Source of the DNA: Octopus vulgaris
Taxonomy: Eukaryota
Length of the DNA: 64,000 nucleotides
Direction of reading: 5' to 3'
Assembly (NCBI GenBank): GCA_951406725.2
Contig: OX597825.1
Location: forward strand, 45,012,001 to 45,076,000
Shown: positions 1 through 64,000 of the stretch, one piece after another
How positions within the stretch are numbered: position 1 is the first letter of the stretch
Layout: the number at the start of each line of letters is the position of its first letter
The notes under the pieces: model-generated
What the model was told of the DNA's origin: nothing
What the model saw: the letters and a program-made list of their open reading frames with translations, nothing else
The model's database searches: none
Position numbers and translations under genes: made by a program

Positions 1-1185
1 ACATTTTGGATTTTTCTTGATGTTTTCTATGGCTCTCTTTTCTGCATTGTTACGTTCTTCATCATAGTGTTGTTTTAGATTGTCTTCTAATCTGTATATT
101 TGGTCAAGGACTTTCTGTAATTCATGTTTTGATGTCAGCTTAGATGTTTTGTTTCTTAGTCTTGACCTTTTGCGCATCAGGATCTTTCGCTCCCGTGGTA
201 CAGGTTTTTTTGTGGATTTGGTTTTCTTAAGAGGAATATTTTTTGCACATATTTCTTCGATCTTGTTTAAGAATTTCTTGTGTTTATCTGGCCCAGTAAG
301 GTAGAGATCCCAGTCAATGATTTGTAACTGGTTGTTAATAGTTTCCCAATTTGCCTGGTGATAATCATACCTGCATAGCTTTGGCATGTCCTTTTGTTTA
401 AGAGTTGTGGCATTGGGCTCATTACCAATGTGTAAATGCATTTCAATAATATTGTGGTCTGAAAGGATTGTTGGGGTTGAGTGAAGGTCAAATAGCGTGT
501 CCTCGTTGTTGGTGAAAACCAAGTCGATCGTATTATTATTTCTTGTTGCTTCTGTCATCATTTGTTTGAGGTATAATTTCTCTGTGACTTCCAACAGTTT
601 GGCTGCCTGTATTTGTTCAGCTTTTGTCCCCAGTTTTAGTATGTGTCCATGTGGCCAGATGATGTTAGGGAAGTTGAAGTCACCAAGGAGGCTAATGTCT
701 GGCATTGGACTCGCCATGTTTCCCAGAATTTGTTGGAGCTTTGTCAGTGGCTCAGTGAAGGATAATGTTGGGCTGTTTGGCGGTCTGTACATTATTGTTA
801 CAACTGTATTAAGTTGGATGATTTTTATGCACAGCAGGTTGCAGTAGGCATTTGATTCATTGACAAGTTCTATGCATGCATAGGTATCATGGATATACAT
901 GATAACGCCCCCATGGGATCTGCCTTGTCTATCACATCTGATGATGTTGAATCTATTGATTGTGATTTCGCTGTTGCGGATGTTTTCGTTGAGATGACTT
1001 TCAGTAATTCCAATTATTTTGGAGTTGTTTTCTGTTGCTAATTCTTCCAAGAAAGGGACTTTACACTGTTTTGTTTTCGGATAAAGACCCTGGATATTTG
1101 CTGTTATTATGCTTGTTGTACAGGATACATCTGTCCTATTGTTGGCAAGACTGTTGTAGTTGCTGGGACTGTGCTGACTGGATAT
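1..1185 (-). CDS. LINE ORF2, N-terminal AP-like endonuclease (partial, open to the window edge)
   Basis: Manual translation is stop-free from 1185 to 1: ITANIQGL, IIGITESHL, RCDR..HGGV, MYRPP, LLGDFNFPNI, TIDLVFTN, LSDHNII. Absent from the ORF track, probably because no stop lies inside the window. Confidence 0.88.
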   Translation of the reverse strand, partial: MSSQHSPSNYNSLANNRTDVSCTTSIITANIQGLYPKTKQCKVPFLEELATENNSKIIGITESHLNENIRNSEITINRFNIIRCDRQGRSHGGVIMYIHDTYACIELVNESNAYCNLLCIKIIQLNTVVTIMYRPPNSPTLSFTEPLTKLQQILGNMASPMPDISLLGDFNFPNIIWPHGHILKLGTKAEQIQAAKLLEVTEKLYLKQMMTEATRNNNTIDLVFTNNEDTLFDLHSTPTILSDHNIIEMHLHIGNEPNATTLKQKDMPKLCRYDYHQANWETINNQLQIIDWDLYLTGPDKHKKFLNKIEEICAKNIPLKKTKSTKKPVPRERKILMRKRSRLRNKTSKLTSKHELQKVLDQIYRLEDNLKQHYDEERNNAEKRAIENIKKNPKC

Positions 1186-2465
1186 TCAGTCTGCTGGGCT
1201 GTCTGTATTTGTTGTATGTGCCCTGTAAGTCCAGGTGTCAGCCTTTGTATCAATGTTGCCTGGTTTTGCTGAGTCATCTGTATGGAGTACAGCTGTTGTT
1301 GTAGTTGGTAGATTATGCCTAAAAAACTGCTTTCATTCATTACTATATCGAATTTCTGCGAGTTTGGGTTTGTTACAGCTGATGTATGCAATTGAGTAGC
1401 ATGATTTTCATTCACTGTTGAGCCATGACCTGGTTTCCACATTTTTGGGAAATGGTTTTCATACCCTGCTGAGCTTGGTCCTGGTGGTGTGGGTTCAGTA
1501 GTTTTTATGCGAATTGTACCCTTCCGGTGCATAAATTTGCAATTCTCGCCAAAACATTCTTTTTTTCTCAGCGAATTGCGGCACATCTTTGGGTGAAGGA
1601 GTTCACATTCTCGGCCATTTTGGCATCCTTTTTTTCGATCAGTACCGAAGTTGATATATGGTTTGCATGGTTTGGGGTGACTGTACGTGCACCCTGTACC
1701 TGAAAGACCATGTTTGCACTTGTTGCGCCTGTAATGGATACATACTGGCCTTTCTTCATTTGAGCGTTTGCTCTGAATCTGTTTCTTTTCGTGGGAGGTT
1801 TGGTCTTTTTCTGCAGGATCTCCTGTTTCTTGTTTTGTAGGTGTTTGCATGTCATTGTCTTCATTCTTGTCATTTACAAGAGGCACTTGGATGGCCTGTG
1901 TGTGGCAGGATTTATTTGCCATGTCAGTTTCGCCAATCAATGTCTGTTTAGAACGGCCTGTCTGTGGTAGGGTCCTAGGTTCATTCGTTATTGTGGCCCT
2001 TGGTGAACAATAACCGCATAGCCAGTGTAAGCCTAGAATATCTGGAATGGTGTAGTTATTTATCTTTTTTAAGTAGCACACTTCGTGTATTCCTTGTCCA
2101 CAGATGAAGCATGCCAAAGCTGGTTTTTGGCCAAATGTAATGCAGTACTGTTTGTCACACATTGTGCAAGTCTCCGGGAGGAAGTTTTCAATCCTTGTTA
2201 TAATCCAGTTGGTGAGGTTTGATTTTGTGAGCTCAACTTGGACACCATCATTCAAGAAAGCTGCTGCTTTCTTTAATATCGTAAACTTACAGTTGGTGAA
2301 AATATTTTTGTATATTGCTCCACTTTCCTGTTTGATATCATATTTCGACAAGACACTTTTTATATCTTGATTTTGTGTTGATGAGATGATTTTCAATATG
2401 ATGTCTGTGGCCAGGCAAGTGTTGCTCTCTGAGCTGGCAGTCCGTGGATTTCCGTTACCCGTCAT
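1107..2465 (-). CDS. LINE ORF1, 452 aa, with a PHD finger and three CCCH zinc fingers
   Basis: C4HC3 pattern CTMC..CFIC..H..C..WLCGYC; CCCH motifs CIHYRRNKCKHGLSGTGCTYSH, CKPYINFGTDRKKGCQNGRECELLH, CRNSLRKKECFGENCKFMH; lies directly upstream of the endonuclease ORF. Confidence 0.88.
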   Translation of the reverse strand: MTGNGNPRTASSESNTCLATDIILKIISSTQNQDIKSVLSKYDIKQESGAIYKNIFTNCKFTILKKAAAFLNDGVQVELTKSNLTNWIITRIENFLPETCTMCDKQYCITFGQKPALACFICGQGIHEVCYLKKINNYTIPDILGLHWLCGYCSPRATITNEPRTLPQTGRSKQTLIGETDMANKSCHTQAIQVPLVNDKNEDNDMQTPTKQETGDPAEKDQTSHEKKQIQSKRSNEERPVCIHYRRNKCKHGLSGTGCTYSHPKPCKPYINFGTDRKKGCQNGRECELLHPKMCRNSLRKKECFGENCKFMHRKGTIRIKTTEPTPPGPSSAGYENHFPKMWKPGHGSTVNENHATQLHTSAVTNPNSQKFDIVMNESSFLGIIYQLQQQLYSIQMTQQNQATLIQRLTPGLTGHIQQIQTAQQTEYPVSTVPATTTVLPTIGQMYPVQQA

Positions 2466-2839
2466 CGTTTATGTGGGCGGTGGATTGTGAATAGCTTGAG
2501 ATTTAGAATTGTTTGACTTGAATGGAGAGGGGGAAAGGAGCAGTGGTTGATTTTGTACACTGGCTGAGATAGTAGTAGTAGTAGCAATGGTACTTGAGTT
2601 GTTAGTGGAGCTATGGTGGTGGGATATGGAGGAAGTAAGAGTGGTTGGGATGGGTCACTGGCGAGGTAGAATGGAATGTTTGGCTTTGGCCACTAGGAGT
2701 AGTAGGGGAGAGAGGATGAAGAAGGAGAAGTAGCAGTAGAAGATGGAAACAATGATGATGACGATAATGACGATGATGATGGTGATGCAGTGGGTCTATT
2801 AGTTCTTTTAGCTGCTGATGTGAATGTTGTAGTTGTATT

Positions 2840-3331
2840 CACTTCAATATATGACCAGTTGCGATATTTAAAGATGTGTTTTTTTGTTACTGTTGCTGTT
2901 GTTGTGAACTATTTATTGTTTTTCAGTGTCTTCGATTCGTTGTTGATCACTTAACCAAGTTGTTTGTGCAACAAAAAAATATAGATAATAACATTAAATG
3001 GGCTGTAGTGAGTAAAAAAATTTCAGGCTAGTTTATCCACGTGGTTACAGGTTTCTCACAGTGAGATACGAAGCAGAGTTATTAAAGAGATGGCCAACTC
3101 TTTTAGCAATGAAATTGAAGTTTGAGGCATGTATGTTATCGGTTTGAGAGAGAATGAACCATGAGTTAATGAAAGTATCCACTTCAATGTACGACCAGTT
3201 GCGATATTTAAAGATGTGTTTTTTGTTACCGTTGTTGTGAGCTACTTATTGTTTTTCAGTGTCTTCGATTCGTTGTTGATCACTTAACCAAGTTGTTTGT
3301 GCAACAAGAAATATAGATAATAACAGTAAAT
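2840..3331. repeat. Two copies of a ~155-bp direct repeat in the LINE 5'UTR (2840-2999 and 3180-3331)
   Basis: CACTTCAAT..GACCAGTTGCGATATTTAAAGATGTG..CACTTAACCAAGTTGTTTGTGCAAC..ATAGATAATAAC occurs twice. Confidence 0.9.
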
Positions 3332-3725
3332 ATAGGTAATGAATATAGGTAATGGCAAATAAGGATAGAAATATTCAAAATATTAACTTCTGTGGTGTAT
3401 TGAACAGTAGGAGACAATAGTACTGGTATATGTTATAATTCTGAGATAATGTAAACTATTGTGTGTTTGTTAATAGGAATATTGTGTGCTTACGAATAAT
3501 TATTATTATCGTTATAGTATTATATCTTTCATAATACGTGTTCACGATACAAAAACGTAGCTTTCACTGGAATTAAGGCTTTGTCGTTTTTGAGAAGGAA
3601 GAATTTTCAGTTGAGTTTTCAGTTGAAAATTGTAAAGTTGGGTTCATATGTATTCTGTTCCAACAGCTACTTACTGGTCAGAGCGAGCTGAAACACGTCT
3701 TGTTAGTTCCTGCTACTATATATAT

Positions 3726-4020
3726 ATCTTGAAACTCCCTTTGGTCATGACTGACTGTGGGATTGCACCTCAGGCACAAGTCCGGGCAAGGTTGTTTATG
3801 GCAGAAAGTTACCAGCCTCCCTCTCCACGCCACCTCAGGCACAAGTCCGGGCAACTCATTTTTAAGGTTGTTTATGGCAGACCAGCAGTCATGTCTTCAC
3901 ATACCTCTTTAATCTCTCATACCAGCCTCCGAACCGCTAAGTTACGGGGACATAAGCACACCAGCATCGGTTGTCAAGTGATATTGAGGGTGACAAACAC
4001 AGACACACAAACATATACAC
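3726..4020 (-). repeat. Composite of SINE/LINE-tail fragments
   Basis: Shares GACAACCGATGCTGGTGTG..CCCCGTAACTTAGCGGTTCGG (minus strand) with repeats near 6150 and 6560; internal GGCACAAGTCCGGGCAA duplication. Confidence 0.5.
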
Positions 4021-4030
4021 ACACATACAT

Positions 4031-4074
<44 letters not shown>

Positions 4075-4075
<1 letters not shown>

Positions 4076-5660
4076 AGATAGGGGTTGAAAATTCAACCCA
4101 GCCATGGGATAATATATATCCAATATACTGCTAGATAGGTACCTCAACAAAATTAATACATAGATGTTAAAAATTGTCAAACAATCAGTTCATCCATTGT
4201 ATTATATCAAAGGTACATAAAATACTCGTAAATTAATACTACAAAATTAGAGAATGGAGAAACATACTTAAATCAGTAAAACATCAACTATCCGATGATA
4301 CTCAATCCATTTTAATACAGCCATTACATATGAGTCTTTAGTGTAATGGTCTTTGGTAGGACATAGGTACATCCTTCATTGATGAATTGATCAAGTATTT
4401 TCTCCATTCTTCTAGGGTGACATACATGATCACAAGGAACAAATATACTACACTAGGGTGTATTCACATGCACTATTAATATTTAAATCAATAAATGGAT
4501 GCTTATATTACACCAGTATGAGCAATTCAGGTTCCTCAAAAGATAAATTTAGGTTATAAAATGAGATAGGGGTTGAAAATTCAACCCACCATGGGATAAT
4601 ATATATCCAATATACTGCTAGATAGGTACCCAACAAAATTAATACATAGATGTTAAAAATTGTCAAACAATCAGTTCATCCATTGTATTATATGGGTAAA
4701 GGTAATAAAATTACCGTAAATTAATACTACAAAATTAGAGAATGGAGAAACATACTTAAATCAGTAAAACATCAACTATCCGATGATACTCAATCCATAC
4801 TTTAATACACCATTACATATGAGTTAGTGTAATGGTCTTTGGTAGGGATAGGTACATCCTTCATTGATGAATTGATCAGTATTTTCTCCATTCTTCTAGC
4901 AGTAATGATCAAAGGAACAAATATACTACACTAGGGTGTATTCACATGCACTATTAATATTTAAATCAATAAATGGATGCTTATATTACACCAGTATGAG
5001 CAATTCAGGTTCCTCAAAAGATAAATTTAGGTTATAAAATGAGATAGGGGTTGAAAATTCAACCCACCATGGGATAATATATATCCAATATACTGCTAGA
5101 TAGGTACCCAACAAAAATAATACATAGATGTTAAAAATTGTCAAACAATCAGTTCATCTATTGTATTAAATGGGTAAAGGTAATAAAATTACCGTAAATT
5201 AATACTACTTACCCATATAATACAATGGATGAACTGATTGTTTGACAATTTTTAACATCTATGTATTAATTTTGTTGGGTACCTATCTAGCAGTATATTG
5301 GATATATATTATCCCATGGTGGGTTGAATTTTCAACCCCTATCTCATTTTATAACCTAAATTTATCTTTTGAGGAACCTGAATTGCTCATACTGGTGTAA
5401 TATAAGCATCCATTTATTGATTTAAATATTAATAGTGCATGTGAATACACCCTAGTGTAGTATATTTGTTCCTTTGATCATTACTGCTAGAAGAATGGAG
5501 AAAATACTGATCAATTCATCAATGAAGGATGTACCTATCCCTACCAAAGACCATTACACTAAAGACTCATATGTAATGGTGTATTAAAGTATGGATTGAG
5601 TATCATCGGATAGTTGATGTTTTACTGATTTAAGTATGTTTCTCCATTCTCTAATTTTGT
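4075..5660. repeat. Tandem-then-inverted array of a ~478-bp unit flanked by (TA)n
   Basis: Units start GAGATAGGGGTTGAAAATTCAACCC at 4075, 4563 and 5041; 5209-5660 is the reverse complement of the unit. Confidence 0.95.
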
Positions 5661-5685
5661 TATATATATATATATACATATATAC

Positions 5686-5848
5686 AACGGGCTTCTTTCA
5701 GTTTCCGTCTACCAAATTCACTCACAAGGCTTTGGTCAGCATGAGGCTATTGTAGAAGACACTTGCCCAAGGTGCTGTGCAGTGGGACTGAACCCAGAAC
5801 CATGTGGTTTGTAAGCAAGCTACTTACCACACAGCCACTCCTATGCCT
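5686..5848 (-). mobile_element. tRNA-derived SINE (5' half)
   Basis: A-box-like TGGCTGTGTGG and B-box-like GGTTCAGTCCC, then CCTTGGGCAAGTGTCTTCT..GGTAGACGGAAACTGAAAGAAGCCCG; a second copy lies near 6348-6485 (+). Confidence 0.75.
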
Positions 5849-6119
5849 ATATATAAATATATTCATTTATACATACAAATATGTACATAGCTAAATATAT
5901 ATGTATATATACATGCATATATGGGTACAGGACATTAAAAAACGTTGAACACAATGAGAAACAAGAACATAGAAAACAAACTTTTTTTGAACAATGAAAA
6001 ATACACACAGAAAAATGAGACATGCAACATAAAAGAATATTCCTCTTCATCAGTGTCCCTGTTGCATGTATGTATGCATGTATGTATGCATGTATATATC
6101 TATGTGTGTGTGTTATTGT

Positions 6120-6483
6120 ATCTGTGTTTATCCCCCTCATCACTGCTTGACAACTGGTGTTGGTGTTTACGTCCCCCATAACTTAGTGATTCTGCAAAAA
6201 GAGACCGATAGAATAAGTACTAGGCTGTAAAACATAATTCTTGGGACCGATTTGTTAGACTTAAACCCTTCAAGGCAGTGCTCCAATATGGCCACAATCA
6301 AACGACTGAAACAAGTAAAAGAATAAAAGAATATACATATATATTATAGGCACAGACATGACTTGGTAAGAAGCTTGCTTTCCAAACACATGGTTCCAGG
6401 TTCAGTCTTATGTGCAGCATCATGGGAAAGTTTCTTCTATAGCCTCAAGTGGATTTGGTAGACAGAAACTGAAAGAAGCCTGA

Positions 6484-6522
<39 letters not shown>

Positions 6523-6655
6523 GTTTCTGTGTTTGTGTTTGTCCCCCCACCATCATATGACAACCAATGTTGGTGTGGTTACATCTCTGTAACTTAGCAG
6601 TTCAACAAAAGAGACCAATAGAATAAATACTAGGCTTACAAAGAATAAAGAATAA
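6120..6655 (+). mobile_element. SINE cluster (3' halves and a decayed tRNA head) split by microsatellites
   Basis: Repeated CTTAG..AAAAGAGACC.ATAGAATAA.TACTAGGCT and GACTGAAACAAGTAAAAG segments. Confidence 0.65.
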
Positions 6656-6657
6656 AT

Positions 6658-6730
<73 letters not shown>

Positions 6731-6743
<13 letters not shown>

Positions 6744-8729
6744 GAAGTTGTGTGTGTGTCTGTCTCCTACGATTTAGATTCCTAACTACTCCCACATTTT
6801 GCGGTGCAGTTTCACCAAATTCGGGTATCTTATAGTCGTGATTCATATCGAGCCTGTCTAGGTATTAGCGCATGTCTACGATGAGTCTACGATTTAAAAA
6901 ATAATTTACCATAATTTTTTTCCATTTTAACGCATATTTTTTAAATAAAGGGAAGGCGGCGGAGTTGGCGTCCATGCTCACACCTGCACCTGTATTGCTT
7001 ATCCCTCTTCTTCCCTCCCTCGTGAAGCTGTGGGGAAGGGAGTGTAAGGAAATCAACGTCGTAAAGCGTTGTCAAGGAGACCAGCGTTCTTTTAGAACAA
7101 CGACTTCATGGCTTAAAGACACCAAAACAGAAATGGCTAAGAAAGCCCAAAAGCAAATTCTACAAAATCGGGAAACACGCCACACAGGGAAGGTTTCCCG
7201 TGCAAAGAATTTGCACAACCGAATGTTACAGTTGTTGCACAACTTTTACTTAAAAAATATTATCCCGGTGGTGGCGGTGGCGGTGGTGCTGGTAGTGGTG
7301 ATGGTGGTCGTGGTCGTGGTGGTCGTCGTGTTTGTGGTGGTGGTGGTGGTGGTGGTGGTGGTGGTGGTGGTGGTGTTGTTGTTGGTGGGGGGGGTGATGA
7401 TGGTGGTGGTCGTGGTGGTCATGATGGTGGTGGTGATGGTCATGGGCGTAGTGGTGGTGGTGGTCATGGTGGTAGTGGTGATGGTGGTGATGGTGTTGGT
7501 CGTCGTGGTGGTGGTGGTGGTGGTGGCTGAAGCTGTCGTCTGGGTTCTTCCAATTTTTTCGTGTGTCGGTGGCAGCGTTAGCGTTCATGCTCGCACCTGC
7601 ACCTGTGTAGCTCCTCCCCTTCTTCCCTCCCTCGTGAAGCGTTGTCAAGGAGACCAGCGTTCTTTTAGAATAACGACTTCATGGCTTGAAGTCGCCAAAA
7701 CAGAAATCGCTAAAAAAGCTGAAACAGATCCACAAAAACGGCAAAAACCGCCACACAGGGCAGGTTTCCTGTGCAAACAATTTGCACAACCGAATGTTTT
7801 AGTTGTTGCACAAATCTTTATATCTATATATATAAAACTGTAGTTGTGTGAGTGTCTGTCCCCTTCGATTTAGATTCCTAACTACTCCCACATTTTGCGG
7901 TGCAGTTTAACCAAATTCGGGTATCTTATAGTCATGATTCATATCGAGCCCGTCTGAGTATTAGCGCGCGTCTACGATGAGTCTACGATTTTAAAAATAA
8001 TTTAACATCCTTTTTTATTCCATTTTAATGCATAATTTTTCGTGTGTCGATGGCGGCGGAGTTGGCGTCCATGGTCACACCTGCACCTGTTTGCTTCTCC
8101 CCTTCTTCCCTCCCTCGTGAAGCTGTGGGGAAGGGAGTGTAAGGAAATCAACGTCGTAAAGCGTTGTCAAGGAGACCAGCGTTCTTTTAGAACAACGACT
8201 TCATGGCTTGAAGACACCAAAACAGAAATGGCTAAGAAAGCCCGAATTGGCATCTATAAGGGAAGTAACTCTCTAAAAATGCTTATATAGTTATTTCCTT
8301 TACAAACCCGAGCAACGCCGGGCGATACTGCTAGTTATATATAAAAGTGAAGTTGTGTGTCTGTCTCCTACGATTTAGATTCCTAACTACTCCCACATTT
8401 TGCAGTGCAGTTTAACCAAAACCGGGTATCTTATAGTCGTGATTCATATCGAGCCCTTCTGGGTATTAGCGCGTGTCTACGATGAGTCTATGATTTAAAA
8501 AAAAATTTACCATCATTTTTTCCATTTTAATGCATTTTTTCACTATTATATAAGGGAAGTAACTCTCTAAAAATGTCTACGATGAGTCAACAATTTAAAA
8601 AAAAAAATACCATCATTTTTTATTCCATTTTTAATGCATTTTTTTGCTATCTTTTTGCTATAACTCTCTAAAAATGCTTATATAGTTATTTCCCTTACAA
8701 ACCCGAGCAACGCCGGGCGATACTGCTAG
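6731..8729 (+). mobile_element. Three tandem non-autonomous Helitron-like elements (~6731-7820, 7821-8334, 8336-8729)
   Basis: Each starts TATATAAAA.TG.AGTTGTGTG..GATTTAGATTCCTAACTACTCCCAC; copies 2 and 3 end with hairpin CCCG-AGCAACGC-CGGG then CTAG|T at 8334 and 8729. Confidence 0.75.
7266..7530. repeat. (GGT)n-like microsatellite inside the first Helitron-like copy
   Basis: Imperfect GGT/GAT/CGT triplets; source of the poly-V/H/T ORFs. Confidence 0.95.
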
Positions 8730-9557
8730 TATATATATAATATAATACGCACACACACACGCACACTGCTATTAGTACTGTAGAACATACCTCCATGTTT
8801 TTTAGCCAACAATGTGTTTTACACTGATTGTAAACAATCTTTCTGTGTGCGGACAGAGAAAGAGGGAACAAATGTATGCTTCTTTCAGATCTTGTTGGAA
8901 TTGTCATCAGCAATTGTGCACTTTTAGTATGTGTCCGCAAACGCACTGATTATAAATCCACCAATATTAAGGGTCAAAATATACTGGATAGACCAACTTG
9001 CACACTTAACATGTTTCTAGGTCACTACATCACACAAAAAATTATTGGTGTGTTAACAGTTTTGTTTTATTTCTATAATGTACTACAGAACACATATTCA
9101 TAGTTTTTTTTTTTTCATTTTTTGTGTTACAACTGTACATATTGTACTGATGTATTGCTTACAATTGTCATAATACAATGGCTGAAACATGTAAATTTAG
9201 CTCTAAGGTATCTATTCATTATCACTGAACTATGTGCATTACCAGTACTTATTTTATAAAGCCTGAAGGGATGAATGGCAATGTCTATCCTAGAATAATT
9301 TAAACTGAGCTATGAGATGTATGAAACTTAGTACTACAACATATTTAGTCTAGGGCTCATTCAGATAAATATACAAAATAAATATTTTAAGCAAACTGCG
9401 AATGCAGATACAAAACTTTTATAAAAGTGTTTGCCAAATTATTGGAACATGCATTCTTTCTCTCTGCCAATCAAACAAAAGCTCTCATATTCATTGTACA
9501 TTTATGATTTATATTCCACTTCAAAATCTTAATATTCAGTAAAAGAATAAATCTTAC

Positions 9558-9832
9558 CGTTTGTTCACAGATGAATGTAGCAAAAATTACAGTTACATAT
9601 CCTAAGATTCCCCTGACTTTGCATGAATTGGCTATTTTGAAACAAGCACAATTGATTCTTGGTGGTTCAATTGAACACTGTGGAACAGATAAACCCCAAG
9701 GATCAAAAGGGTTTTGAGATATAATTTGATCTCCAGTACACAGTATTTGGGTTTCTCCATTTGGTGCAATCAGAAGATCTACTTGTACTGCTGTGACGAA
9801 ATCACTGGGAGGATATGCTTCAATAATTCCTC
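9558..9832 (-). CDS. IQCH: IQCH-like exon F (275 nt): (G)GIIEAYPPSDFVTAVQVDLLIAPNGE...FATFICEQT
   Basis: TTTCAG acceptor, GTAAGA donor, phase matches the previous exon; resembles recalled IQCH [26 protein letters not shown]. Confidence 0.88.
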
Positions 9833-11412
9833 CTGAAATGGTGAACATTTAATTGAAGAAATATACAGAAACAAAATTATCTGAAACCAAATTTATTACC
9901 TGCTTTGATTTCCAGTATTAAGTTACTAAATCTCTCAAGGAAATGTATAAATATCTACAACCTCATTTTTTTTCTTATTTGTGCTTATTGATATATATGA
10001 AGTACATCAACAAGCAATTGGCTGGCTGCTTACATAACAAACTTTATAGAAGTTTATAAAGTCCTTTCCACTATGAATCAAACAAGCATAGATATTACAT
10101 TTTTGTCGTATTTAAGAACTTCAATCCCAAGCATTTGTCCTCTTCAGGTAATAGAATTACACCATCATTCCACTACCTGGCTAAAATCTTCAAAATCTCT
10201 ACTAAAATAAAGTGTAATTAAATATTAGGTTTCTTTTGTGAAAACACACAAAGAAAGAAAATGTTTTAGACCACTTTCTAAATATTTTAAATCTAGAAGA
10301 AATAGAAATTTAGTCTTGCTCCCAATTCTTCACCCAGTGCATATTAGAAGGTATCCAGTGCAAAACTTTCTACCTAACATGCTAACCTAATGCCACAATC
10401 AGTCTAACAAGAGACCTTCCACTAGGTCATTCTGTCTGCTAGAAATAGCAACCTATTGAGTCTCAAATCACATTCTTCAAAAAGGAAAAGCACATCAAAT
10501 AAGGTAGTTCTGGGGGCATCATGTCTAAAAAAGCTGAAATAACCAGGGAGGGAATGAATTTGATAAAAAATCTGTTCAATCAGATCTGATTTGAGGCTAA
10601 CAACGGCAACCCAGTGTGATATGTGTCCTCAGTCTATTCCTTCTACCTTTTGTCAATAGTATCTACTTCTCTAAACATGCTTGCTCTATCACAACCCACT
10701 GAATTACATATGTAATAGATCACTCACTCTAAAATATGCGGTTACCAGAACCAAATAGACAGAGGCTAATCAACAGCAACAACATATCCATACTACTGAT
10801 ATGTGGGATCATGAGTCAAATTTCAAGAAACTTGATTTCTTGAAATTTGTCATTTCTCATATGGCATCTTCCCTTGAAACTTTGCAAATAGCCATTTCAA
10901 TATATTTGTTGATGATCTACAAACAGAAAATATTCCCATATGCAACTAATGCTATTTTCACAAGCTCAAATAGAAGAAATATTTAATATATTCAAAACCA
11001 GAAATGAACTGATCTGACTTTTGTTACTTAATACTTTCTTTATGATACTAAATTATTCATTCAAAATATAGACACATTAATTTTGTGACAGAGAAAACAA
11101 ACTGCATCATGGAATGTATAATTCCAAAATATAAAACTTGTGTCAATTCACTTGAGTGACCAATTGATTGTATTACATCAACAGGTCAATTGACACCAAA
11201 GTTCTTTAGGAGTAACAGTTGTTCTTTCTCTTGATAGAAATACGTACAGGTTCAACTAACTGCCAAAAATATTACTATTTGTCATTTCTACCATATTCAA
11301 TGGCATTTCAAACTATTTTTATCATGGTAACTGGATAGCTTATTTTTTTTACAAATTCAGAAATGAAATGGAAAAGGAAGACCATAAGTTTACAAATATA
11401 TCATAACATTAC

Positions 11413-11533
11413 CTCTTAAAAGAAAAGCTTTTTTATATATTTCCCAGGCACAATATCTGGACTTATTTACTGGATTTGCATAGTGTTTGAGATACTCAGG
11501 AAGTTCATTGAGAAGTATATTAAAAGAAGATTC
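11413..11533 (-). CDS. IQCH: IQCH-like exon E (121 nt): ESSFNILLNELPEYLKHYANPVNKSRYCAWEIYKKAFLLR
   Basis: AAG acceptor, GTAATG donor, phase 0 to 1; resembles HAQPVN..W..F in IQCH; not in the ORF track. Confidence 0.85.
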
Positions 11534-11654
11534 CTTTTAAAAGAAAAGTAAGGTTTAATAAAAAAAAGTTTACATGTACATATAATGCTTATGCTAAAGC
11601 TTCAAAAATTCAATATAAAACCAATATCAAAAAATAATGCAATGTGTAACTCAC

Positions 11655-11840
11655 ATGAGCCCATTTATGGGTCCATTTGTCTCCATATCGAATTGCTTCT
11701 TTATAGATTTGAACAAAGCATTTCAAATGCATAATATCACAATAGGCTATACCATTGCTAGAAACAGTTGTGTCAAATTTCAAAAGCCACCTTCCTATTG
11801 TCAAGTTTTCAATAATTAATTGAGCCAAAGACTCATGAAG
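11655..11840 (-). CDS. IQCH: IQCH-like exon D (186 nt): LHESLAQLIIENLTIGRWLLKFD...DKWTHKWAH
   Basis: TTTCAG acceptor, GTGAGT donor, 62 codons; resembles LSQLI..RWLFKMD..G.AFCDI..W.KKWAQ. Confidence 0.88.
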
Positions 11841-12490
11841 CTGAAATAGAGACAGATGCTTAATAGATATGAAAGGAACTTAAAATTATTTACTTTTCAT
11901 TTTTGCTTTTTTTAGGAATTAATGTGTAAAGGGTAGTGAATATAGTTTTAATAATATAGTAATTGTAATAATGAATATACTAAAAATACTCATGAAATTT
12001 ATTCAGAGATTTTTTTTCTGTTTCTATGAAAAAAAAAAACATTAAACATCAAAAATTTGAAATCATCGATTATAAAGATTTAAATAAAAATGAGCAGTGA
12101 AGATAGCTGAGATGGTAGAATGCCAGGTGAAATGTATTTCATATAAATAAATGACCTTAGTTTAATTTCTCTGTATTTTGTATTCAAATTCTGACAGGAT
12201 ATCTGTCAGAAGAATTGGCACCCATTGAGAATAAACCTTCATCATACCAAGTTCATTGTGCAAAGTATTCTCAACTCTTTCATGAGGTATGCTAATTGAG
12301 ATGATATAATAAACAACTGTTAAATACAAAGGTTAATTCAATGAAACAAGCTAGGAAAATACTTTTTGTACATAATTAAAAGAACAATATCCAAATGAGC
12401 ACAATACTGTCAGTAATCTATTGATCAGCAAAGTCTATCACCAAGGTTTCATACCTAGTTGTAACTATAATCATTTCTCATATGTTATTA

Positions 12491-13707
12491 CAAGGCTCAG
12501 CTGAAAAGTTCATAGGCTGACTATAAAGGAGTGATGCATTAATTTTAACTCTACTTATTAATAACTGCATTATTTCTTTCCAGGTAACCAGCATCTAATT
12601 GTTTAAAGAAAACTTAAAAAGTAACAAGTAATGACATCTCTTGAAAATTGACAAAATTGACAAGTACTTGCAGGAAAAGGGTTTAGCATCTAGGGACATT
12701 CATGCTGACATAGTTGCTACATTTGGAGATAACTCTCCAGCTTTATCAACAGTGCAAAAGGGGGCAACTGAATTTAGGAGAGGAAGAGAGAGTGTTGAAG
12801 ATGACCCAAGGTCTGGACATCCTAGAACTGCAACCACTGAGGAAAACATTAATCCTGTTCACCACATGATGATGAACAACAGGCAATTGACTATAAATCA
12901 AATAGCCAATGCTATTAGCATACCTCACAAGGGAGTTGAGAATACTTTGCACAATAAACTTAATATGATGGAGGTTTCTGCTTGGTGGGTGTCAAGTCTT
13001 CTGATACCTGTTCAAAAGTGCACCAGAATGATCACATCATGAGAAAATCTAACATTGTTTCAGGCAGATCCAACTGATTTCCTTGAATGTTGCCTAAGCT
13101 TCATCACCTTGAGCCAGAGACAATACATGCAGTGGAAACACTTCTCCATTGCTCTAAAGAAAACCATGTTCATTTCATCTGCAGGGAAGGTGATGGCCTC
13201 AGTTTTTTTGAATACAAAAGGCAATGTATTTATTGCCTATTTTCAAAAGGGTCACACCATCAATGGAGAGTACTATGCCAACTTGCTGAGGTAATTACAA
13301 AAGGCACTCAAGATCAAACACCCAGGAAAAACTGATGAAAGGGGTCTTGTTTCATCAGGACAATGCTCCAGCACACAAATACTTCCTTTCAATGACTGTT
13401 GTGCATGACCGAGGCTTTGGACTGGTTGATCACCCTCCCTATTCTCCTGATTTGGCTCCATCAACTACCATCTCTTCCCCAACAGGAAAGAAATATTTGG
13501 CTGGGATCCAGTATCACAGTGATGATGACATTCTAATTTTTGTGACCGACAGGATGAAAAATTCTTCAACAATGAGATCCAAGCACTGCAATACCAATGG
13601 AAGAAGTGTGTGGTCACAGTGGGGGATTATGTTGAAAAATAAACCTCATTTGGTCACATTCCATGAAAGTTTCTTGATCAACCAATGAACTTACCAGTTG
13701 ACCCTTG
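12491..13707 (+). mobile_element. Decayed mariner (Tc1/mariner) transposon
   Basis: TA on both flanks; imperfect TIRs CAAGGCTCAGCTGAAAAGTTCAT / ATGAACTTACCAGTTGACCCTTG; broken transposase with EDDPRSGHP, AGKVMASVF, LFHQDNAPAH, HPPYSPDLAPS. Confidence 0.92.
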
Positions 13708-13794
13708 TAATAGCAAAAAAAAAAGATATTAACATCACACAACTGCATTTCCTTTCTCAACAAATATGACACTATGTAGGTATTTAAGAAACAT

Positions 13795-14330
13795 CACCAT
13801 CATCATCATCATATAACATCTGCTTTCCATGCTAGCATGGGTTGGACAATTTCACAGAGGACTGACGAACCAGATGGCTGCACCAGGCTCCAATCTGATC
13901 TGGCAGAGTTTCTACAGCTGGATGCCCTTCCTAACGCCAACTACTCCAAGAGTGTAGTGGGTGCTTTTATGTGCCACTGGCACGAAGGTCAGTCAGGCAG
14001 TACTGGCAACGGCCATGCTCAAATGGTGTTTTTTACATGTCACCTGCACAGGAGCCAGTCCAGCGGCACTGGCAATGACCTTGCTTGAATGCTTTTTCAC
14101 GTGCCACTGGCATTTTTATGTGTCACTAGGATGGAAGCCAGTCAGCTGCTCTGGCAATGATCATGTTTGGATGGTGCTCTTAGCACTCCACTGGCACAGG
14201 TGCCAGTCATCGAATTTGATTTGATTTCGATTTCACTTGCCTCAACAGGTCTTTGCAAGCAGAGTTTAGTGTCCAATGAAGGAAAGGATATGCATAAATG
14301 GGCTGGTTACACCCCTGGCATAGGCCAAGG
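13795..14330 (-). mobile_element. 5'-truncated RTE 3'-end fragment with (GAT)n tail
   Basis: CATCAT tail, then TTCCATGCTAGCATGGGTTGGAC..GGATGCCCTTCCTAACGCCAAC, matching the 3' end of the RTE at 19380-19546. Confidence 0.8.
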
Positions 14331-14419
14331 CACTTACAACTCAGATTCTATTTCTAAACAGTACAATTCCCCACACACACATACACACACATATTGATTA
14401 ATGTAAAGAGTCTGAACCA

Positions 14420-16450
14420 TTTAGCTGATGATCTAGAGAGCCAAATCTATAAAGTATTTCTCACAATATGGGTTTCTTTGCACTGTCACAGACTTTAACT
14501 AAATCATAAAAAATTAAAATGACAGGTTTCTGTAAGTCTTTTGCCTTTCATTACAACTATCTGGCCAAAAGTATCCTATCAACTGTGCCTTTTTGAGGAT
14601 TTTGAGATTCAGGCAAGATTTGTTCAGAAAGTTGGTAAAGCCAATTTTCTGGAGGAGTCTCTGGATTAAGATATTGTCATCAGTATATAAAAGAGAGATT
14701 CCTTTAGGGTTTCCATGCCATTGAATATGGTAGAAATGACAAATAGTAAGATGACCACAATAACAGTATCTTCAATGCTGTTAGCTACAGATCTTTGCAC
14801 CTATATTTGCAGAATCAGGTGGCAAAAACTAACCTTTAAAGATGTTCCTCCCCACTTCTATAGTACAGTGGGAATGGAATTAAGACCAGGTGTCTTGTAG
14901 TCATGCATCAGACATTTGCAGTATCCATTTCTGTTTGATATGTAGAAGTTGCCATTCATGTCTGCTTTAGGAATGTGGAAAGATGAGCATAGCAATTATC
15001 TGATAGTGTTGATTCAATAAGAGAGTGCCTTACCACAGTGAATTTACTCCTGAATTCAACATCAGTTGGGTTTTAGCAGAGAGGAATGTTTACACCTTGT
15101 TTTCAATGTTTCTGAAAGCTATATTAATGAAAATAAGTTAAGATGCCAACCTTTGAGTTATCATTTAATGCAGGTGAACTGGGGAGTTTGTCAATTTCTG
15201 ACAATTCAGAGCAAAAGCTTTCTATGACCATAATCTGTTAGCTACAGAATGCAGATGAGTGTGTCTATAAAGCAACATTTTCAGCCATTTATTTAAACTT
15301 TCTCTGCTAACTCATCAAATTCAATTACATGAAATAGATGGGGTTTGAGATTTAAATTTGATAATTTTCTAAGATTTTAATTCTTGTGTATAAGGGGCTC
15401 ACTGAACTTGAAGTGCCCTGGGCCCAACCGTGGTTTAAATCTGGTCCTGCTTCAACATAGCTTTGACTTTGAAGTGACACCAAAGGAGAAGAAAAGATGA
15501 AAATCACTACTTTCTCTTTCTATCTTTAAAAAACAATGGCAGTAGTGAGACAATAGAGAGCAAGAAATATACTGTCTACTTCAGTATGTCAGTTTTGAGT
15601 TCACACCTTTTTTTTCTTACTCGCAGGACCTGGAGGAATAGCTTCTACAATACTTCTAGACTCATGAAATAGTTGCGCCATTAATGTTCATGAAACTTGC
15701 TATCCTTTGTGGGAAAGATACGGGCTGTAAAGAATTCCAAAGACACAACAAGGGAATTGAGAGAAGAAAGAAGTGGGATGGCAATGCTTGGATGGAGGTG
15801 GCATGAGCCCAGTAGCTCCAAGGCATAGAGATCATTATATAGTAATGGTAAAAAAGGTAGAAAAAGGAAATGGTATTGAGAGTAACAACATTGCTTTTAC
15901 CATATTCCTCTGAGGCAAGAGCCTATAGGAGAATGATAGAGAAGAGTAGATAATCAGTGGATCTTGGGGAAACCACACTGGTAGTCATTATGAAGAGAGA
16001 GACATTCAAGTTGTTGAAAAGCGTCTTTACCTCAGAGGAAATAAAGTCATTATTGCTGAGATAAGTGAGTGACAAGAAAAGTGGAAGCTACATATGCAAA
16101 GACATCACTTTTGAGGTGAAATTAGGATAAGACTAGTTGGAGATTTGTATCTGAGAGATAAATAAGAAAGTGTGGACTGCATGTAAATAACAGATGATGA
16201 GTGGGATTTAGATTGGAAGTTCACAGATATTGGTGGTGAAAAGAGAAAATTGTCCAGTGAGTTAACTTGTGGTTTTTGGCATTTTGAGAAAGAGCAGATG
16301 GTGGCATTGCATTGAAAAATCATGACAGTGTCAAGCTTGAGTTCTGGACTGAATACCTGCAACAGAGCATGTCTGCTATAGGAACCAAGGGCCAAGCAAT
16401 GGTGTCAAACTGAGCAATACCATGTACTAATCACCAAAAAGGATAATGTG
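14420..16450 (-). pseudogene. Heavily decayed LINE reverse-transcriptase remnant
   Basis: Minus-strand fragments such as YTDDNIL (~14680, YADD-like), AKTQ and DYQCGF (~15975, QYGFR-like); many stops; boundaries approximate. Confidence 0.45.
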
Positions 16451-16539
16451 ACTACAATGTAGTAGAAGAGTAACAAAGGAATAACAAGATTTGAAGGATT
16501 GATAGCTTTTTGTTGTTTTAATCATAATAGCATATTGGT

Positions 16540-16855
16540 AGTTGTAGTTGTGGCAACAGCAGTAATGCAATAGCAACAGTTACAGTATCAGAAGTGGTAG
16601 CAGCAGTAACAATAGCAGTAGCAGCAATAGCAGTAGTAGCAGCAGATGTTGAAGCAGTAGAAGTAGAAATCAAAGGCAGTTGCAGCAGCAAAAGCAATTG
16701 TCACAGCAGTAAGCAGAAGCAGTAGCAAAGGCAATAGTAGTAGAATCAGTAAGCAACAGCTGCACTAATAGTAGCATCAGTAGCAGCAGTATTAAGTGCG
16801 GCAGCAAAAGCAACAGCAGCAATTGTAGTAATAACAATAAAAGCAGAAAAGGCAG
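16540..16855. repeat. Degenerate (AGC/AGT)n microsatellite
   Basis: GCAGTA/GCAATA/GCAGCA low-complexity tract. Confidence 0.8.
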
Positions 16856-16976
16856 TGTTTGTTTATTTGTCAAAATTTGTGAAGTTTTTTTCCAAACAGC
16901 TTTGCTAGAGTAGTTGTTGAGTACTTTGCCAGATGTAGTTGTTGATTAAGGTACAATAATAAAATTCAGAAAGACA

Positions 16977-19546
16977 GACAGTGTGTGAGAGAGAATCGTG
17001 ACGTGGTAGGAGAGAAATGTGTTCGCAAGGATGACGGTTCACTTGCGCTAAATGAGGTTGCTGAATGAGGAAAATGAATGGGATAAAGAGAGTCTGCCGA
17101 ATGTCGACCCAACAGAGGGACCAGCAATCCGAGTTAACAGTTCCTTAGTAGTTAAGGCAATTACAAGCATGAAAACAGGGAAAGCTCCACGCCCATCAGG
17201 AATTACTGCAGAGATGCTCAAAATATCTGGTAGTGTCGGCTATAGCCTAGTCACCCGTATAGTTAACCAGGTGATACACGAAGGAGTCATACCCAATGAC
17301 TGGTGTAGCAGCATAATAGTCAACTGCTACAAAGGTAAAGGTGACGCCCTAGATACGAATAACTACAGGGGTATCAAGCTGCTGGATCAGGTAATGAAGG
17401 TTACGGAGAGGGTTATAGCCCAATTAATTAGAGAGAGAGTTAGCTTAGATGAGATGCAGTTTGGGTTCGTGCCAGGAAAAAGTACTACTACCTAGCCAAA
17501 GATAAGCCCCTGTACCTGGCTTTTGTTGACATGGAGAAAGCCTTTGACAGGGTCCCCCGATCCCTTATCTGGTGGTCAATGAGGAAACTAGGGATAGATG
17601 AATGGTTAGTGAGAGCTGTGCGAGCCATGTACAGAGACGCTGCTAGTAAGGTGAGGGTTGGCAACGAGTACAGTGAAGAATTCCAGGTAGAGGTTGGGGT
17701 CCACCAAGGTTCAGTCCTCAGTCCCCTCCTATTTATCATAGTCCTCCAGGCAATAACGGAGGAATTCAAGACAGGATGCCCCTGGGAGCTCCTCTATGCT
17801 GATGACCTTGTTCTAATTGCTGAGTCACTATCAGAACTGGAGGAGAAGTTTCAGGTGTGGAATCAAGGATTAGAATCGAAGGGCCTTAGAACCAACCTAG
17901 CCAAAACCAAAGTCCTAATAAGTAGGAAGGTGGACCAATCACAAACGACTTCAGGTAGATGGCCCTGCTCGATCTGAAAAAAGGTGTAGGTAGAAACTCT
18001 ATAAGGTGCACCAGGGGTAAGCTATGGACACATAAGAGGTGCAGCAATGTCAAAGGAAGGCTAACTAGGAAAATAGTTTTTGTCTGTGGCAGATGCTCAG
18101 GAGCAATAAACACTGGAAATGTGCAGAGACCAACTTCTACCACGTTCCAGGGAGACAAACTAGAAGTAGTTGATAGCTTCCGCTACCTAGGTGACCAAGT
18201 CAGTAGTGGGGGTGGGTGTGCTAAAAGTGTAACTGCTAGAGTAAGAATAGCCTGGGCAAAGTTTAGAGAGCTCTTACCCCTGCTGGTGACAAAAGGCCTC
18301 TCGCTCAGAGTAAAAGGCAGACTGTATGATGCGTGTGTACGTACAGCCATGCTACATGGTAGTGAAACATGGGCCGTGACTGCTGAGGATATGCGTAAGC
18401 TTGCAAGAAATGAAGCCAGTATGCTCTGATGGATGTGTAATGTCAGTGTTCATAATCGACAGAGTGTAAGTACCTTGAGAGAAAAGTTGAACCTAAGAAG
18501 CATCAGTTGTGGTGTGCAAGAGAGACGTCTGCGCCGGTATGGTCATGTGACAAGAATGGCTGAAGATAGTTGTGTGCAAAAGTGCTACACCCTAGCAGTT
18601 GAGGGAACCTGTGGAAGAGGTAGACCCAGGAAAACCTGGGACGAGGTGGTGAAGCATGAACTTCGAACTTTAGGTCTCACCAAGGAAATGACTAGAGACC
18701 GAGACCTATGGAAGTATGCTGTGCGTGAGAAGACCCGGCAAGACTAGTGAGGCCATAACCCGTGGCCTCTACCTGGTATGTAGCCAGTTGACTTATACAT
18801 ACCTTTCCTTCTTGGGACACAAAACTCCACTTGCGAAGACCCGTTGAGGCAAGTGAAAATCAAAAAAATTAAAAAATCAAAAAATCAAAATCAAAATCAA
18901 AATCAAATCAGATATCAGAAAGCAGAACCAAAATCGAAGTCGATCAACATCAATGGAAATTGCGGCTGTGATACCAGTGCCGGTGACAAGTAAGCGAACC
19001 ATCCGATTGTGGCCATTGCCAGTACCGCCCCGACTGGCCTCCGTGCCGGTGGCACATAAAAGCACCATCCGTTCGTGTCCATTGCCAGCCTCGCCTGGCC
19101 CCCATACCGGTGGCACATAAAAGCACCATCCGTTCGTGGCCACTGCCAGCCTCGCCTGGCCCTCGTGCCGGTGGGACGTAAAAAGCACCATCCGTTCGTG
19201 GCCGTTGCCAGCACCGCCCCGACTGGCCTCTGTGCCGGTGGCACGTAAAAGCACCATCCATTCGTGTCCGCTGCAAGCCTCGCCTGGCCCCCGTGCCGGT
19301 GGCACGTAAAAGCACCATCCGTTCGTGGCCGTTTGCCAATACCGTCTGGTGCCTGTGCGGGTGGCACGTAAAAAGCACCCACTACACTCGCGGAGTGGTT
19401 GGCATTAGGAAGGGCATCCAGCCGTAGAAACACTGCCAGATCAGACTGGGCCTGATGCAGCCTTCTGGCTTCACAGACCCCAGTTGAACCGTCCAACCCA
19501 TGCTAGCATGGAAAACGGACGCTAAATGATGATGATGATGATGATG
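16977..19546 (+). mobile_element. 5'-truncated RTE-clade LINE: broken RT, repetitive 3'UTR, (GAT)n tail
   Basis: NYRGIKLL, QFGFVPGKST, DMEKAFDRVPR, GVHQGSVLSPLLF, LLYADDL, FRYLG, MLHGSETW, RGRPRKTW, with small deletions and stops. Confidence 0.93.
18990..19385 (+). repeat. ~57-62-bp GC-rich tandem repeat in the RTE 3'UTR
   Basis: About six copies of AAAAGCACCATCCGTTCGTGGCC..GCCAGC..GTGCCGGTGGCACGTA. Confidence 0.9.
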
Positions 19547-19892
19547 ACAGATTGTTGTTGTTGATTTGGTTAGGTAAAAATCAAAGATTAACAATAAATA
19601 AAAAAATTTAGCTGCTAGATGAATAGAATTTACCTAATAAGTTGAAATAACAGGTATCAGATAATTTTATTGTGTTTTACTGGTGATCAAAGGTAGATTT
19701 TGATGTTTTACTTAGTTTTTTTTCATCTGCGCAGCTAGTTTTGCAATGTGATAAGCATTGATGTGCTTATTAGAACCATATATTTCTGTCTTGCTTTGTT
19801 CACAATCAACAGAAAAACATTATTCTGCTAGTATCTTTGTCCGATAAGTTGAGATTATGTACATATATGAAGAAAGTTATTTCAAACATATA

Positions 19893-20122
19893 TTTCTTTA
19901 CTGCCCACAAGGGGCTAAACACAGAGGGGGCAAACAAGGTCAGACAAACGGATTAAGTCGATTACATCGACCCCAGTGCGTAACTGGTACTTAATTTATC
20001 GACCCCCAAAGGATGAAAGGCAAAGTCGACCTCGGCGGAATTTGAACTCACAACGTCATGCCAGACGAAATACCGCTAAGCATTTCGCCCGGCGTGCTAA
20101 CGGTTCTGCCAGCTCGCCGCCT
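19893..20122 (-). mobile_element. tRNA-derived SINE (second family); decayed relatives near 20330-20545 and 28545-28680
   Basis: GGCGGCGAGCTGGCAGAA head, B-box-like GAGTTCAAATTCC, core GGTCGACTTTGCCTTTCATCC..GTCGATAAATTAAGTACCAG. Confidence 0.75.
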
Positions 20123-20569
20123 TTCAAACATATATTCAGTGCATGCACTGCACGTTCACAAAATGTATTTTATTTCTACCTAATCAAAATAACTATTTCA
20201 GATTTACACAAGTAATGAGTGAGTGGTACCAGTCTGTTAGGCCTAAAGTTAAAATCTTGTTTATTATGGTACCGCAACCAAAACTCATCCCCCAACTTCA
20301 ATCTATCATGTGTACCATTTCACTCTTAATAACAGTTTCAAATTTTGGCACAAGACTAGCAGTTTTAAAGAGGGAGAAAGTCAATTATACTGACCCCAGT
20401 GTGAAACTGATACTTATTTTATTGACCTCAAAAGGATGAAAAGCAAAGTTGACCTTAGCAGAATTTAAATCAGAACAGAAAGACAAATGAAATTCTGCTA
20501 AGCATTTTGCCTGGCATGCTAGGGATTCTGCCAGATCACTCCCTTGTTTCACTTATAATTATAAAAACA

Positions 20570-21735
20570 ATTCACTGCCAGAACTAGAGAAGAAATTTCA
20601 AGTGTGGAAGCAAGGTTTAGAATCAAAGGTCCTTAGAGTTGATTTAGCAAAAACTAAAGTCGTAATAAGTAGGAAAGAGGATAAATCACAAATCTCCAGT
20701 GGTAGATAGCCCTGCTTGATATGTAAGAAAAGTGTAGGGAGAAACTCCATAAGATGTACCCAGTGCAAGCGAGTAACACATAAGAAGTGCAGCAATATCA
20801 GAGGAAGGTTAACTAGGAAAATATTCTTTGTGTGTGGCAGGTGTATAAGTACAATAAACACTAGAATTGTACAGAAAATAGACTCCATCAAATGCCAGTG
20901 GGGATACCTACTGTAGAAGTAGTTGATAGCTTACATTATCTAGGTAACCAAGTCAGCAGCGGAGGTAGATACTCCGAGAGCATAGCCACTTGAATAAGAA
21001 TAGGCTGGGCAAAGCTCAGAGAGCTCCTACCTTTGTTGGTAACTAAGGGCTTCTCCTTCAGAGTGAAAGGCAGATTGTATGATGCCTGTGTGTGAACAAT
21101 CATGCTACATGGCCGTGAAATATGGGCAGTAATTGCTGAGAACATACAAAGGCTTGAAAGAAAAGAAGCTAATATGCTTCACTGGATGTGCAATGCCAGT
21201 GTACATGTACAAGAGAAATGTTGGCCATAAGAGACATCAGATATGGTGTGCAAGAGAGACAACTGTGCTGGTATGGTCATGTGATGAGTATGGACAAGGA
21301 CAGATGTGTAAAGAAATGCCGACCTCTAACTGTGGATGGATCCTGTGGAAGAAGTAGACCCAAGAAGACAGGACAAGGTGGTGAAGCATGATCTTCAAAT
21401 GTTGAGCCACATGGAGGCAATAACAAGTGACCAAGACCTTTGGTGATATGCTATGCTTGAGAAGAAGACCCATCAAGCCAAGTGAAATTGTAGTTGTGGC
21501 CAATGCTAGTGTCATGCAACTGACACCAGTGCTGGTGGTATGCAACTGACACCCATGCTGGTGGCATATAAAAAGCACCCATTACCCTCTTGAAGTGGTT
21601 GGCATTAGGAAGGGTATCTAGCCATAGAAGCCATGCCAAATCAGACTGGATCTTGGTGCAGCTGTCCAGCTTGTCGGTTCCAGTTAAACCATCTAACCCA
21701 TGCCAGCATGGAAAGCAGAATTTAAATGATGATGA

Positions 21736-21769
<34 letters not shown>

Positions 21770-21789
21770 GGTGGTGATGGTGATGGTAG

Positions 21790-21823
<34 letters not shown>

Positions 21824-21920
21824 GGTGGTGGTGGTGATGGTGATGATGATGATGATGATGGTGATGGTGGTGGTGGTGGTGGTGGTGGTGGTGGTGACGA
21901 TGATGACAATGATGATGATG
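20570..21920 (+). mobile_element. Decayed 5'-truncated RTE LINE with expanded (GAT/GGT)n tail
   Basis: Colinear with the 3' part of the 16977-19546 copy (CKKSVGRNSIRCTQC, WYGHV); microsatellite at 21727-21920. Confidence 0.85.
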
Positions 21921-22400
21921 AAAAACTCCATTTTTATAGACTGAAAAAAAATTAATAAAGCTAATGAAGCTAATTATCAGAGGATCATAATGAATCTGCA
22001 GTGACTTCCATAATGAAATTTCCCAACTGCTTTATTTATCATGACAAAGATAGTAGTTATAGAGTTCCTATCACCACAATGCCTTTTTAAGTCAATTTTA
22101 ATGGGGTTGGGGTTGTTTTATCTATAGGAATCCTTTATTATTGAATAACATATTGACTTAAGAACAGATGCCTCTGTGTAATGAGTTTCTTTTGAGATCA
22201 GCTATACAAAACAACAGTGAACTAAACCTCACTATGTTACTTATTTGTTGCAAGTCAGATAGAACCATTAAGACAAAGCACCTTAGCCAGAAATGCACAA
22301 TAAACTATCAATGCTCAACTCTTCATCTGTCAGTACAGCAGTTCCCTATAGATCCATGTTTTTAAATGCTTAAAAATGAATCCAAAAACAACCTACTTAC

Positions 22401-22673
22401 CTGCTCTTCAGTATAGATATCAAAAATTCCAGGTGGCATGTTTACTTCAGAACTCTGAAAAATTCGCTTGACTCCTGACTTTGTAGAATACAGTTGGGCT
22501 GTTTCAGGATCAGGACCAAGAATCGCTAAGTCTAATTGCTTAGCCACTTCCATGTCATCCATATAAACCATGCCTGGAACAATGTATGCTTCACGACCTT
22601 TCACTAAATTTTTTATTCTTCTCAGTGCTACAGGACTATATTTCAGCATTGATGCAAGACACATCTTTTTTCT
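22401..22673 (-). CDS. IQCH: IQCH-like exon C (273 nt): RKKMCLASMLKYSPVALRRIKNLVKGREAYIVPG...PPGIFDIYTEEQ
   Basis: TTTCAG acceptor, GTAAGT donor, 91 codons; strong resemblance to [46 protein letters not shown]. Confidence 0.92.
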
Positions 22674-24245
22674 CTGAAATAATGATGTATGAGTAAATAA
22701 ACATCAATGTGATATAAGTAAATGAAGATTAAAATATGGGTGGATGAAAATAAAAATATGGGGAAATAAACATAAAAATAATTTCTATTTTTTCAAATTT
22801 GCCAAATACCATTCCTCTGCTACTTATTTGGCCTTATTTTAAGGTAAAAATATTCTTTTGAAAATTAGAATTCATTTCATCATTTAGTATAAGCACCAAG
22901 ACATCTGACAAAAGTAAAGCTATAATTATTGCATCCATGCTGTATTTCCTGATATTATCCATGGTGTCAAAAGTATAATTCCAAAGTTACCAATCATATA
23001 ATGGGTAACACAAGTTTTAATAAAAAATGATTACTGTATCCATTTTGGCAGGGTTTTTATGGCTGGATACCCTTCCTAGCACCAACCACTCCACAAAGTG
23101 GACTGAGTATGTTCTATGTGGTACCAGCACAGGTGAGGTCAGTTATGGCAGGGTTTTTACAGCTGGGAGAGAGAGGTAACAAGAAAGATGACTGAAACAG
23201 GTGTGCTGATGTAAAGGAGATACTGGACTACCTAACCAGAGGAAAAAGCAAGAGAAGGAGAGATAGTGATGAAGAGCGAGGGCCAAAACAGGTGTGCTGC
23301 TGTAGAGGAGATACATGGCTACCCAGCCAGAGGGAAGAGCAAGGGAAAGAGAGAAAAAGGGGAAACAGCAAAAGTGCAAGGGTGAGCAGGAAAGAGATGG
23401 TGGTGAAGTGCCAGGGTATACTCACAAGTAACAGGAATTAGAGCATAGATGGATGGCAGAGTAAGGAAGAGAGAGATAAATGGTGGCAATGAGTATCCAT
23501 CTTTTTTAGAGTTCCTTTTCAAACATGGCACTCAGTAGAGTTTGACTTAAAAATATATATAACAACACCAGAATGCTATTACAAAAGTATTCCTAAATAA
23601 GTTATCTCCTCCATTCAGTCCAAGTAAGTATAACAAAAAAACCTGAACACAGAAATTGCTTACTAGCTCAAAAATATTGTGCTCAGATGCACACTCAATA
23701 ATAATTGTAGAGGAGTAGCAATTCATGCTTTGACTGAATCTGCTTCACTTGTCTCTACACAAAATAGCAGCCAAACTCTTTGAAATCAAACACCACTGTG
23801 TTATACATGGAAGGATGCCTTAAACAGTGCTGTGTTTAAGAAAAAACTCTAAAAAAGATGGGATACTCATATCTGGAATGCATTTGATCCTAGGATTATT
23901 CAATAAAGTCTCGAGATTAACCAACAACAAATAATGTAGTACACATAAACACTGATGCATTCAAATCACATACATTGTCCCATATGTCAATGAAAGGTCT
24001 CTATGTGATCACTCAGTACAATCTCCCTCAAATCTCACCACACTGTGTTAATACAAAAAGGACATATTAATTAATGAATTGATCAAAGGCCTGCTTGATC
24101 AGCATTGACTTGGGGACTAGTCTGTAGCAATAATAGCTATAAACAAATACACTAGACATTGGAGAGACATACCCACACTCACTGTCACACTTCCCACACA
24201 CAACTCATCACTGCATATCAGTGCATGGTCCTCAACTAAGTCAAT

Positions 24246-25600
24246 TGGGGTGTGTCATTTTTTTTTTTTAAGCTTTGAAATATGACTTACATTAACTTTC
24301 ATCCATTAATGCATCATCAAAAACATGATCATGTCAAATATCAGATTGGGTTATCAATATTTATATCCCTTACAGGGTGTAAATGTTTTGAATCATTGGA
24401 GGTCAAATTTTATAAGGTTTTTATTTTCAAATTTTTGGTGCTGTGACATCTTTTTATTTTAGACTTGATTTTTATGCAGAAGAAAAAGGATTATATATAA
24501 CAGTACATTTTATGAGCTATAGAATGGATATAAAGTTTAATTTTTCATGCTAATTCTCATTAATTATCATTTTAAGTGATATAATTATATTATAACATGG
24601 TAACTGTAATAATCATATATTTCAGGAATACAATAAAGTTAAATTAAAATAGAATGGTTAAAAATTTGTTAGCTTAAAATTTACAAATATATTTGAGAGA
24701 AAAAAGTGAACCAGCAGATGAAATTTTTGAAAGCCTTCTGAAAAACATTGCCAGCAAGCCTTGAAGCATGATACCAACAAACAATCAAGTTTTAAAACAG
24801 ATCCAATATTTAATTAGATGTGAACATAAACAAGAAAATTAAAGCTATCTGATGGGTGTTATATTAAATAAAGTTAGAGAAAATCAGTATGCAGTCAATA
24901 TCCCTTCACAAGATGGAAACAAATTAGCCCCAGATAAAATTTAAGACCCTAATTGATGAATGAGTCAGATTAATTTCTTCCAAACTAAAAAACAAATCAC
25001 TTTCATAGAACACCTGACAATTTTAAAGAAAAACTTGCCAATTTATTTGGACATGATGCAACCATTTGCAAAATCTTGCAATCTGGAATTTTAGGTGCAA
25101 TGAAAAGGTAACTAGGTGGACTGGATAAGAATTATGTATGTAAAGTTCAGAAAATACAAGCAAAAAAGATGGAAAAAGAAATGCTTTAACATGTAATCCT
25201 TCAACTTCATTCACTTCTTGTGGATGTGATGCTAATAATTTAGCTAAGTCTTATAAGTGCCAAAGGTACAAGAAAGTGGAAAAAGAAAATAGTGCAATCT
25301 CCTCATCTCCTTGATGTAGAATAGTCTAAATATTCCATTAGCAGATAGAACATATTTAACTGCTTCTTATGCAGTAGGTTTTAAAGAAACTCTTGAAAAT
25401 TTGAGACTTTCACAAAGCACTGCTAAAAGAATTGCAAAAAAAGAAAGGGAAGAAAAGCTAAAAATTTTTTAAATAGTTTTGATGAGTCACCATTCTTAGT
25501 CATAAGCTGCTCATATATGATTCAAATGGAAAGCTAACAGGAAGACTAGCCATAGTCATCTCAGGTTAGCCCAGTGCAAGAGATGATAAATCTTTGATTA
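24246..25600 (+). pseudogene. Possible very decayed DNA-transposon remnant (hAT-like)
   Basis: GGGTGTGTC-type end and faint coding traces (STAKRIAKK, NGKL..RLAIVISG); no second TIR found. Confidence 0.25.
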
Positions 25601-25897
25601 TAGGAGATGAAACTGCAAGTGGTGCTATGCAGGTGTAATGTATTGAGTAACATCCCTTCAGTTCTAAGATTACTTATTACTTATCATTTTATTTAACTAA
25701 TCACACTTTAATACAATATTCAGTGCAAGTCAGTTTCCAGTAATGGTTGCCTGTTTAATGAGCTACATGTAATGTCTTCTTTTATTTTTTCTAATTATCT
25801 ACATCATTATAACATGACATAACATGGTGTCAGAATAAGGCATTTGGTTGCTGCAAAAGAAAGAAGATACATACGCGAGCATGTGCGCACACACACG

Positions 25898-25941
<44 letters not shown>

Positions 25942-26026
25942 CACAAAGACATGAATTTATTCACTTTTTTAGTTCTATTTGTCTTGCTAAACTTTATTTA
26001 CACGTTATAACCCAACTTCCTAATTA

Positions 26027-27470
26027 GGATGAGGTTTGGTGTTGTGCCAAGGAGAAGCACCACTGATGCAATATTTCTGGCAAGGCAGCTGCAGGGGAAG
26101 TACCAAGCCAAAAATGAATCTCTATATTTGGCTTTTGTTGACATAGAGAAAGCCTTTCACAGGATTCACTACTCCCTTATCTGGTGGTCAATGCAGAAAT
26201 TAGAGCTAGGAGAGTGGTTGGTGAAAGCTGTACAAGCCATGTACAGAGATGCTGTCAGGAAGGTGAAGGTTGGTAATGAGAATAATGATGAATTCAGCTA
26301 AGGATCAGTCCTCAGCCCCCTCTAGTTTACCATAGCCCTCTAGGCAATAACAGAGGAATTTAAGATGGGCTGTGCCTGGGAGCTTCTCTATGCTAATGAC
26401 ATTCTTACAGCTGAATCACTACCAAAACTAGAGAAGAAATTTCAGATGTGGAAGCAAGGTCTAGAATCAAAGGGCCTCAAAGTTAATTTAGAAAAATCAA
26501 AGTTTTAATAAGTACGAAAAAGAACAAATCACAAATCCCTTCAGGTAGATGGCCCTGCTCAATATGTAGAAAAAGTGTAGGTAGAAATTCCATAAGATGT
26601 ACTCAATACAAGCTATGGACACGTGAGAAGTGCAGCAATATCAGAAGAAGGTTAACAGGGAAAATAGTCGTGTGTGTGAGATGTACAGGTACAATAAACA
26701 CTAGAAATGTACAGAAAATAGACTCCATCACATGCCAGTGGGGATACCTACTGCTGTAGAAGTAGTTGATATCTTCTGTTATCTAGGTAACCAAGTCAGC
26801 AGTGGATGTGTATGCTACAAAAGCATAGCTGCTAGAATAAGAATAGGCTGGGCGAAGTCCAGAGAGCTCCTACCTCTATTGGTAACAAAGGGCCTCTCCC
26901 TCAGACTGTATTATGCCTGTGTGCAAACAGCCATGCTCCATGACAGTGAAATGTGGGCTGTGACTGCAGAAGACATGCAAAGAAATGAAGTTGGCATGCT
27001 TTGCTGGATGTACAATGAGCGTGTGTATTTATGACAAAGTGTATACATCTTCTGATAAAAACTGGGCATAGTAGTGAGCAAAAGAGAGACAAATGTGCTG
27101 GTATGGTCATGTGATTCATATGGCTGAAGGCAGCTGTGTAAAGAAGTGTTGATCTCTAACTGTGGATGGAACCTGTGGAAGAGGTAAAACCAGGAAGACA
27201 TGGAACAAGATGGTGAAGCATGATATTCGGATGTTGGGCCTCATGACTTGTGACTGAGACATTTGATGATATGCTGTGCTTGAGAAGACTCAACAAGCCA
27301 AGTTAAATAGTATTTGTGATTGTTGCCAGTGTCATGTAAGCGACACCCATGAAATTGTAATCATAGTCTTTGCCAGTAACATGATCTTGTTGTCACAAAG
27401 GTGACAAGTGACTGAGACCTTTGGCAATATGCTGTACTTGAGAAGACTCATCAAACCAAGTGAAATTATT
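26027..27470 (+). mobile_element. Decayed RTE LINE fragment
   Basis: FGVVPRRSTTDAIFLARQLQ, LAFVDIEKAF, FCYLGNQVSS, MLHDSEMW, with many stops. Confidence 0.88.
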
Positions 27471-27508
27471 GCCATATTTTTTAATCTCATTTAGTAATTA
27501 AAACTTAC

Positions 27509-27684
27509 AGAAAAATGTGTTATAACTTCAGGAACTATAAATGTTACTCGTTTCGTCATATCACTGATTTTGTTTATATCACCACTGAGTATGGCTGGTC
27601 GTAAAGCCAGGAGCTTTTCATAGTACTGTTCAGCCTCTTCAGTTAAATGTGTCGGAGAAATGTAGATAACATCAACATTGGGGT
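27509..27684 (-). CDS. IQCH: IQCH-like exon B (176 nt): (D)PNVDVIYISPTHLTEEAEQYYEKLLALRPAILSGD...FIVPEVITHFS
   Basis: TTTCAG acceptor, GTAAGT donor, phase 1 to 0; resembles DANVNVIYIC..YYKKILSL..IITPEA..F; not in the ORF track. Confidence 0.88.
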
Positions 27685-27939
27685 CTGAAAATAAAATTAT
27701 CAGCTTGAAATAATCTTAAACAAATATGCATGCACCATGATTAAATACTTGGGGTATGCCAAAAGCATAAATAAAATAAACTGTTGACAAAAAGGTGTTG
27801 CCACTAAGAGACAATGCACAGGGAAACGAAAGAGTCTCCTTCTTTTTTCTCTTGTAATACAGCCCCACAGATTTCTTGCTGCACTATGTAATTTGAATTA
27901 TTCTAATTATTTCCATGCCTTTATGCTGATGAAGATGTT

Positions 27940-28040
27940 TCTTCACCATTTCTATATCACTACAGAGTATTGTTGGTCATAAAAGCAGTAACTTCTCAAG
28001 GCACTGTTCAGCCTCTTCAGTTAGGTAAAATAACATTCCA
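27940..28040 (-). pseudogene. Degenerate partial duplicate of IQCH exon B
   Basis: Translates LTEEAEQCLEKLLLL*PTILCSDIEMVK versus exon LTEEAEQYYEKLLALRPAILSGDINKISDMTK; exact 21-bp match between 28003-28023 and 27625-27645. Confidence 0.8.
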
Positions 28041-28789
28041 TCATATGACAACAGCTTACAAAAGTTTAAAGTTCATATCTAAAAATGGTTACATTTTGAA
28101 ATAAACTATCTCTAAATATTGGTTAAGTTATGAGACAAACAATGTAATTGGTAAACATAAACAAGTGACACATTTCAAATTAAATTATAAGAATTAAAGA
28201 ATGAAAGTATTGAATAACAAAAGTATTTTTCAAATGTGTCTGTTGTTTATGTTTCTCATCCCTCCATTTCTCATTCTGTAGCAAAAAACAAAAATTCATC
28301 TTTTATGTCAATAAATTTCAAGCATTTTAGGGTTACAGCCACATGTCATTAGCATCCAGCTTTATAATAATACATAGTGACTAATATCACAGGCTGAACA
28401 CTGTGCTAACATACTGGACCTACCACCCTGGCATCAGAATTGCTCAAAAGTAAACATATAGACTTTAGGCTATTTCTATACATATGACATCAAAAACAAA
28501 TATTAGCCAAATATGACATCAAAAACAATGTTAGCCGAATATTACCGTGTCAGCAAAAATGCTATGTGGTATTTTATTATTTACATTCTAATTTCAAATT
28601 CTGCCATGGTCAACTTTGCCTTTCATCTTTCCAAGGTCAATAAAATAAAATACAGAGTCAATGTAAGCAACTAACCCCATTACAAATGCACACACACATG
28701 CGTGCATGCACGCGTGATAATTGTTTGCTTTCTGCCTATCAAAAATGATTATTTATTCTGTGCAGAAAATAATAGGTCATGCTCTAGTC

Positions 28790-31646
28790 CAGGGGTCTCC
28801 AAAGTTTTCCAGCGGAGGGCCACATTGCTGAATTTTTAAAGCTACGGGGGCCAAGGTTCTAAATTATTTATTTTACCAAAATAATATAAATAAATAGTGA
28901 ATTAATAATTAAAAAAGGTTATTTATTCAGTACATAATCACAATGTATATAATATCAGTAACAATTAACATGTTTTTTTTAACTTTGATCAATAGGGGAA
29001 ACATGAAATTGTTTCATTTCTGACAAAATTTTGTCCAACTGAGGTTCAAAATGAGTGGTTCCAATAACAAGCAATGCATTTAAATGTTCATCAGACAATT
29101 GTGATCTGTAGCGGGATTTTGTGTATTTCATCTTTGAAAAAGTCTTCTCACACAAATATGTGGTGCCAAAAACTGAAATGAATTCACAGGCAAACCTCCT
29201 TAAATGAAGAAATTGGTCGGATGGAAGGCATTTGTAGAATTCAATCAAATTTCCCTCTTTATATTTGTCCTTCAGGATGTCATTGGATTGCAAATCAATA
29301 ACTTCCATTTGTAACTCAGAAGGTAAGTCTCCAATAACAGAGTTAAATGGATTTTCAAAAATTCTTAGTTTTGAAGAACATGCATCAAGATCAGAAAAAC
29401 GTTCTTCAAACTGTTGTTTCAAAGCTAAAATGACATCTTGAGCAAACAAGTTTGGAAATGGAGTGGCAGCTTCCTGTCTATATTTGTCACATCGTGAAAA
29501 ATGAGTAAAGCAGCTTCTTGTTAACTGACTTTCAAATAGTATTAATTTCTTACAAAAAGCTTTCACCTTTGAGTACAAATCACAGATGAGTGAAGTTTCA
29601 CCTTGTATCCGTAGGTTGAAATCATTGAGATGCATAGTTAAATCGGCTGAAAATGCTAATTTCCAGAGCCATTCACTGTCTTTGAGCAACACCTGTGAAT
29701 GGTTTTTCTCATTTAAAAATATTTCAATTTCAGTTCGAAGCTCAAAAAATCTAGCCAGAATTTTTCCATAGCTAAGCCATCTTACTGAAGTATAGTAAGG
29801 TAGGTCTGGAAACTCAGCATTCATTTCCTCCAAGAAATCACGAAATTGGCGATGTTTGAGTCCATGAGATCTTATGTAGTTAACAGTAGAAATCACAGGA
29901 TCTAATACAGATGATAAATCAAGATGCTTTCCACACAGTGCTTGCTGATGAAGAATACAATGCAATACCAAAGGTTTCAATCCACCGGAATTCTCAATTA
30001 CTTTGTTAATTTGCCCAACTAAGCCCTTTTTGGTTCCACACATATTTCTGCCACCATCTGTTGTTATGCATTTTAGTTTTTTCCATTCCAAATTATACTC
30101 AGCCACTGACTTTTCCACTTCTCTAAAAATATCTATGCCTGTTGTTGTTCCATGCATGCTGTGCACAGATACAAGTTCCTCAGTAATCTCAAAATTGGCA
30201 TTTATTCCTCTGATGAACAATAACAATTGGGATGTGTCTGATACATCAATTGACTCATCAAGTGCAACAGAAAAGCATACAAACTTGCTGGCTTTGTCTT
30301 TTAGCTGTGATTTAATATTTCTTTCAATATGTTCAACCCTATGAGCAACAGTGTTCGCAGAAAGACTAATTGCGGAAAATAAATCTACGTTTTCTGGACA
30401 CATTTCCTTAGCTACCTCATTCAAGCACTTTTTAATAAGTTCACCATCTGTAAATGGCTTACCTTTCTTCGCCAAAAGGTTAGCAACATGGAAGCTTGCT
30501 CTTGTTGCTCTCTCTTTTTCTACAGCCTTCTTCTTGAAAACAAACTGCATTGATGATAAATTCTTCTTTAATTTGTCAAATTTCTCTTTACGTAGCTGTC
30601 CAATGAATTGGTAGTACTGTGATGAATGCTTTTTTTCATAATGTCTCCGAATGTTGTACTCTTTAAGTACTGCAATTGTGTCGGTGCATATAACGCATAG
30701 TGCCTTGTTGTTTGACTCTATGACAAAATAGTCTATGTTCCATTGTTCCTTAAAAACTCTACACTCAGAGTCGATTTTTCGTTTTCTTCCTTGAGCTAAC
30801 ATTTTTACCATGGGTCGACAGATTTTGCTCGACGATATATGTAAAAGGACGAAACAAGTAAAAACAATATTCACAGGTCACTCGATACGTGCATTCACTT
30901 CGGCAGCGACGACGACAAATGACTCACACTTGTGCACAACGAAAACGCCAAGTCTGTGCTGACTGACGGAATGCGCATCGAACTTTACTCCACGCTGATT
31001 GGCGACTGCACCAGGATTAGAAACCACCACACAACGTCAGGCTCAACCCTCTCTATTCATCGCTCGTGAGATGTAGGTAACATCGATAAATCGATATTTG
31101 TCTTCTTTTATTATACTAGGCACGGGACTTTTATTAACGTCATACTTGTCGTATCTGCTCTCTCGACAGTTGACGGAATAGGTTGACTTTTCTGCGACAT
31201 CAATAAAGCTAGAAATTGAATCTCTGCTTCATTGTAAGCAGCACCATCCATCTCACTGACATTCGCCTATTATCTAAGATGAATGATAGGTAGCTCCATA
31301 GCGAAGTTAATTCATTTTATGGTGGTTCTGATGGGTCAGTTAAAACGGGGGGAGTGGAAAAGAACCTATATTTACACTAAAGTTTAGTGTATAAATTTTT
31401 AATTCGCCGGCGCAATTTAAAGACATTAATTGATGGCAAATCAATTAGCGTCGTCTTGCGTCTATTTGCTGTACTATATTTGTCAAACGTATTAAAAGGG
31501 GTGTAAAGTATATTTGTTTTTGTATGATTTCGGCAAGGCTTGTTTTTCGACATTTGTTTTATAATTTTGGAGGACAGCTCGGCGGGCCGGATTAAAAACC
31601 TTGGCGGGCCGAATCCGGCCCGCGGGCCGTACTTTGGAGACCCCTG
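28790..31646 (-). mobile_element. Full-length hAT DNA transposon (Buster/Charlie group), 2857 bp
   Basis: Perfect 16-bp TIR CAGGGGTCTCCAAAGT at both ends; perfect 8-bp TSD CTCTAGTC (28782-28789, 31647-31654); GC-rich subterminal GGCCCGC repeats. Confidence 0.97.
28979..30811 (-). CDS. Intact hAT transposase, ~610 aa from the ATG at 30811 (GTF2IRD2/SPIN/OC1-like family)
   Basis: BED-type finger CVIC..RRHYEKKH, ALDES, ITTDG, HCILHQ, VRWLS, TYLCEKTFS, RSQLSDEHL; no stops. Confidence 0.95.
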   Translation of the reverse strand: MVKMLAQGRKRKIDSECRVFKEQWNIDYFVIESNNKALCVICTDTIAVLKEYNIRRHYEKKHSSQYYQFIGQLRKEKFDKLKKNLSSMQFVFKKKAVEKERATRASFHVANLLAKKGKPFTDGELIKKCLNEVAKEMCPENVDLFSAISLSANTVAHRVEHIERNIKSQLKDKASKFVCFSVALDESIDVSDTSQLLLFIRGINANFEITEELVSVHSMHGTTTGIDIFREVEKSVAEYNLEWKKLKCITTDGGRNMCGTKKGLVGQINKVIENSGGLKPLVLHCILHQQALCGKHLDLSSVLDPVISTVNYIRSHGLKHRQFRDFLEEMNAEFPDLPYYTSVRWLSYGKILARFFELRTEIEIFLNEKNHSQVLLKDSEWLWKLAFSADLTMHLNDFNLRIQGETSLICDLYSKVKAFCKKLILFESQLTRSCFTHFSRCDKYRQEAATPFPNLFAQDVILALKQQFEERFSDLDACSSKLRIFENPFNSVIGDLPSELQMEVIDLQSNDILKDKYKEGNLIEFYKCLPSDQFLHLRRFACEFISVFGTTYLCEKTFSKMKYTKSRYRSQLSDEHLNALLVIGTTHFEPQLDKILSEMKQFHVSPIDQS

Positions 31647-33582
31647 CTCTAGTCTATCATAAATGTTAAGCTCACTGAATTATATAATCAAGAATAAGAG
31701 TAGGAAACTAATTTTTCTGTCCCCTGTTATGAAATATTGTCTTGAAAACAAATTATGACCAGATTATATCATGATATTGCTGAACAGACAAAATGTGCTG
31801 ATGGAATGCCACTGACCCTTCAGTCCTTATTTTTATCGCTTTCTCACTATCCAGCTATCCACCTCATATCATATCATATCATTTACAGCTACCTTTGGTA
31901 TATGCAGTGTTATCTCAAGACAATATTTCATAACAGGGGACAGAAAAATTAGTTTCCTACTCTTATTCTTGATTATATAATTCAGTGAGCATGATAGACT
32001 AGAGCATGACCTATTATTTTCTGCACAGAATAAATAACATTTTGTAACATCTCATGTTAGAAAATGCTGACATCATTCTTCAGACAGTTGTTCTCTTGCA
32101 ATTCTATGTTGACACACATATCCTGCTACTTCGTTTTCCTGACAATTTTTCTACTTTGTTCATTGTGTCTCCCAATATCTCCTTGCCAAAATGATTGTCT
32201 TTGTCCTTAATGTAATGTTGATCTCTTCATATGCTGACACTGCATTGCAGGTTGTCACTTCGAAATTACATATTCTTCATACATGAAAAATTGTTCAAAC
32301 ATTATATGAGTTTCTTAAAATTGATTGTAAGATGGTAAACATTCAACTATTTTTCTAAAAAGATAGAATGGAATAAACTAAGGGGGGTAGATAGTGCCTG
32401 TGAGTTAAAAATGCTGGTGCATTGGGTGAGAGATTGAGGTAATAATTGTGATGGACTGATAGATATACAAACTGATAGAGAGAGAGAGGGGGAATGAACG
32501 AGAGGGAGACAGACAGACAGACAGGAAAGCAGGAAGGCAGACAGACGCAAGCAGACAGGCAGGCAACAGTCAGACAGATAGACAAAGTAAATAGGTAGAT
32601 AGATAGAAACAGAAAGATATATACATACATAGATAGTTACATAGACAGATGGAGAAACAGATAGATACACAGATAAACATGGAGGGATAGCCAGGTAGAT
32701 TTCAAAATTTAATATAGTTTATTTCTCCTTTTTCGAGCTCAGTGACAGTTCGTTAATGGAATGAGTTTTCATCACTAGCTTGTGATTAACACATGCTGAG
32801 CATGGGTAACCACCCAGAAATTCAAGTCCATGTGTATCATGTAAGGCTTGAGATGGAAATACTAATCAGACACAGAATGTATGTCCTTAGCCAGCTGGAA
32901 GAGATGTCTTCCTGGGGCTATAAACGTCAGTAGCACTGTCCAGTATAGGATGCCACACTTGATTGGCAATTATATGTTAGATAATATCATATTCATATAT
33001 ATATATGTATTTCTATGTGTGTATGTATAATTTACTTTTATACAGACACAGAAATCCAGAGAAGGACAAGGACACACACTCATGCACACACACACACACA
33101 CACACACACACAATGAGACAGACACACACACACAAAGAGACAGACAGAGATAGAAGTTATGAACTAAACTGGAAATTTTGTGACAGGAAGACAGATGAAT
33201 CTTTGCTTTTCAATGTTTTGGTGGGATCAATGAAGTAATATTCAAGTTGATTGTATTGATTAACACTTTCTCCCCAAAACTGCTGGCCTTGCACCAAAAT
33301 TTGAAAGGATTATTGTATCGACTAGTGCATATCCATTGTTTTACTTCTGGAATAAATAATACTTTGTATCATTGAAGTATCGGAATATATTCCAAAAAGA
33401 ATTAGATAGAAAAGTGAAACAATTTTGAAATAAAAGAAACATTTAATGAATTAAAATACATGTTACTTTTTATCTATTTAAAGAAACAGACTGAAGAAAA
33501 GAGATCCTTCAAAAGGGTGTATTAAACATCCAATTCACTGGTACATCAGTTGGATACCATATAAATATTGGTATAATTCAAT

Positions 33583-33863
33583 TATAAAGGTTGTATACTG
33601 TCAACTTAACATGATAGTAGGGGATTACACCACCATTGTTTAGCCCTAGGAAGCATCGATGCTTCCTGTTGGCAAGGACCCTGAAACATGCGTGTCTCTA
33701 GATGCAGGCCTAGCTGTTGGGGGTATTTGTCTCCCCTTCGTAAATATATAAGGACACAGTAAGTGTGTCGAAGCCAATAGGAAGCGTCGATGCTTCCTAG
33801 GGCTAAACAGCGGTGGTGTAATCCCCTACTGTCACGTTAAGTTGACAGAATCCAACCATTATA
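33583..33863. mobile_element. MITE-like element with ~90-bp terminal inverted repeats and TA ends
   Basis: TATAAAGGTTGTATACTGTCAACTTAAC..CCTAGGAAGCATCGATGCTTCCTGTTGGC is mirrored at 33773-33863. Confidence 0.8.
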
Positions 33864-33937
33864 TCGCCCCACCACCGTACATATCTCTATGAGATATTTA
33901 GAAATTTAATATTTCTGATCAATTATAAAGAGAAATC

Positions 33938-34070
33938 AAATATAGAGATACTATTGACAATCCAATAATTCATTTGTTATATAATATTATGTTATATTAT
34001 ATTTATAGTATTTAATGTAATATTGTAATATAAATAAATTATTGGATTGTCAATAGTATATTTCTATATT
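33938..34070. repeat. AT-rich hairpin / small foldback
   Basis: ATACTATTGACAATCCAATAATT is mirrored by AATTATTGGATTGTCAATAGTAT. Confidence 0.75.
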
Positions 34071-34959
34071 CAATTTAGTTTTATCTATTTATATTTCTAT
34101 AACATATAACATCAACAGAAAGATAATTTTGACAATCCAACAATGTCTATGTATACAATAATTTCAGTGAATTTAACATGTTCATTATTGAAATACTTGT
34201 GAGATCCTTTTGTTATGTTAGATTGACTTTGACCAGCCAAAATCTTTGTATCTGATGGATCCACAGCTCTATTGAGTGCAACATACAACTGATCATGAAT
34301 AAGCTCATTAGTACTATCGTAAAGAATGCAACTTTTTAGTAAAAAATATTTATTCATAAATTTTCTCAAGAGAAATTTAAAGAATGGAAATTTATCATTA
34401 TCTTTCTTTCTTTCATTCATTCATTGATTCATACATACATATATACATACATACAGACCGACAGACAGAAGTGGAAGTTAAAAAAGTAGAGTTTATTGGG
34501 TGAGAAATCAAGGTAAAAAAGTGATAGAATGCTTCAACTGCATCACTTGTCTGACTATGAAATTACACACTGTTCCTTCAGGACAAACTGTTTGATAATA
34601 AATTTTAAAATGATGGGAAAAAATAGTCACCCAACAATTTTCTGAAAAGACTGAATGGAGGAAACTGAAGTGGACAGTGCCTGAGTCATCTAGATTATTT
34701 GTGTATTGGTGAGAATATTGGTGAGAATGAATAAAAGTGTTGCAGGGTAGAGAGGCCTTTTAGTTGTCTCAAGAACAGCGCAGTCTGTGAAGTGGTTGTT
34801 GTTATGAAAAGCATCCAGCCAAATAAATTATGCTGAAATTGAAACATATGAGCAAGACATTTTCCTCCAATCTTTAGGAGAGTAGCAACTCCAAATAAGA
34901 ACTGCACAGTGCATGATAACCTATCCAACATATGTCTCCATGGAAAGTAGCAATTATAA

Positions 34960-35108
34960 AAGAAGAAGAAGAAGAAGAAGAAGAAGAAGAAGAAGAAGAA
35001 GAAGAAGAAGAAGAAGAAGAAGAAGAAGAAGAAGAAGAAGAAGAAGAAGATGATGATGATGATGATGATGATGATGACAATGACAATGACGATGACGATG
35101 ATGATGAT
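34960..35108. repeat. (GAA)n(GAT)n compound microsatellite
   Basis: Direct reading of the sequence. Confidence 0.97.
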
Positions 35109-35226
35109 TTGAAATGTATTAATGTTAAAAATTCTAAGCACAATCATGCCCTGGCTAACATGTGAAAATTGTATGAATTAGAATGATAATCATATAAGTC
35201 GTTCATGTGATAAATATGCAACTCAC

Positions 35227-35377
35227 CTACAATGTCACAAATCCTGCATATCTGGTTATTCTCTTGAATATTAAAAAAATTTATATTGTTCCTAATATAT
35301 TCTGGATAACCTAAAGATGGCATATGTATAACAACTCGCTTCGAATTTTGAATTCGTTTCCATGAAGTTCGGAATCC
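35227..35377 (-). CDS. IQCH: IQCH-like exon A (151 nt): GFRTSWKRIQNSKRVVIHMPSLGYPEYIRNNINFFNIQENNQICRICDIV
   Basis: TTCCAG acceptor, GTGAGT donor, phase 0 to 1; resembles W.RIRTSRRTIIHIPSLGY..QQN.Q..RLCDI; not in the ORF track. Confidence 0.9.
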
Positions 35378-35458
35378 CTGGAATATTGGAAATAAGATAA
35401 GTGATTTGCCAAAAGCTTATATATGTATACATACTTACACTCATATAGTCATGTGTAC

Positions 35459-35509
<51 letters not shown>

Positions 35510-35781
35510 CATGTATATATATATATATATATATAAAATTAATTAAGGGTAGAAATTGATATTTATCAATTAAGACCAGTGGTCTAGCATGTTAAAAAAG
35601 AATCCGAAGATTAAAATATTTATATATACCAATTAAGGACTGAACACGAAAAGTGGACAGTCAACATGCTAGATATAGACGTCAAATCGTCATTCTCCAC
35701 AAAAGATTATGTTCTCAGATCAAACTCAACACAAAACCATAGCAATAAACAAGTGAAAAATATACGAAATAAAATAATTAC

Positions 35782-35846
35782 CCATGTACTAACTTAGTTT
35801 CAGCTGTTATTTTCCGCAAGGAAAACTGCAGCCATCATCAGTATGG
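35782..35846 (-). ncRNA. Type I hammerhead ribozyme motif, copy 1 (stem I A-C mismatch)
   Basis: Minus strand reads CCATA CTGATGA TGGCTG..CAGCT GAAA CTAAGTTAG TA CATGG. Confidence 0.75.
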
Positions 35847-36286
35847 TCCGTTATAAATGTAATTTGCTGGACTAAATGCAAACACGATACCGAAATATCG
35901 CGTGCATGGAGTTCAGCCTATTACATTTGAATATATCTTTCAAATGCCTTTACTTTGGCGCGTTGAGACCCGAGAAAACTAGCCTGCAGCTAATAATTAG
36001 CAGCAGTTAATTTATCGGTTAGAGAACATTTATTTATATAAAATTAATTAAGGGTAGAAATTGATATTTATCAATTAAGACCAGTGGTCTAGCATATTAA
36101 AAAAGAATCCGAAGATTAAAATATTTATATATACCAATTAAGGACTGAACACGAAAAGTGGACAGTCAACATGCTAGATATAGACGTCAAATCGTCATTC
36201 TCCACAAAAGATTATGTTCTCAGATCAAACTCAACACAAAACCATAGCAATAAACAAGTGAAAAATATACGAAATAAAATAATTAC

Positions 36287-36351
36287 CCATGTACTAACTT
36301 AGTTTCAGCTGTTATTTTCCGCAAGGAAAACTGCAGCCATCATCAGCGTGG
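36287..36351 (-). ncRNA. Type I hammerhead ribozyme motif, copy 2 (stem I C-A mismatch)
   Basis: CCACG CTGATGA..GAAA CTAAGTTAG TA CATGG. Confidence 0.75.
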
Positions 36352-36791
36352 TCCGTTATAAATGTAATTTGCTGGACTAAATGCAAACACGATACCGAAA
36401 TATCGCGTGCATGGAGTTCAGCCTATTACATTTGAATATATCTTTCAAATGCCTTTACTTTGGCGCGTTGAGACCCGAGAAAACTAGCCTGCAGCTAATA
36501 ATTAGCAGCAGTTAATTTATCGGTTAGAGAACATTTATTTATATAAAATTAATTAAGGGTAGAAATTGATATTTATCAATTAAGACCAGTGGTCTAGCAT
36601 ATTAAAAAAGAATCCGAAGATTAAAATATTTATATATACCAATTAAGGACTGAACACGAAAAGTGGACAGTCAACATGCTAGATATAGACGTCAAATCGT
36701 CATTCTCCACAAAAGATTATGTTCTCAGATCAAACTCAACACAAAACCATAGCAATAAACAAGTGAAAAATATACGAAATAAAATAATTAC

Positions 36792-36856
36792 CCATGTACT
36801 AACTTAGTTTCAGCTGTTATTTTCCGCAAGGAAAACTGCAGCCATCATCAGCGTGG
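36792..36856 (-). ncRNA. Type I hammerhead ribozyme motif, copy 3 (stem I C-A mismatch)
   Basis: Same as copy 2. Confidence 0.75.
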
Positions 36857-37358
36857 TCCGTTATAAATGTAATTTGCTGGACTAAATGCAAACACGATAC
36901 CGAAATATCGCGTGCATGGAGTTCAGCCTATTACATTTGAATATATCTTTCAAATGCCTTTACTTTGGCGCGTTGAGACCCGAGAAAACTAGCCTGCAGC
37001 TAATAATTAGCAGCAGTTAATTTATCGGTTAGAGAACATTTGTCCACTTTTCGTGTTCAGTCCTTAATTGGTATATATAAATATTTTAATCTTCGGATTC
37101 TTTTTTAATATGCTAGACCACTGGTCTTAATTGATAAATATCAATTTCTACCCTTAATTAATTTTATATAAATAAATGTTCTCTAACCGATAAATTAACT
37201 GCTGCTAATTATTAGCTGCAGGCTAGTTTTCTCGGGTCTCAACGCGCCAAAGTAAAGGCATTTGAAAGATATATTCAAATGTAATAGGCTGAACTCCATG
37301 CACGCGATATTTCGGTATCGTGTTTGCATTTAGTCCAGCAAATTACATTTATAACGGA

Positions 37359-37423
37359 CCATGCTGATGATGGCTGCAGTTTTCCTTGCGGAAAATAACA
37401 GCTGAAACTAAGTTAGTACATGG
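37359..37423 (+). ncRNA. Type I hammerhead ribozyme motif, copy 4; predicted GUA cleavage after 37418
   Basis: CCATG CTGATGA T GGCTG CAG TTTTCC TTGC GGAAAA TAA CAGCT GAAA CTAAGTTAG TA CATGG: complete core with stems I, II and III. Confidence 0.85.
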
Positions 37424-37863
37424 GTAATTATTTTATTTCGTATATTTTTCACTTGTTTATTGCTATGGTTTTGTGTTGAGTTTGATCTGAGAACATAATC
37501 TTTTGTGGAGAATGACGATTTGACGTCTATATCTAGCATGTTGACTGTCCACTTTTCGTGTTCAGTCCTTAATTGGTATATATAAATATTTTAATCTTCG
37601 GATTCTTTTTTAATATGCTAGACCACTGGTCTTAATTGATAAATATCAATTTCTACCCTTAATTAATTTCATATAAATAAATGTTCTCTAACCGATAAAT
37701 TAACTGCTGCTAATTATTAGCTGCAGGCTAGTTTTCTCGTGTCTCAACGCGCCAAAGTAAAAGCATTTGAAAGATATATTCAAATGTAATAGGCTGAACT
37801 CCATGCACGCGATATTTCGGTATCGTGTTTGCATTTAGTCCAGCAAATTACATTTATAACGGA

Positions 37864-37928
37864 CCATGCTGATGATGGCTGCAGTTTTCCTTGCGGAAAA
37901 TAACAGCTGAAACTAAGTTAGTACATGG
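37864..37928 (+). ncRNA. Type I hammerhead ribozyme motif, copy 5
   Basis: Identical to copy 4. Confidence 0.85.
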
Positions 37929-38368
37929 GTAATTATTTTATTTCGTATATTTTTCACTTGTTTATTGCTATGGTTTTGTGTTGAGTTTGATCTGAGAACA
38001 TAATCTTTTGTGGAGAATGACGATTTGACGTCTATATCTAGCATGTTGACTGTCCACTTTTCGTGTTCAGTCCTTAATTGGTATATATAAATATTTTAAT
38101 CTTCGGATTCTTTTTTAATATGCTAGACCACTGGTCTTAATTGATAAATATCAATTTCTACCCTTAATTAATTTCATATAAATAAATGTTCTCTAACCGA
38201 TAAATTAACTGCTGCTAATTATTAGCTGCAGGCTAGTTTTCTCGGGTCTCAACGCGCCAAAGTAAAAGCATTTGAAAGATATATTCAAATGTAATAGGCT
38301 GAACTCCATGCACGCGATATTTCGGTATCGTGTTTGCATTTAGTCCAGCAAATTACATTTATAACGGA

Positions 38369-38433
38369 CCATGCTGATGATGGCTGCAGTTTTCCTTGCG
38401 GAAAATAACAGCTAAAACTAAGTTAGTACATGG
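38369..38433 (+). ncRNA. Hammerhead motif copy 6, GAAA changed to AAAA at 38414 (predicted inactive)
   Basis: Reads CAGCTAAAACTAAG instead of CAGCTGAAACTAAG. Confidence 0.7.
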
Positions 38434-38873
38434 GTAATTATTTTATTTCGTATATTTTTCACTTGTTTATTGCTATGGTTTTGTGTTGAGTTTGATCTGA
38501 GAACATAATCTTTTGTGGAGAATGACGATTTGACGTCTATATCTAGCATGTTGACTGTCCACTTTTCGTGTTCAGTCCTTAATTGGTATATATAAATATT
38601 TTAATCTTCGGATTCTTTTTTAATATGCTAGACCACTGGTCTTAATTGATAAATATCAATTTCTACCCTTAATTAATTTTATATAAATAAATGTTCTCTA
38701 ACCGATAAATTAACTGCTGCTAATTATTAGCTGCAGGCTAGTTTTCTCGGGTCTCAACGCGCCAAAGTAAAGGCATTTGAAAGATATATTCAAATGTAAT
38801 AGGCTGAACTCCATGCACGCGATATTTCGGTATCGTGTTTGCATTTAGTCCAGCAAATTACATTTATAACGGA

Positions 38874-38938
38874 CCATGCTGATGATGGCTGCAGTTTTCC
38901 TTGCAGAAAATAACAGCTGAAACTAAGTTAGTACATGG
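38874..38938 (+). ncRNA. Type I hammerhead ribozyme motif, copy 7
   Basis: Core intact; one substitution in the distal stem II hairpin (TTGCAGAAAA). Confidence 0.82.
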
Positions 38939-39093
38939 GTAATTATTTTATTTCGTATATTTTTCACTTGTTTATTGCTATGGTTTTGTGTTGAGTTTGA
39001 TCTGAGAACATAATCTTTTGTGGAGAATGACGATTTGACGTCTATATCTAGCATGTTGACTGTCCACTTTTCGTGTTCAGTCCTTAATTGGTA

Positions 39094-39260
39094 TCATCAT
39101 CATCATCATCATCATCGTTTAACGTCCGCTTTCCATGCTAGCATGGGTTGGACGGTTCAACTGGGGTCTGGGAAGCCCGAAGGCTGCACCAGGCCAGTCA
39201 GATGTGGCAGTGTTTCTACAGCTGGATGCCCTTCCTAACGCCAACCACTCCGAGAGTGTA
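39094..39260 (-). mobile_element. Short RTE 3'-end fragment with (GAT)n tail at the edge of the array
   Basis: (CAT)n followed by CGTTTAACGTCCGCTTTCCATGCTAGCATGGGTTGGACGG. Confidence 0.85.
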
Positions 39261-39515
39261 GGTATATATATATATATATATAATAATAAAATATTAGGGA
39301 ATAAATCCAAACTTACAGGGAAAAATCAGATTTAGGATTAAATCCAATTTTATAGTATAAATATATTATATTATATTATATTAAATTAGAGATAAAACCA
39401 CTATTAGGCAAATCAAACAATGAAAAACATAAGCCAATACATAAAATTAATTAATTTATATTATTTTAAATATATATCAAAAGTATTAAAAGTTTAATAA
39501 AAGATAAAGAGTAAA

Positions 39516-39644
39516 ACAGCGTGTGTATATAAGAATTTTTTGTAATGAGATAAAAAACCAAGGCTGTGTAGATATGTTCTAATATCTACACAGCCTTGGT
39601 TTTTTTATCTCATTAAGCAAAAAATTATTATATACATACGCTGT
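39516..39644. repeat. Near-perfect hairpin with ~60-bp arms and a ~6-nt loop
   Basis: AATGAGATAAAAAACCAAGGCTGTGTAGATAT-gttcta-ATATCTACACAGCCTTGGTTTTTTTATCTCATT. Confidence 0.9.
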
Positions 39645-40267
39645 AAGAATTTAATGTCTGAGACAAATTGTTGTTAATAAGATTATAATTTTTCAAACTT
39701 AGACCATAGAACCAACATTGAACCCCTTATTCGCAAAATTACCGAATCTGGAAGTTAACTATTGTCTGTCTATAGCACTTATTCAGCATTACCTGACACC
39801 TTTGGGTTTCAAAGACACCATATATATATATAATAAATTTCTGAGCGAGGTATAAACAGTAGCGGCGCGACATCATGAAGTATATTTGCCACATTTAGGT
39901 GGAAAATATACTTCGCGATATATATATATACTAACAGAAATACCCGGCCTTGCTCGGGATTGAAATGGCATAGATTTTTATTGTTTTACTTGTTTCAGTC
40001 ATGTGACTGCAGCCATGCAGGAGCACTGCTGTTGGGCGAAGAAATCAACCACAAGATTTATTTGTTGTAATCCTAGTACTCATTCTGTGAGTGTCTTTTA
40101 CCAAACCACTAAGTTATGGGAATGTAAACACAGCAACATCAGTTGTCAAGCAATGGTGGAGGTACAGACACAAGATACATGCACACACATATATACAACA
40201 GTCTTCTTTCAGCTTCTGAGTACGAAATCCACTTATGAGGTTTTGGTCGGCCTGAGGCTATAATAAG

Positions 40268-40303
<36 letters not shown>

Positions 40304-40307
<4 letters not shown>

Positions 40308-41197
40308 CTGACATACCCGGTAATTCCTGGAAAGTGGGCTTATCCCTTGTTTCCACTCATAATTGTTTCGCTAATCCAATAACAACAATACAAAGTATGT
40401 AGCTCTTAAAACAGTTTTGGTGTATTTATTGAGAATACCGAACTGTCTTACAAAGGATCTTGTTTTTAGGAATTCCCAATAAGTTATGAATACCCAAATT
40501 GTGAAGTCAGTTATGTAATAACATGAAATTAATTACCCTATAGCAAGAATTCAAATAAAGTAGCCCTGAAAAGGGCTTTAATACACTCCCAGAGTATATG
40601 GATTTTAGGAGGAAATATTAATAAGGTATGTATACTAAAATCGTGAAACATATTACGTAATAACAGACTAATCAGATAAGCAATAATAATAATTCAAAGT
40701 AATTAACTGTGGAAAAAGCTTTTGTGTGTTCCCAGAGAATATTACCCTCAGCAGCACTAATGTTGATATATTCGTAAATAAGTCAAGTCACTGACCAAAA
40801 TAAGTGAATCTATTGTTTAGGAGAATACTATTTACTTGTTTAAGCGTTGTATTGGATAAATTGAGAAAATAACTACAATAGTTCAAATACTAAGAAATAA
40901 GCCTACCGAAAATGAATGGGTTATTTCCCTTGGTGGTTATTTCCAGGAGGGAATGGGTTATTTCCCTTGGAAGCTTAAGAAATAATTACTCCCACCGTTC
41001 ACTCATGCCCAAATATTATTCCTCCCGCTGTTTAGCCAAACATTTTTTCAAAATTAATTTATACTTAAAAGCTCTCCAGACACATAAGCAATGTGCATGT
41101 GAAATTTAATAAAAATCAGTCAAGCAATTTTGGTGCAAAATGAGGACATACTGATACACACGCACACACAGACAGACGTTTTCAGTTTTGATATGTA

Positions 41198-41200
<3 letters not shown>
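40304..41200 (-). mobile_element. Non-autonomous Helitron-like element; another 3' terminus lies at ~39931-39960
   Basis: Minus-strand start AAAACTGAAAACGTCTGTCTGTGTG..; end CCAGGAATTACCGGGTATGTCAGCTAA; at 39931 CCCGAGCAAGGCCGGGTATTTCTGTTAG resembles the 8729 terminus. Confidence 0.55.
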
Positions 41201-41230
<30 letters not shown>

Positions 41231-41359
41231 TATATATCTATATATATATATATATATATAATATATGTATAAATACATATGTATGTAATATATGCATATA
41301 TATATATATATATAAATATATTTGCATATATCACAAACACAGACACACATACCTACACA

Positions 41360-42030
41360 CAGATATATATCAACAAGAGGAAACTAAACAAGGGCTCAAG
41401 CATTACCCCCAGTGAACCCTCAACTAATGGATCTGTGTACAATGCTCACTCGACTGACTCCCAGGAAGGGACAAGCATAGGAACCCATAGCATGGACCTA
41501 TCCAAAAATAATAACAACCAAATCTTAAGTAACCCAAAGAGCCCACACAGCAACAATTTAGTGAACACAAACCAACATGTAATGAGAACGAACGGACAAA
41601 CTGAATACAACCACCAGTCACTAACAACAGCCAGCAATAGGTGCTTGTGTAGGGACAAATCAAGATGCCCACTTGGTAATCTCTGCATGACTCACAACCT
41701 CATATATAAATGCACAGTACACACATGAGGAAGACTGTATGTGTGTACTGTACCACATCTGCAACCACATCTCAAGCTTTGAAAAAATAACTAAGAGACA
41801 TACAACATCACTGGCAGATTTTCTGTGGAAACTAAAATCAGAAAACATCAACTATGAACTATTCCGGGCACTTTTGGACATGAACAACCATACAACATCC
41901 TTCCTAGGAGGAGTGGGTTGTGCTTGGAAGAATCTTTGTCCATTTTACTGAGTAGAAGAAGAGTAATTAACAAATTAACTGAATGGACTGCAAAATGCAT
42001 ACACATCAAGAAACCACCTACAGTACAACA
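41360..42030 (+). pseudogene. Penelope-like element GIY-YIG endonuclease remnant
   Basis: CLCRDKSRCPLGNLCMTHNLIYKCTV, then (frameshifted) NHISSF..TSLADFLWKLK..INY and CLEE..IL..INK.TE..KCIH, the motif order of PLE endonucleases. Confidence 0.75.
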
Positions 42031-42189
42031 GCCCAGCACCCCAACAGCCATAACTTGCATGCACCAAGAAACTCAAGCTAGGAAAACACAGACAGATGCA
42101 TCCATGTATATATGCACATATAAATGTATGTATGGTTATATCTTCCTAACTAAATACACATGTACCCTGTATAGATCTGTGCTTGTATA

Positions 42190-42302
42190 TATGAACACAC
42201 ACTATATATAAAATAAAATATGAGTATATATGTGTGTGCGCATGTGTATGCAGGTGTGTATGTGCATGTGTATGTGTATGTATATGCATATATGTATATG
42301 TG

Positions 42303-42349
<47 letters not shown>

Positions 42350-42601
42350 ATGTGTGTGTATATATATGTATATGTGTGTGTAGGCATCAGGCATAAGTGT
42401 AAATATAGAGACATATATGTACATACGCCAAATGGCATGAGTGTGTATATTAGTGAGTGTATGTCCATGTGTACTTGTATGTGCATGTATAGGCAGGGCT
42501 GTGAATTGACAGGATGAAGGATGTGTGCCCATATAAATGTATAGATATATGTGTGTGTGTGAACACATTGTGTGTGTATGTATGCATGCATACACACACA
42601 G

Positions 42602-42648
<47 letters not shown>

Positions 42649-42660
42649 TGAGTGTCTCTA
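42190..42660. repeat. Compound (TA)n/(TG)n microsatellite
   Basis: Direct reading of the sequence. Confidence 0.95.
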
Positions 42661-43169
42661 TGAGTGTGTTGGTGTAGGCACCCACCAAGTCTAAAGATGG
42701 AAATCACACCCCCACCAAAATTCTTGACCACGTTGTCGCACTTGACAGCCATAGCCAACCAACTAAGGTCTCCACATGTTATAGGGGTTCAATCCTATGC
42801 CATAAACACTCCACCCCATTTACATTACATTTCTTGCATTTTTTTACTATTTTTATAGCAACTACTTCTTGATCACAATAATAAACAACTTTTACTTTAG
42901 ATTCTTTATATTTTTATTTTTTGTTGTCTTCACTTTTTGTCAACCAATTCCTGACTGCAGTTTCCTCACTTCACCAAAATGTGTCTGGACTGCTAGCAAC
43001 TCACCAACAGCATACAATCTTAGAGTGAAATGAAGTGTAAATTATATAACTTTTGAAGCAGGTTACATCACCTAATCAGGCAACCTGTAGTGTGCATTGC
43101 ATCAGATGGTATTACATCATCACTAGGAAGTAGTGCAGAATGAAGCCGAAACAATTGTTGTGTATGTGT

Positions 43170-43545
43170 GAAATTGTAGGCCATATGAAATCATAATCAT
43201 GGCTGATGCTAGTGCTGTATAACTGGCACACATGATGGTGGCTTGTAAAAAGCACCCTTTGAACTTAGGGCCTCACAGAGGCAGTGACAAGTGACCAGGA
43301 CCTTTGGCAATGCACCATGCTTGAAAAGACCTGTCAAACCAAGTGAGATTGTAGTCATGGCTGATGCTGATGTTTCCTAATAGGCACACATGCCAGTGGC
43401 ATGTAAAAAGCACCTACTTCACTCTTGGAGTGGCTGGCATTAGGAAGGGCATCCAGCTGTAGAAGCCATGCCAAATTAAACTGGAACTTGGTGCAACTCC
43501 CCAGCTTACCAGCTTTCAGTGAAACTGTCTAACCCATGCCAGCAA
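43170..43545 (+). mobile_element. Decayed RTE 3'-end fragment
   Basis: GTAAAAAGCACC repeats and GGCATTAGGAAGGGCATCCAGCTGTAGAA..AACCCATGCCAGCA. Confidence 0.75.
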
Positions 43546-43599
43546 AAATGTTTACTTGAATTTATTGTATTTTCTTTATACGTTTTTTTTTTTTTGTTT

Positions 43600-46500
43600 T
43601 TGGCAACAATTTGTTGAAGATTGATTTAATCTTTCGAGTGAATATTAGCTCTGCAGGCAACTTGCCTGAACAAGTACTCGGATGGGATATTATTCTATAC
43701 ACCCTTAAGAATTTAGTTAGCACTTTGTAATTTCCTAACTTGTTCCTTGCTTTTTTTTTTTAGTGCTTGTCCATTTGACCTCAGGTGGTAGGGCTGGGTA
43801 AACATGAGCTTGATTGCATGCATTTTGCAGAATTCCTTGAACTCATATCCTGTAAATTGTGTTCCATTGTCCAAACATACCAAACTTGTATGAACTTAAT
43901 TGTTGCCTTCGAGGCTGGTTGACTGCAACTACATACTTCCAGCCACTTTGTAAAGCTATCAACAATGATCAAGTAGTAAGCACCATTCACTGGTCCAGTG
44001 TAGTCTATATGTACTCTGGACTATCCACCTCAGGTCATGAATGGTATTTAACCAGTGGCACCTTGGCTGCTAACGCACAGCTCTACATGATTTTACCAAA
44101 TTCTCAATGTCCCAGTCCATTGTCAGCCAATACACATAACTCCTCATCAAAGCTTTCATTCTTGACATCCCCTGGTGTCCACTATGAAATTCCTGTAATA
44201 TCTGTAGTGCAGTTGGTACTATCACTCTTTGTGCATACATTAATACTTCATGACAGAGAGAAAAATGGTTCGCATTCATGTTTCTCTTTTGTTTAATTTT
44301 CAAAGTTTCCTTCTTTTTTATGATGCATTTATCCTCCGCTAATTTACTTTTTATATCTTGTACAGTCACTGGCAACTCCTGAATGACATTACACATAACG
44401 TTTTTAAATTCCTTTTCTGATTGTAATGCAGCTATCACTGTATCTTCCAGTGGTTCCGCATTCTTTGGAATTAGCCTAGATAAACAATCCACATGACCAA
44501 TTTTCTTGGAAGAAATGTACTCCATCTTAAAGTTGTAATTTAACAATAGTGTACCCCAGCATTGTAATCTGTTAGCTGTACGGGTAGGAATTCCTTTCTT
44601 CAATCCAAAAATTGATTGTAATGATCGGAAGCTTCTTCCATGGAGAAATCTGTGAAATTTCTTCATGACAAAAATAATCACTTGAGTTTCTTTCTCTATC
44701 TGAATGTAATTTTTTTCTGCTGCAATCAGGGCATGTGAGGCATGAACCACCACCTTCATATTTCTGTCTTTATTTCTGCAACTGTCTGCAGGGTTAAACT
44801 TTTGTCTACTTGTTCAAGTTTTGTGGGAATTTTTGCATGTATCTCCACATCTTTGTTTACTGTAAGCCCTTGTGCAAAAACGAGGCCCTTAAACACATCA
44901 GGAGTTAGTTCATTCCGTTTAAACCTTTCTCACATTTGGTTTACAGTCTTGGCACATGTGACAAAGTCTTCATCTCTTTTAACTAGATTCAACATAAATA
45001 GGGAACTCTTATCACTGAATATTTTGATAGTAGTTTGACTGTTTCCTGGAAACAAATTTCACTAGTTTTATTGGATAGTATGAAATTACAATATTTTTCA
45101 TGTTCAGCTTACTTTATCAGTCTTACTTTTTCATTGTCTGTCTATAACTTACAATCTTCCCTGAAGATTTCTTCATACCTTCTAAAGCAGGCATCAGCAA
45201 CCTGCAGTCTGCAAGCCAAAAGTGGCCCATGAGCCAAAAGCAGCCTGTGAGGTCCTCCCGTGTGACCCTCAGCACCTTGTCCAGATTTCCATTAGGTACG
45301 GCCCAAGAGACATTTCCCGCGACCTGGTGGGGTTTTTTGAACCGACAGCAAATTTAACAGAGCCAATCAATGGCTTCTCCCCAGCCAGAACAACATCCTA
45401 CTTTCATCATACTGACACTGAATAAATGTAACTTTGGAGAAAATTCTGACAGAGTTAGAGAGAAAGAGGAAATCATCCTTTTGTCTGATACTGTAGTATA
45501 GCATCACTGTACGATGAGTTATTTTTCGCTTCTACTCCAATTGACTTGGTTATAAATATTTTTTCTGTGATATTTCTGATGGCTGAAGGTACCCAGCCTG
45601 TGAAGAAGAGGAAGCTGTTGGACAAGAACCGCTCCTTCAAGAAGGAATGGGAAACATTCTTCCTTGTCGAGCACAAGGGAAAGGCTTTGTGTGTCATCTG
45701 CCATGAAACCGCCGTGCAACGTGAAGCGTCGCTTCACTTCGGTGCACCCCAAGCAAGCTGTGTTGCCTGAGGATAAGAAAAAGGCAGAGTTTGGACGTCT
45801 GGAGAAGTAATGTCCCTTCATGAAGAGGATCGTCTCATTGGTGGAAGCAGCTGCTGAGAGCAACACTCAGGCCAACTACCATGTTGCACACCTTGTGGCC
45901 ACCAACCTCAAGGCATTTACCAATGGAAATTCATCAAGGTGCGCATGATGGCTGAGGTTAAGGACCTGTGTCCTGACAAGTTGAGTGAGCTTGAAGCCAT
46001 CAGCCTATCTGCCAGGACCTTGACCTGCCGCATAGGGATGGCTACCGATGTCCGGGGCACCCAAAAGGACATGTGTCAGTCCGCTCACTTCTTCTCCATC
46101 ACCATGGATGAGTCAACTGACATCAAGGACATGGCTCAGCTTGCCATCTTCTTCCATGGCAGCAGAGATGACTTCGTCAGCTTTGAGGAGTTCATCAGAC
46201 TTATCCTCCCCAGCGGTACCACCACTGGCACCAAGGTGTGCAGGGCAGTCACAGACTGGCTAAAGGAGGCTGACCTGGACCTCTCTCACATGTACGGCAT
46301 GACAACTGACGGAGCACTCGCCATGGTCAGGGACAAGAAGGGCTTTGTGACACTTCTTCTGAAGTACCTACACAGCTTTGGACACTAGCAGAATGTGAAA
46401 CACTTTCATTGTTTGGTGCACCAGGAGTCTCTGTGCACCAAGGCCATGACTATTACAGAAGTCATGACTGTCATTGTCAAGGCTGTGAACTTTGTTTGAC

Positions 46501-48050
46501 CCATGCTCTCAACCACAGATAGTTCTGCACTCTCTTGGATGATGATGAGGCAGAGTTCAGCAACCTGATCTAATTCTGCGAGGCCTGTTGGCTCAGCCAA
46601 GGAAAGATGTTGAAGAGAGTCTTCAACCTGAAGGATGAACTGGCATCTTTCCTGCGAGAGAAGGGCAATCCTATCCCTTAGTCGAGGATCCCACATGGGA
46701 GTGTGACCTCAGGCTCCTGGTGGACGTTACTGGACATCTAAATGAGCTGAACACCCAGCTGCAGAGTAAAGACATCTTGGTGCCTGGTCTCCTAGCAAAC
46801 TTTGCCTGTGGGAGCTCCAGTTCAACCAGAGGAAATTTACTCACTTCACCCACTTGGCTGAGCGGCGCCCAACCCCCGCTGCCTGCTGTCGCTATACTGC
46901 TGCCCTGTCTGAGCTGCAAGGTAAGTTCAAGAGGCACTTCAAAGATGTGTGCACCTGTGAGAAGGAGCTCAAGCTATTCTCCACTCCCTTTGATGTGGAT
47001 TCTGTGGAAGTGGCTGATGACCTTCAGCTAGAACTCATTGAACTCCAGTGCTCAGAGAACCACCATGCAAAGTTTGTGCTTGTAATGCCAAGGAGTTCTG
47101 GCATTTGCTCTTAGCCTCCGGTGTTTTCCAGGCTCTTGTTCGGAAAGCCCTGCGCCTAAGCTTCATAGTTCAGGTCCACATACTCTTGCAAGCAGCTATT
47201 CAGCCACATGAAACTGATGAAGAACAAGACAAGAGCACAGCTTACAGACACTCATCTTCAAGATGTTCTCCTCCAGGCCTCCTCGTCCATCAAGCTGGAC
47301 ATTGACTCTCTGTCTGTTTCAAAGAATCACCAGCCTTCACATTAATTGTTTCACATTGTGATTACTGCAAGTCTTAATAAAGGTTCAATTTATATTTATT
47401 ATCATTGATTTTGTGTGTCTGTAAATTTTTTCAGGTTGGGAGGGGGGTGCAGCCTGCGAGGTGGCCTTGACGTATCCCAGTGGCCCATGGCCTGGTTTAG
47501 GTTACTGATGCCTATTCTAAAGTAAGCTGCAAACATTATATCCTCCTCTGGGTCATAACTGAATTCTGTTATAGAATTTGATACACCATCTGGCAAAAAT
47601 GAACTCATAGTGTTTCTAGACTTCTTAAGACATAGCTCCATTAACTGTTGTTGTTTTTCTTGTTGCTGAAGTAGTTGTTTCTGCAACTCCTGTTGCTATT
47701 CTTGCTGCTGTTTTTGCAACTGTATTACAGAAGCTAATAGATCTTCCGTCATTAACAACTTTGTATCACAAAAATTTGTTAACTGACCTGTGTGAGCTTT
47801 GAATCCTCATCACCAATTATAGTAGTATTGCCAATTGTTATGACAATACCTTTTTACACTATAATCATGTAGTAGCAATAAACATATATAACAAAGCAGG
47901 CTAACAACAACGTAACAATCCAACAAGCTCTCCACAAACTATACACAAACCAACAAATGATATTCTAACAAACTACCAAAATGAAGCCTTACAACTTTCT
48001 GCGATTAATACCTACTCTCTCACTCTGACTCAGACTGTTACTATTTACAG
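43600..48050 (-). mobile_element. Internally deleted, decayed Gypsy LTR retrotransposon (Mag-like), interrupted by a hAT
   Basis: PBS-like TGGTGATGAGGATT (47815-47802); gag FSYDPEEDIMFAAYF|RRYEEIF; RNase H HASHAL..EKNY.QIEKE..ANRLQ.W; integrase HSGHQGMSRMKALMRSYVYW and YLIIVDSFTKW; RT core missing; boundaries approximate. Confidence 0.85.
45188..47514 (+). mobile_element. Decayed full-length hAT transposon (Charlie/Buster group)
   Basis: TIRs CAGGCATCAGCAACCT / AGGTTACTGATGCCTA; 8-bp TSD TTCTAAAG (45180-45187, 47515-47522); broken transposase KALCVIC, MDESTDIKD, MTTDGA, HCLVHQ, LQLELIELQ. Confidence 0.92.
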
Positions 48051-48069
48051 TTGTTCAGTCAAGTTTATT

Positions 48070-51000
48070 CTCACAGTGGGTGTCATGACTCTTGCCACAA
48101 TATTTGTACTCTCTTATATATACACACTGAAATTGCACATCCAGCAGAGTATGGTAGTTTCATCTCTTTCTTGTCTTCACATGTCCTCTACATTTACAGC
48201 CCAAGTTTCACAACCATGTAACATTTTTGTTCATACACAAAAATTATACAATCTTCCTTTCACTCTGAGAGATAAGACTTTTGTTACCAACACATGTAAT
48301 AGCTCTCTGAACTTCCTCTAGTTAGTTCTTGTTCTAGCAACTATACATTCAGAGTAACCCCATCAACTGCTAATTAGGTCTCTTAATTAAGTAACAGAAA
48401 ATATCTATTACAAAGTAGATAAGTAGATACTTTGCACCTGGTCATTCACAAAAATCTATTTTCCATTTGTTCTTAGTGTTAGTACTCCTACATATCTGCC
48501 ACAAACTAAATTTTAATTACGGTTAACCTGCCTATGATTCCACTGCACCCCTTATGTACTCTTAGTCTGCACTGAATACACTCTATGAAAGTTTAACCAA
48601 TACTTTTGTGAACAGAACCATTTACCTGAAGGGATTAGGCTCTGCCACACCTAGAATATTTCTGTTCTAATTCTACTGCAGTTCAAGCTACAAGAACAAA
48701 ATCGTCAGCATGGAAGAATTTCCAAGGGCAAACAATCTTAAATTGCTCTGTTATGGGCCAGAGGACGATGAAAAATAGAAGAGAACTGGTAACAAGCCCT
48801 GCACATGAAATTCATTGCTGTACTCATTGTTAATCCTCACTTTACTGACAGCATCTCTATACATAGATTGAACAGTTCTCACAAACTATTCATTTACTCC
48901 AAGCTTCTGTGAGATCAGAGAGTGGGAGAGCCTATCAAAGGCTTTCTTTAGCTCAACAAATACCAGCTACAGCAGTTCACTTTTGGCTAAATACTTCTGC
49001 ATCCTGAAGTTGCCTTTACTAGAAAAAGAGCATCAGCCATACTTCTCCCAGGTACAAAACCAAACAGCATCTTATCTAGGCTAATTCACTTCCTAATTAA
49101 TTGAGCTATAATTCTTTCTGTAACTTTTATGACCTGGTCCAGCTATTTAATACCTTTGTAATTACTTCTCTATAAGACATCTCCTTTGACCTTGTAATAG
49201 TTGATTAAATGCTTCTAGACCAATCGTTGAGTGTGATACCTTCCTGTACAACCTGATTAACTATATGGGTAACTAAATTGTATCCCATTCTGCTTAATAT
49301 TCTAACCATCTCAGCAGTAATTCCTAATATGAGGGTAGGCTGAAAAGTTCACAAGCTATGAAGGAGTGATGCTAGAGTTGTGAAATCTCGCATGCATTAA
49401 TTTCAGCTCCTCTTATTAATAACTGCATTGTTTCTTTCCAGCTAAACTAATATTTGAGTGTTCAAAGAAGATTTCATTAATGAGTAACAGCAACTTCTCT
49501 TAAGAACAGACAAAATTTGGCATCATTGTGTTGTCAAATACCTGCAGAAAAAGGGTTTTTCCCCCCGCCCAATGACATTCATGCTGACATGTTTGCTACA
49601 TTAAAAGATGACACTCCAGTTTTATCAACAGTGCAAAGGTAGGTATCTGAATTTAGGAGGGGAAGGGAGAGGGCAGAAGATGACCCAAGGTCTGGGCGTC
49701 CTGCAATTGCCAGCACAGAGGAAGACAGATGACAGGCAACTGGCTACAAATCAAATAGCTAATGCCATAAGCACATCCTGTGATACAGTTGAGAATATTC
49801 TACCCAACGAACTTGGCATGATGAAGGTTTTTGCTCAGTAGGGGTCACATTTGATAACTGATCAAAAGCACATCAGAATGATAACATCAAGGGAAAATCT
49901 GACATTGTTTCAGAACACTCGTAACACAGTATGATTGTCAAATTCACCACTTTAAACCAGAGACAAAGAGACAATCCATGCAGTGGAAGCACCCCTCCTC
50001 ACCAACTCCAAAGACCACAGTCATTTATCTACAGAGGTGATGACCTCAGATTTTTGGGGTGGAAAAGGCAGTGTGTTTATTGACTATCTTCAAATGAGTC
50101 ACACCATCAATGGAGAGTACTATGCCAACTTGCTGAGGCAGTTATGAAAGGCTATCAAGACCAACTACCCAGGAAAACTGATGAAAGGAGTCTTGTTTCA
50201 TCAGGACAATGTGCCAGCATTGCTTTCGATGGCTGCTGTGTATGATTGTGGCTTTGAACTGATTGACCAGCTTCCCTATTCTCCTGATTTAGCCCCATCT
50301 GACTATCATGTCTTCTCCAACATGAAAAAGCACTTGGCTGGGATCAAGTATCACAGTAATGATGACATCATATTTGCTGTTGATGACTTTTTTAATGAAC
50401 AGGATAAAAGGTTCCTCACCCATGGGATCCAACCACTGCAACACTGATGGAAGAAGTGTGTGGACAGCAAGGGGGACTATGTTGAAACATAATCTTCATT
50501 TGGTCATATTCCATGACAGTATCTTGGTCAGCATATAAACTTTTCAGCTGACCCTCATAGAACAAAGATTTTCCCTGTCCTCATATGCTTAATTGCATTG
50601 TCTAACATACCACAATGGCTGTTTCCTCCACTGGGTTCACATTTGGAAGACTCTCTTTCTTCCATTCTTCCTCCACCTTTCATAGCTTTCCGTAATAGCA
50701 ATTCCATACCTCTTACTTTTCAGAATCACAAAGTGCATGTGTACCACTGTCTCTCTATACATGCTTTACTTCCACAACATTTTGATTTTCTTATACTTTG
50801 CTTTGCTATCTGGAACACCTCATGCCAATAATCCTAATGCTGTAGAAAATTGGGAAACCTCTTCCTTTCCTCTTCTGTTTTCATTAAATAGATCTGTCTC
50901 TTAACTTCTCTTCTAGTGATCTGGTATAGTTCTCTGCTGCTGTAATTCTTCCAAAACTATCAAACCTACCTCTTCACTTTCATGGCTCTGTCTATTTCAT

Positions 51001-51900
51001 TGTTCCACCACCATGTCACCTTTGATCTCGATAGAACTTTGCAACAACCACAGATCTGGTCTGTAGTCCTCAGTTGTCCCATAAGAACTTCTAGTTATCC
51101 TCTATGTTATATTTCTATCACCTCCTTGTCAGATGCTTCAGTTAGAACATCTCTGAATTTCTGACACAGCAACAGATCTTTAAGCTTCTGTGCCTTCCTT
51201 TTCCAAATTGATTTGTATCTCTGAGTCCTTCTCGCTCTAAGTCTGAAATCACTAACAACTAACCAATGGCAGGCTATATGTTCTTCACCAGGTAAGGACT
51301 TTACATTCACATGTATCTGCCTATCCCATTTTGGGGTCAGAATGTAGTTAATCTGGATCATGTGCCCACTAGGTTGATAGGGGATCATGTGGTTGGCTGG
51401 CTGGCTGGTTTTCTGAAGTTAGTGCTGCAGCAGCCCTGTTACCAAATCTGTAACCTCCACATACACCATGAAAACCAATATTGGAGTACTGCCTACCATA
51501 TCCATCAAAGTCACCAGCCACATGATTAAGGTCATTGTCAGTTGTCAAAGAGGTAATCTGTAATCTGTAAAAGGTCCTCATAGAAATGTTCCTTCAGTTC
51601 ATCTGCTAGTCCAGCTTATGAAGTATACGCAGAGATTAATGTTACTGTATAATCTAATACTTGTCTTAGCTTAACAATCCTATCATACACTCTGACTACC
51701 TCAATCACTTAATATGTTCATTTCTCTGTCAAGAGTATGCGTATACCAATACTGCCATTATTGCTACCTATCCAGAAAAGTTTGTACCTTTGTTCCTTGG
51801 CTATGAGAGCCTTGTAGAGGCTTATCTCCATCTTACTTCTTATACACAGCACACATCTACATAATTCCACTCAAGCATTTCAATAATCTTACTGGATATA
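48070..51900 (-). mobile_element. Old decayed RTE LINE (endonuclease to RT), split by a mariner
   Basis: Minus-strand traces VAGDF, QINYIL, HWLVVSDF, VTWWN, GITAEMV, FGFVPG, colinear with the younger copies. Confidence 0.78.
49330..50557 (+). mobile_element. Decayed mariner transposon, same family as 12491-13707
   Basis: TA flanks; TIRs TGAGGGTAGGCTGAAAAGTT / AACTTTTCAGCTGACCCTCA; LFHQDNVPA and PYSPDLAPSDYHVF. Confidence 0.92.
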
Positions 51901-52971
51901 CTTTTTATGGTGCCAAGACTGATCATAGCAGCACTCAGAAGAGTGGTGGGTGTAACTAAGGTATTGCTTTCAATTTCTGAAAAGATGAGTGGGAAGATGC
52001 TAGTTGGGGTTATGTTTTCAGCTTCCAAAAAGGAGAATTTTGTGAATGCCTGCCTGCAAGCAGTTAGTCTTTGTACTTATCTAGTGAAATAAGTATATTT
52101 TTTTTAATTAATGAAATACAATAGTAATATTGACAGCAAAACAAATACCTAATAATGGCAAAAAAATCTAGCAACTAAAGTAAATTTAATGTAATGCTAT
52201 TACCAGTTCAAGTGTTTGCCATTCACTATTTTGTCATGGAGAAAATTTCTTGCTGTAGACAAATTGTGTGAATAAAACCTAAATCAGTTTGCAGCGCTAC
52301 TTATCCAACATTTCAAAGTGGTTATCTCCTCTTCAGTCACAGAAATCAGATGGTGGTGCTGTGAGCTGATAAGAGAGACAATCTCTCTTATGTTATTCCA
52401 GTCAACAAACGTTGGCTGGTCACAGTGAATGGTTTCTTGACAAGTTTGAACATGCCACTGGTATGAACTGGTAATAACATTGCATTTATACACATCACTG
52501 CTTAGTGCTCCCATCTTGTAATTCAATTACGATGAGCTGCCAATTAGCACTACCAGAGAGAGAGAGCAAGTGAAAGAGGATGAGTGTAAGAGAGCAAGAG
52601 TGCAAGAGAGCAGGAGAGAGATGGTAATGAAGAGCCAAGGCATGCTCACAAGGAACAAGGATCAGAATATAAATGGATGGTAGAGAAGAGAAAAGGAAAG
52701 ATAAGTGGTGGCAAAGAGGAAGGGTATTGCCAAGGTGCATGAGTAGGGAGTAGAGACTTCCCATGAATGCAAAGAGTGTGGGGTTGGGTATGCAGTGACT
52801 GGTAAAACCTAGGTAAATAGAGTGGGTGGAGAACAACAGGATAGCAATGATACAGTGAGCAGGGCAGTGAGGAAAGGATTGGAGAGCAAGAGGTAAGCAT
52901 ATAAATGGGAAGGTAGAGAAAAGCAAGGGAGAGATAAGTGGTAGCAAAGTGAAGGGCATACCTTCAAGATA

Positions 52972-55680
52972 CATCATCATCATCATCATCATCGTTTAAC
53001 GTCCGTTCTCCATGCTAGCATGGGTTGGACAGTTCGACCGGGAATCTGGGAAGCCAGAAGGCTGCACCAGGCTCCAGTCTTATCTGGCAATGTTTCTACA
53101 GCTGGATGCCTTTCCCAATGCCAACCACTCCGTGAGTGTAGTGGGTGCTTTTTACGTGCCACCTGCACAGGTGCCAGACGAGGCTGGCAAAGGCCACAGT
53201 CAGATTGGTGCATTTTACGTGCCACCGGCACGGAAGCCAGTCGAGGTGGCACTGGCTTCGGCCACGATTCGGATGGTGCTTTTTATGTGCCACCGGCACA
53301 GAAGCCAGTCGAGGCAGCGCTGGCATTGGCCACGATTCGGATAGTGCTTTTTACGTACCACCAGTCCAGAGGTCCTGGCATTTGCCGGGTGCTAGTCATA
53401 GGATTGGTTCAATTTAGATTCCGATTTCGATTTCGATTTCACTTGCCCCAACAGGTCTTCGCAAGGGAGGAAAGGCATGCATAAGTGGGCTGGACTCACT
53501 TGTCCTGCCGGGTCTTCTCACGTACAGCATATTTCCAAAGGTCTACGTCGCTGGTCATTTCCTCAGTGAGGCCTAAAGTTCGAAGGTCGTGCTTCACCAC
53601 CTCGTCCCATGTTTTCCTGGGTCTACCTCTTCCACGGGTTCCCTCAACTGCTAGGGATTGGCACTTTTTCACACACCTATCTTCATCCATTCTCGCCACA
53701 TGACCATACCAGCGCAATCGTCTCTCTTGCACACCACAACTGATGCTTCTTAGGTCCAACTTTTCTCTCAAGGTACTAACGCTCTGTCGAGTATGCACAC
53801 TGACATTACACATCCATCGGAGCATACTGGCTTCATTTCTTGCGAGCTTACGCATGTCCTCAGCATTCACGGCCCATGTTTCACTGCCATGTAGCATGGC
53901 TGTTTGTACACATGCATCATACAGTCTGCCTTTTACTCTGAGCGAAAGGCCTTTAGTCACCAGCAGAGGGAAGAGCTCCCTAAACTTTGCCCAGGCTATT
54001 CTTACTCTAGCAGTTACACTTTCAACGCACCCACCCCCACTACTGACTTGGTCACCTAGATAACGGAAGCTATCAACTACTTCTAGTTTTTTCCTCCTGG
54101 AAAGTGACGGAAGTTGTTTTCTGCAGATTTTCAGAGTTTAATGCTCCCGAGCATCTGCCACATACAAAAACTATCTTCCCAGTTTGCCTTCCTTTGACAT
54201 TGCTGCACCTCTTATGTGTCCATAGCTTACACTGGGTACATCTTATAGAGTTTCTACCTACACCTTTTCTACAGATCGAGCAGGGCCATCTTCCTGAAGA
54301 CATTTGTGGATTGTCTACCTTCCTACTTATTAGTACTTTGGTTTTAGCTAGGTTGACTCTAAGGCCCCTTGATTCTAAACCCTCCTTCCACACCTGGAAC
54401 TTCTCCTCCAGTTCTGATAGTGACTCAGCAATTAGAGCAAGGTCGTCAGCATAGAGGAGCTCCCAGGGGCAACCTGTCTTGAATTCCTCCGTAATTGCCT
54501 GGAGGACTATGATAAATAGGAGGGGGCTGAGTACTGAACCCTGGTGGACCCCAACCTCTACTTTGAATTCTTCTGTGTACATGTTGCCAACCCTAACCTT
54601 ACTTACGGTATCCCTGTACATGGCTTGCACAGCCCTCACCAGCCATTCATCTATCCCTAGTTTCCTCATTGACCACCAGATAAGGGATCGGGGGACCCTG
54701 TCAAAGGCTTTCTCCATGACAACGAAAGCCAGGTACAGGGGCTTATCTTTGGCTAGGTATTTCTCCTGCAGCTGTCGCACCAGAAATATGGCATCAGTGG
54801 TGCTTTTCCCTGGCATGAAACCAAACTACATCTCGTCCAAGTTGACTCTCTCCCTAATCAGTTGGGCTATGACCCTCTCCATGATCTTCATTACCTGATC
54901 CAACAGCTTGATAACTCTGTAATTATTTGTATCTAAAGTGTCACCTTTTCCTTTGTAGCAGTTGACTAGTATGCTGCTACACCAGTCATTGGGTATGACT
55001 CCTTCGTGTATCACCTGGTTAACTATACGGGTGACTAGGTTATAGCCAACACTGCCAGATATTTTGAGCATCTCTGCAGTAATTCCTGATGGGCCTGGGG
55101 TTTTCCCTGTCTTCATGCTTCTAATTGCCTTAACTACCAGAGAATTGTCAACTCGGATGGCTGGTCCCTCTGTTGGGTTGACATTCGGCAGACTCTCTTT
55201 ATCCCATTCATTTTCTTTATTCAGCAACCTTTCATAGTGGCATCTCCAAATCTCTCTCTTTGCATTCTCATTTAGCGCAAGTGAACCATCATCCATGCGG
55301 ACACATTTCTCTCCTACCACATCACGATTCTCTCTCACACACTGTCTTGCAACACGAAATACCTCAAGTCTTTCATTCTCACAGCGCAGAACATTGGCAA
55401 ATTTTTTCTTATCCACTTCCCCTCTGGCTAAATAAACCTGTCTCCTAGCTTCCGTTCTGGCTGTCTGATACAATTCCCTGCTACCACCGTTCTTCCAGTC
55501 CCTCCAAGCCTGTTTCTTTTGTCTAATAGCCCTGTCAACCACATTGTTCCACCACCACGTTACTCTGGGTCGAGATGGGACTTTGCTCCATCCACAGATC
55601 TGGTCAGTGGCTGTCAGCAGATTGTCCCGTAGAAATCTCCAGTTGTCTTCCACATTAAGTGAAGCTATATCCCCTTCTAT
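52972..55680 (-). mobile_element. Young 5'-truncated RTE LINE with few lesions, 3'UTR repeats and (GAT)n tail
   Basis: ORFs 54826-55680, 54073-54816 and 53496-53960 form one RT broken by a stop (~54826) and a frameshift (~54090). Confidence 0.94.
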
Positions 55681-55859
55681 AAATGGTAGGGTATTGCCAA
55701 GGTGCATGAGTAGAGACTTCAGGTAAGCATAAGCATAGTGCATGACAAGAGGAAATATGAGGAAGAGGAGGGATGTAGTTTGGTTTGTTGGGGTACAGTG
55801 TGGAAAAAGGCTTATTGTTATATGTGGGTGGAACCCACAGTGCTTCTAGAACTCAGTTT

Positions 55860-56510
55860 TGCTGAAGTGGGCAGATCTTCTCAAGAACCTCATATTGCCA
55901 GACCTTGATCCATTGACATCTCCGTGAGACCCAACAACCAGAGATTGGTCCTCCCACATCATCCCATGTCTTCCTTGGTCTCCCTCTCCTACAAGTGCTA
56001 TCCACTCTCAATGATCAACACTTCTTTACACAGTTGTCTTCATTCATATGCATTGCATGTAGTCTTCTTTCTTGCATGTTGCATCTGATTCTTCTTATAC
56101 CCAACTTTTCTCTTAACACACCTGTGCTTTGTTGTACATGCACACTGATGTTGCACATTCTACAGAGCATACTACTTTAATTCCTCTCTACTCTATTCAT
56201 ATCTTCTGCATTCAAGTCTCACTACTATGGAGTATAGCCGTTTGTACATAAGCATCATACAATCTACCTTTCACTCTGAGAGAGAGACCTTTTGTTGCCA
56301 ATAGGGTTAAAAGCGCTCTGAACTTCCTACATCCTATTCTTATTCTAGAAACAATAATTTCAGAACATCTTCCACCATTATTAATTTGGTCACCTAGGTA
56401 ACAGAAATTATCCACAACCTCAAGAGAGCCTTCTGGGTAGTTGAGATAGTCTAATTCCCATGTGTTCTTAGTACTTATTGTTCCTGCACAAATGTCACAT
56501 ACAAAGACAA
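55860..56510 (-). mobile_element. Decayed RTE 3' fragment
   Basis: VFVCDIC..LEVVDNFCYLGD..KGLSLRVKGRLYDAYV. Confidence 0.8.
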
Positions 56511-56519
56511 CTTTATCAG

Positions 56520-59500
56520 CTACAACTCCAGCCATCCATCAACTTCCAGCAAGCCGACCATCAACTTCCAGCCATTATTCCTGTCTACCACAATATTCAG
56601 ATTGCCTCATGTGGTGAAACACAACATTACCAGTTCACCTGCCATTTGCTGACGGCTTCTTAAACAACAACAAAAAAAAAGGAAAAATACAAACAAATAA
56701 ACAAAAAACGAAGCACACAAACATTTTTTTCAGCACTGCAACAGGTTTGGTGACCAAAAACAGAATTTTTTCTTCCCTTTCATTGTGCACACAGTACCCA
56801 AACACTTCAGAAATTTTGCTAAGAAAAAGTGTTTTTCTCACACACGTTACTGTTCCAGCAACACTTTGTTGGTTCTTTGGTCCTTTTCTTTTCCCTCCTC
56901 TGTAAAGAAAAAAAAAACCAGTCTTCCTCACTTACCAGCATACACTGGTGACATCACACTTTGGTTCGCCCAGTTGGACGCGTATTTTTCGGCCCATGCA
57001 GTGCCTCACCAACGGAAGCTAAGTCTCTTGTACTGTGGGATGCCTGCCCCCCCTTGCATGCTCAGTGAAAGATCTTATCACTGACCCACATCCAGATGTG
57101 ACTTACGCGTCCGTCAAATCTGAGGTTCTCCGTTAGAACACCCAATCTACCAACAGTAAATTCCAGACGCTGATGCAGGATGAGCATCTGGGAGATAGGA
57201 TGCCATCTGAGTTTCTTTATCATTTGCATGAACTCAGTGACACACCGCTTGAGGACAATCCTCTGCTCAGAAAATTATTTTTCTCTCAGCTGCCGCCAAA
57301 TGTTCAATCTATACTGGCCACAGCAGTCGACTCAAATTCACTTGACTAGATAGCCACCATGGCAGACAAGATCATAGAGTTCACTGTACAGCCCGCACTT
57401 CATCATACCTGTTCGGACACTGTAGTAGCTTCTACTATCACTAGGTTTTCTCCCTCATCACAAGATGGCATTTTGGAGAGAGCTAATGCATTAGCACATC
57501 GCATGGACACATTGTGGCGAGAACATGCCAGCTCTCATCATCTTTGCAGCAGAAGCAGTTCTAAGTCATGGTTGTCTAGATCTACTCCAATGGTTTCCAA
57601 CCTCTGCTGGTACCATGCCACATTCAAAGAAAAAGCCCATCATTGCATCCAGCCCTGTTCATTCAAGTTGTCGGGAAACTAGTTACAGAAGATTTGAGCA
57701 CATCAGATACTTCCCTCAAATTTTCATCTCATCATGCATTCTTTGTTAAGGATCGTGTGTCTAACAAATCGTTCATGGTTGACACCAGATCCAGCTGATC
57801 TATTTGACCTTTGCATTTTACTTCAGACAAGCCGAAGCAATCTATCCCTGAATCTATCCCTGATAAAAACTTACAGTCAGGTGTCATTACACCTAGATCT
57901 CAATCTTCGAAGGGATTTTAGGTGGGTTTTTGTTATAGCAGATCTACCATATCCCATTCTGGGCACGGACTGCTTAAAATACTTTCACTTAGTAGATGTC
58001 AGGCAACAGAGACTTGTGGACGATTCTACATCTTTGTTTACGCCTACTTGGGTTACTACTAATGCTGTTTTCAGCCCATCATTTTTTGTCACCACTGCTG
58101 GTGACCAGTTCCACTCCCTTTTAGCTTCTTTCCCAGAGCTGGTGAATCCGACTTTCAAATCAAAGTCACACACGCGACTCGTCATTATATCACTACTTCT
58201 GGACCACCCATCTTTTCACGTCCACGGCAACTCACTCCTGATCAGCTCAAAAAGGCTCAATCTGAGTTTGAGCAAATGCTTAAACTCGGCCTAATTCACC
58301 CCTTCACCAGCTCTTGGGCATCTCCTCTACATTTGGCATGGAAAGGGGATTCAAACTTTCGCCTGGTGGGGGATTACAGATGTTTAAATGCAGTCACTGT
58401 TTCTGATCACTATCCTATAAAGAAACTCCAAGATTTTTCTTCAAACTTGCATGATTGTACCATTTTTTTCCAAGGTTGACCTCATCTGAGCTTGTCATCA
58501 AATTCCAATGAACCTGATGACATTCCCAAAACTGTCGTTACCACCCCCTTTGGAAGTTTCAAGTTCCTGTTTATGAGCTTCAGCTTGTGGAACAAGCACA
58601 TTCCAGAGATTTATTAATGAAGTTGTCCATGGACTTGACTTTGTGTTTGCTTACGTCAATGATTTGCGCATAAAAATCATCTCTAACACTTATCTCAACT
58701 TTTTCAGTATCTTCGCACCTACAATATGTGAATCAACCCCGATAAGTGTGTTTTCGGATAGACCCCTCTGGAATTCTTAGATCGACTCTAATGGTATCCA
58801 ACCTCTCTCCTCCAAAGTTGATGCAGTTCAATGCATCTCACCTTCCACTTTTCTATGCCAATTGCGTCACTTCTTGAGAATTGTCAACTTCTACAGGAGA
58901 TTCATACGTAAATGTGCAGACAAGTTACTTCCCTTGACTCAACTACTGAAAGCAAATACAAAAAAGAATGCTCCTATCACTCTATTTGCCAAGGCATTAT
59001 CTTCTTTTGAGTCAATCAAGAAGGAACTAGCTTCTGATCCTTTGCTTGCACATCCGGTTCCTGATGCTCATCTCTCTTTAACAGTTGATGCATCAGATTC
59101 TGCAGTTGGTACTGTTTTACAACATACCATCAAAAATCAAACTCAGCCTTTGGCATTTTTTCCTCGTCAATTACAGCCAGCTGAGCATCATTACAGTACG
59201 TTTGATCATGAACTCTTAGCGATCTACCTGTTGATTTGTCACTTTCAACATCAACTCGAGGGCCAGGATTTTGTGATTTATACTGATCACAAGCCTCTTA
59301 CGTTTGCTCTGTCATCTAAATCAGACAAACACTTTTCGTCACCTGGACTACATTTCCCAGTTCACAAGTGACATTCAGCATATACCTGGAACAGAGAACG
59401 TGCCTGCTGACACACTCGCTCGTCTCCCTGTATGTTCTCTTTCATCTCCTGCTGCCATCAATTTAACTGCCATTGCGCAGGATCAGCCAACTCTGGACAC

Positions 59501-61480
59501 ATTGGATCTAACTTCCACTAAGCTATCCTGTTGCAAGTGTGCCTATTTTCCATTTCCGTCTGCTAAAGACACAAGCCTTTGTGACACAGCTACTGGTTCT
59601 TCTAGACCGTTTGTACCCGAGAACCACCAGTGTTCTGTTTTTGATGCCTTGCCTTCACTATCATATCCTGGCATCGCTGCCTCAGTGAAGCTTATTACGG
59701 CTCGGCTTTTCTGGCCTAATATGCACCGTATGATCACTGCTTGGGCACACTCTTGTGTGAAATGCCAGTGTACTAAAGTCCACAGGAACATTTGCACTCC
59801 GCTTGGACAGTTTTCTCTGCTACACACTCGCTTTCACCATGTCCATATTGATCTGGTTGGACCATAGCGTGTCAGTCATGGTTTCTCTTACATATTGACA
59901 TGTGTCAATCATTCTCTCATTGACCTGAAGCCATTCCAATGGTGGACATTTCCGCTGAGTCAGTTGCTCGAGCTTTCATTTTTAACTGGATTGTTCGCTT
60001 TGGTGTCCCAGCTAAAATAACCACTGATCATGGACGCCAGTTTGAAGCTTCCTTATTTCGTGAATTGTCACAAATCCTAGGCATTCATCACATTCGTACA
60101 ACCAGCTACCACCCAGCTTCCAACAGGATGGTTAAACGTTTTCACTGGCAACTAAAGGCTGCTCTACACATCACTTCTGATCCACAGTCTTGGACAGAAT
60201 TGCTACCTATCATTCTTCTTGGTTGTTGCACTGCTGTTAAAGCAGACTCAGGTTTCTCCTCTGCTGAACTCCTTTACAGTACCATCCTGGCACTCCCTGG
60301 TACAATGTTGGAGCCAGACAATTCATCGCATCCTGATCCAATGCTGTATGTCACCAGACTTCACTCGTATTTCTCAAGTCTTCCACTGATGCATCCGCGT
60401 GACCAGTCTATTCCTTCTCATGTCCCACCAGACATTAACAAATGGACTCATGTTTTTGTTCAAGATGATTCTGTCAAAGGACCTTTCATTTCTCCTTATA
60501 AAGGACCATTTTGTGTGCTATCGCGCACACCCAAAACTTTTAGTCTCGACATCAATGGTCAGGCAGAGACAGTGTCAGTCAACAGACTTAAAAGGGCACA
60601 TTTTGAGGTGTCCACACCCTTCAATGACAGCCACGCCCACTTTTCATCCTTTACACCCACCTGCACATGCACCTTTGACCACACCATCACTTACACCTCC
60701 ACCTTCATTGCCACTACCTAACATGAACAAACTCTATGTCACCAGGATAGGCCACACTGTGCATTGGTCCAAAATACTCACCAGAACTATTTACATCTAA
60801 CCTTTTTTTTTCCTGTGACAGACAATTGTTTTCTTGTGTTCTGAACAATTCCAATACCTTGCCATTGAACTTTGTCAAAAATGTTGTGCATGCCCCTCTT
60901 ATATATTGCTTGTAATTATTCTTCTCAACTTATTACATTTTGTATTATATTTTGCACCATCCTGTTGTTTGCAATCAGTGGCCATCTTTGTTTTCTTGTA
61001 TCTGCTCCGGTCATTCTAATTTCGCACTAGTGTTCTCAGGGGTGAGCCCTTGTAGCATGGCACAAGTAGCCAGCATCATTTTGTACGAGATCTCACTGGC
61101 AGCCATTATCTTATCCGAGACAAGAGCAAGATTTCACGTACACCTGTTGCTATGCACATTACCACAACGAGGCTCTCCTCGATAATGGCTATTTAAGCAG
61201 GTACAAAAGACATTAAATCCCTAAGTCTTCTCAAGCTTGCTTATGCTGAGGGACACTACAAAGCAGGCAGCTACAGCGGACTCTAACCCGCTCCAACCAC
61301 ATATATTATTCTTCAGAGATAATGTACCTCACGTGAGTGGAGATATCCCGCCAGGCGCTGCCATGAAGATGGACACCTAGAACGGGACGCAAGATCGGGA
61401 ATCACAATAAACGATTATTGAATTGCATCCACTTGTGAGCTTCTTCTTTCGCCATCCTTAAGACAGAAAATAATTATAAT
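56520..61480 (+). mobile_element. Decayed Gypsy LTR retrotransposon, CsRn1/Kabuki-like
   Basis: PBS-like TGGTGACC at 56748; gag LWFAQLDAYF and CHCC knuckle CWYH..AHHCIQPC; protease PILG.D; RT WASPLH..RLVGDYR.LN; RNase H VDASDSAVG..YSTFDHELLAIY..TDHKPL; integrase [29 protein letters not shown]; purine tract then TGTAGC at 61051. Confidence 0.92.
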
Positions 61481-62317
61481 GGGAGACAGTGATACTCTAC
61501 TAGTATCATGAACTTTTCCTTTCCCTTATAACCTGATATTGTAACCCCAGCATACTTTCCTGGTCAAATACTTTAGTGCTAATAGCATACTTAATTAGTT
61601 AGGATTCTAAAGAATTTCTCTACTCATTTTCTTTCATTTCAAATTTTCTTATGTTTTTCTAATTATTTTTTATTTATTGTATTAATCTCCTTCAACCACC
61701 TTTTAAAGCACTGTCATTTTAGTTTTCCTCCTGTAACTATATTATATAATATTATGGTTTCTTTATGAATTCTGTTTATCTGTATCATTAACTGGAAACT
61801 GATTATCTTAATATAGAGTCAATAGTGAATTTTTCTTTCTGTTTAAGTAATTCAGCAAGTCTTCAATTTGTCCATGTTTTTGTCACAACATATAACTCCT
61901 TCCCCTCCACTAACATTCCGAAATGTAGTAGTAATTTTTAATGCAGTATTCCCAGTTGACTGCAACAACCCAAGTAATATAGGAAGATATCAGATTTCAA
62001 TTCATTTCATGGTCAAATTTACAATTCTGTGATACCTATTATATTACAGCTCCCCTTCTCTGTTGCCTTTGTGGCACTGGTCAGCTATTTGCTTAAAATG
62101 ACTTCGTTTTCAAATAATGCCATTTTGATCAAATTCCTTTCTTTTGGCAGTCAGTTTATTGTGGCTCTGGGGAAGATAAAGGTGTGGGACTGTTCTCTAT
62201 TTTTTCCGTAGAACAATTAGGAATTGATTTATCAATATGATTGAACTATGGAACTAGACACCTTCAATATTTATCAGAAACATATATAAGCCTTTAATAT
62301 TTGCATAAAATCTATTA

Positions 62318-62760
62318 TCTCTATATTATAATTCTGAAATGCAAAAAGTTTGTTTGTCTGGTTTTGGCATTGGAACGGGTTAAAGGCCACTAGATCCCGT
62401 CAGATTGACTCCAAAATTTACAGGGACATGTAAAATGAGGTAAGGATGCGAGTGGGCTAGGTTAGAAATCCCTATCTTAAAAGGTGTGGTTACTAGGGCG
62501 AAAAACGCACACTTTCACAAGTCTCCTCTCATTCTTTTATGTATCTGTCTTCCTCCATTTCTCTCTCTTTCTTCCCTTCCCTTCACTTTCTCTCTATAAC
62601 GTCGTTTCACAGCATCCTATATCTTCCCCTGCCGCTTTTGACAGCGCTTTCACACTCTCTCTCTACATCTGTCTGCATTCATAGAGAGAATTATCATCGC
62701 TACCACCACCACACAATCATGAGAACAAATATTATGAATCAGATATTTATTGGGTTAATT

Positions 62761-62793
<33 letters not shown>

Positions 62794-63851
62794 TCTATAT
62801 ATAAATATGTATATATAATGTATACATACAAAGTGTATATATCTGTATTTATATATATATATATAATTTGTATACATTTATATATATACCACACTCTTAC
62901 CCGCTCTACGCGTGGGTCACCTTAATCTAGTCTCTATATTATAATTCTGAAATGCGAAAAGTTTGTCTGGTTTTGGCATTGGAATGGGTTAAGGGGCACT
63001 AGATGGGGTCGGATTGGCTCCAAAATTTACGGAGACATGTAAAATGAGGTGAGGATGCGAGTGGGCTAGGTTAGAAATCCCTATCTTAAAAGGTGTCATT
63101 GCTAGGGTGAAAAACGCACACTTTGACAAGTCTCCTCTCATTCTTTTATCTGCCTGTCTTCCTCCATCTCTCTCTTTCCTCCCTTCCTTTCACTTTCTCT
63201 CTATAACGTCGTTTGATAGCGTCTACTATCTTTCCTCCATCGCCTTTGCCAGCGGTGTCACTCTCTCTCGCTTTCTCTCTCTACGTCTGTCTGCATTCAT
63301 AGAGAGTTTTATTATCACCACCACCACAAGTCTACTCTCATTCTATTATCTGCCTGTCTTCCTCCATCTCTCTCTCTCTTTCTTCCCTTCCTTTCACTTT
63401 CTCTCTATAATGTCGTTTGATAGCATCTACTATCTTTCCTCCGCCACTTTCGCCAGTGCTGTCACTCTCTCTCTCTACGTCTCTCTCTCTTTTCTCCTTC
63501 CCTCCACTTTCTCTCTATAACGACATTTGACACCTCCACTGTCTCTCTTTCTTCTCCACCGCCTCTCTCAATGTATGTCTTTTTCTTCCTCGATCTCTCT
63601 CTTTTCCCCCTTCCCTCCAATTTCTTTCTATAACTATGTTTGACAGCTTCGCCGTCTCTCTGTTACTCTTTCTTCCACCACCCCTCTCACTGTATGATTG
63701 TTGTTTCAATTATTGGTGGACATTTGTCTTTTTTTTTTTTAGATAAACACATTGCCTCTTTCGTTTTAAAACAATAAAACAATGCTACATTAATAAATTG
63801 GTCCAACAAGCAAAACATCACCTGCGCATAGAGTGGGTCACCTTAAGCTAG
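62318..63851 (+). mobile_element. Two head-to-tail non-autonomous Helitron-like elements (62318-62930 and 62931-63851)
   Basis: Both start TCTCTATATTATAATTCTGAAATGC and end with an ACC..GTGGGT hairpin followed by CACCTTAA..CTAG. Confidence 0.78.
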
Positions 63852-64000
63852 TCTGTGTATATTTTATATATCACTTCATAACACTATACCGATTTCACTG
63901 AAAAACCACACTGTGGATTTACAAATTTGATTGGTGACTGCTTGAGAGTTTGAATTATGTGGTTCCCTACATCTAACAAAGGACATATTTGTTAGCCTGG

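What the first reader, a model, noticed from the sequence alone, without database searches (positions are those of the whole stretch)
4075..5660. Second tandem-inverted array of an unrelated, highly self-complementary ~478-bp unit with no recognisable hammerhead
Seen: the same architecture as the hammerhead array ((TA)n flanks, ~2.35 forward units, ~0.94 inverted unit) but no CTGANGA on either strand. The unit has many complementary segments: GGGTTGAA/TTCAACCC, TACTGCTAGA/TCTAGCAGTA, AGAATGGAGAAA/TTTCTCCATTCT, CCATTACA/TGTAATGG, TTGATCA/TGATCAA, TACATCCT/AGGGTGTA. A hammerhead-like but non-canonical segment TACATCCT.TCA.TTGATGA.A.TTGATCA..TGATCAA.AGGAAC..AGGGTGTA lies at ~4853-4940. Inference: a retrozyme-like structured RNA using a variant or unknown self-cleaving motif, or a ribozyme-free Penelope satellite.
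Basis: partly seen in the sequence, partly recalled or inferred. Interest (0 to 1): 0.7.

Follow-up and report, generated by a model that had tools for sequence, protein, structure and literature searches.

The report
Ribozyme-free Penelope-type parasite repeat
A young, non-coding 478-base repeat has inserted as a tandem-plus-inverted array with the marks of Penelope-like retrotransposons but carries no hammerhead ribozyme, so it looks like a folded RNA parasite of those elements that spreads without cutting itself.

Summary
The array is real: a forward arm of 2.35 units (4075-5208) and an inverted arm of 0.94 unit (5209-5660), inserted in the (TA)n tract of a dispersed repeat whose halves join elsewhere in the window. 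The unit folds far better than shuffles on both strands (z about -6.4 to -8). The strong fold comes from pairing between a very abundant 280-bp part and a 198-bp part that begins as its decayed inverted copy; two helices show compensatory changes in one relative (weak). The long arm's inner end abuts the short arm's outer end in unit coordinates, as twin priming on one multimeric RNA predicts. Best reading: a non-autonomous, ribozyme-free element mobilised by a (TA)n-targeting Penelope-like retrotransposon. A new variant of a known kind; an unknown ribozyme is not excluded.

The parts
3905..4033 (+). Left half of the dispersed SINE-like host repeat that received the insertion
   Evidence: Aligns to other copies at 40060-40270 and the reverse of 6330-6650, where it runs straight on into the right half; the label SINE is recalled
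4034..4074 (.). (TA)n target tract at the left end
   Evidence: TRF (AT)19.5 at 4034-4072
4075..5208 (-). Long arm, 2.35 tandem units; inferred RNA sense is the minus strand, with its 3' end at 4075
   Evidence: Arm ends mapped; polarity inferred from (TA)n loose ends and by analogy with the neighbour array
4075..4561 (-). Unit 1, with many private indels (probably assembly error)
   Evidence: 2 substitutions, 15 indel events against unit 2
4562..5039 (-). Unit 2, the 478-bp reference copy; lacks 3 bp at 4824 that units 1 and the inverted arm have
   Evidence: Alignment
5040..5208 (-). Partial unit 3; three substitutions, two of them alleles seen in the wider family
   Evidence: 4681 C>T and 4691 T>A table 3
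5209..5660 (+). Inverted arm, 0.94 unit; inferred 3' end at 5660
   Evidence: 0 substitutions and 1 indel against unit 2
5661..5684 (.). TA-rich target tract at the right end
   Evidence: Sequence
5672..5850 (+). Right half of the host repeat
4544..4823 (-). Part B, shared with a far more abundant family; holds both clusters of (TA)n-joined termini (4543-4563 and 4724-4729)
   Evidence: Summed depth about 7e4-9e5 in most bins of two DNA-type runs, loose ends
4824..5021 (-). Part A, specific to the 478-bp subfamily; its first 75 nt or so are a decayed inverted copy of the end of part B
   Evidence: Summed depth mostly 2e3-2e4; alignment to the reverse of B, score 67 against 38.6 +/- 5.9, 0 of 500 shuffles
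4739..4894 (.). Long imperfect rod pairing part B with part A, closed by the hairpin 4809-4836
   Evidence: Helices with p>0.7 on both strands
4613..4904 (.). Helix 4613-4622 with 4895-4904; one compensatory change (4622 with 4895) in a relative
4531..4918 (.). Helix 4531-4537 with 4912-4918 (across the unit join); compensatory change 4531 with 4918 in a relative, with matched insertions on both sides
   Evidence: tables 3, 4, 7
4853..4940 (+).
   Evidence: relative

Best explanation
A non-autonomous, non-coding element mobilised in trans by a (TA)n-targeting Penelope-like retrotransposon (PLE), without a hammerhead. Shown: the array interrupts a (TA)n tract; both of its ends recur as (TA)n-joined ends of other copies; the unit is multi-copy, folds strongly and has no hammerhead. 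Inferred, in order of falling confidence: (1) the RNA is the minus strand of the long arm, so both arms point outwards; (2) a donor tandem array is read through into a multimeric RNA; (3) the PLE endonuclease nicks (TA)n and the reverse transcriptase starts inside the RNA at one of two unpaired AU-rich linkers about 170 nt apart (near 4543-4563 and 4724-4729), so no RNA cut is needed; (4) here both target strands primed on one RNA of at least 3.3 units, the first cDNA stopping where the second began (twin priming; about 0.45 on its own); (5) the unit arose when an inverted, truncated copy of part B was captured as part A, and some of the resulting helices are now kept by selection (weak support). 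The helper is not identified; Hydra or Naiad clade elements are the candidates.
For: Empty site: the flanks join in 2 of the 3 other copies of the host repeat compared. Of 24 loose-end rows shown (142 in all), 5 are TA or CA/TA microsatellite and all 5 lie on the left of positions 4543, 4555, 4724 or 4728, matching both array ends; none lies on the right. Depth peaks start just right of those places and fall off. Head-to-head arms, an inverted truncated copy and (TA)n bias are described for PLEs (PMC8557442, PMC3846280, passages). The neighbour array has the same build with its hammerheads pointing outwards. No hammerhead: 0 hits with 0 or 1 core mismatch on either strand for two local descriptors that recover the neighbour's. 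PLE reverse transcription starts inside the RNA and did not need hammerhead cleavage in vitro (PMC11167929). Long arm ends at unit position 169, inverted arm's outer end is position 168 (about 0.02 by chance). The inverted arm is not a mirror of the DNA beside it (3 substitutions against partial unit 3, one indel against unit 2). Both terminus clusters are mostly unpaired (mean 0.82 and 0.78 against 0.35 overall on the minus strand).
Against: No autonomous partner was found and the unit shows no similarity to a PLE protein fragment (best tblastn E 0.61). No target-site duplication can be read in (TA)n. The offset between the two termini is about 170 nt, not the 30-40 bp tail in print. G-U wobble does not settle the strand: 4616 and 4883 keep a pair only on the minus strand, 4893 and 4576/4581 only on the plus strand, 4583 on neither; without G-U the strands fold alike (-104.1, -105.0). 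The neighbour array does not show the abutting geometry. Covariation rests on one 419-nt contig, with 24 of its 38 differences visible, P about 0.02-0.08, and the 30 letters left of 4827 in that contig do not keep the central hairpin arm (table 7). The inversion junction was not checked in reads, and the assembly is visibly error-prone here.
Confidence: 0.68

Rival explanations
1. The unit is only the truncated end (pseudo-LTR) of a longer, coding PLE; the fold is a neutral by-product of a captured inverted duplication.
For: Part B is 10-100 times deeper than part A and continues into other sequence beyond 4819-4824 in many contigs. Each part alone barely folds better than shuffles (z -0.3 to -2.3) and A aligns to the reverse of B. 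Both strands fold equally without G-U.
Against: The 478-bp join is seen in 3 of 4 runs laid, and a relative about 87% alike keeps the same period (454 + 24 letters). Two compensatory pairs and a matched helix extension in that relative. No coding remnant found.
Confidence: 0.13
2. A retrozyme-like circular RNA that uses an unknown or very divergent self-cleaving motif, possibly cutting near 4729/4730.
For: Size, low GC and strong self-pairing match animal retrozymes (PMC7229834). One arm's 5' end and the other's 3' end meet at 4729/4730, where family termini cluster, as a cut would also give. Rfam is a weak negative: it misses the neighbour's hammerhead too. An any-loop descriptor gave a zero-mismatch U3-A8 hit on the plus strand (1 of 60 shuffles had one).
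Against: That hit costs 44-48 kcal/mol against 2.0 for the neighbour's true hammerhead and its core is changed in common family alleles (4576). Copies along the array differ at family-polymorphic sites, which fits a linear multimer better than one circle. Hairpin-ribozyme loop motifs occur but without a usable loop A, and the relative has other letters over part of that loop B motif (table 5c).
Confidence: 0.08
3. A DNA-level element (Helitron-like rolling circle, or a palindromic miniature transposon) whose hairpins matter in single-stranded DNA.
For: Strand-symmetric folding; tandem units; a hairpin followed by CTAG at 4594-4621 recalls a Helitron end (recalled, not tested).
Against: The two array ends are different unit positions, so there are no terminal inverted repeats; the CTAG is internal and not at any terminus; head-to-head arms and one-sided (TA)n joins match the hammerhead-bearing neighbour.
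Confidence: 0.07
4. The inverted arm is an assembly artefact (a fold-back long read) on a plain tandem array.
For: Unit 1 has 15 indel events; about half of the stretch's sampled words are absent from every run, and 438 of 861 distinct 31-mers occur once.
Against: A fold-back read would mirror the adjacent DNA, and this arm does not; its outer end is a family terminus joined to TA; the flanks rebuild the host repeat.
Confidence: 0.04

Closest known systems
Animal non-LTR retrozymes (Cervera and de la Pena 2020, PMC7229834; Li et al. bioRxiv 10.64898/2026.07.22.740005)
   Same: Non-coding tandem units of a few hundred bases, low GC, strongly self-paired, multi-copy, proposed to be non-autonomous derivatives of PLE pseudo-LTRs. 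The neighbour array at 35536-39094 fits this class.
   Different: No type I hammerhead in the unit, which is the defining feature; circular RNA not tested; copy heterogeneity fits a linear multimeric template.
Non-autonomous Chlamys elements such as MRC1 of Chlamydomonas (Craig et al. 2021, PMC8557442)
   Same: Non-autonomous PLE derivatives with multicopy head-to-tail insertions in a clade mostly lacking hammerheads.
   Different: Algal; they resemble an autonomous family at the 3' end, whereas no partner is identified here.
Naiad PLEs (Craig et al. 2021)
   Same: Animal PLEs without canonical hammerheads, with (TA)n bias and tandem/inverted insertions.
   Different: Naiads code for endonuclease and reverse transcriptase; the paper calls them long inactive in cephalopods, while this array is young. 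No likeness seen by eye to the ends of the Octopus Naiad consensus shown.
Hydra-clade PLEs (Craig et al. 2021)
   Same: Insert into (TA)n; the neighbour's hammerhead has their palindromic helix III; a decayed endonuclease-like remnant at 41.3-42.1 kb resembles them by eye.
   Different: The paper reports hammerheads as universal in this clade; this unit has none and no ORF.
L1 twin priming (as described in PMC2837659)
   Same: Two inverted fragments of one RNA primed from the two target strands.
   Different: Described for L1 with poly(A) priming and target duplications; here inferred from one array of a PLE-type element.

Membership tests
Non-LTR retrozyme | Type I hammerhead in each unit | tested here: not met
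   0 hits with 0-2 mismatches; 0 with 0-1 and 6 with 2 mismatches, below the shuffle mean of 9.05 and each costing 13 kcal/mol or more; neighbour recovered as control
Non-LTR retrozyme | Short non-coding tandem unit, low GC | tested here: met
   478 bp, about 30% GC, stops in all six frames
Non-LTR retrozyme | Stable self-paired fold | tested here: met
   Circular z about -7, 58-66% paired
Non-LTR retrozyme | Self-cleavage and circular RNA in vivo | not testable with these tools
   Only contigs were available
Non-autonomous Penelope-like element | Partial tandem plus inverted truncated copy at the 5' end | tested here: met
   polarity inferred
Non-autonomous Penelope-like element | Insertion into microsatellite, (TA)n | tested here: met
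   Empty site; (TA)n loose ends
Non-autonomous Penelope-like element | Two preferred 3' ends separated by a 30-40 bp tail | tested here: inconclusive
   Two clusters found, but about 170 nt apart; finer spacing 4543/4555/4563 within one cluster
Non-autonomous Penelope-like element | 3' similarity to an autonomous PLE | tested here: inconclusive
   No genome held; a 26-nt match to the remnant at 41831-41855 is reached by 4 of 200 shuffles; tblastn negative; one 11-nt motif hit in the Craig supplement looks unrelated by eye
Hammerhead, U3-A8 or other core variant | Core flanked directly by stems I-III with a U-H site, foldable | tested here: not met
Hairpin ribozyme | Loops A and B with four helices | tested here: not met
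   Loop B-like words on the plus strand but no loop A on that strand (motifs recalled, numbering checked in PMC8216279 passages)
Other Rfam ribozymes and SECIS | Covariance-model match | tested here: inconclusive
   None at E up to 10, but the same search misses the neighbour's hammerhead; a simple SECIS pattern gave 0 hits

The most novel reading that the evidence does not exclude
The unit is an animal retrozyme-like RNA processed by a self-cleaving or protein-assisted RNA motif of a class not yet described, cutting near 4729/4730 on the minus strand, where one arm's 5' end, the other arm's 3' end and family-wide termini coincide and where the multi-helix fold leaves a free linker.
Probability: 0.08. 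Interest if true: 0.85.

Novelty: new variant of a known kind. Interest (0 to 1): 0.4.

Why it matters
The role of the hammerhead in Penelope-like elements and in animal retrozymes is open. A young, multi-copy unit that makes the same insertions as its hammerhead-bearing neighbour, without the ribozyme, is a natural control: it suggests that a folded RNA presenting internal priming sites is enough. The abutting arm ends give a genome-wide test of twin priming as the source of PLE inverted ends, for which self-priming has been proposed (PMC3846280). Such elements escape retrozyme searches, which select on the hammerhead.

Tried and rejected
No genome is held. Exact-pattern scans found nothing in metagenome, viral (33) or prokaryote contigs (34). 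Earlier-findings look-ups by sequence, place and one word set were empty. No RNA holder is listed on record; two runs laid are only guessed to be RNA, so nothing is claimed on expression. I first read two contigs (X1 record 1, X5 record 24) as leaving the unit at 4824 into a possible ORF; the length of X1 record 1 fits wholly inside the unit (96+3+150+84 = 333), so the break is probably the 3-bp deletion private to unit 2, and the lack of cover at 4768-4815 in X5 is not used. A B-only unit of about 290 bp was suggested by loose ends behind 4819-4824 but not shown. A shared 3' motif with the neighbour unit is marginal (15 of 300). A splice-donor-like word at 4588 varies in the family. A coding origin of part B on the plus strand was rejected. 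Counting G-U against A-C mismatches did not give the strand. The remnant at 41.3-42.1 kb gave no relevant Pfam, PDB or Atlas hit; of 5 phmmer hits 4 look repeat-driven and 1 (P0005, E 5.6e-4) has PLE-type endonuclease motifs by eye.

Full report
Observation. TRF finds period 478 with 2.4 copies at 4067-5208 after an (AT)19.5 tract. Mapped on unit 2 (4562-5039), the long arm runs 4075-5208, from unit position 2 to position 169 of the third unit, and the inverted arm runs 5209-5660, its inner end at position 138 and its outer end at position 168. The inverted arm differs from unit 2 by no substitution and one indel, partial unit 3 by three substitutions, and unit 1 by 2 substitutions and 15 indel events; the last pattern suggests assembly error (inference). 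All six frames have stops. The window looks like a cephalopod genome by recalled repeat types; this was not tested.

Folding. The unit folds better than all 100 dinucleotide shuffles on each strand (z -7.98, -7.86) and as a circle (z -7.2, -7.3 against 25 shuffles). Of 22 other 478-nt stretches sampled in the window, two reached below -8 against mononucleotide shuffles (one in the neighbour array, one at 42001, a microsatellite-rich stretch), against -10.1 for the unit. The signal comes from pairing between two parts, 4544-4823 (B) and 4824-5021 (A), each of which alone folds little better than shuffles (z -0.3 to -2.3). A aligns to the reverse of B (score 67 against 38.6 +/- 5.9, 0 of 500 shuffles), most clearly over its first 75 nt.

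No hammerhead. CTGANGA is absent on both strands. A local type I descriptor found 0 hits with up to 2 core mismatches on either strand and found the neighbour's ribozyme. After reading the Hydra-clade hammerhead table I relaxed it to allow spare bases on both sides of helix II: 0 hits with 0 or 1 mismatch, 6 with 2 mismatches (shuffle mean 9.05), each costing 13 kcal/mol or more, against 2.0 for the neighbour's. Against my reading, an any-loop version gave a zero-mismatch U3-A8 hit on the plus strand, which 1 of 60 shuffles matched; it costs 44-48 kcal/mol and its core base 4576 varies widely in the family. Rfam finds no ribozyme or SECIS at E up to 10 but also misses the neighbour's hammerhead, so it is a weak negative.

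Insertion site. The left (3905-4033) and right (5672-5850) flanks join across a short CA/TA tract in 2 of the 3 other copies of the same dispersed repeat compared; the third aligned only to the left flank. The array therefore inserted into a microsatellite. An IQCH-like exon lies on the minus strand at 9474-9848 (Pfam E 2e-32); whether the array is in an intron is not known.

The family. 20 of 24 listed runs, from 7 studies and one organism, hold about half of the stretch's sampled words; 438 of its 861 distinct 31-mers occur once, 249 of them only in unit 1, which can account for the missing half. I laid 4 of these runs, of 4 studies, on 4496-4975; all are contigs, and one could be the assembly's source. 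In the two DNA-type runs part B has summed depth of about 7e4-9e5 in most bins and part A mostly 2e3-2e4. An exact 108-nt piece of A has depth 4211 in X15, where four flank-bearing or divergent contigs show 34-58; this suggests roughly a hundred unit copies, though the tool warns that depth is no copy number. The 478-bp join is seen in 3 of 4 runs. Of 24 loose-end rows shown (118 not shown), 5 are TA or CA/TA tracts, all to the left of 4543, 4555, 4724 or 4728. The array's own ends correspond to 4563 and 4729. So both ends are family termini, and the fixed ends face outwards, as do the hammerheads of the neighbour array. Wobble evidence on strand is split and does not confirm this.

A relative. 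One 419-nt contig (X5 record 25, 38 differences in 290 aligned letters, period 454 + 24) covers both sides of several helices. I assigned 24 of its differences by depth and distance to the piece end. It shows two clean compensatory changes, 4531 with 4918 and 4622 with 4895, and, by my reading of tables 3, 4 and 7, matched insertions behind 4538 and 4910 that add four pairs and lose one. Two such changes have P about 0.02-0.08 under simple assumptions. Against: 4583 breaks a pair on both strands, and the letters left of 4827 do not keep the central hairpin arm. Other relatives keep the stem at 4570-4587 with a changed loop (loose ends at 4582-4583).

Mechanism. PLE insertions are partial tandems with an inverted truncated copy at the 5' end and a microsatellite bias; Naiads lack hammerheads; non-autonomous Chlamys elements such as MRC1 make multicopy head-to-tail insertions (PMC8557442). 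In vitro a PLE starts reverse transcription inside its RNA, on AT-rich DNA, and hammerhead mutants do not block insertion (PMC11167929). Both terminus clusters here lie in mostly unpaired linkers. The long arm's inner end (position 169) abuts the inverted arm's outer end (168), about 0.02 by chance, as twin priming on one RNA predicts (PMC2837659). Fold-back is disfavoured because the inverted arm does not carry the alleles of the DNA beside it, and two of those alleles occur in the wider family, which also fits a linear multimer better than one circle; polishing errors could mimic this. The neighbour does not abut (ends 124, 134, 2, 34), so the geometry rests on one array. The helper is unknown: Octopus Hydra and Naiad families are listed with (TA)n preference; by eye their ends show no likeness to the unit.

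What is known. It works like a non-LTR retrozyme or non-autonomous PLE but fails the retrozyme test. Searches listed no paper whose title or abstract start describes this element or a hammerhead-free animal retrozyme; Repbase and Dfam could not be searched, so it may be catalogued.

Papers seen: bioRxiv 10.64898/2026.07.22.740005, parts 1-3 of 5; PMC11167929 and PMC4209133, parts 1-2 of 4; PMC7229834, parts 2-3 of 6; PMC8557442, passages and supplement parts 2, 52, 53 of 59 plus four look-ups by term; PMC3846280, PMC8967140, PMC8490949, PMC2837659, PMC8216279, passages. Supplements of the bioRxiv preprint (retrozyme families) were not seen; the unread parts of the Craig supplement hold full Naiad consensus sequences that bear on the helper question.

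Verdict. A real, young, structured, ribozyme-free PLE-type satellite element; new variant of a known kind; interest 0.4; confidence in the best explanation 0.68; unknown ribozyme 0.08.

Noticed in passing
window 35536-39094: Neighbour array of 505-bp units with a type I hammerhead whose palindromic helix III matches the Hydra-clade pattern; Rfam misses it. In both arrays all four inner arm ends lie within about 33 nt of an outer-end position (about 0.006 by chance, post hoc).
   Followed up: partly
window 39283-39850: A third AT-rich, TA-flanked element with a 129-bp imperfect palindrome at about 39516-39644; it gives the sub-threshold Rfam mir-2944 match.
   Followed up: partly
window 41273-42100 (+): Broken remnant with motifs like the linker and GIY-YIG endonuclease of Hydra-type PLEs; matches P0005 (tblastn E 4e-8, circular since P0005 was found with it); no Pfam hit.
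   Followed up: partly
window near 52336 (-): A lone zero-mismatch hit of the hammerhead descriptor outside the arrays.
   Followed up: no
window 9474-9848 (-): Exon of an IQCH-like gene (PF24923, E 2e-32).
   Followed up: partly
window 1107-2468 (-) and 1-1100: 453-aa ORF with a weak PHD match and CCCH-like motifs followed by endonuclease-like sequence; probably ORF1 and the start of ORF2 of a LINE (recalled; one search gives PHD E 0.033).
   Followed up: no
window 6739-8730: Several partial copies of a repeat of about 500 bp that ends in a short hairpin and CTAGT, like a Helitron end (recalled).
   Followed up: no
window 28979-30877 (-): Uninterrupted 632-aa ORF that looks like a hAT-type transposase (recalled).
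   Followed up: no
window 17052-18755 (+) and 53491-55845 (-): Two oppositely oriented, about 90% alike copies of a broken LINE reverse transcriptase region.
   Followed up: no

Follow-up and report, generated by a model that had tools for sequence, protein, structure and literature searches.

A 505-nt non-coding unit repeated seven times in an intron of the Octopus vulgaris IQCH gene probably represents one young retrozyme insertion, likely copied into a (TA)n tract by a Neptune-type Penelope-like reverse transcriptase (RT)/endonuclease that primed both target strands on one RNA, probably a circle. Comparison of genomic copies demonstrates the size of the family, its (TA)n target, the rule by which insertions end at two different sites (A and B), the haplotypes shared by the two arms of an insertion and the patterns in which these arms stop. 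The array was found in a stretch of 64,000 nucleotides (contig OX597825.1, positions 45,012,001 to 45,076,000), hereafter the window, to which positions refer unless otherwise indicated.

The array and its host intron

A previous sequence-only reading of the window had described a seven-copy array of a 505-bp unit that flips near 37041, bordered by (TA)n on the left and by an RTE tail and then (TA)n on the right, within a gene intron. The copies (three minus-sense and four plus-sense, with 99-100% identity), the flip and both edges were confirmed. The intronic location was borne out as well, with exons of the host gene, IQCH (an 87% match to a named Octopus bimaculoides protein), on both flanks of the array; the gene is on the minus strand, the intron spans ~65 kb and the exon on the other flank (residues 418-497, minus strand) is at C12:45112706-945. 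The main features are as follows:

35227..35377, minus strand: IQCH exon, residues ~494-545 of P0001, with its acceptor ~150 nt from the left arm
35459..35529: left target tract, (TA)n/(TG)n
35530..37041, minus strand: left arm, three whole 505-nt units, with its end at putative priming site A (..CCCTTAATTAATTTTATA) against (TA)n
37041: head-to-head junction, one base common to both arms; the left arm stops at unit position 1 and the right arm at 373
37041..39094, plus strand: right arm, 133 nt, three whole units and 406 nt, with its end at putative priming site B (..GTCCTTAATTGGTAT)
37577..37675, plus strand: one example of the "tail", from site B (TATATATA) to site A (TATATA), ~92 nt apart
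39095..39261, minus strand: young 3′ fragment, which we take to be RTE, with a (GAT)n tail and GTAT at 39091-39094 and 39262-39265
39262..39282: right target tract, (TA)n

The 3′ fragment, presumptively labelled RTE from open reading frames (ORFs), is identical at 169/169 positions to a copy on another contig; since GTAT is also present on both sides, it likely entered the B end after the array had been inserted. Adjacent units of the array share private changes, which indicates that some units were duplicated after insertion and that part of the multimer would be of such local origin.

Several other elements were observed in the window. A second two-armed array (4073-5660) with an unrelated ~478-nt unit has (TA)n tracts on either side and two different ends, and no hammerhead core was found in it by motif scan. 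To the right of the 505-nt array, a short head-to-head element (39270-39830, 98.7% alike to a copy in L279) is located between (TA)n tracts, and this (TA)n region is a nest of insertions. On the minus strand, an open 632-aa frame (28979-30877) presumably resembles a hAT/GTF2IRD2-type transposase, and a 453-aa Cys-rich frame (1107-2468) is likely a LINE ORF1.

The hammerhead motif

The hammerhead motifs of the array, all 65 nt long, are listed below:

37359..37423, plus strand: intact; core CTGATGA at 37364, predicted cut after 37418
37864..37928, plus strand: intact; core at 37869, predicted cut after 37923
38369..38433, plus strand: GAAA changed to AAAA (G12 to A at 38414); core at 38374, likely inactive
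38874..38938, plus strand: core intact, one outer change in the stem II hairpin (38905); core at 38879, predicted cut after 38933
36792..36856, minus strand: host-sense, stem I C.A mismatch (36853); core at 36851, predicted cut after 36797
36287..36351, minus strand: host-sense, same stem I C.A mismatch (36348); core at 36346, predicted cut after 36292
35782..35846, minus strand: host-sense, A.C mismatch at the pair beside the cut site (35842); core at 35841, predicted cut after 35787

A type I hammerhead with a GUA site had been proposed for every unit, with cleavage 3′ of 37418. The motif is present in all seven copies, and six of them have the full type I core (CUGANGA, GAAA and NUH in order, three stems, GUA site), which supports this topology; the core layout gives the same cut position, which corresponds to unit position 245. 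However, GAAA is changed in one copy and stem I is mismatched in the three minus-sense copies. The role of G12 in the hammerhead core is well established, hence the designation of the copy at 38369..38433 as likely inactive. The unit hammerhead departs from the usual core by one additional U after CUGAUGA, before stem II, and by a G.U pair that closes stem II. With the Rfam models suggested as a check, nothing in the window reached the gathering score, and 35400-39300 contained no hammerhead match at E<=10.

RNA folding predicts that a lone core will misfold, with a stem III probability of 0.02-0.05, and the minimum-energy fold of two copies is a double hammerhead formed via ACUAAGUUAGU (-45.0 vs 2 x -19.4 kcal/mol). 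Cleavage is predicted only for the dimer, and the dimer-type short stem III of the earlier reading is supported by these models. Compared with shuffled sequences, the monomer from cut to cut is much more stable (z=-7.65, 0/100), also as a circle (z=-6.4).

Covariation had been named as a further check, and all three stems co-vary across related families that are 61-80% alike (read by eye from tables): CCATG/CATGG vs CTATG/CATAG vs GATCACA/TGTGATT in stem I, GCTG/CAGC vs CTTG/CAAG vs GTTG/CAAC in stem II and ACTAAGTTAGT vs ACTAATTAGT vs ACCAATTGGT in stem III. Among private changes, which arose after insertion, no purifying selection on the hammerhead was detected (13/102 are located there vs 8.7% expected), nor were A-to-G changes overrepresented (6 A>G, 11 T>C).

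A dispersed family of recent insertions

A 38-nt hammerhead pattern with up to two mismatches has 523 matches in the genome and none in a reversed control, which excludes chance. Exact patterns identified at least 421 A ends and at least 619 B ends next to (TA)n, also with reversed controls of 0, and a DNA search detected at least 223 unit matches from the best 38 of 1,677 candidates. The insertions are dispersed genome-wide as monomers to multimers, in agreement with the dispersed arrays that had been anticipated. The unit has a GC content of 33% and a tandem layout without LTRs, and no ORF was found in it or, at the 58 loci with long flanks, joined to it. Assignment to the retrozymes, also made previously, is supported by this dispersed, non-coding, low-GC tandem unit with a type I hammerhead; the family is best described as a young, several-hundred-copy 505-nt non-coding hammerhead repeat of an already known class.

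Tandem and inverted repeats with so little divergence pose difficulties for assembly, and an assembly artefact or a locally amplified satellite would produce a similar picture at a single locus. We regard this as extremely improbable, considering that more than 100 dispersed insertions have the same end rule and different junctions, that each array has private variants and that contigs from independent runs contain the unit, its (TA)n ends and an inversion joint.

Two older relatives were identified, one 61% alike over the whole unit and the other intermediate. Their hammerheads occupy the same place in the unit, with all three stems changed and pairs kept; in 13 rows of the intermediate family, stem I is whole in eight and mismatched in five, as expected for older copies. 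At one locus (L053:2230-2520), an array of the 505-nt family has entered the B end of an insertion belonging to an older sister family.

A broad hammerhead pattern has 6,747 matches including those of the 505-nt family. A second hammerhead family (L068-L097), with ~6,200 matches, has a minimal two-pair stem III and often occurs as back-to-back pairs; it was considered as a partner and rejected, as its context is different and it adjoins Poseidon-like coding remnants.

Two different ends on one haplotype

Insertion ends were examined in two sets of loci. The length/hammerhead-selected set (n=58) contains 37 loci identified by full-unit match, 20 by hammerhead match and the window, whereas the end-selected set (n=90) was drawn from the pattern matches in listed order, with 30 A ends from the top of the 421 and 60 B ends from among the first 90; the B ends passed over were already represented in the data, ~8 of them by long loci, which gives this set a slight bias to short insertions. 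There were 41 A+B, 15 single-armed and 2 odd loci in the former and 67 A+B, 1 A+A, 1 B+B, 17 single and 4 other loci in the latter. After merging, 103 of 108 unique head-to-head junctions were A+B, the others being one A+A, three with an odd end and one cut by a locus edge. These counts support the Penelope-type tandem and inverted structure noted before and indicate that the inverted layout is not incidental: it is the usual form of insertion, with two fixed, different ends. Site B lies ~92 nt upstream of site A in the unit, both sites are TA-rich like the target, and overlaps at the junctions are mostly 0-6 nt.

The haplotypes of the two arms agree at 59/64 informative sites (17% mean and 34% maximum on permutation), including variants private to a single locus, although gene conversion between arms could contribute to such agreement. 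The stops of the two arms are no more than 5 nt apart in 20/65 junctions of the end-selected set (4.2 on permutation, maximum 11), a count that includes arms stopping at the same base; in the length-selected set, equal stops occur in 3/41 (p=0.09, not significant) and arm lengths are not correlated (rho 0.24, p=0.13). Shared haplotypes and equal stops would both be accounted for if a single cDNA snapped back at its 3′ end and copied itself until a TA-rich site joined the other target end. Some equal stops do fall on short palindromes (CAGCTG, GACGTC, GATC, TTAA), and self-priming has been proposed for palindromic junctions of Penelope (in the discussion of junctions in PMC3846280). Nevertheless, such a fold-back origin is unlikely, since stops are unequal in 45/65 junctions, A arms made of the tail alone and joined to B arms of ~100 nt cannot be mutual copies, and the near-absence of A+A or B+B would be left without a reason.

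The stops themselves are not evenly placed. In the end-selected set, A arms pile up at site B, with 10 stops at 385-412 vs 7 in 91 flanking nt (p=0.002), and 39/58 B-arm stops are at 283-345 (median 308), approximately one tail length from B. Uniform 5′ breaks (KS p=0.35) were considered and rejected: this picture arose from the choice of long or hammerhead-bearing loci and was overturned by the end-selected set. In other families, only four unselected cases bear on the stop zone, too few for its prediction there. Stops at the A site that follow one full turn are also weakly enriched (7 vs 17, p=0.03, post hoc), and the left arm in the window stops just after a full turn.

By contrast, arm ends do not pile up at the predicted cut (4/44 in the end-selected set and 5/101 in the 58-locus set), and the whole hammerhead span is present in only 25/90 end-selected loci. 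Both findings would suit the same element and enzyme using an uncut linear multimer transcript as template, with the hammerhead playing a minor part and multimers kept by local duplication; private changes common to adjacent units, in the window and in other arrays, point the same way. Moreover, hammerhead cleavage appears dispensable for insertion in vitro, where hammerhead mutants insert normally (as described in PMC11167929), and 8/9 Xenopus dimers did not cleave (according to the account in 10.64898/2026.07.22.740005). Together with the extra U and G.U of the core, these two reports count against our preferred explanation. On the other hand, array-fixed variants, common to all units of one array and different between arrays, indicate a monomer bottleneck, and the co-varying stems and the excess of stops after a full turn also disfavor a linear template, which we consider possible but doubtful.

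A proposed model of insertion on a probably circular template

We infer the following steps for the preferred reading, i.e., priming of both target strands on one, probably circular, RNA. Multimeric transcripts would self-cleave via the double hammerhead, and the 505-nt monomer would be circularised. The enzyme would then nick both target strands, and one cDNA would start at site A and the other at site B. Both RTs would travel the same way, and after approximately one tail length the trailing RT would meet the B primer, with three possible outcomes: abortion (an A arm consisting of the tail only), catch-up (both arms stopping at the same base) or run-on, which round the template would yield multimers. 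The two cDNA ends would be joined head-to-head by microhomology, and some units would be duplicated locally afterwards.

The arm footprint suggests two primers and two RTs on one RNA. It has a precedent in a Poseidon protein that extends both strands in vitro and starts at two internal sites bounding the tail (in the experiments reported in PMC11167929). However, the 280-340 stop zone, which coincides with entry into a long helix predicted by folding, could also result from a structural stall or from RNA that is trimmed at its 5′ end.

Candidate helper enzymes

Two young, intact families encoding an RT and a GIY-YIG endonuclease were identified, with open frames of 727 (L178-L207) and 717 residues (L243, L250-L263). 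Both occur in full-length head-to-tail tandems, have two sites (71 and 67 nt apart, respectively) at which they terminate in (TA)n and contain hammerhead-type motifs whose stem III is palindromic. Alignment of their frames (L181, L243) showed motifs of an RT, a Cys-rich linker and, at the C terminus, GIY-YIG with CCHH, an order that would fit the Neptune clade, and a Pfam search of the two ORFs gave no match. One A and one B end were found in 5/5 loci of the 727-aa family with both ends visible (four by motif, L203 by alignment), and in 6/9 loci of the 717-aa family (one A+A, one B+B and one other). The hammerhead cores of the two families are unusual (A.A at the base of stem II; CCGAAGA).

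Neither family matches the unit in sequence. The unit tail has no significant match to the 727-aa family (295/2000 shuffles score as well), and the unit has only AT-rich matches to the 717-aa family. A shared ACCACTGGT motif between the unit tail and the 727-aa family looked suggestive and failed the shuffle test. We infer a Neptune-type helper from insertion behaviour only, with no sequence match. A decayed Neptune-like endonuclease remnant, with a Cys-rich linker and CCHH, is located in the window at 41567-42020 (plus strand), with 5,363 candidates genome-wide; as a lead to the partner, the remnant (41600-42020) was rejected because its copies are old and have unrelated ends.

The unit shares its layout with the pseudo-LTRs that form the ends of both intact families, and it might thus be a solo pseudo-LTR of an autonomous Penelope-like element not yet found, the more so as the protein searches for helpers scored only the best 59 and 63 of ~35,000 candidates. 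This is quite improbable in our opinion: none of the 58 long-flank loci runs on into an ORF, and the unit copies attached to Penelope ORFs that the sequence-only reading had named as a check did not appear there; units are joined head-to-tail in exact phase; and the two older sister families also have unit-to-unit junctions.

Host transcription and RNA

The IQCH pre-mRNA reads the right arm antisense and then the left arm sense, and the two arms could form a 1.5-kb duplex in it. Of the hammerheads, host read-through thus includes as sense just the three in which stem I is mismatched, preceded by 2 kb of complementary sequence, whereas the intact ones are antisense. The idea that read-through transcripts would be cut into monomers is therefore weakened at this locus, and the window copy is more likely a product than a monomer source; it is probably a long run-on product.

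Stem I is mismatched in 3/3 host-sense copies (two mutations, one of them duplicated), and elsewhere it is changed in 2/200 copies of whatever host orientation, some loci being counted twice. This post hoc comparison hints at selection against cutting of the pre-mRNA. If host-facing hammerheads were indeed crippled before retention, this would show that the ribozymes cut host transcripts in the animal. We tentatively put forward a fuller scenario, for which we see appreciable but less than even chances: two RTs start in step on a single circular RNA, one for each target strand, at sites one tail apart, the size classes of insertions (tail-only arm, equal stops, run-on multimers) follow from their collision, and the intronic insertion was kept by the host only after all three host-facing hammerheads had been crippled.

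Closed 535-nt contigs, one each, were found in runs X2 and X6 (one study, guessed to be RNA) and X15 (another organism, RNA or DNA). They equal 505 + 30 nt, have different variants and fit a single circle or a uniform multimer, of RNA or DNA. None of the runs listed as containing the unit is recorded as RNA, and contig depth was not taken as copy number or expression. In run X1, contigs on the unit add up to a depth thousands of times that of single-copy flank and above what the assembly count suggests, depth not being equivalent to copy number.

Relation to known systems

In LINE-1 twin priming, a second primer on the same RNA produces an inverted arm, and one cDNA stops at the site of the other primer. 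The priming sites proposed here differ in being fixed and internal, and the arms often overrun each other by several units.

As far as the published descriptions extend (PMC7229834; 10.64898/2026.07.22.740005), animal non-LTR retrozymes resemble the 505-nt family in their non-coding tandem unit, type I hammerhead with a weak stem III, self-paired monomer and co-occurrence with Penelope-like elements. Their units are given as 170-400 nt (Cervera and de la Pena 2020, PMC7229834) or 51-972 nt (Li, Clavereau, Pollet, bioRxiv 10.64898/2026.07.22.740005), compared with 505 nt here, and in these descriptions they differ from our family, which usually has two back-to-back arms with fixed different ends and an extra U after CUGAUGA. 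Endonuclease-containing (EN+) Penelope-like elements of the Neptune type share with the array partial tandems, an inverted 5′-truncated copy, a tail at one end, a microsatellite target and a hammerhead near the end (in the structural accounts of PMC8557442 and PMC3846280), whereas the 505-nt family is without an ORF and has a tail of ~92 nt vs 30-40 nt (Craig et al. 2021, Arkhipova et al. 2013). PAc Poseidon likewise has two tail-bounding internal RT starts, extension of both strands and an AT-rich target; however, the passages on start sites in Frangieh et al. 2024 (PMC11167929) report no difference between strands in vitro and a start at a site that lacks homology to the target, whereas here there is one site per strand on one haplotype, and both sites resemble the target in being TA-rich.

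Published work thus already covers retrozymes and their link to Penelope, copies in inverted orientation, one-sided tails and two internal start sites (in the main accounts of PMC7229834, 10.64898/2026.07.22.740005, PMC8557442, PMC3846280, PMC7761336 and PMC11167929). A literature search of article texts found no paper on an octopus or cephalopod retrozyme and no account of a per-insertion A+B rule or collision pattern.

The 505-nt family would extend retrozymes to cephalopods and addresses the questions of how Penelope-like inverted repeats and one-sided tails arise and how retrozymes return to DNA. Its hundreds of near-identical young insertions provide counts that separate integration models, with the prediction that the stop zone moves with tail length, and its value lies in this countable footprint of Penelope-type integration.
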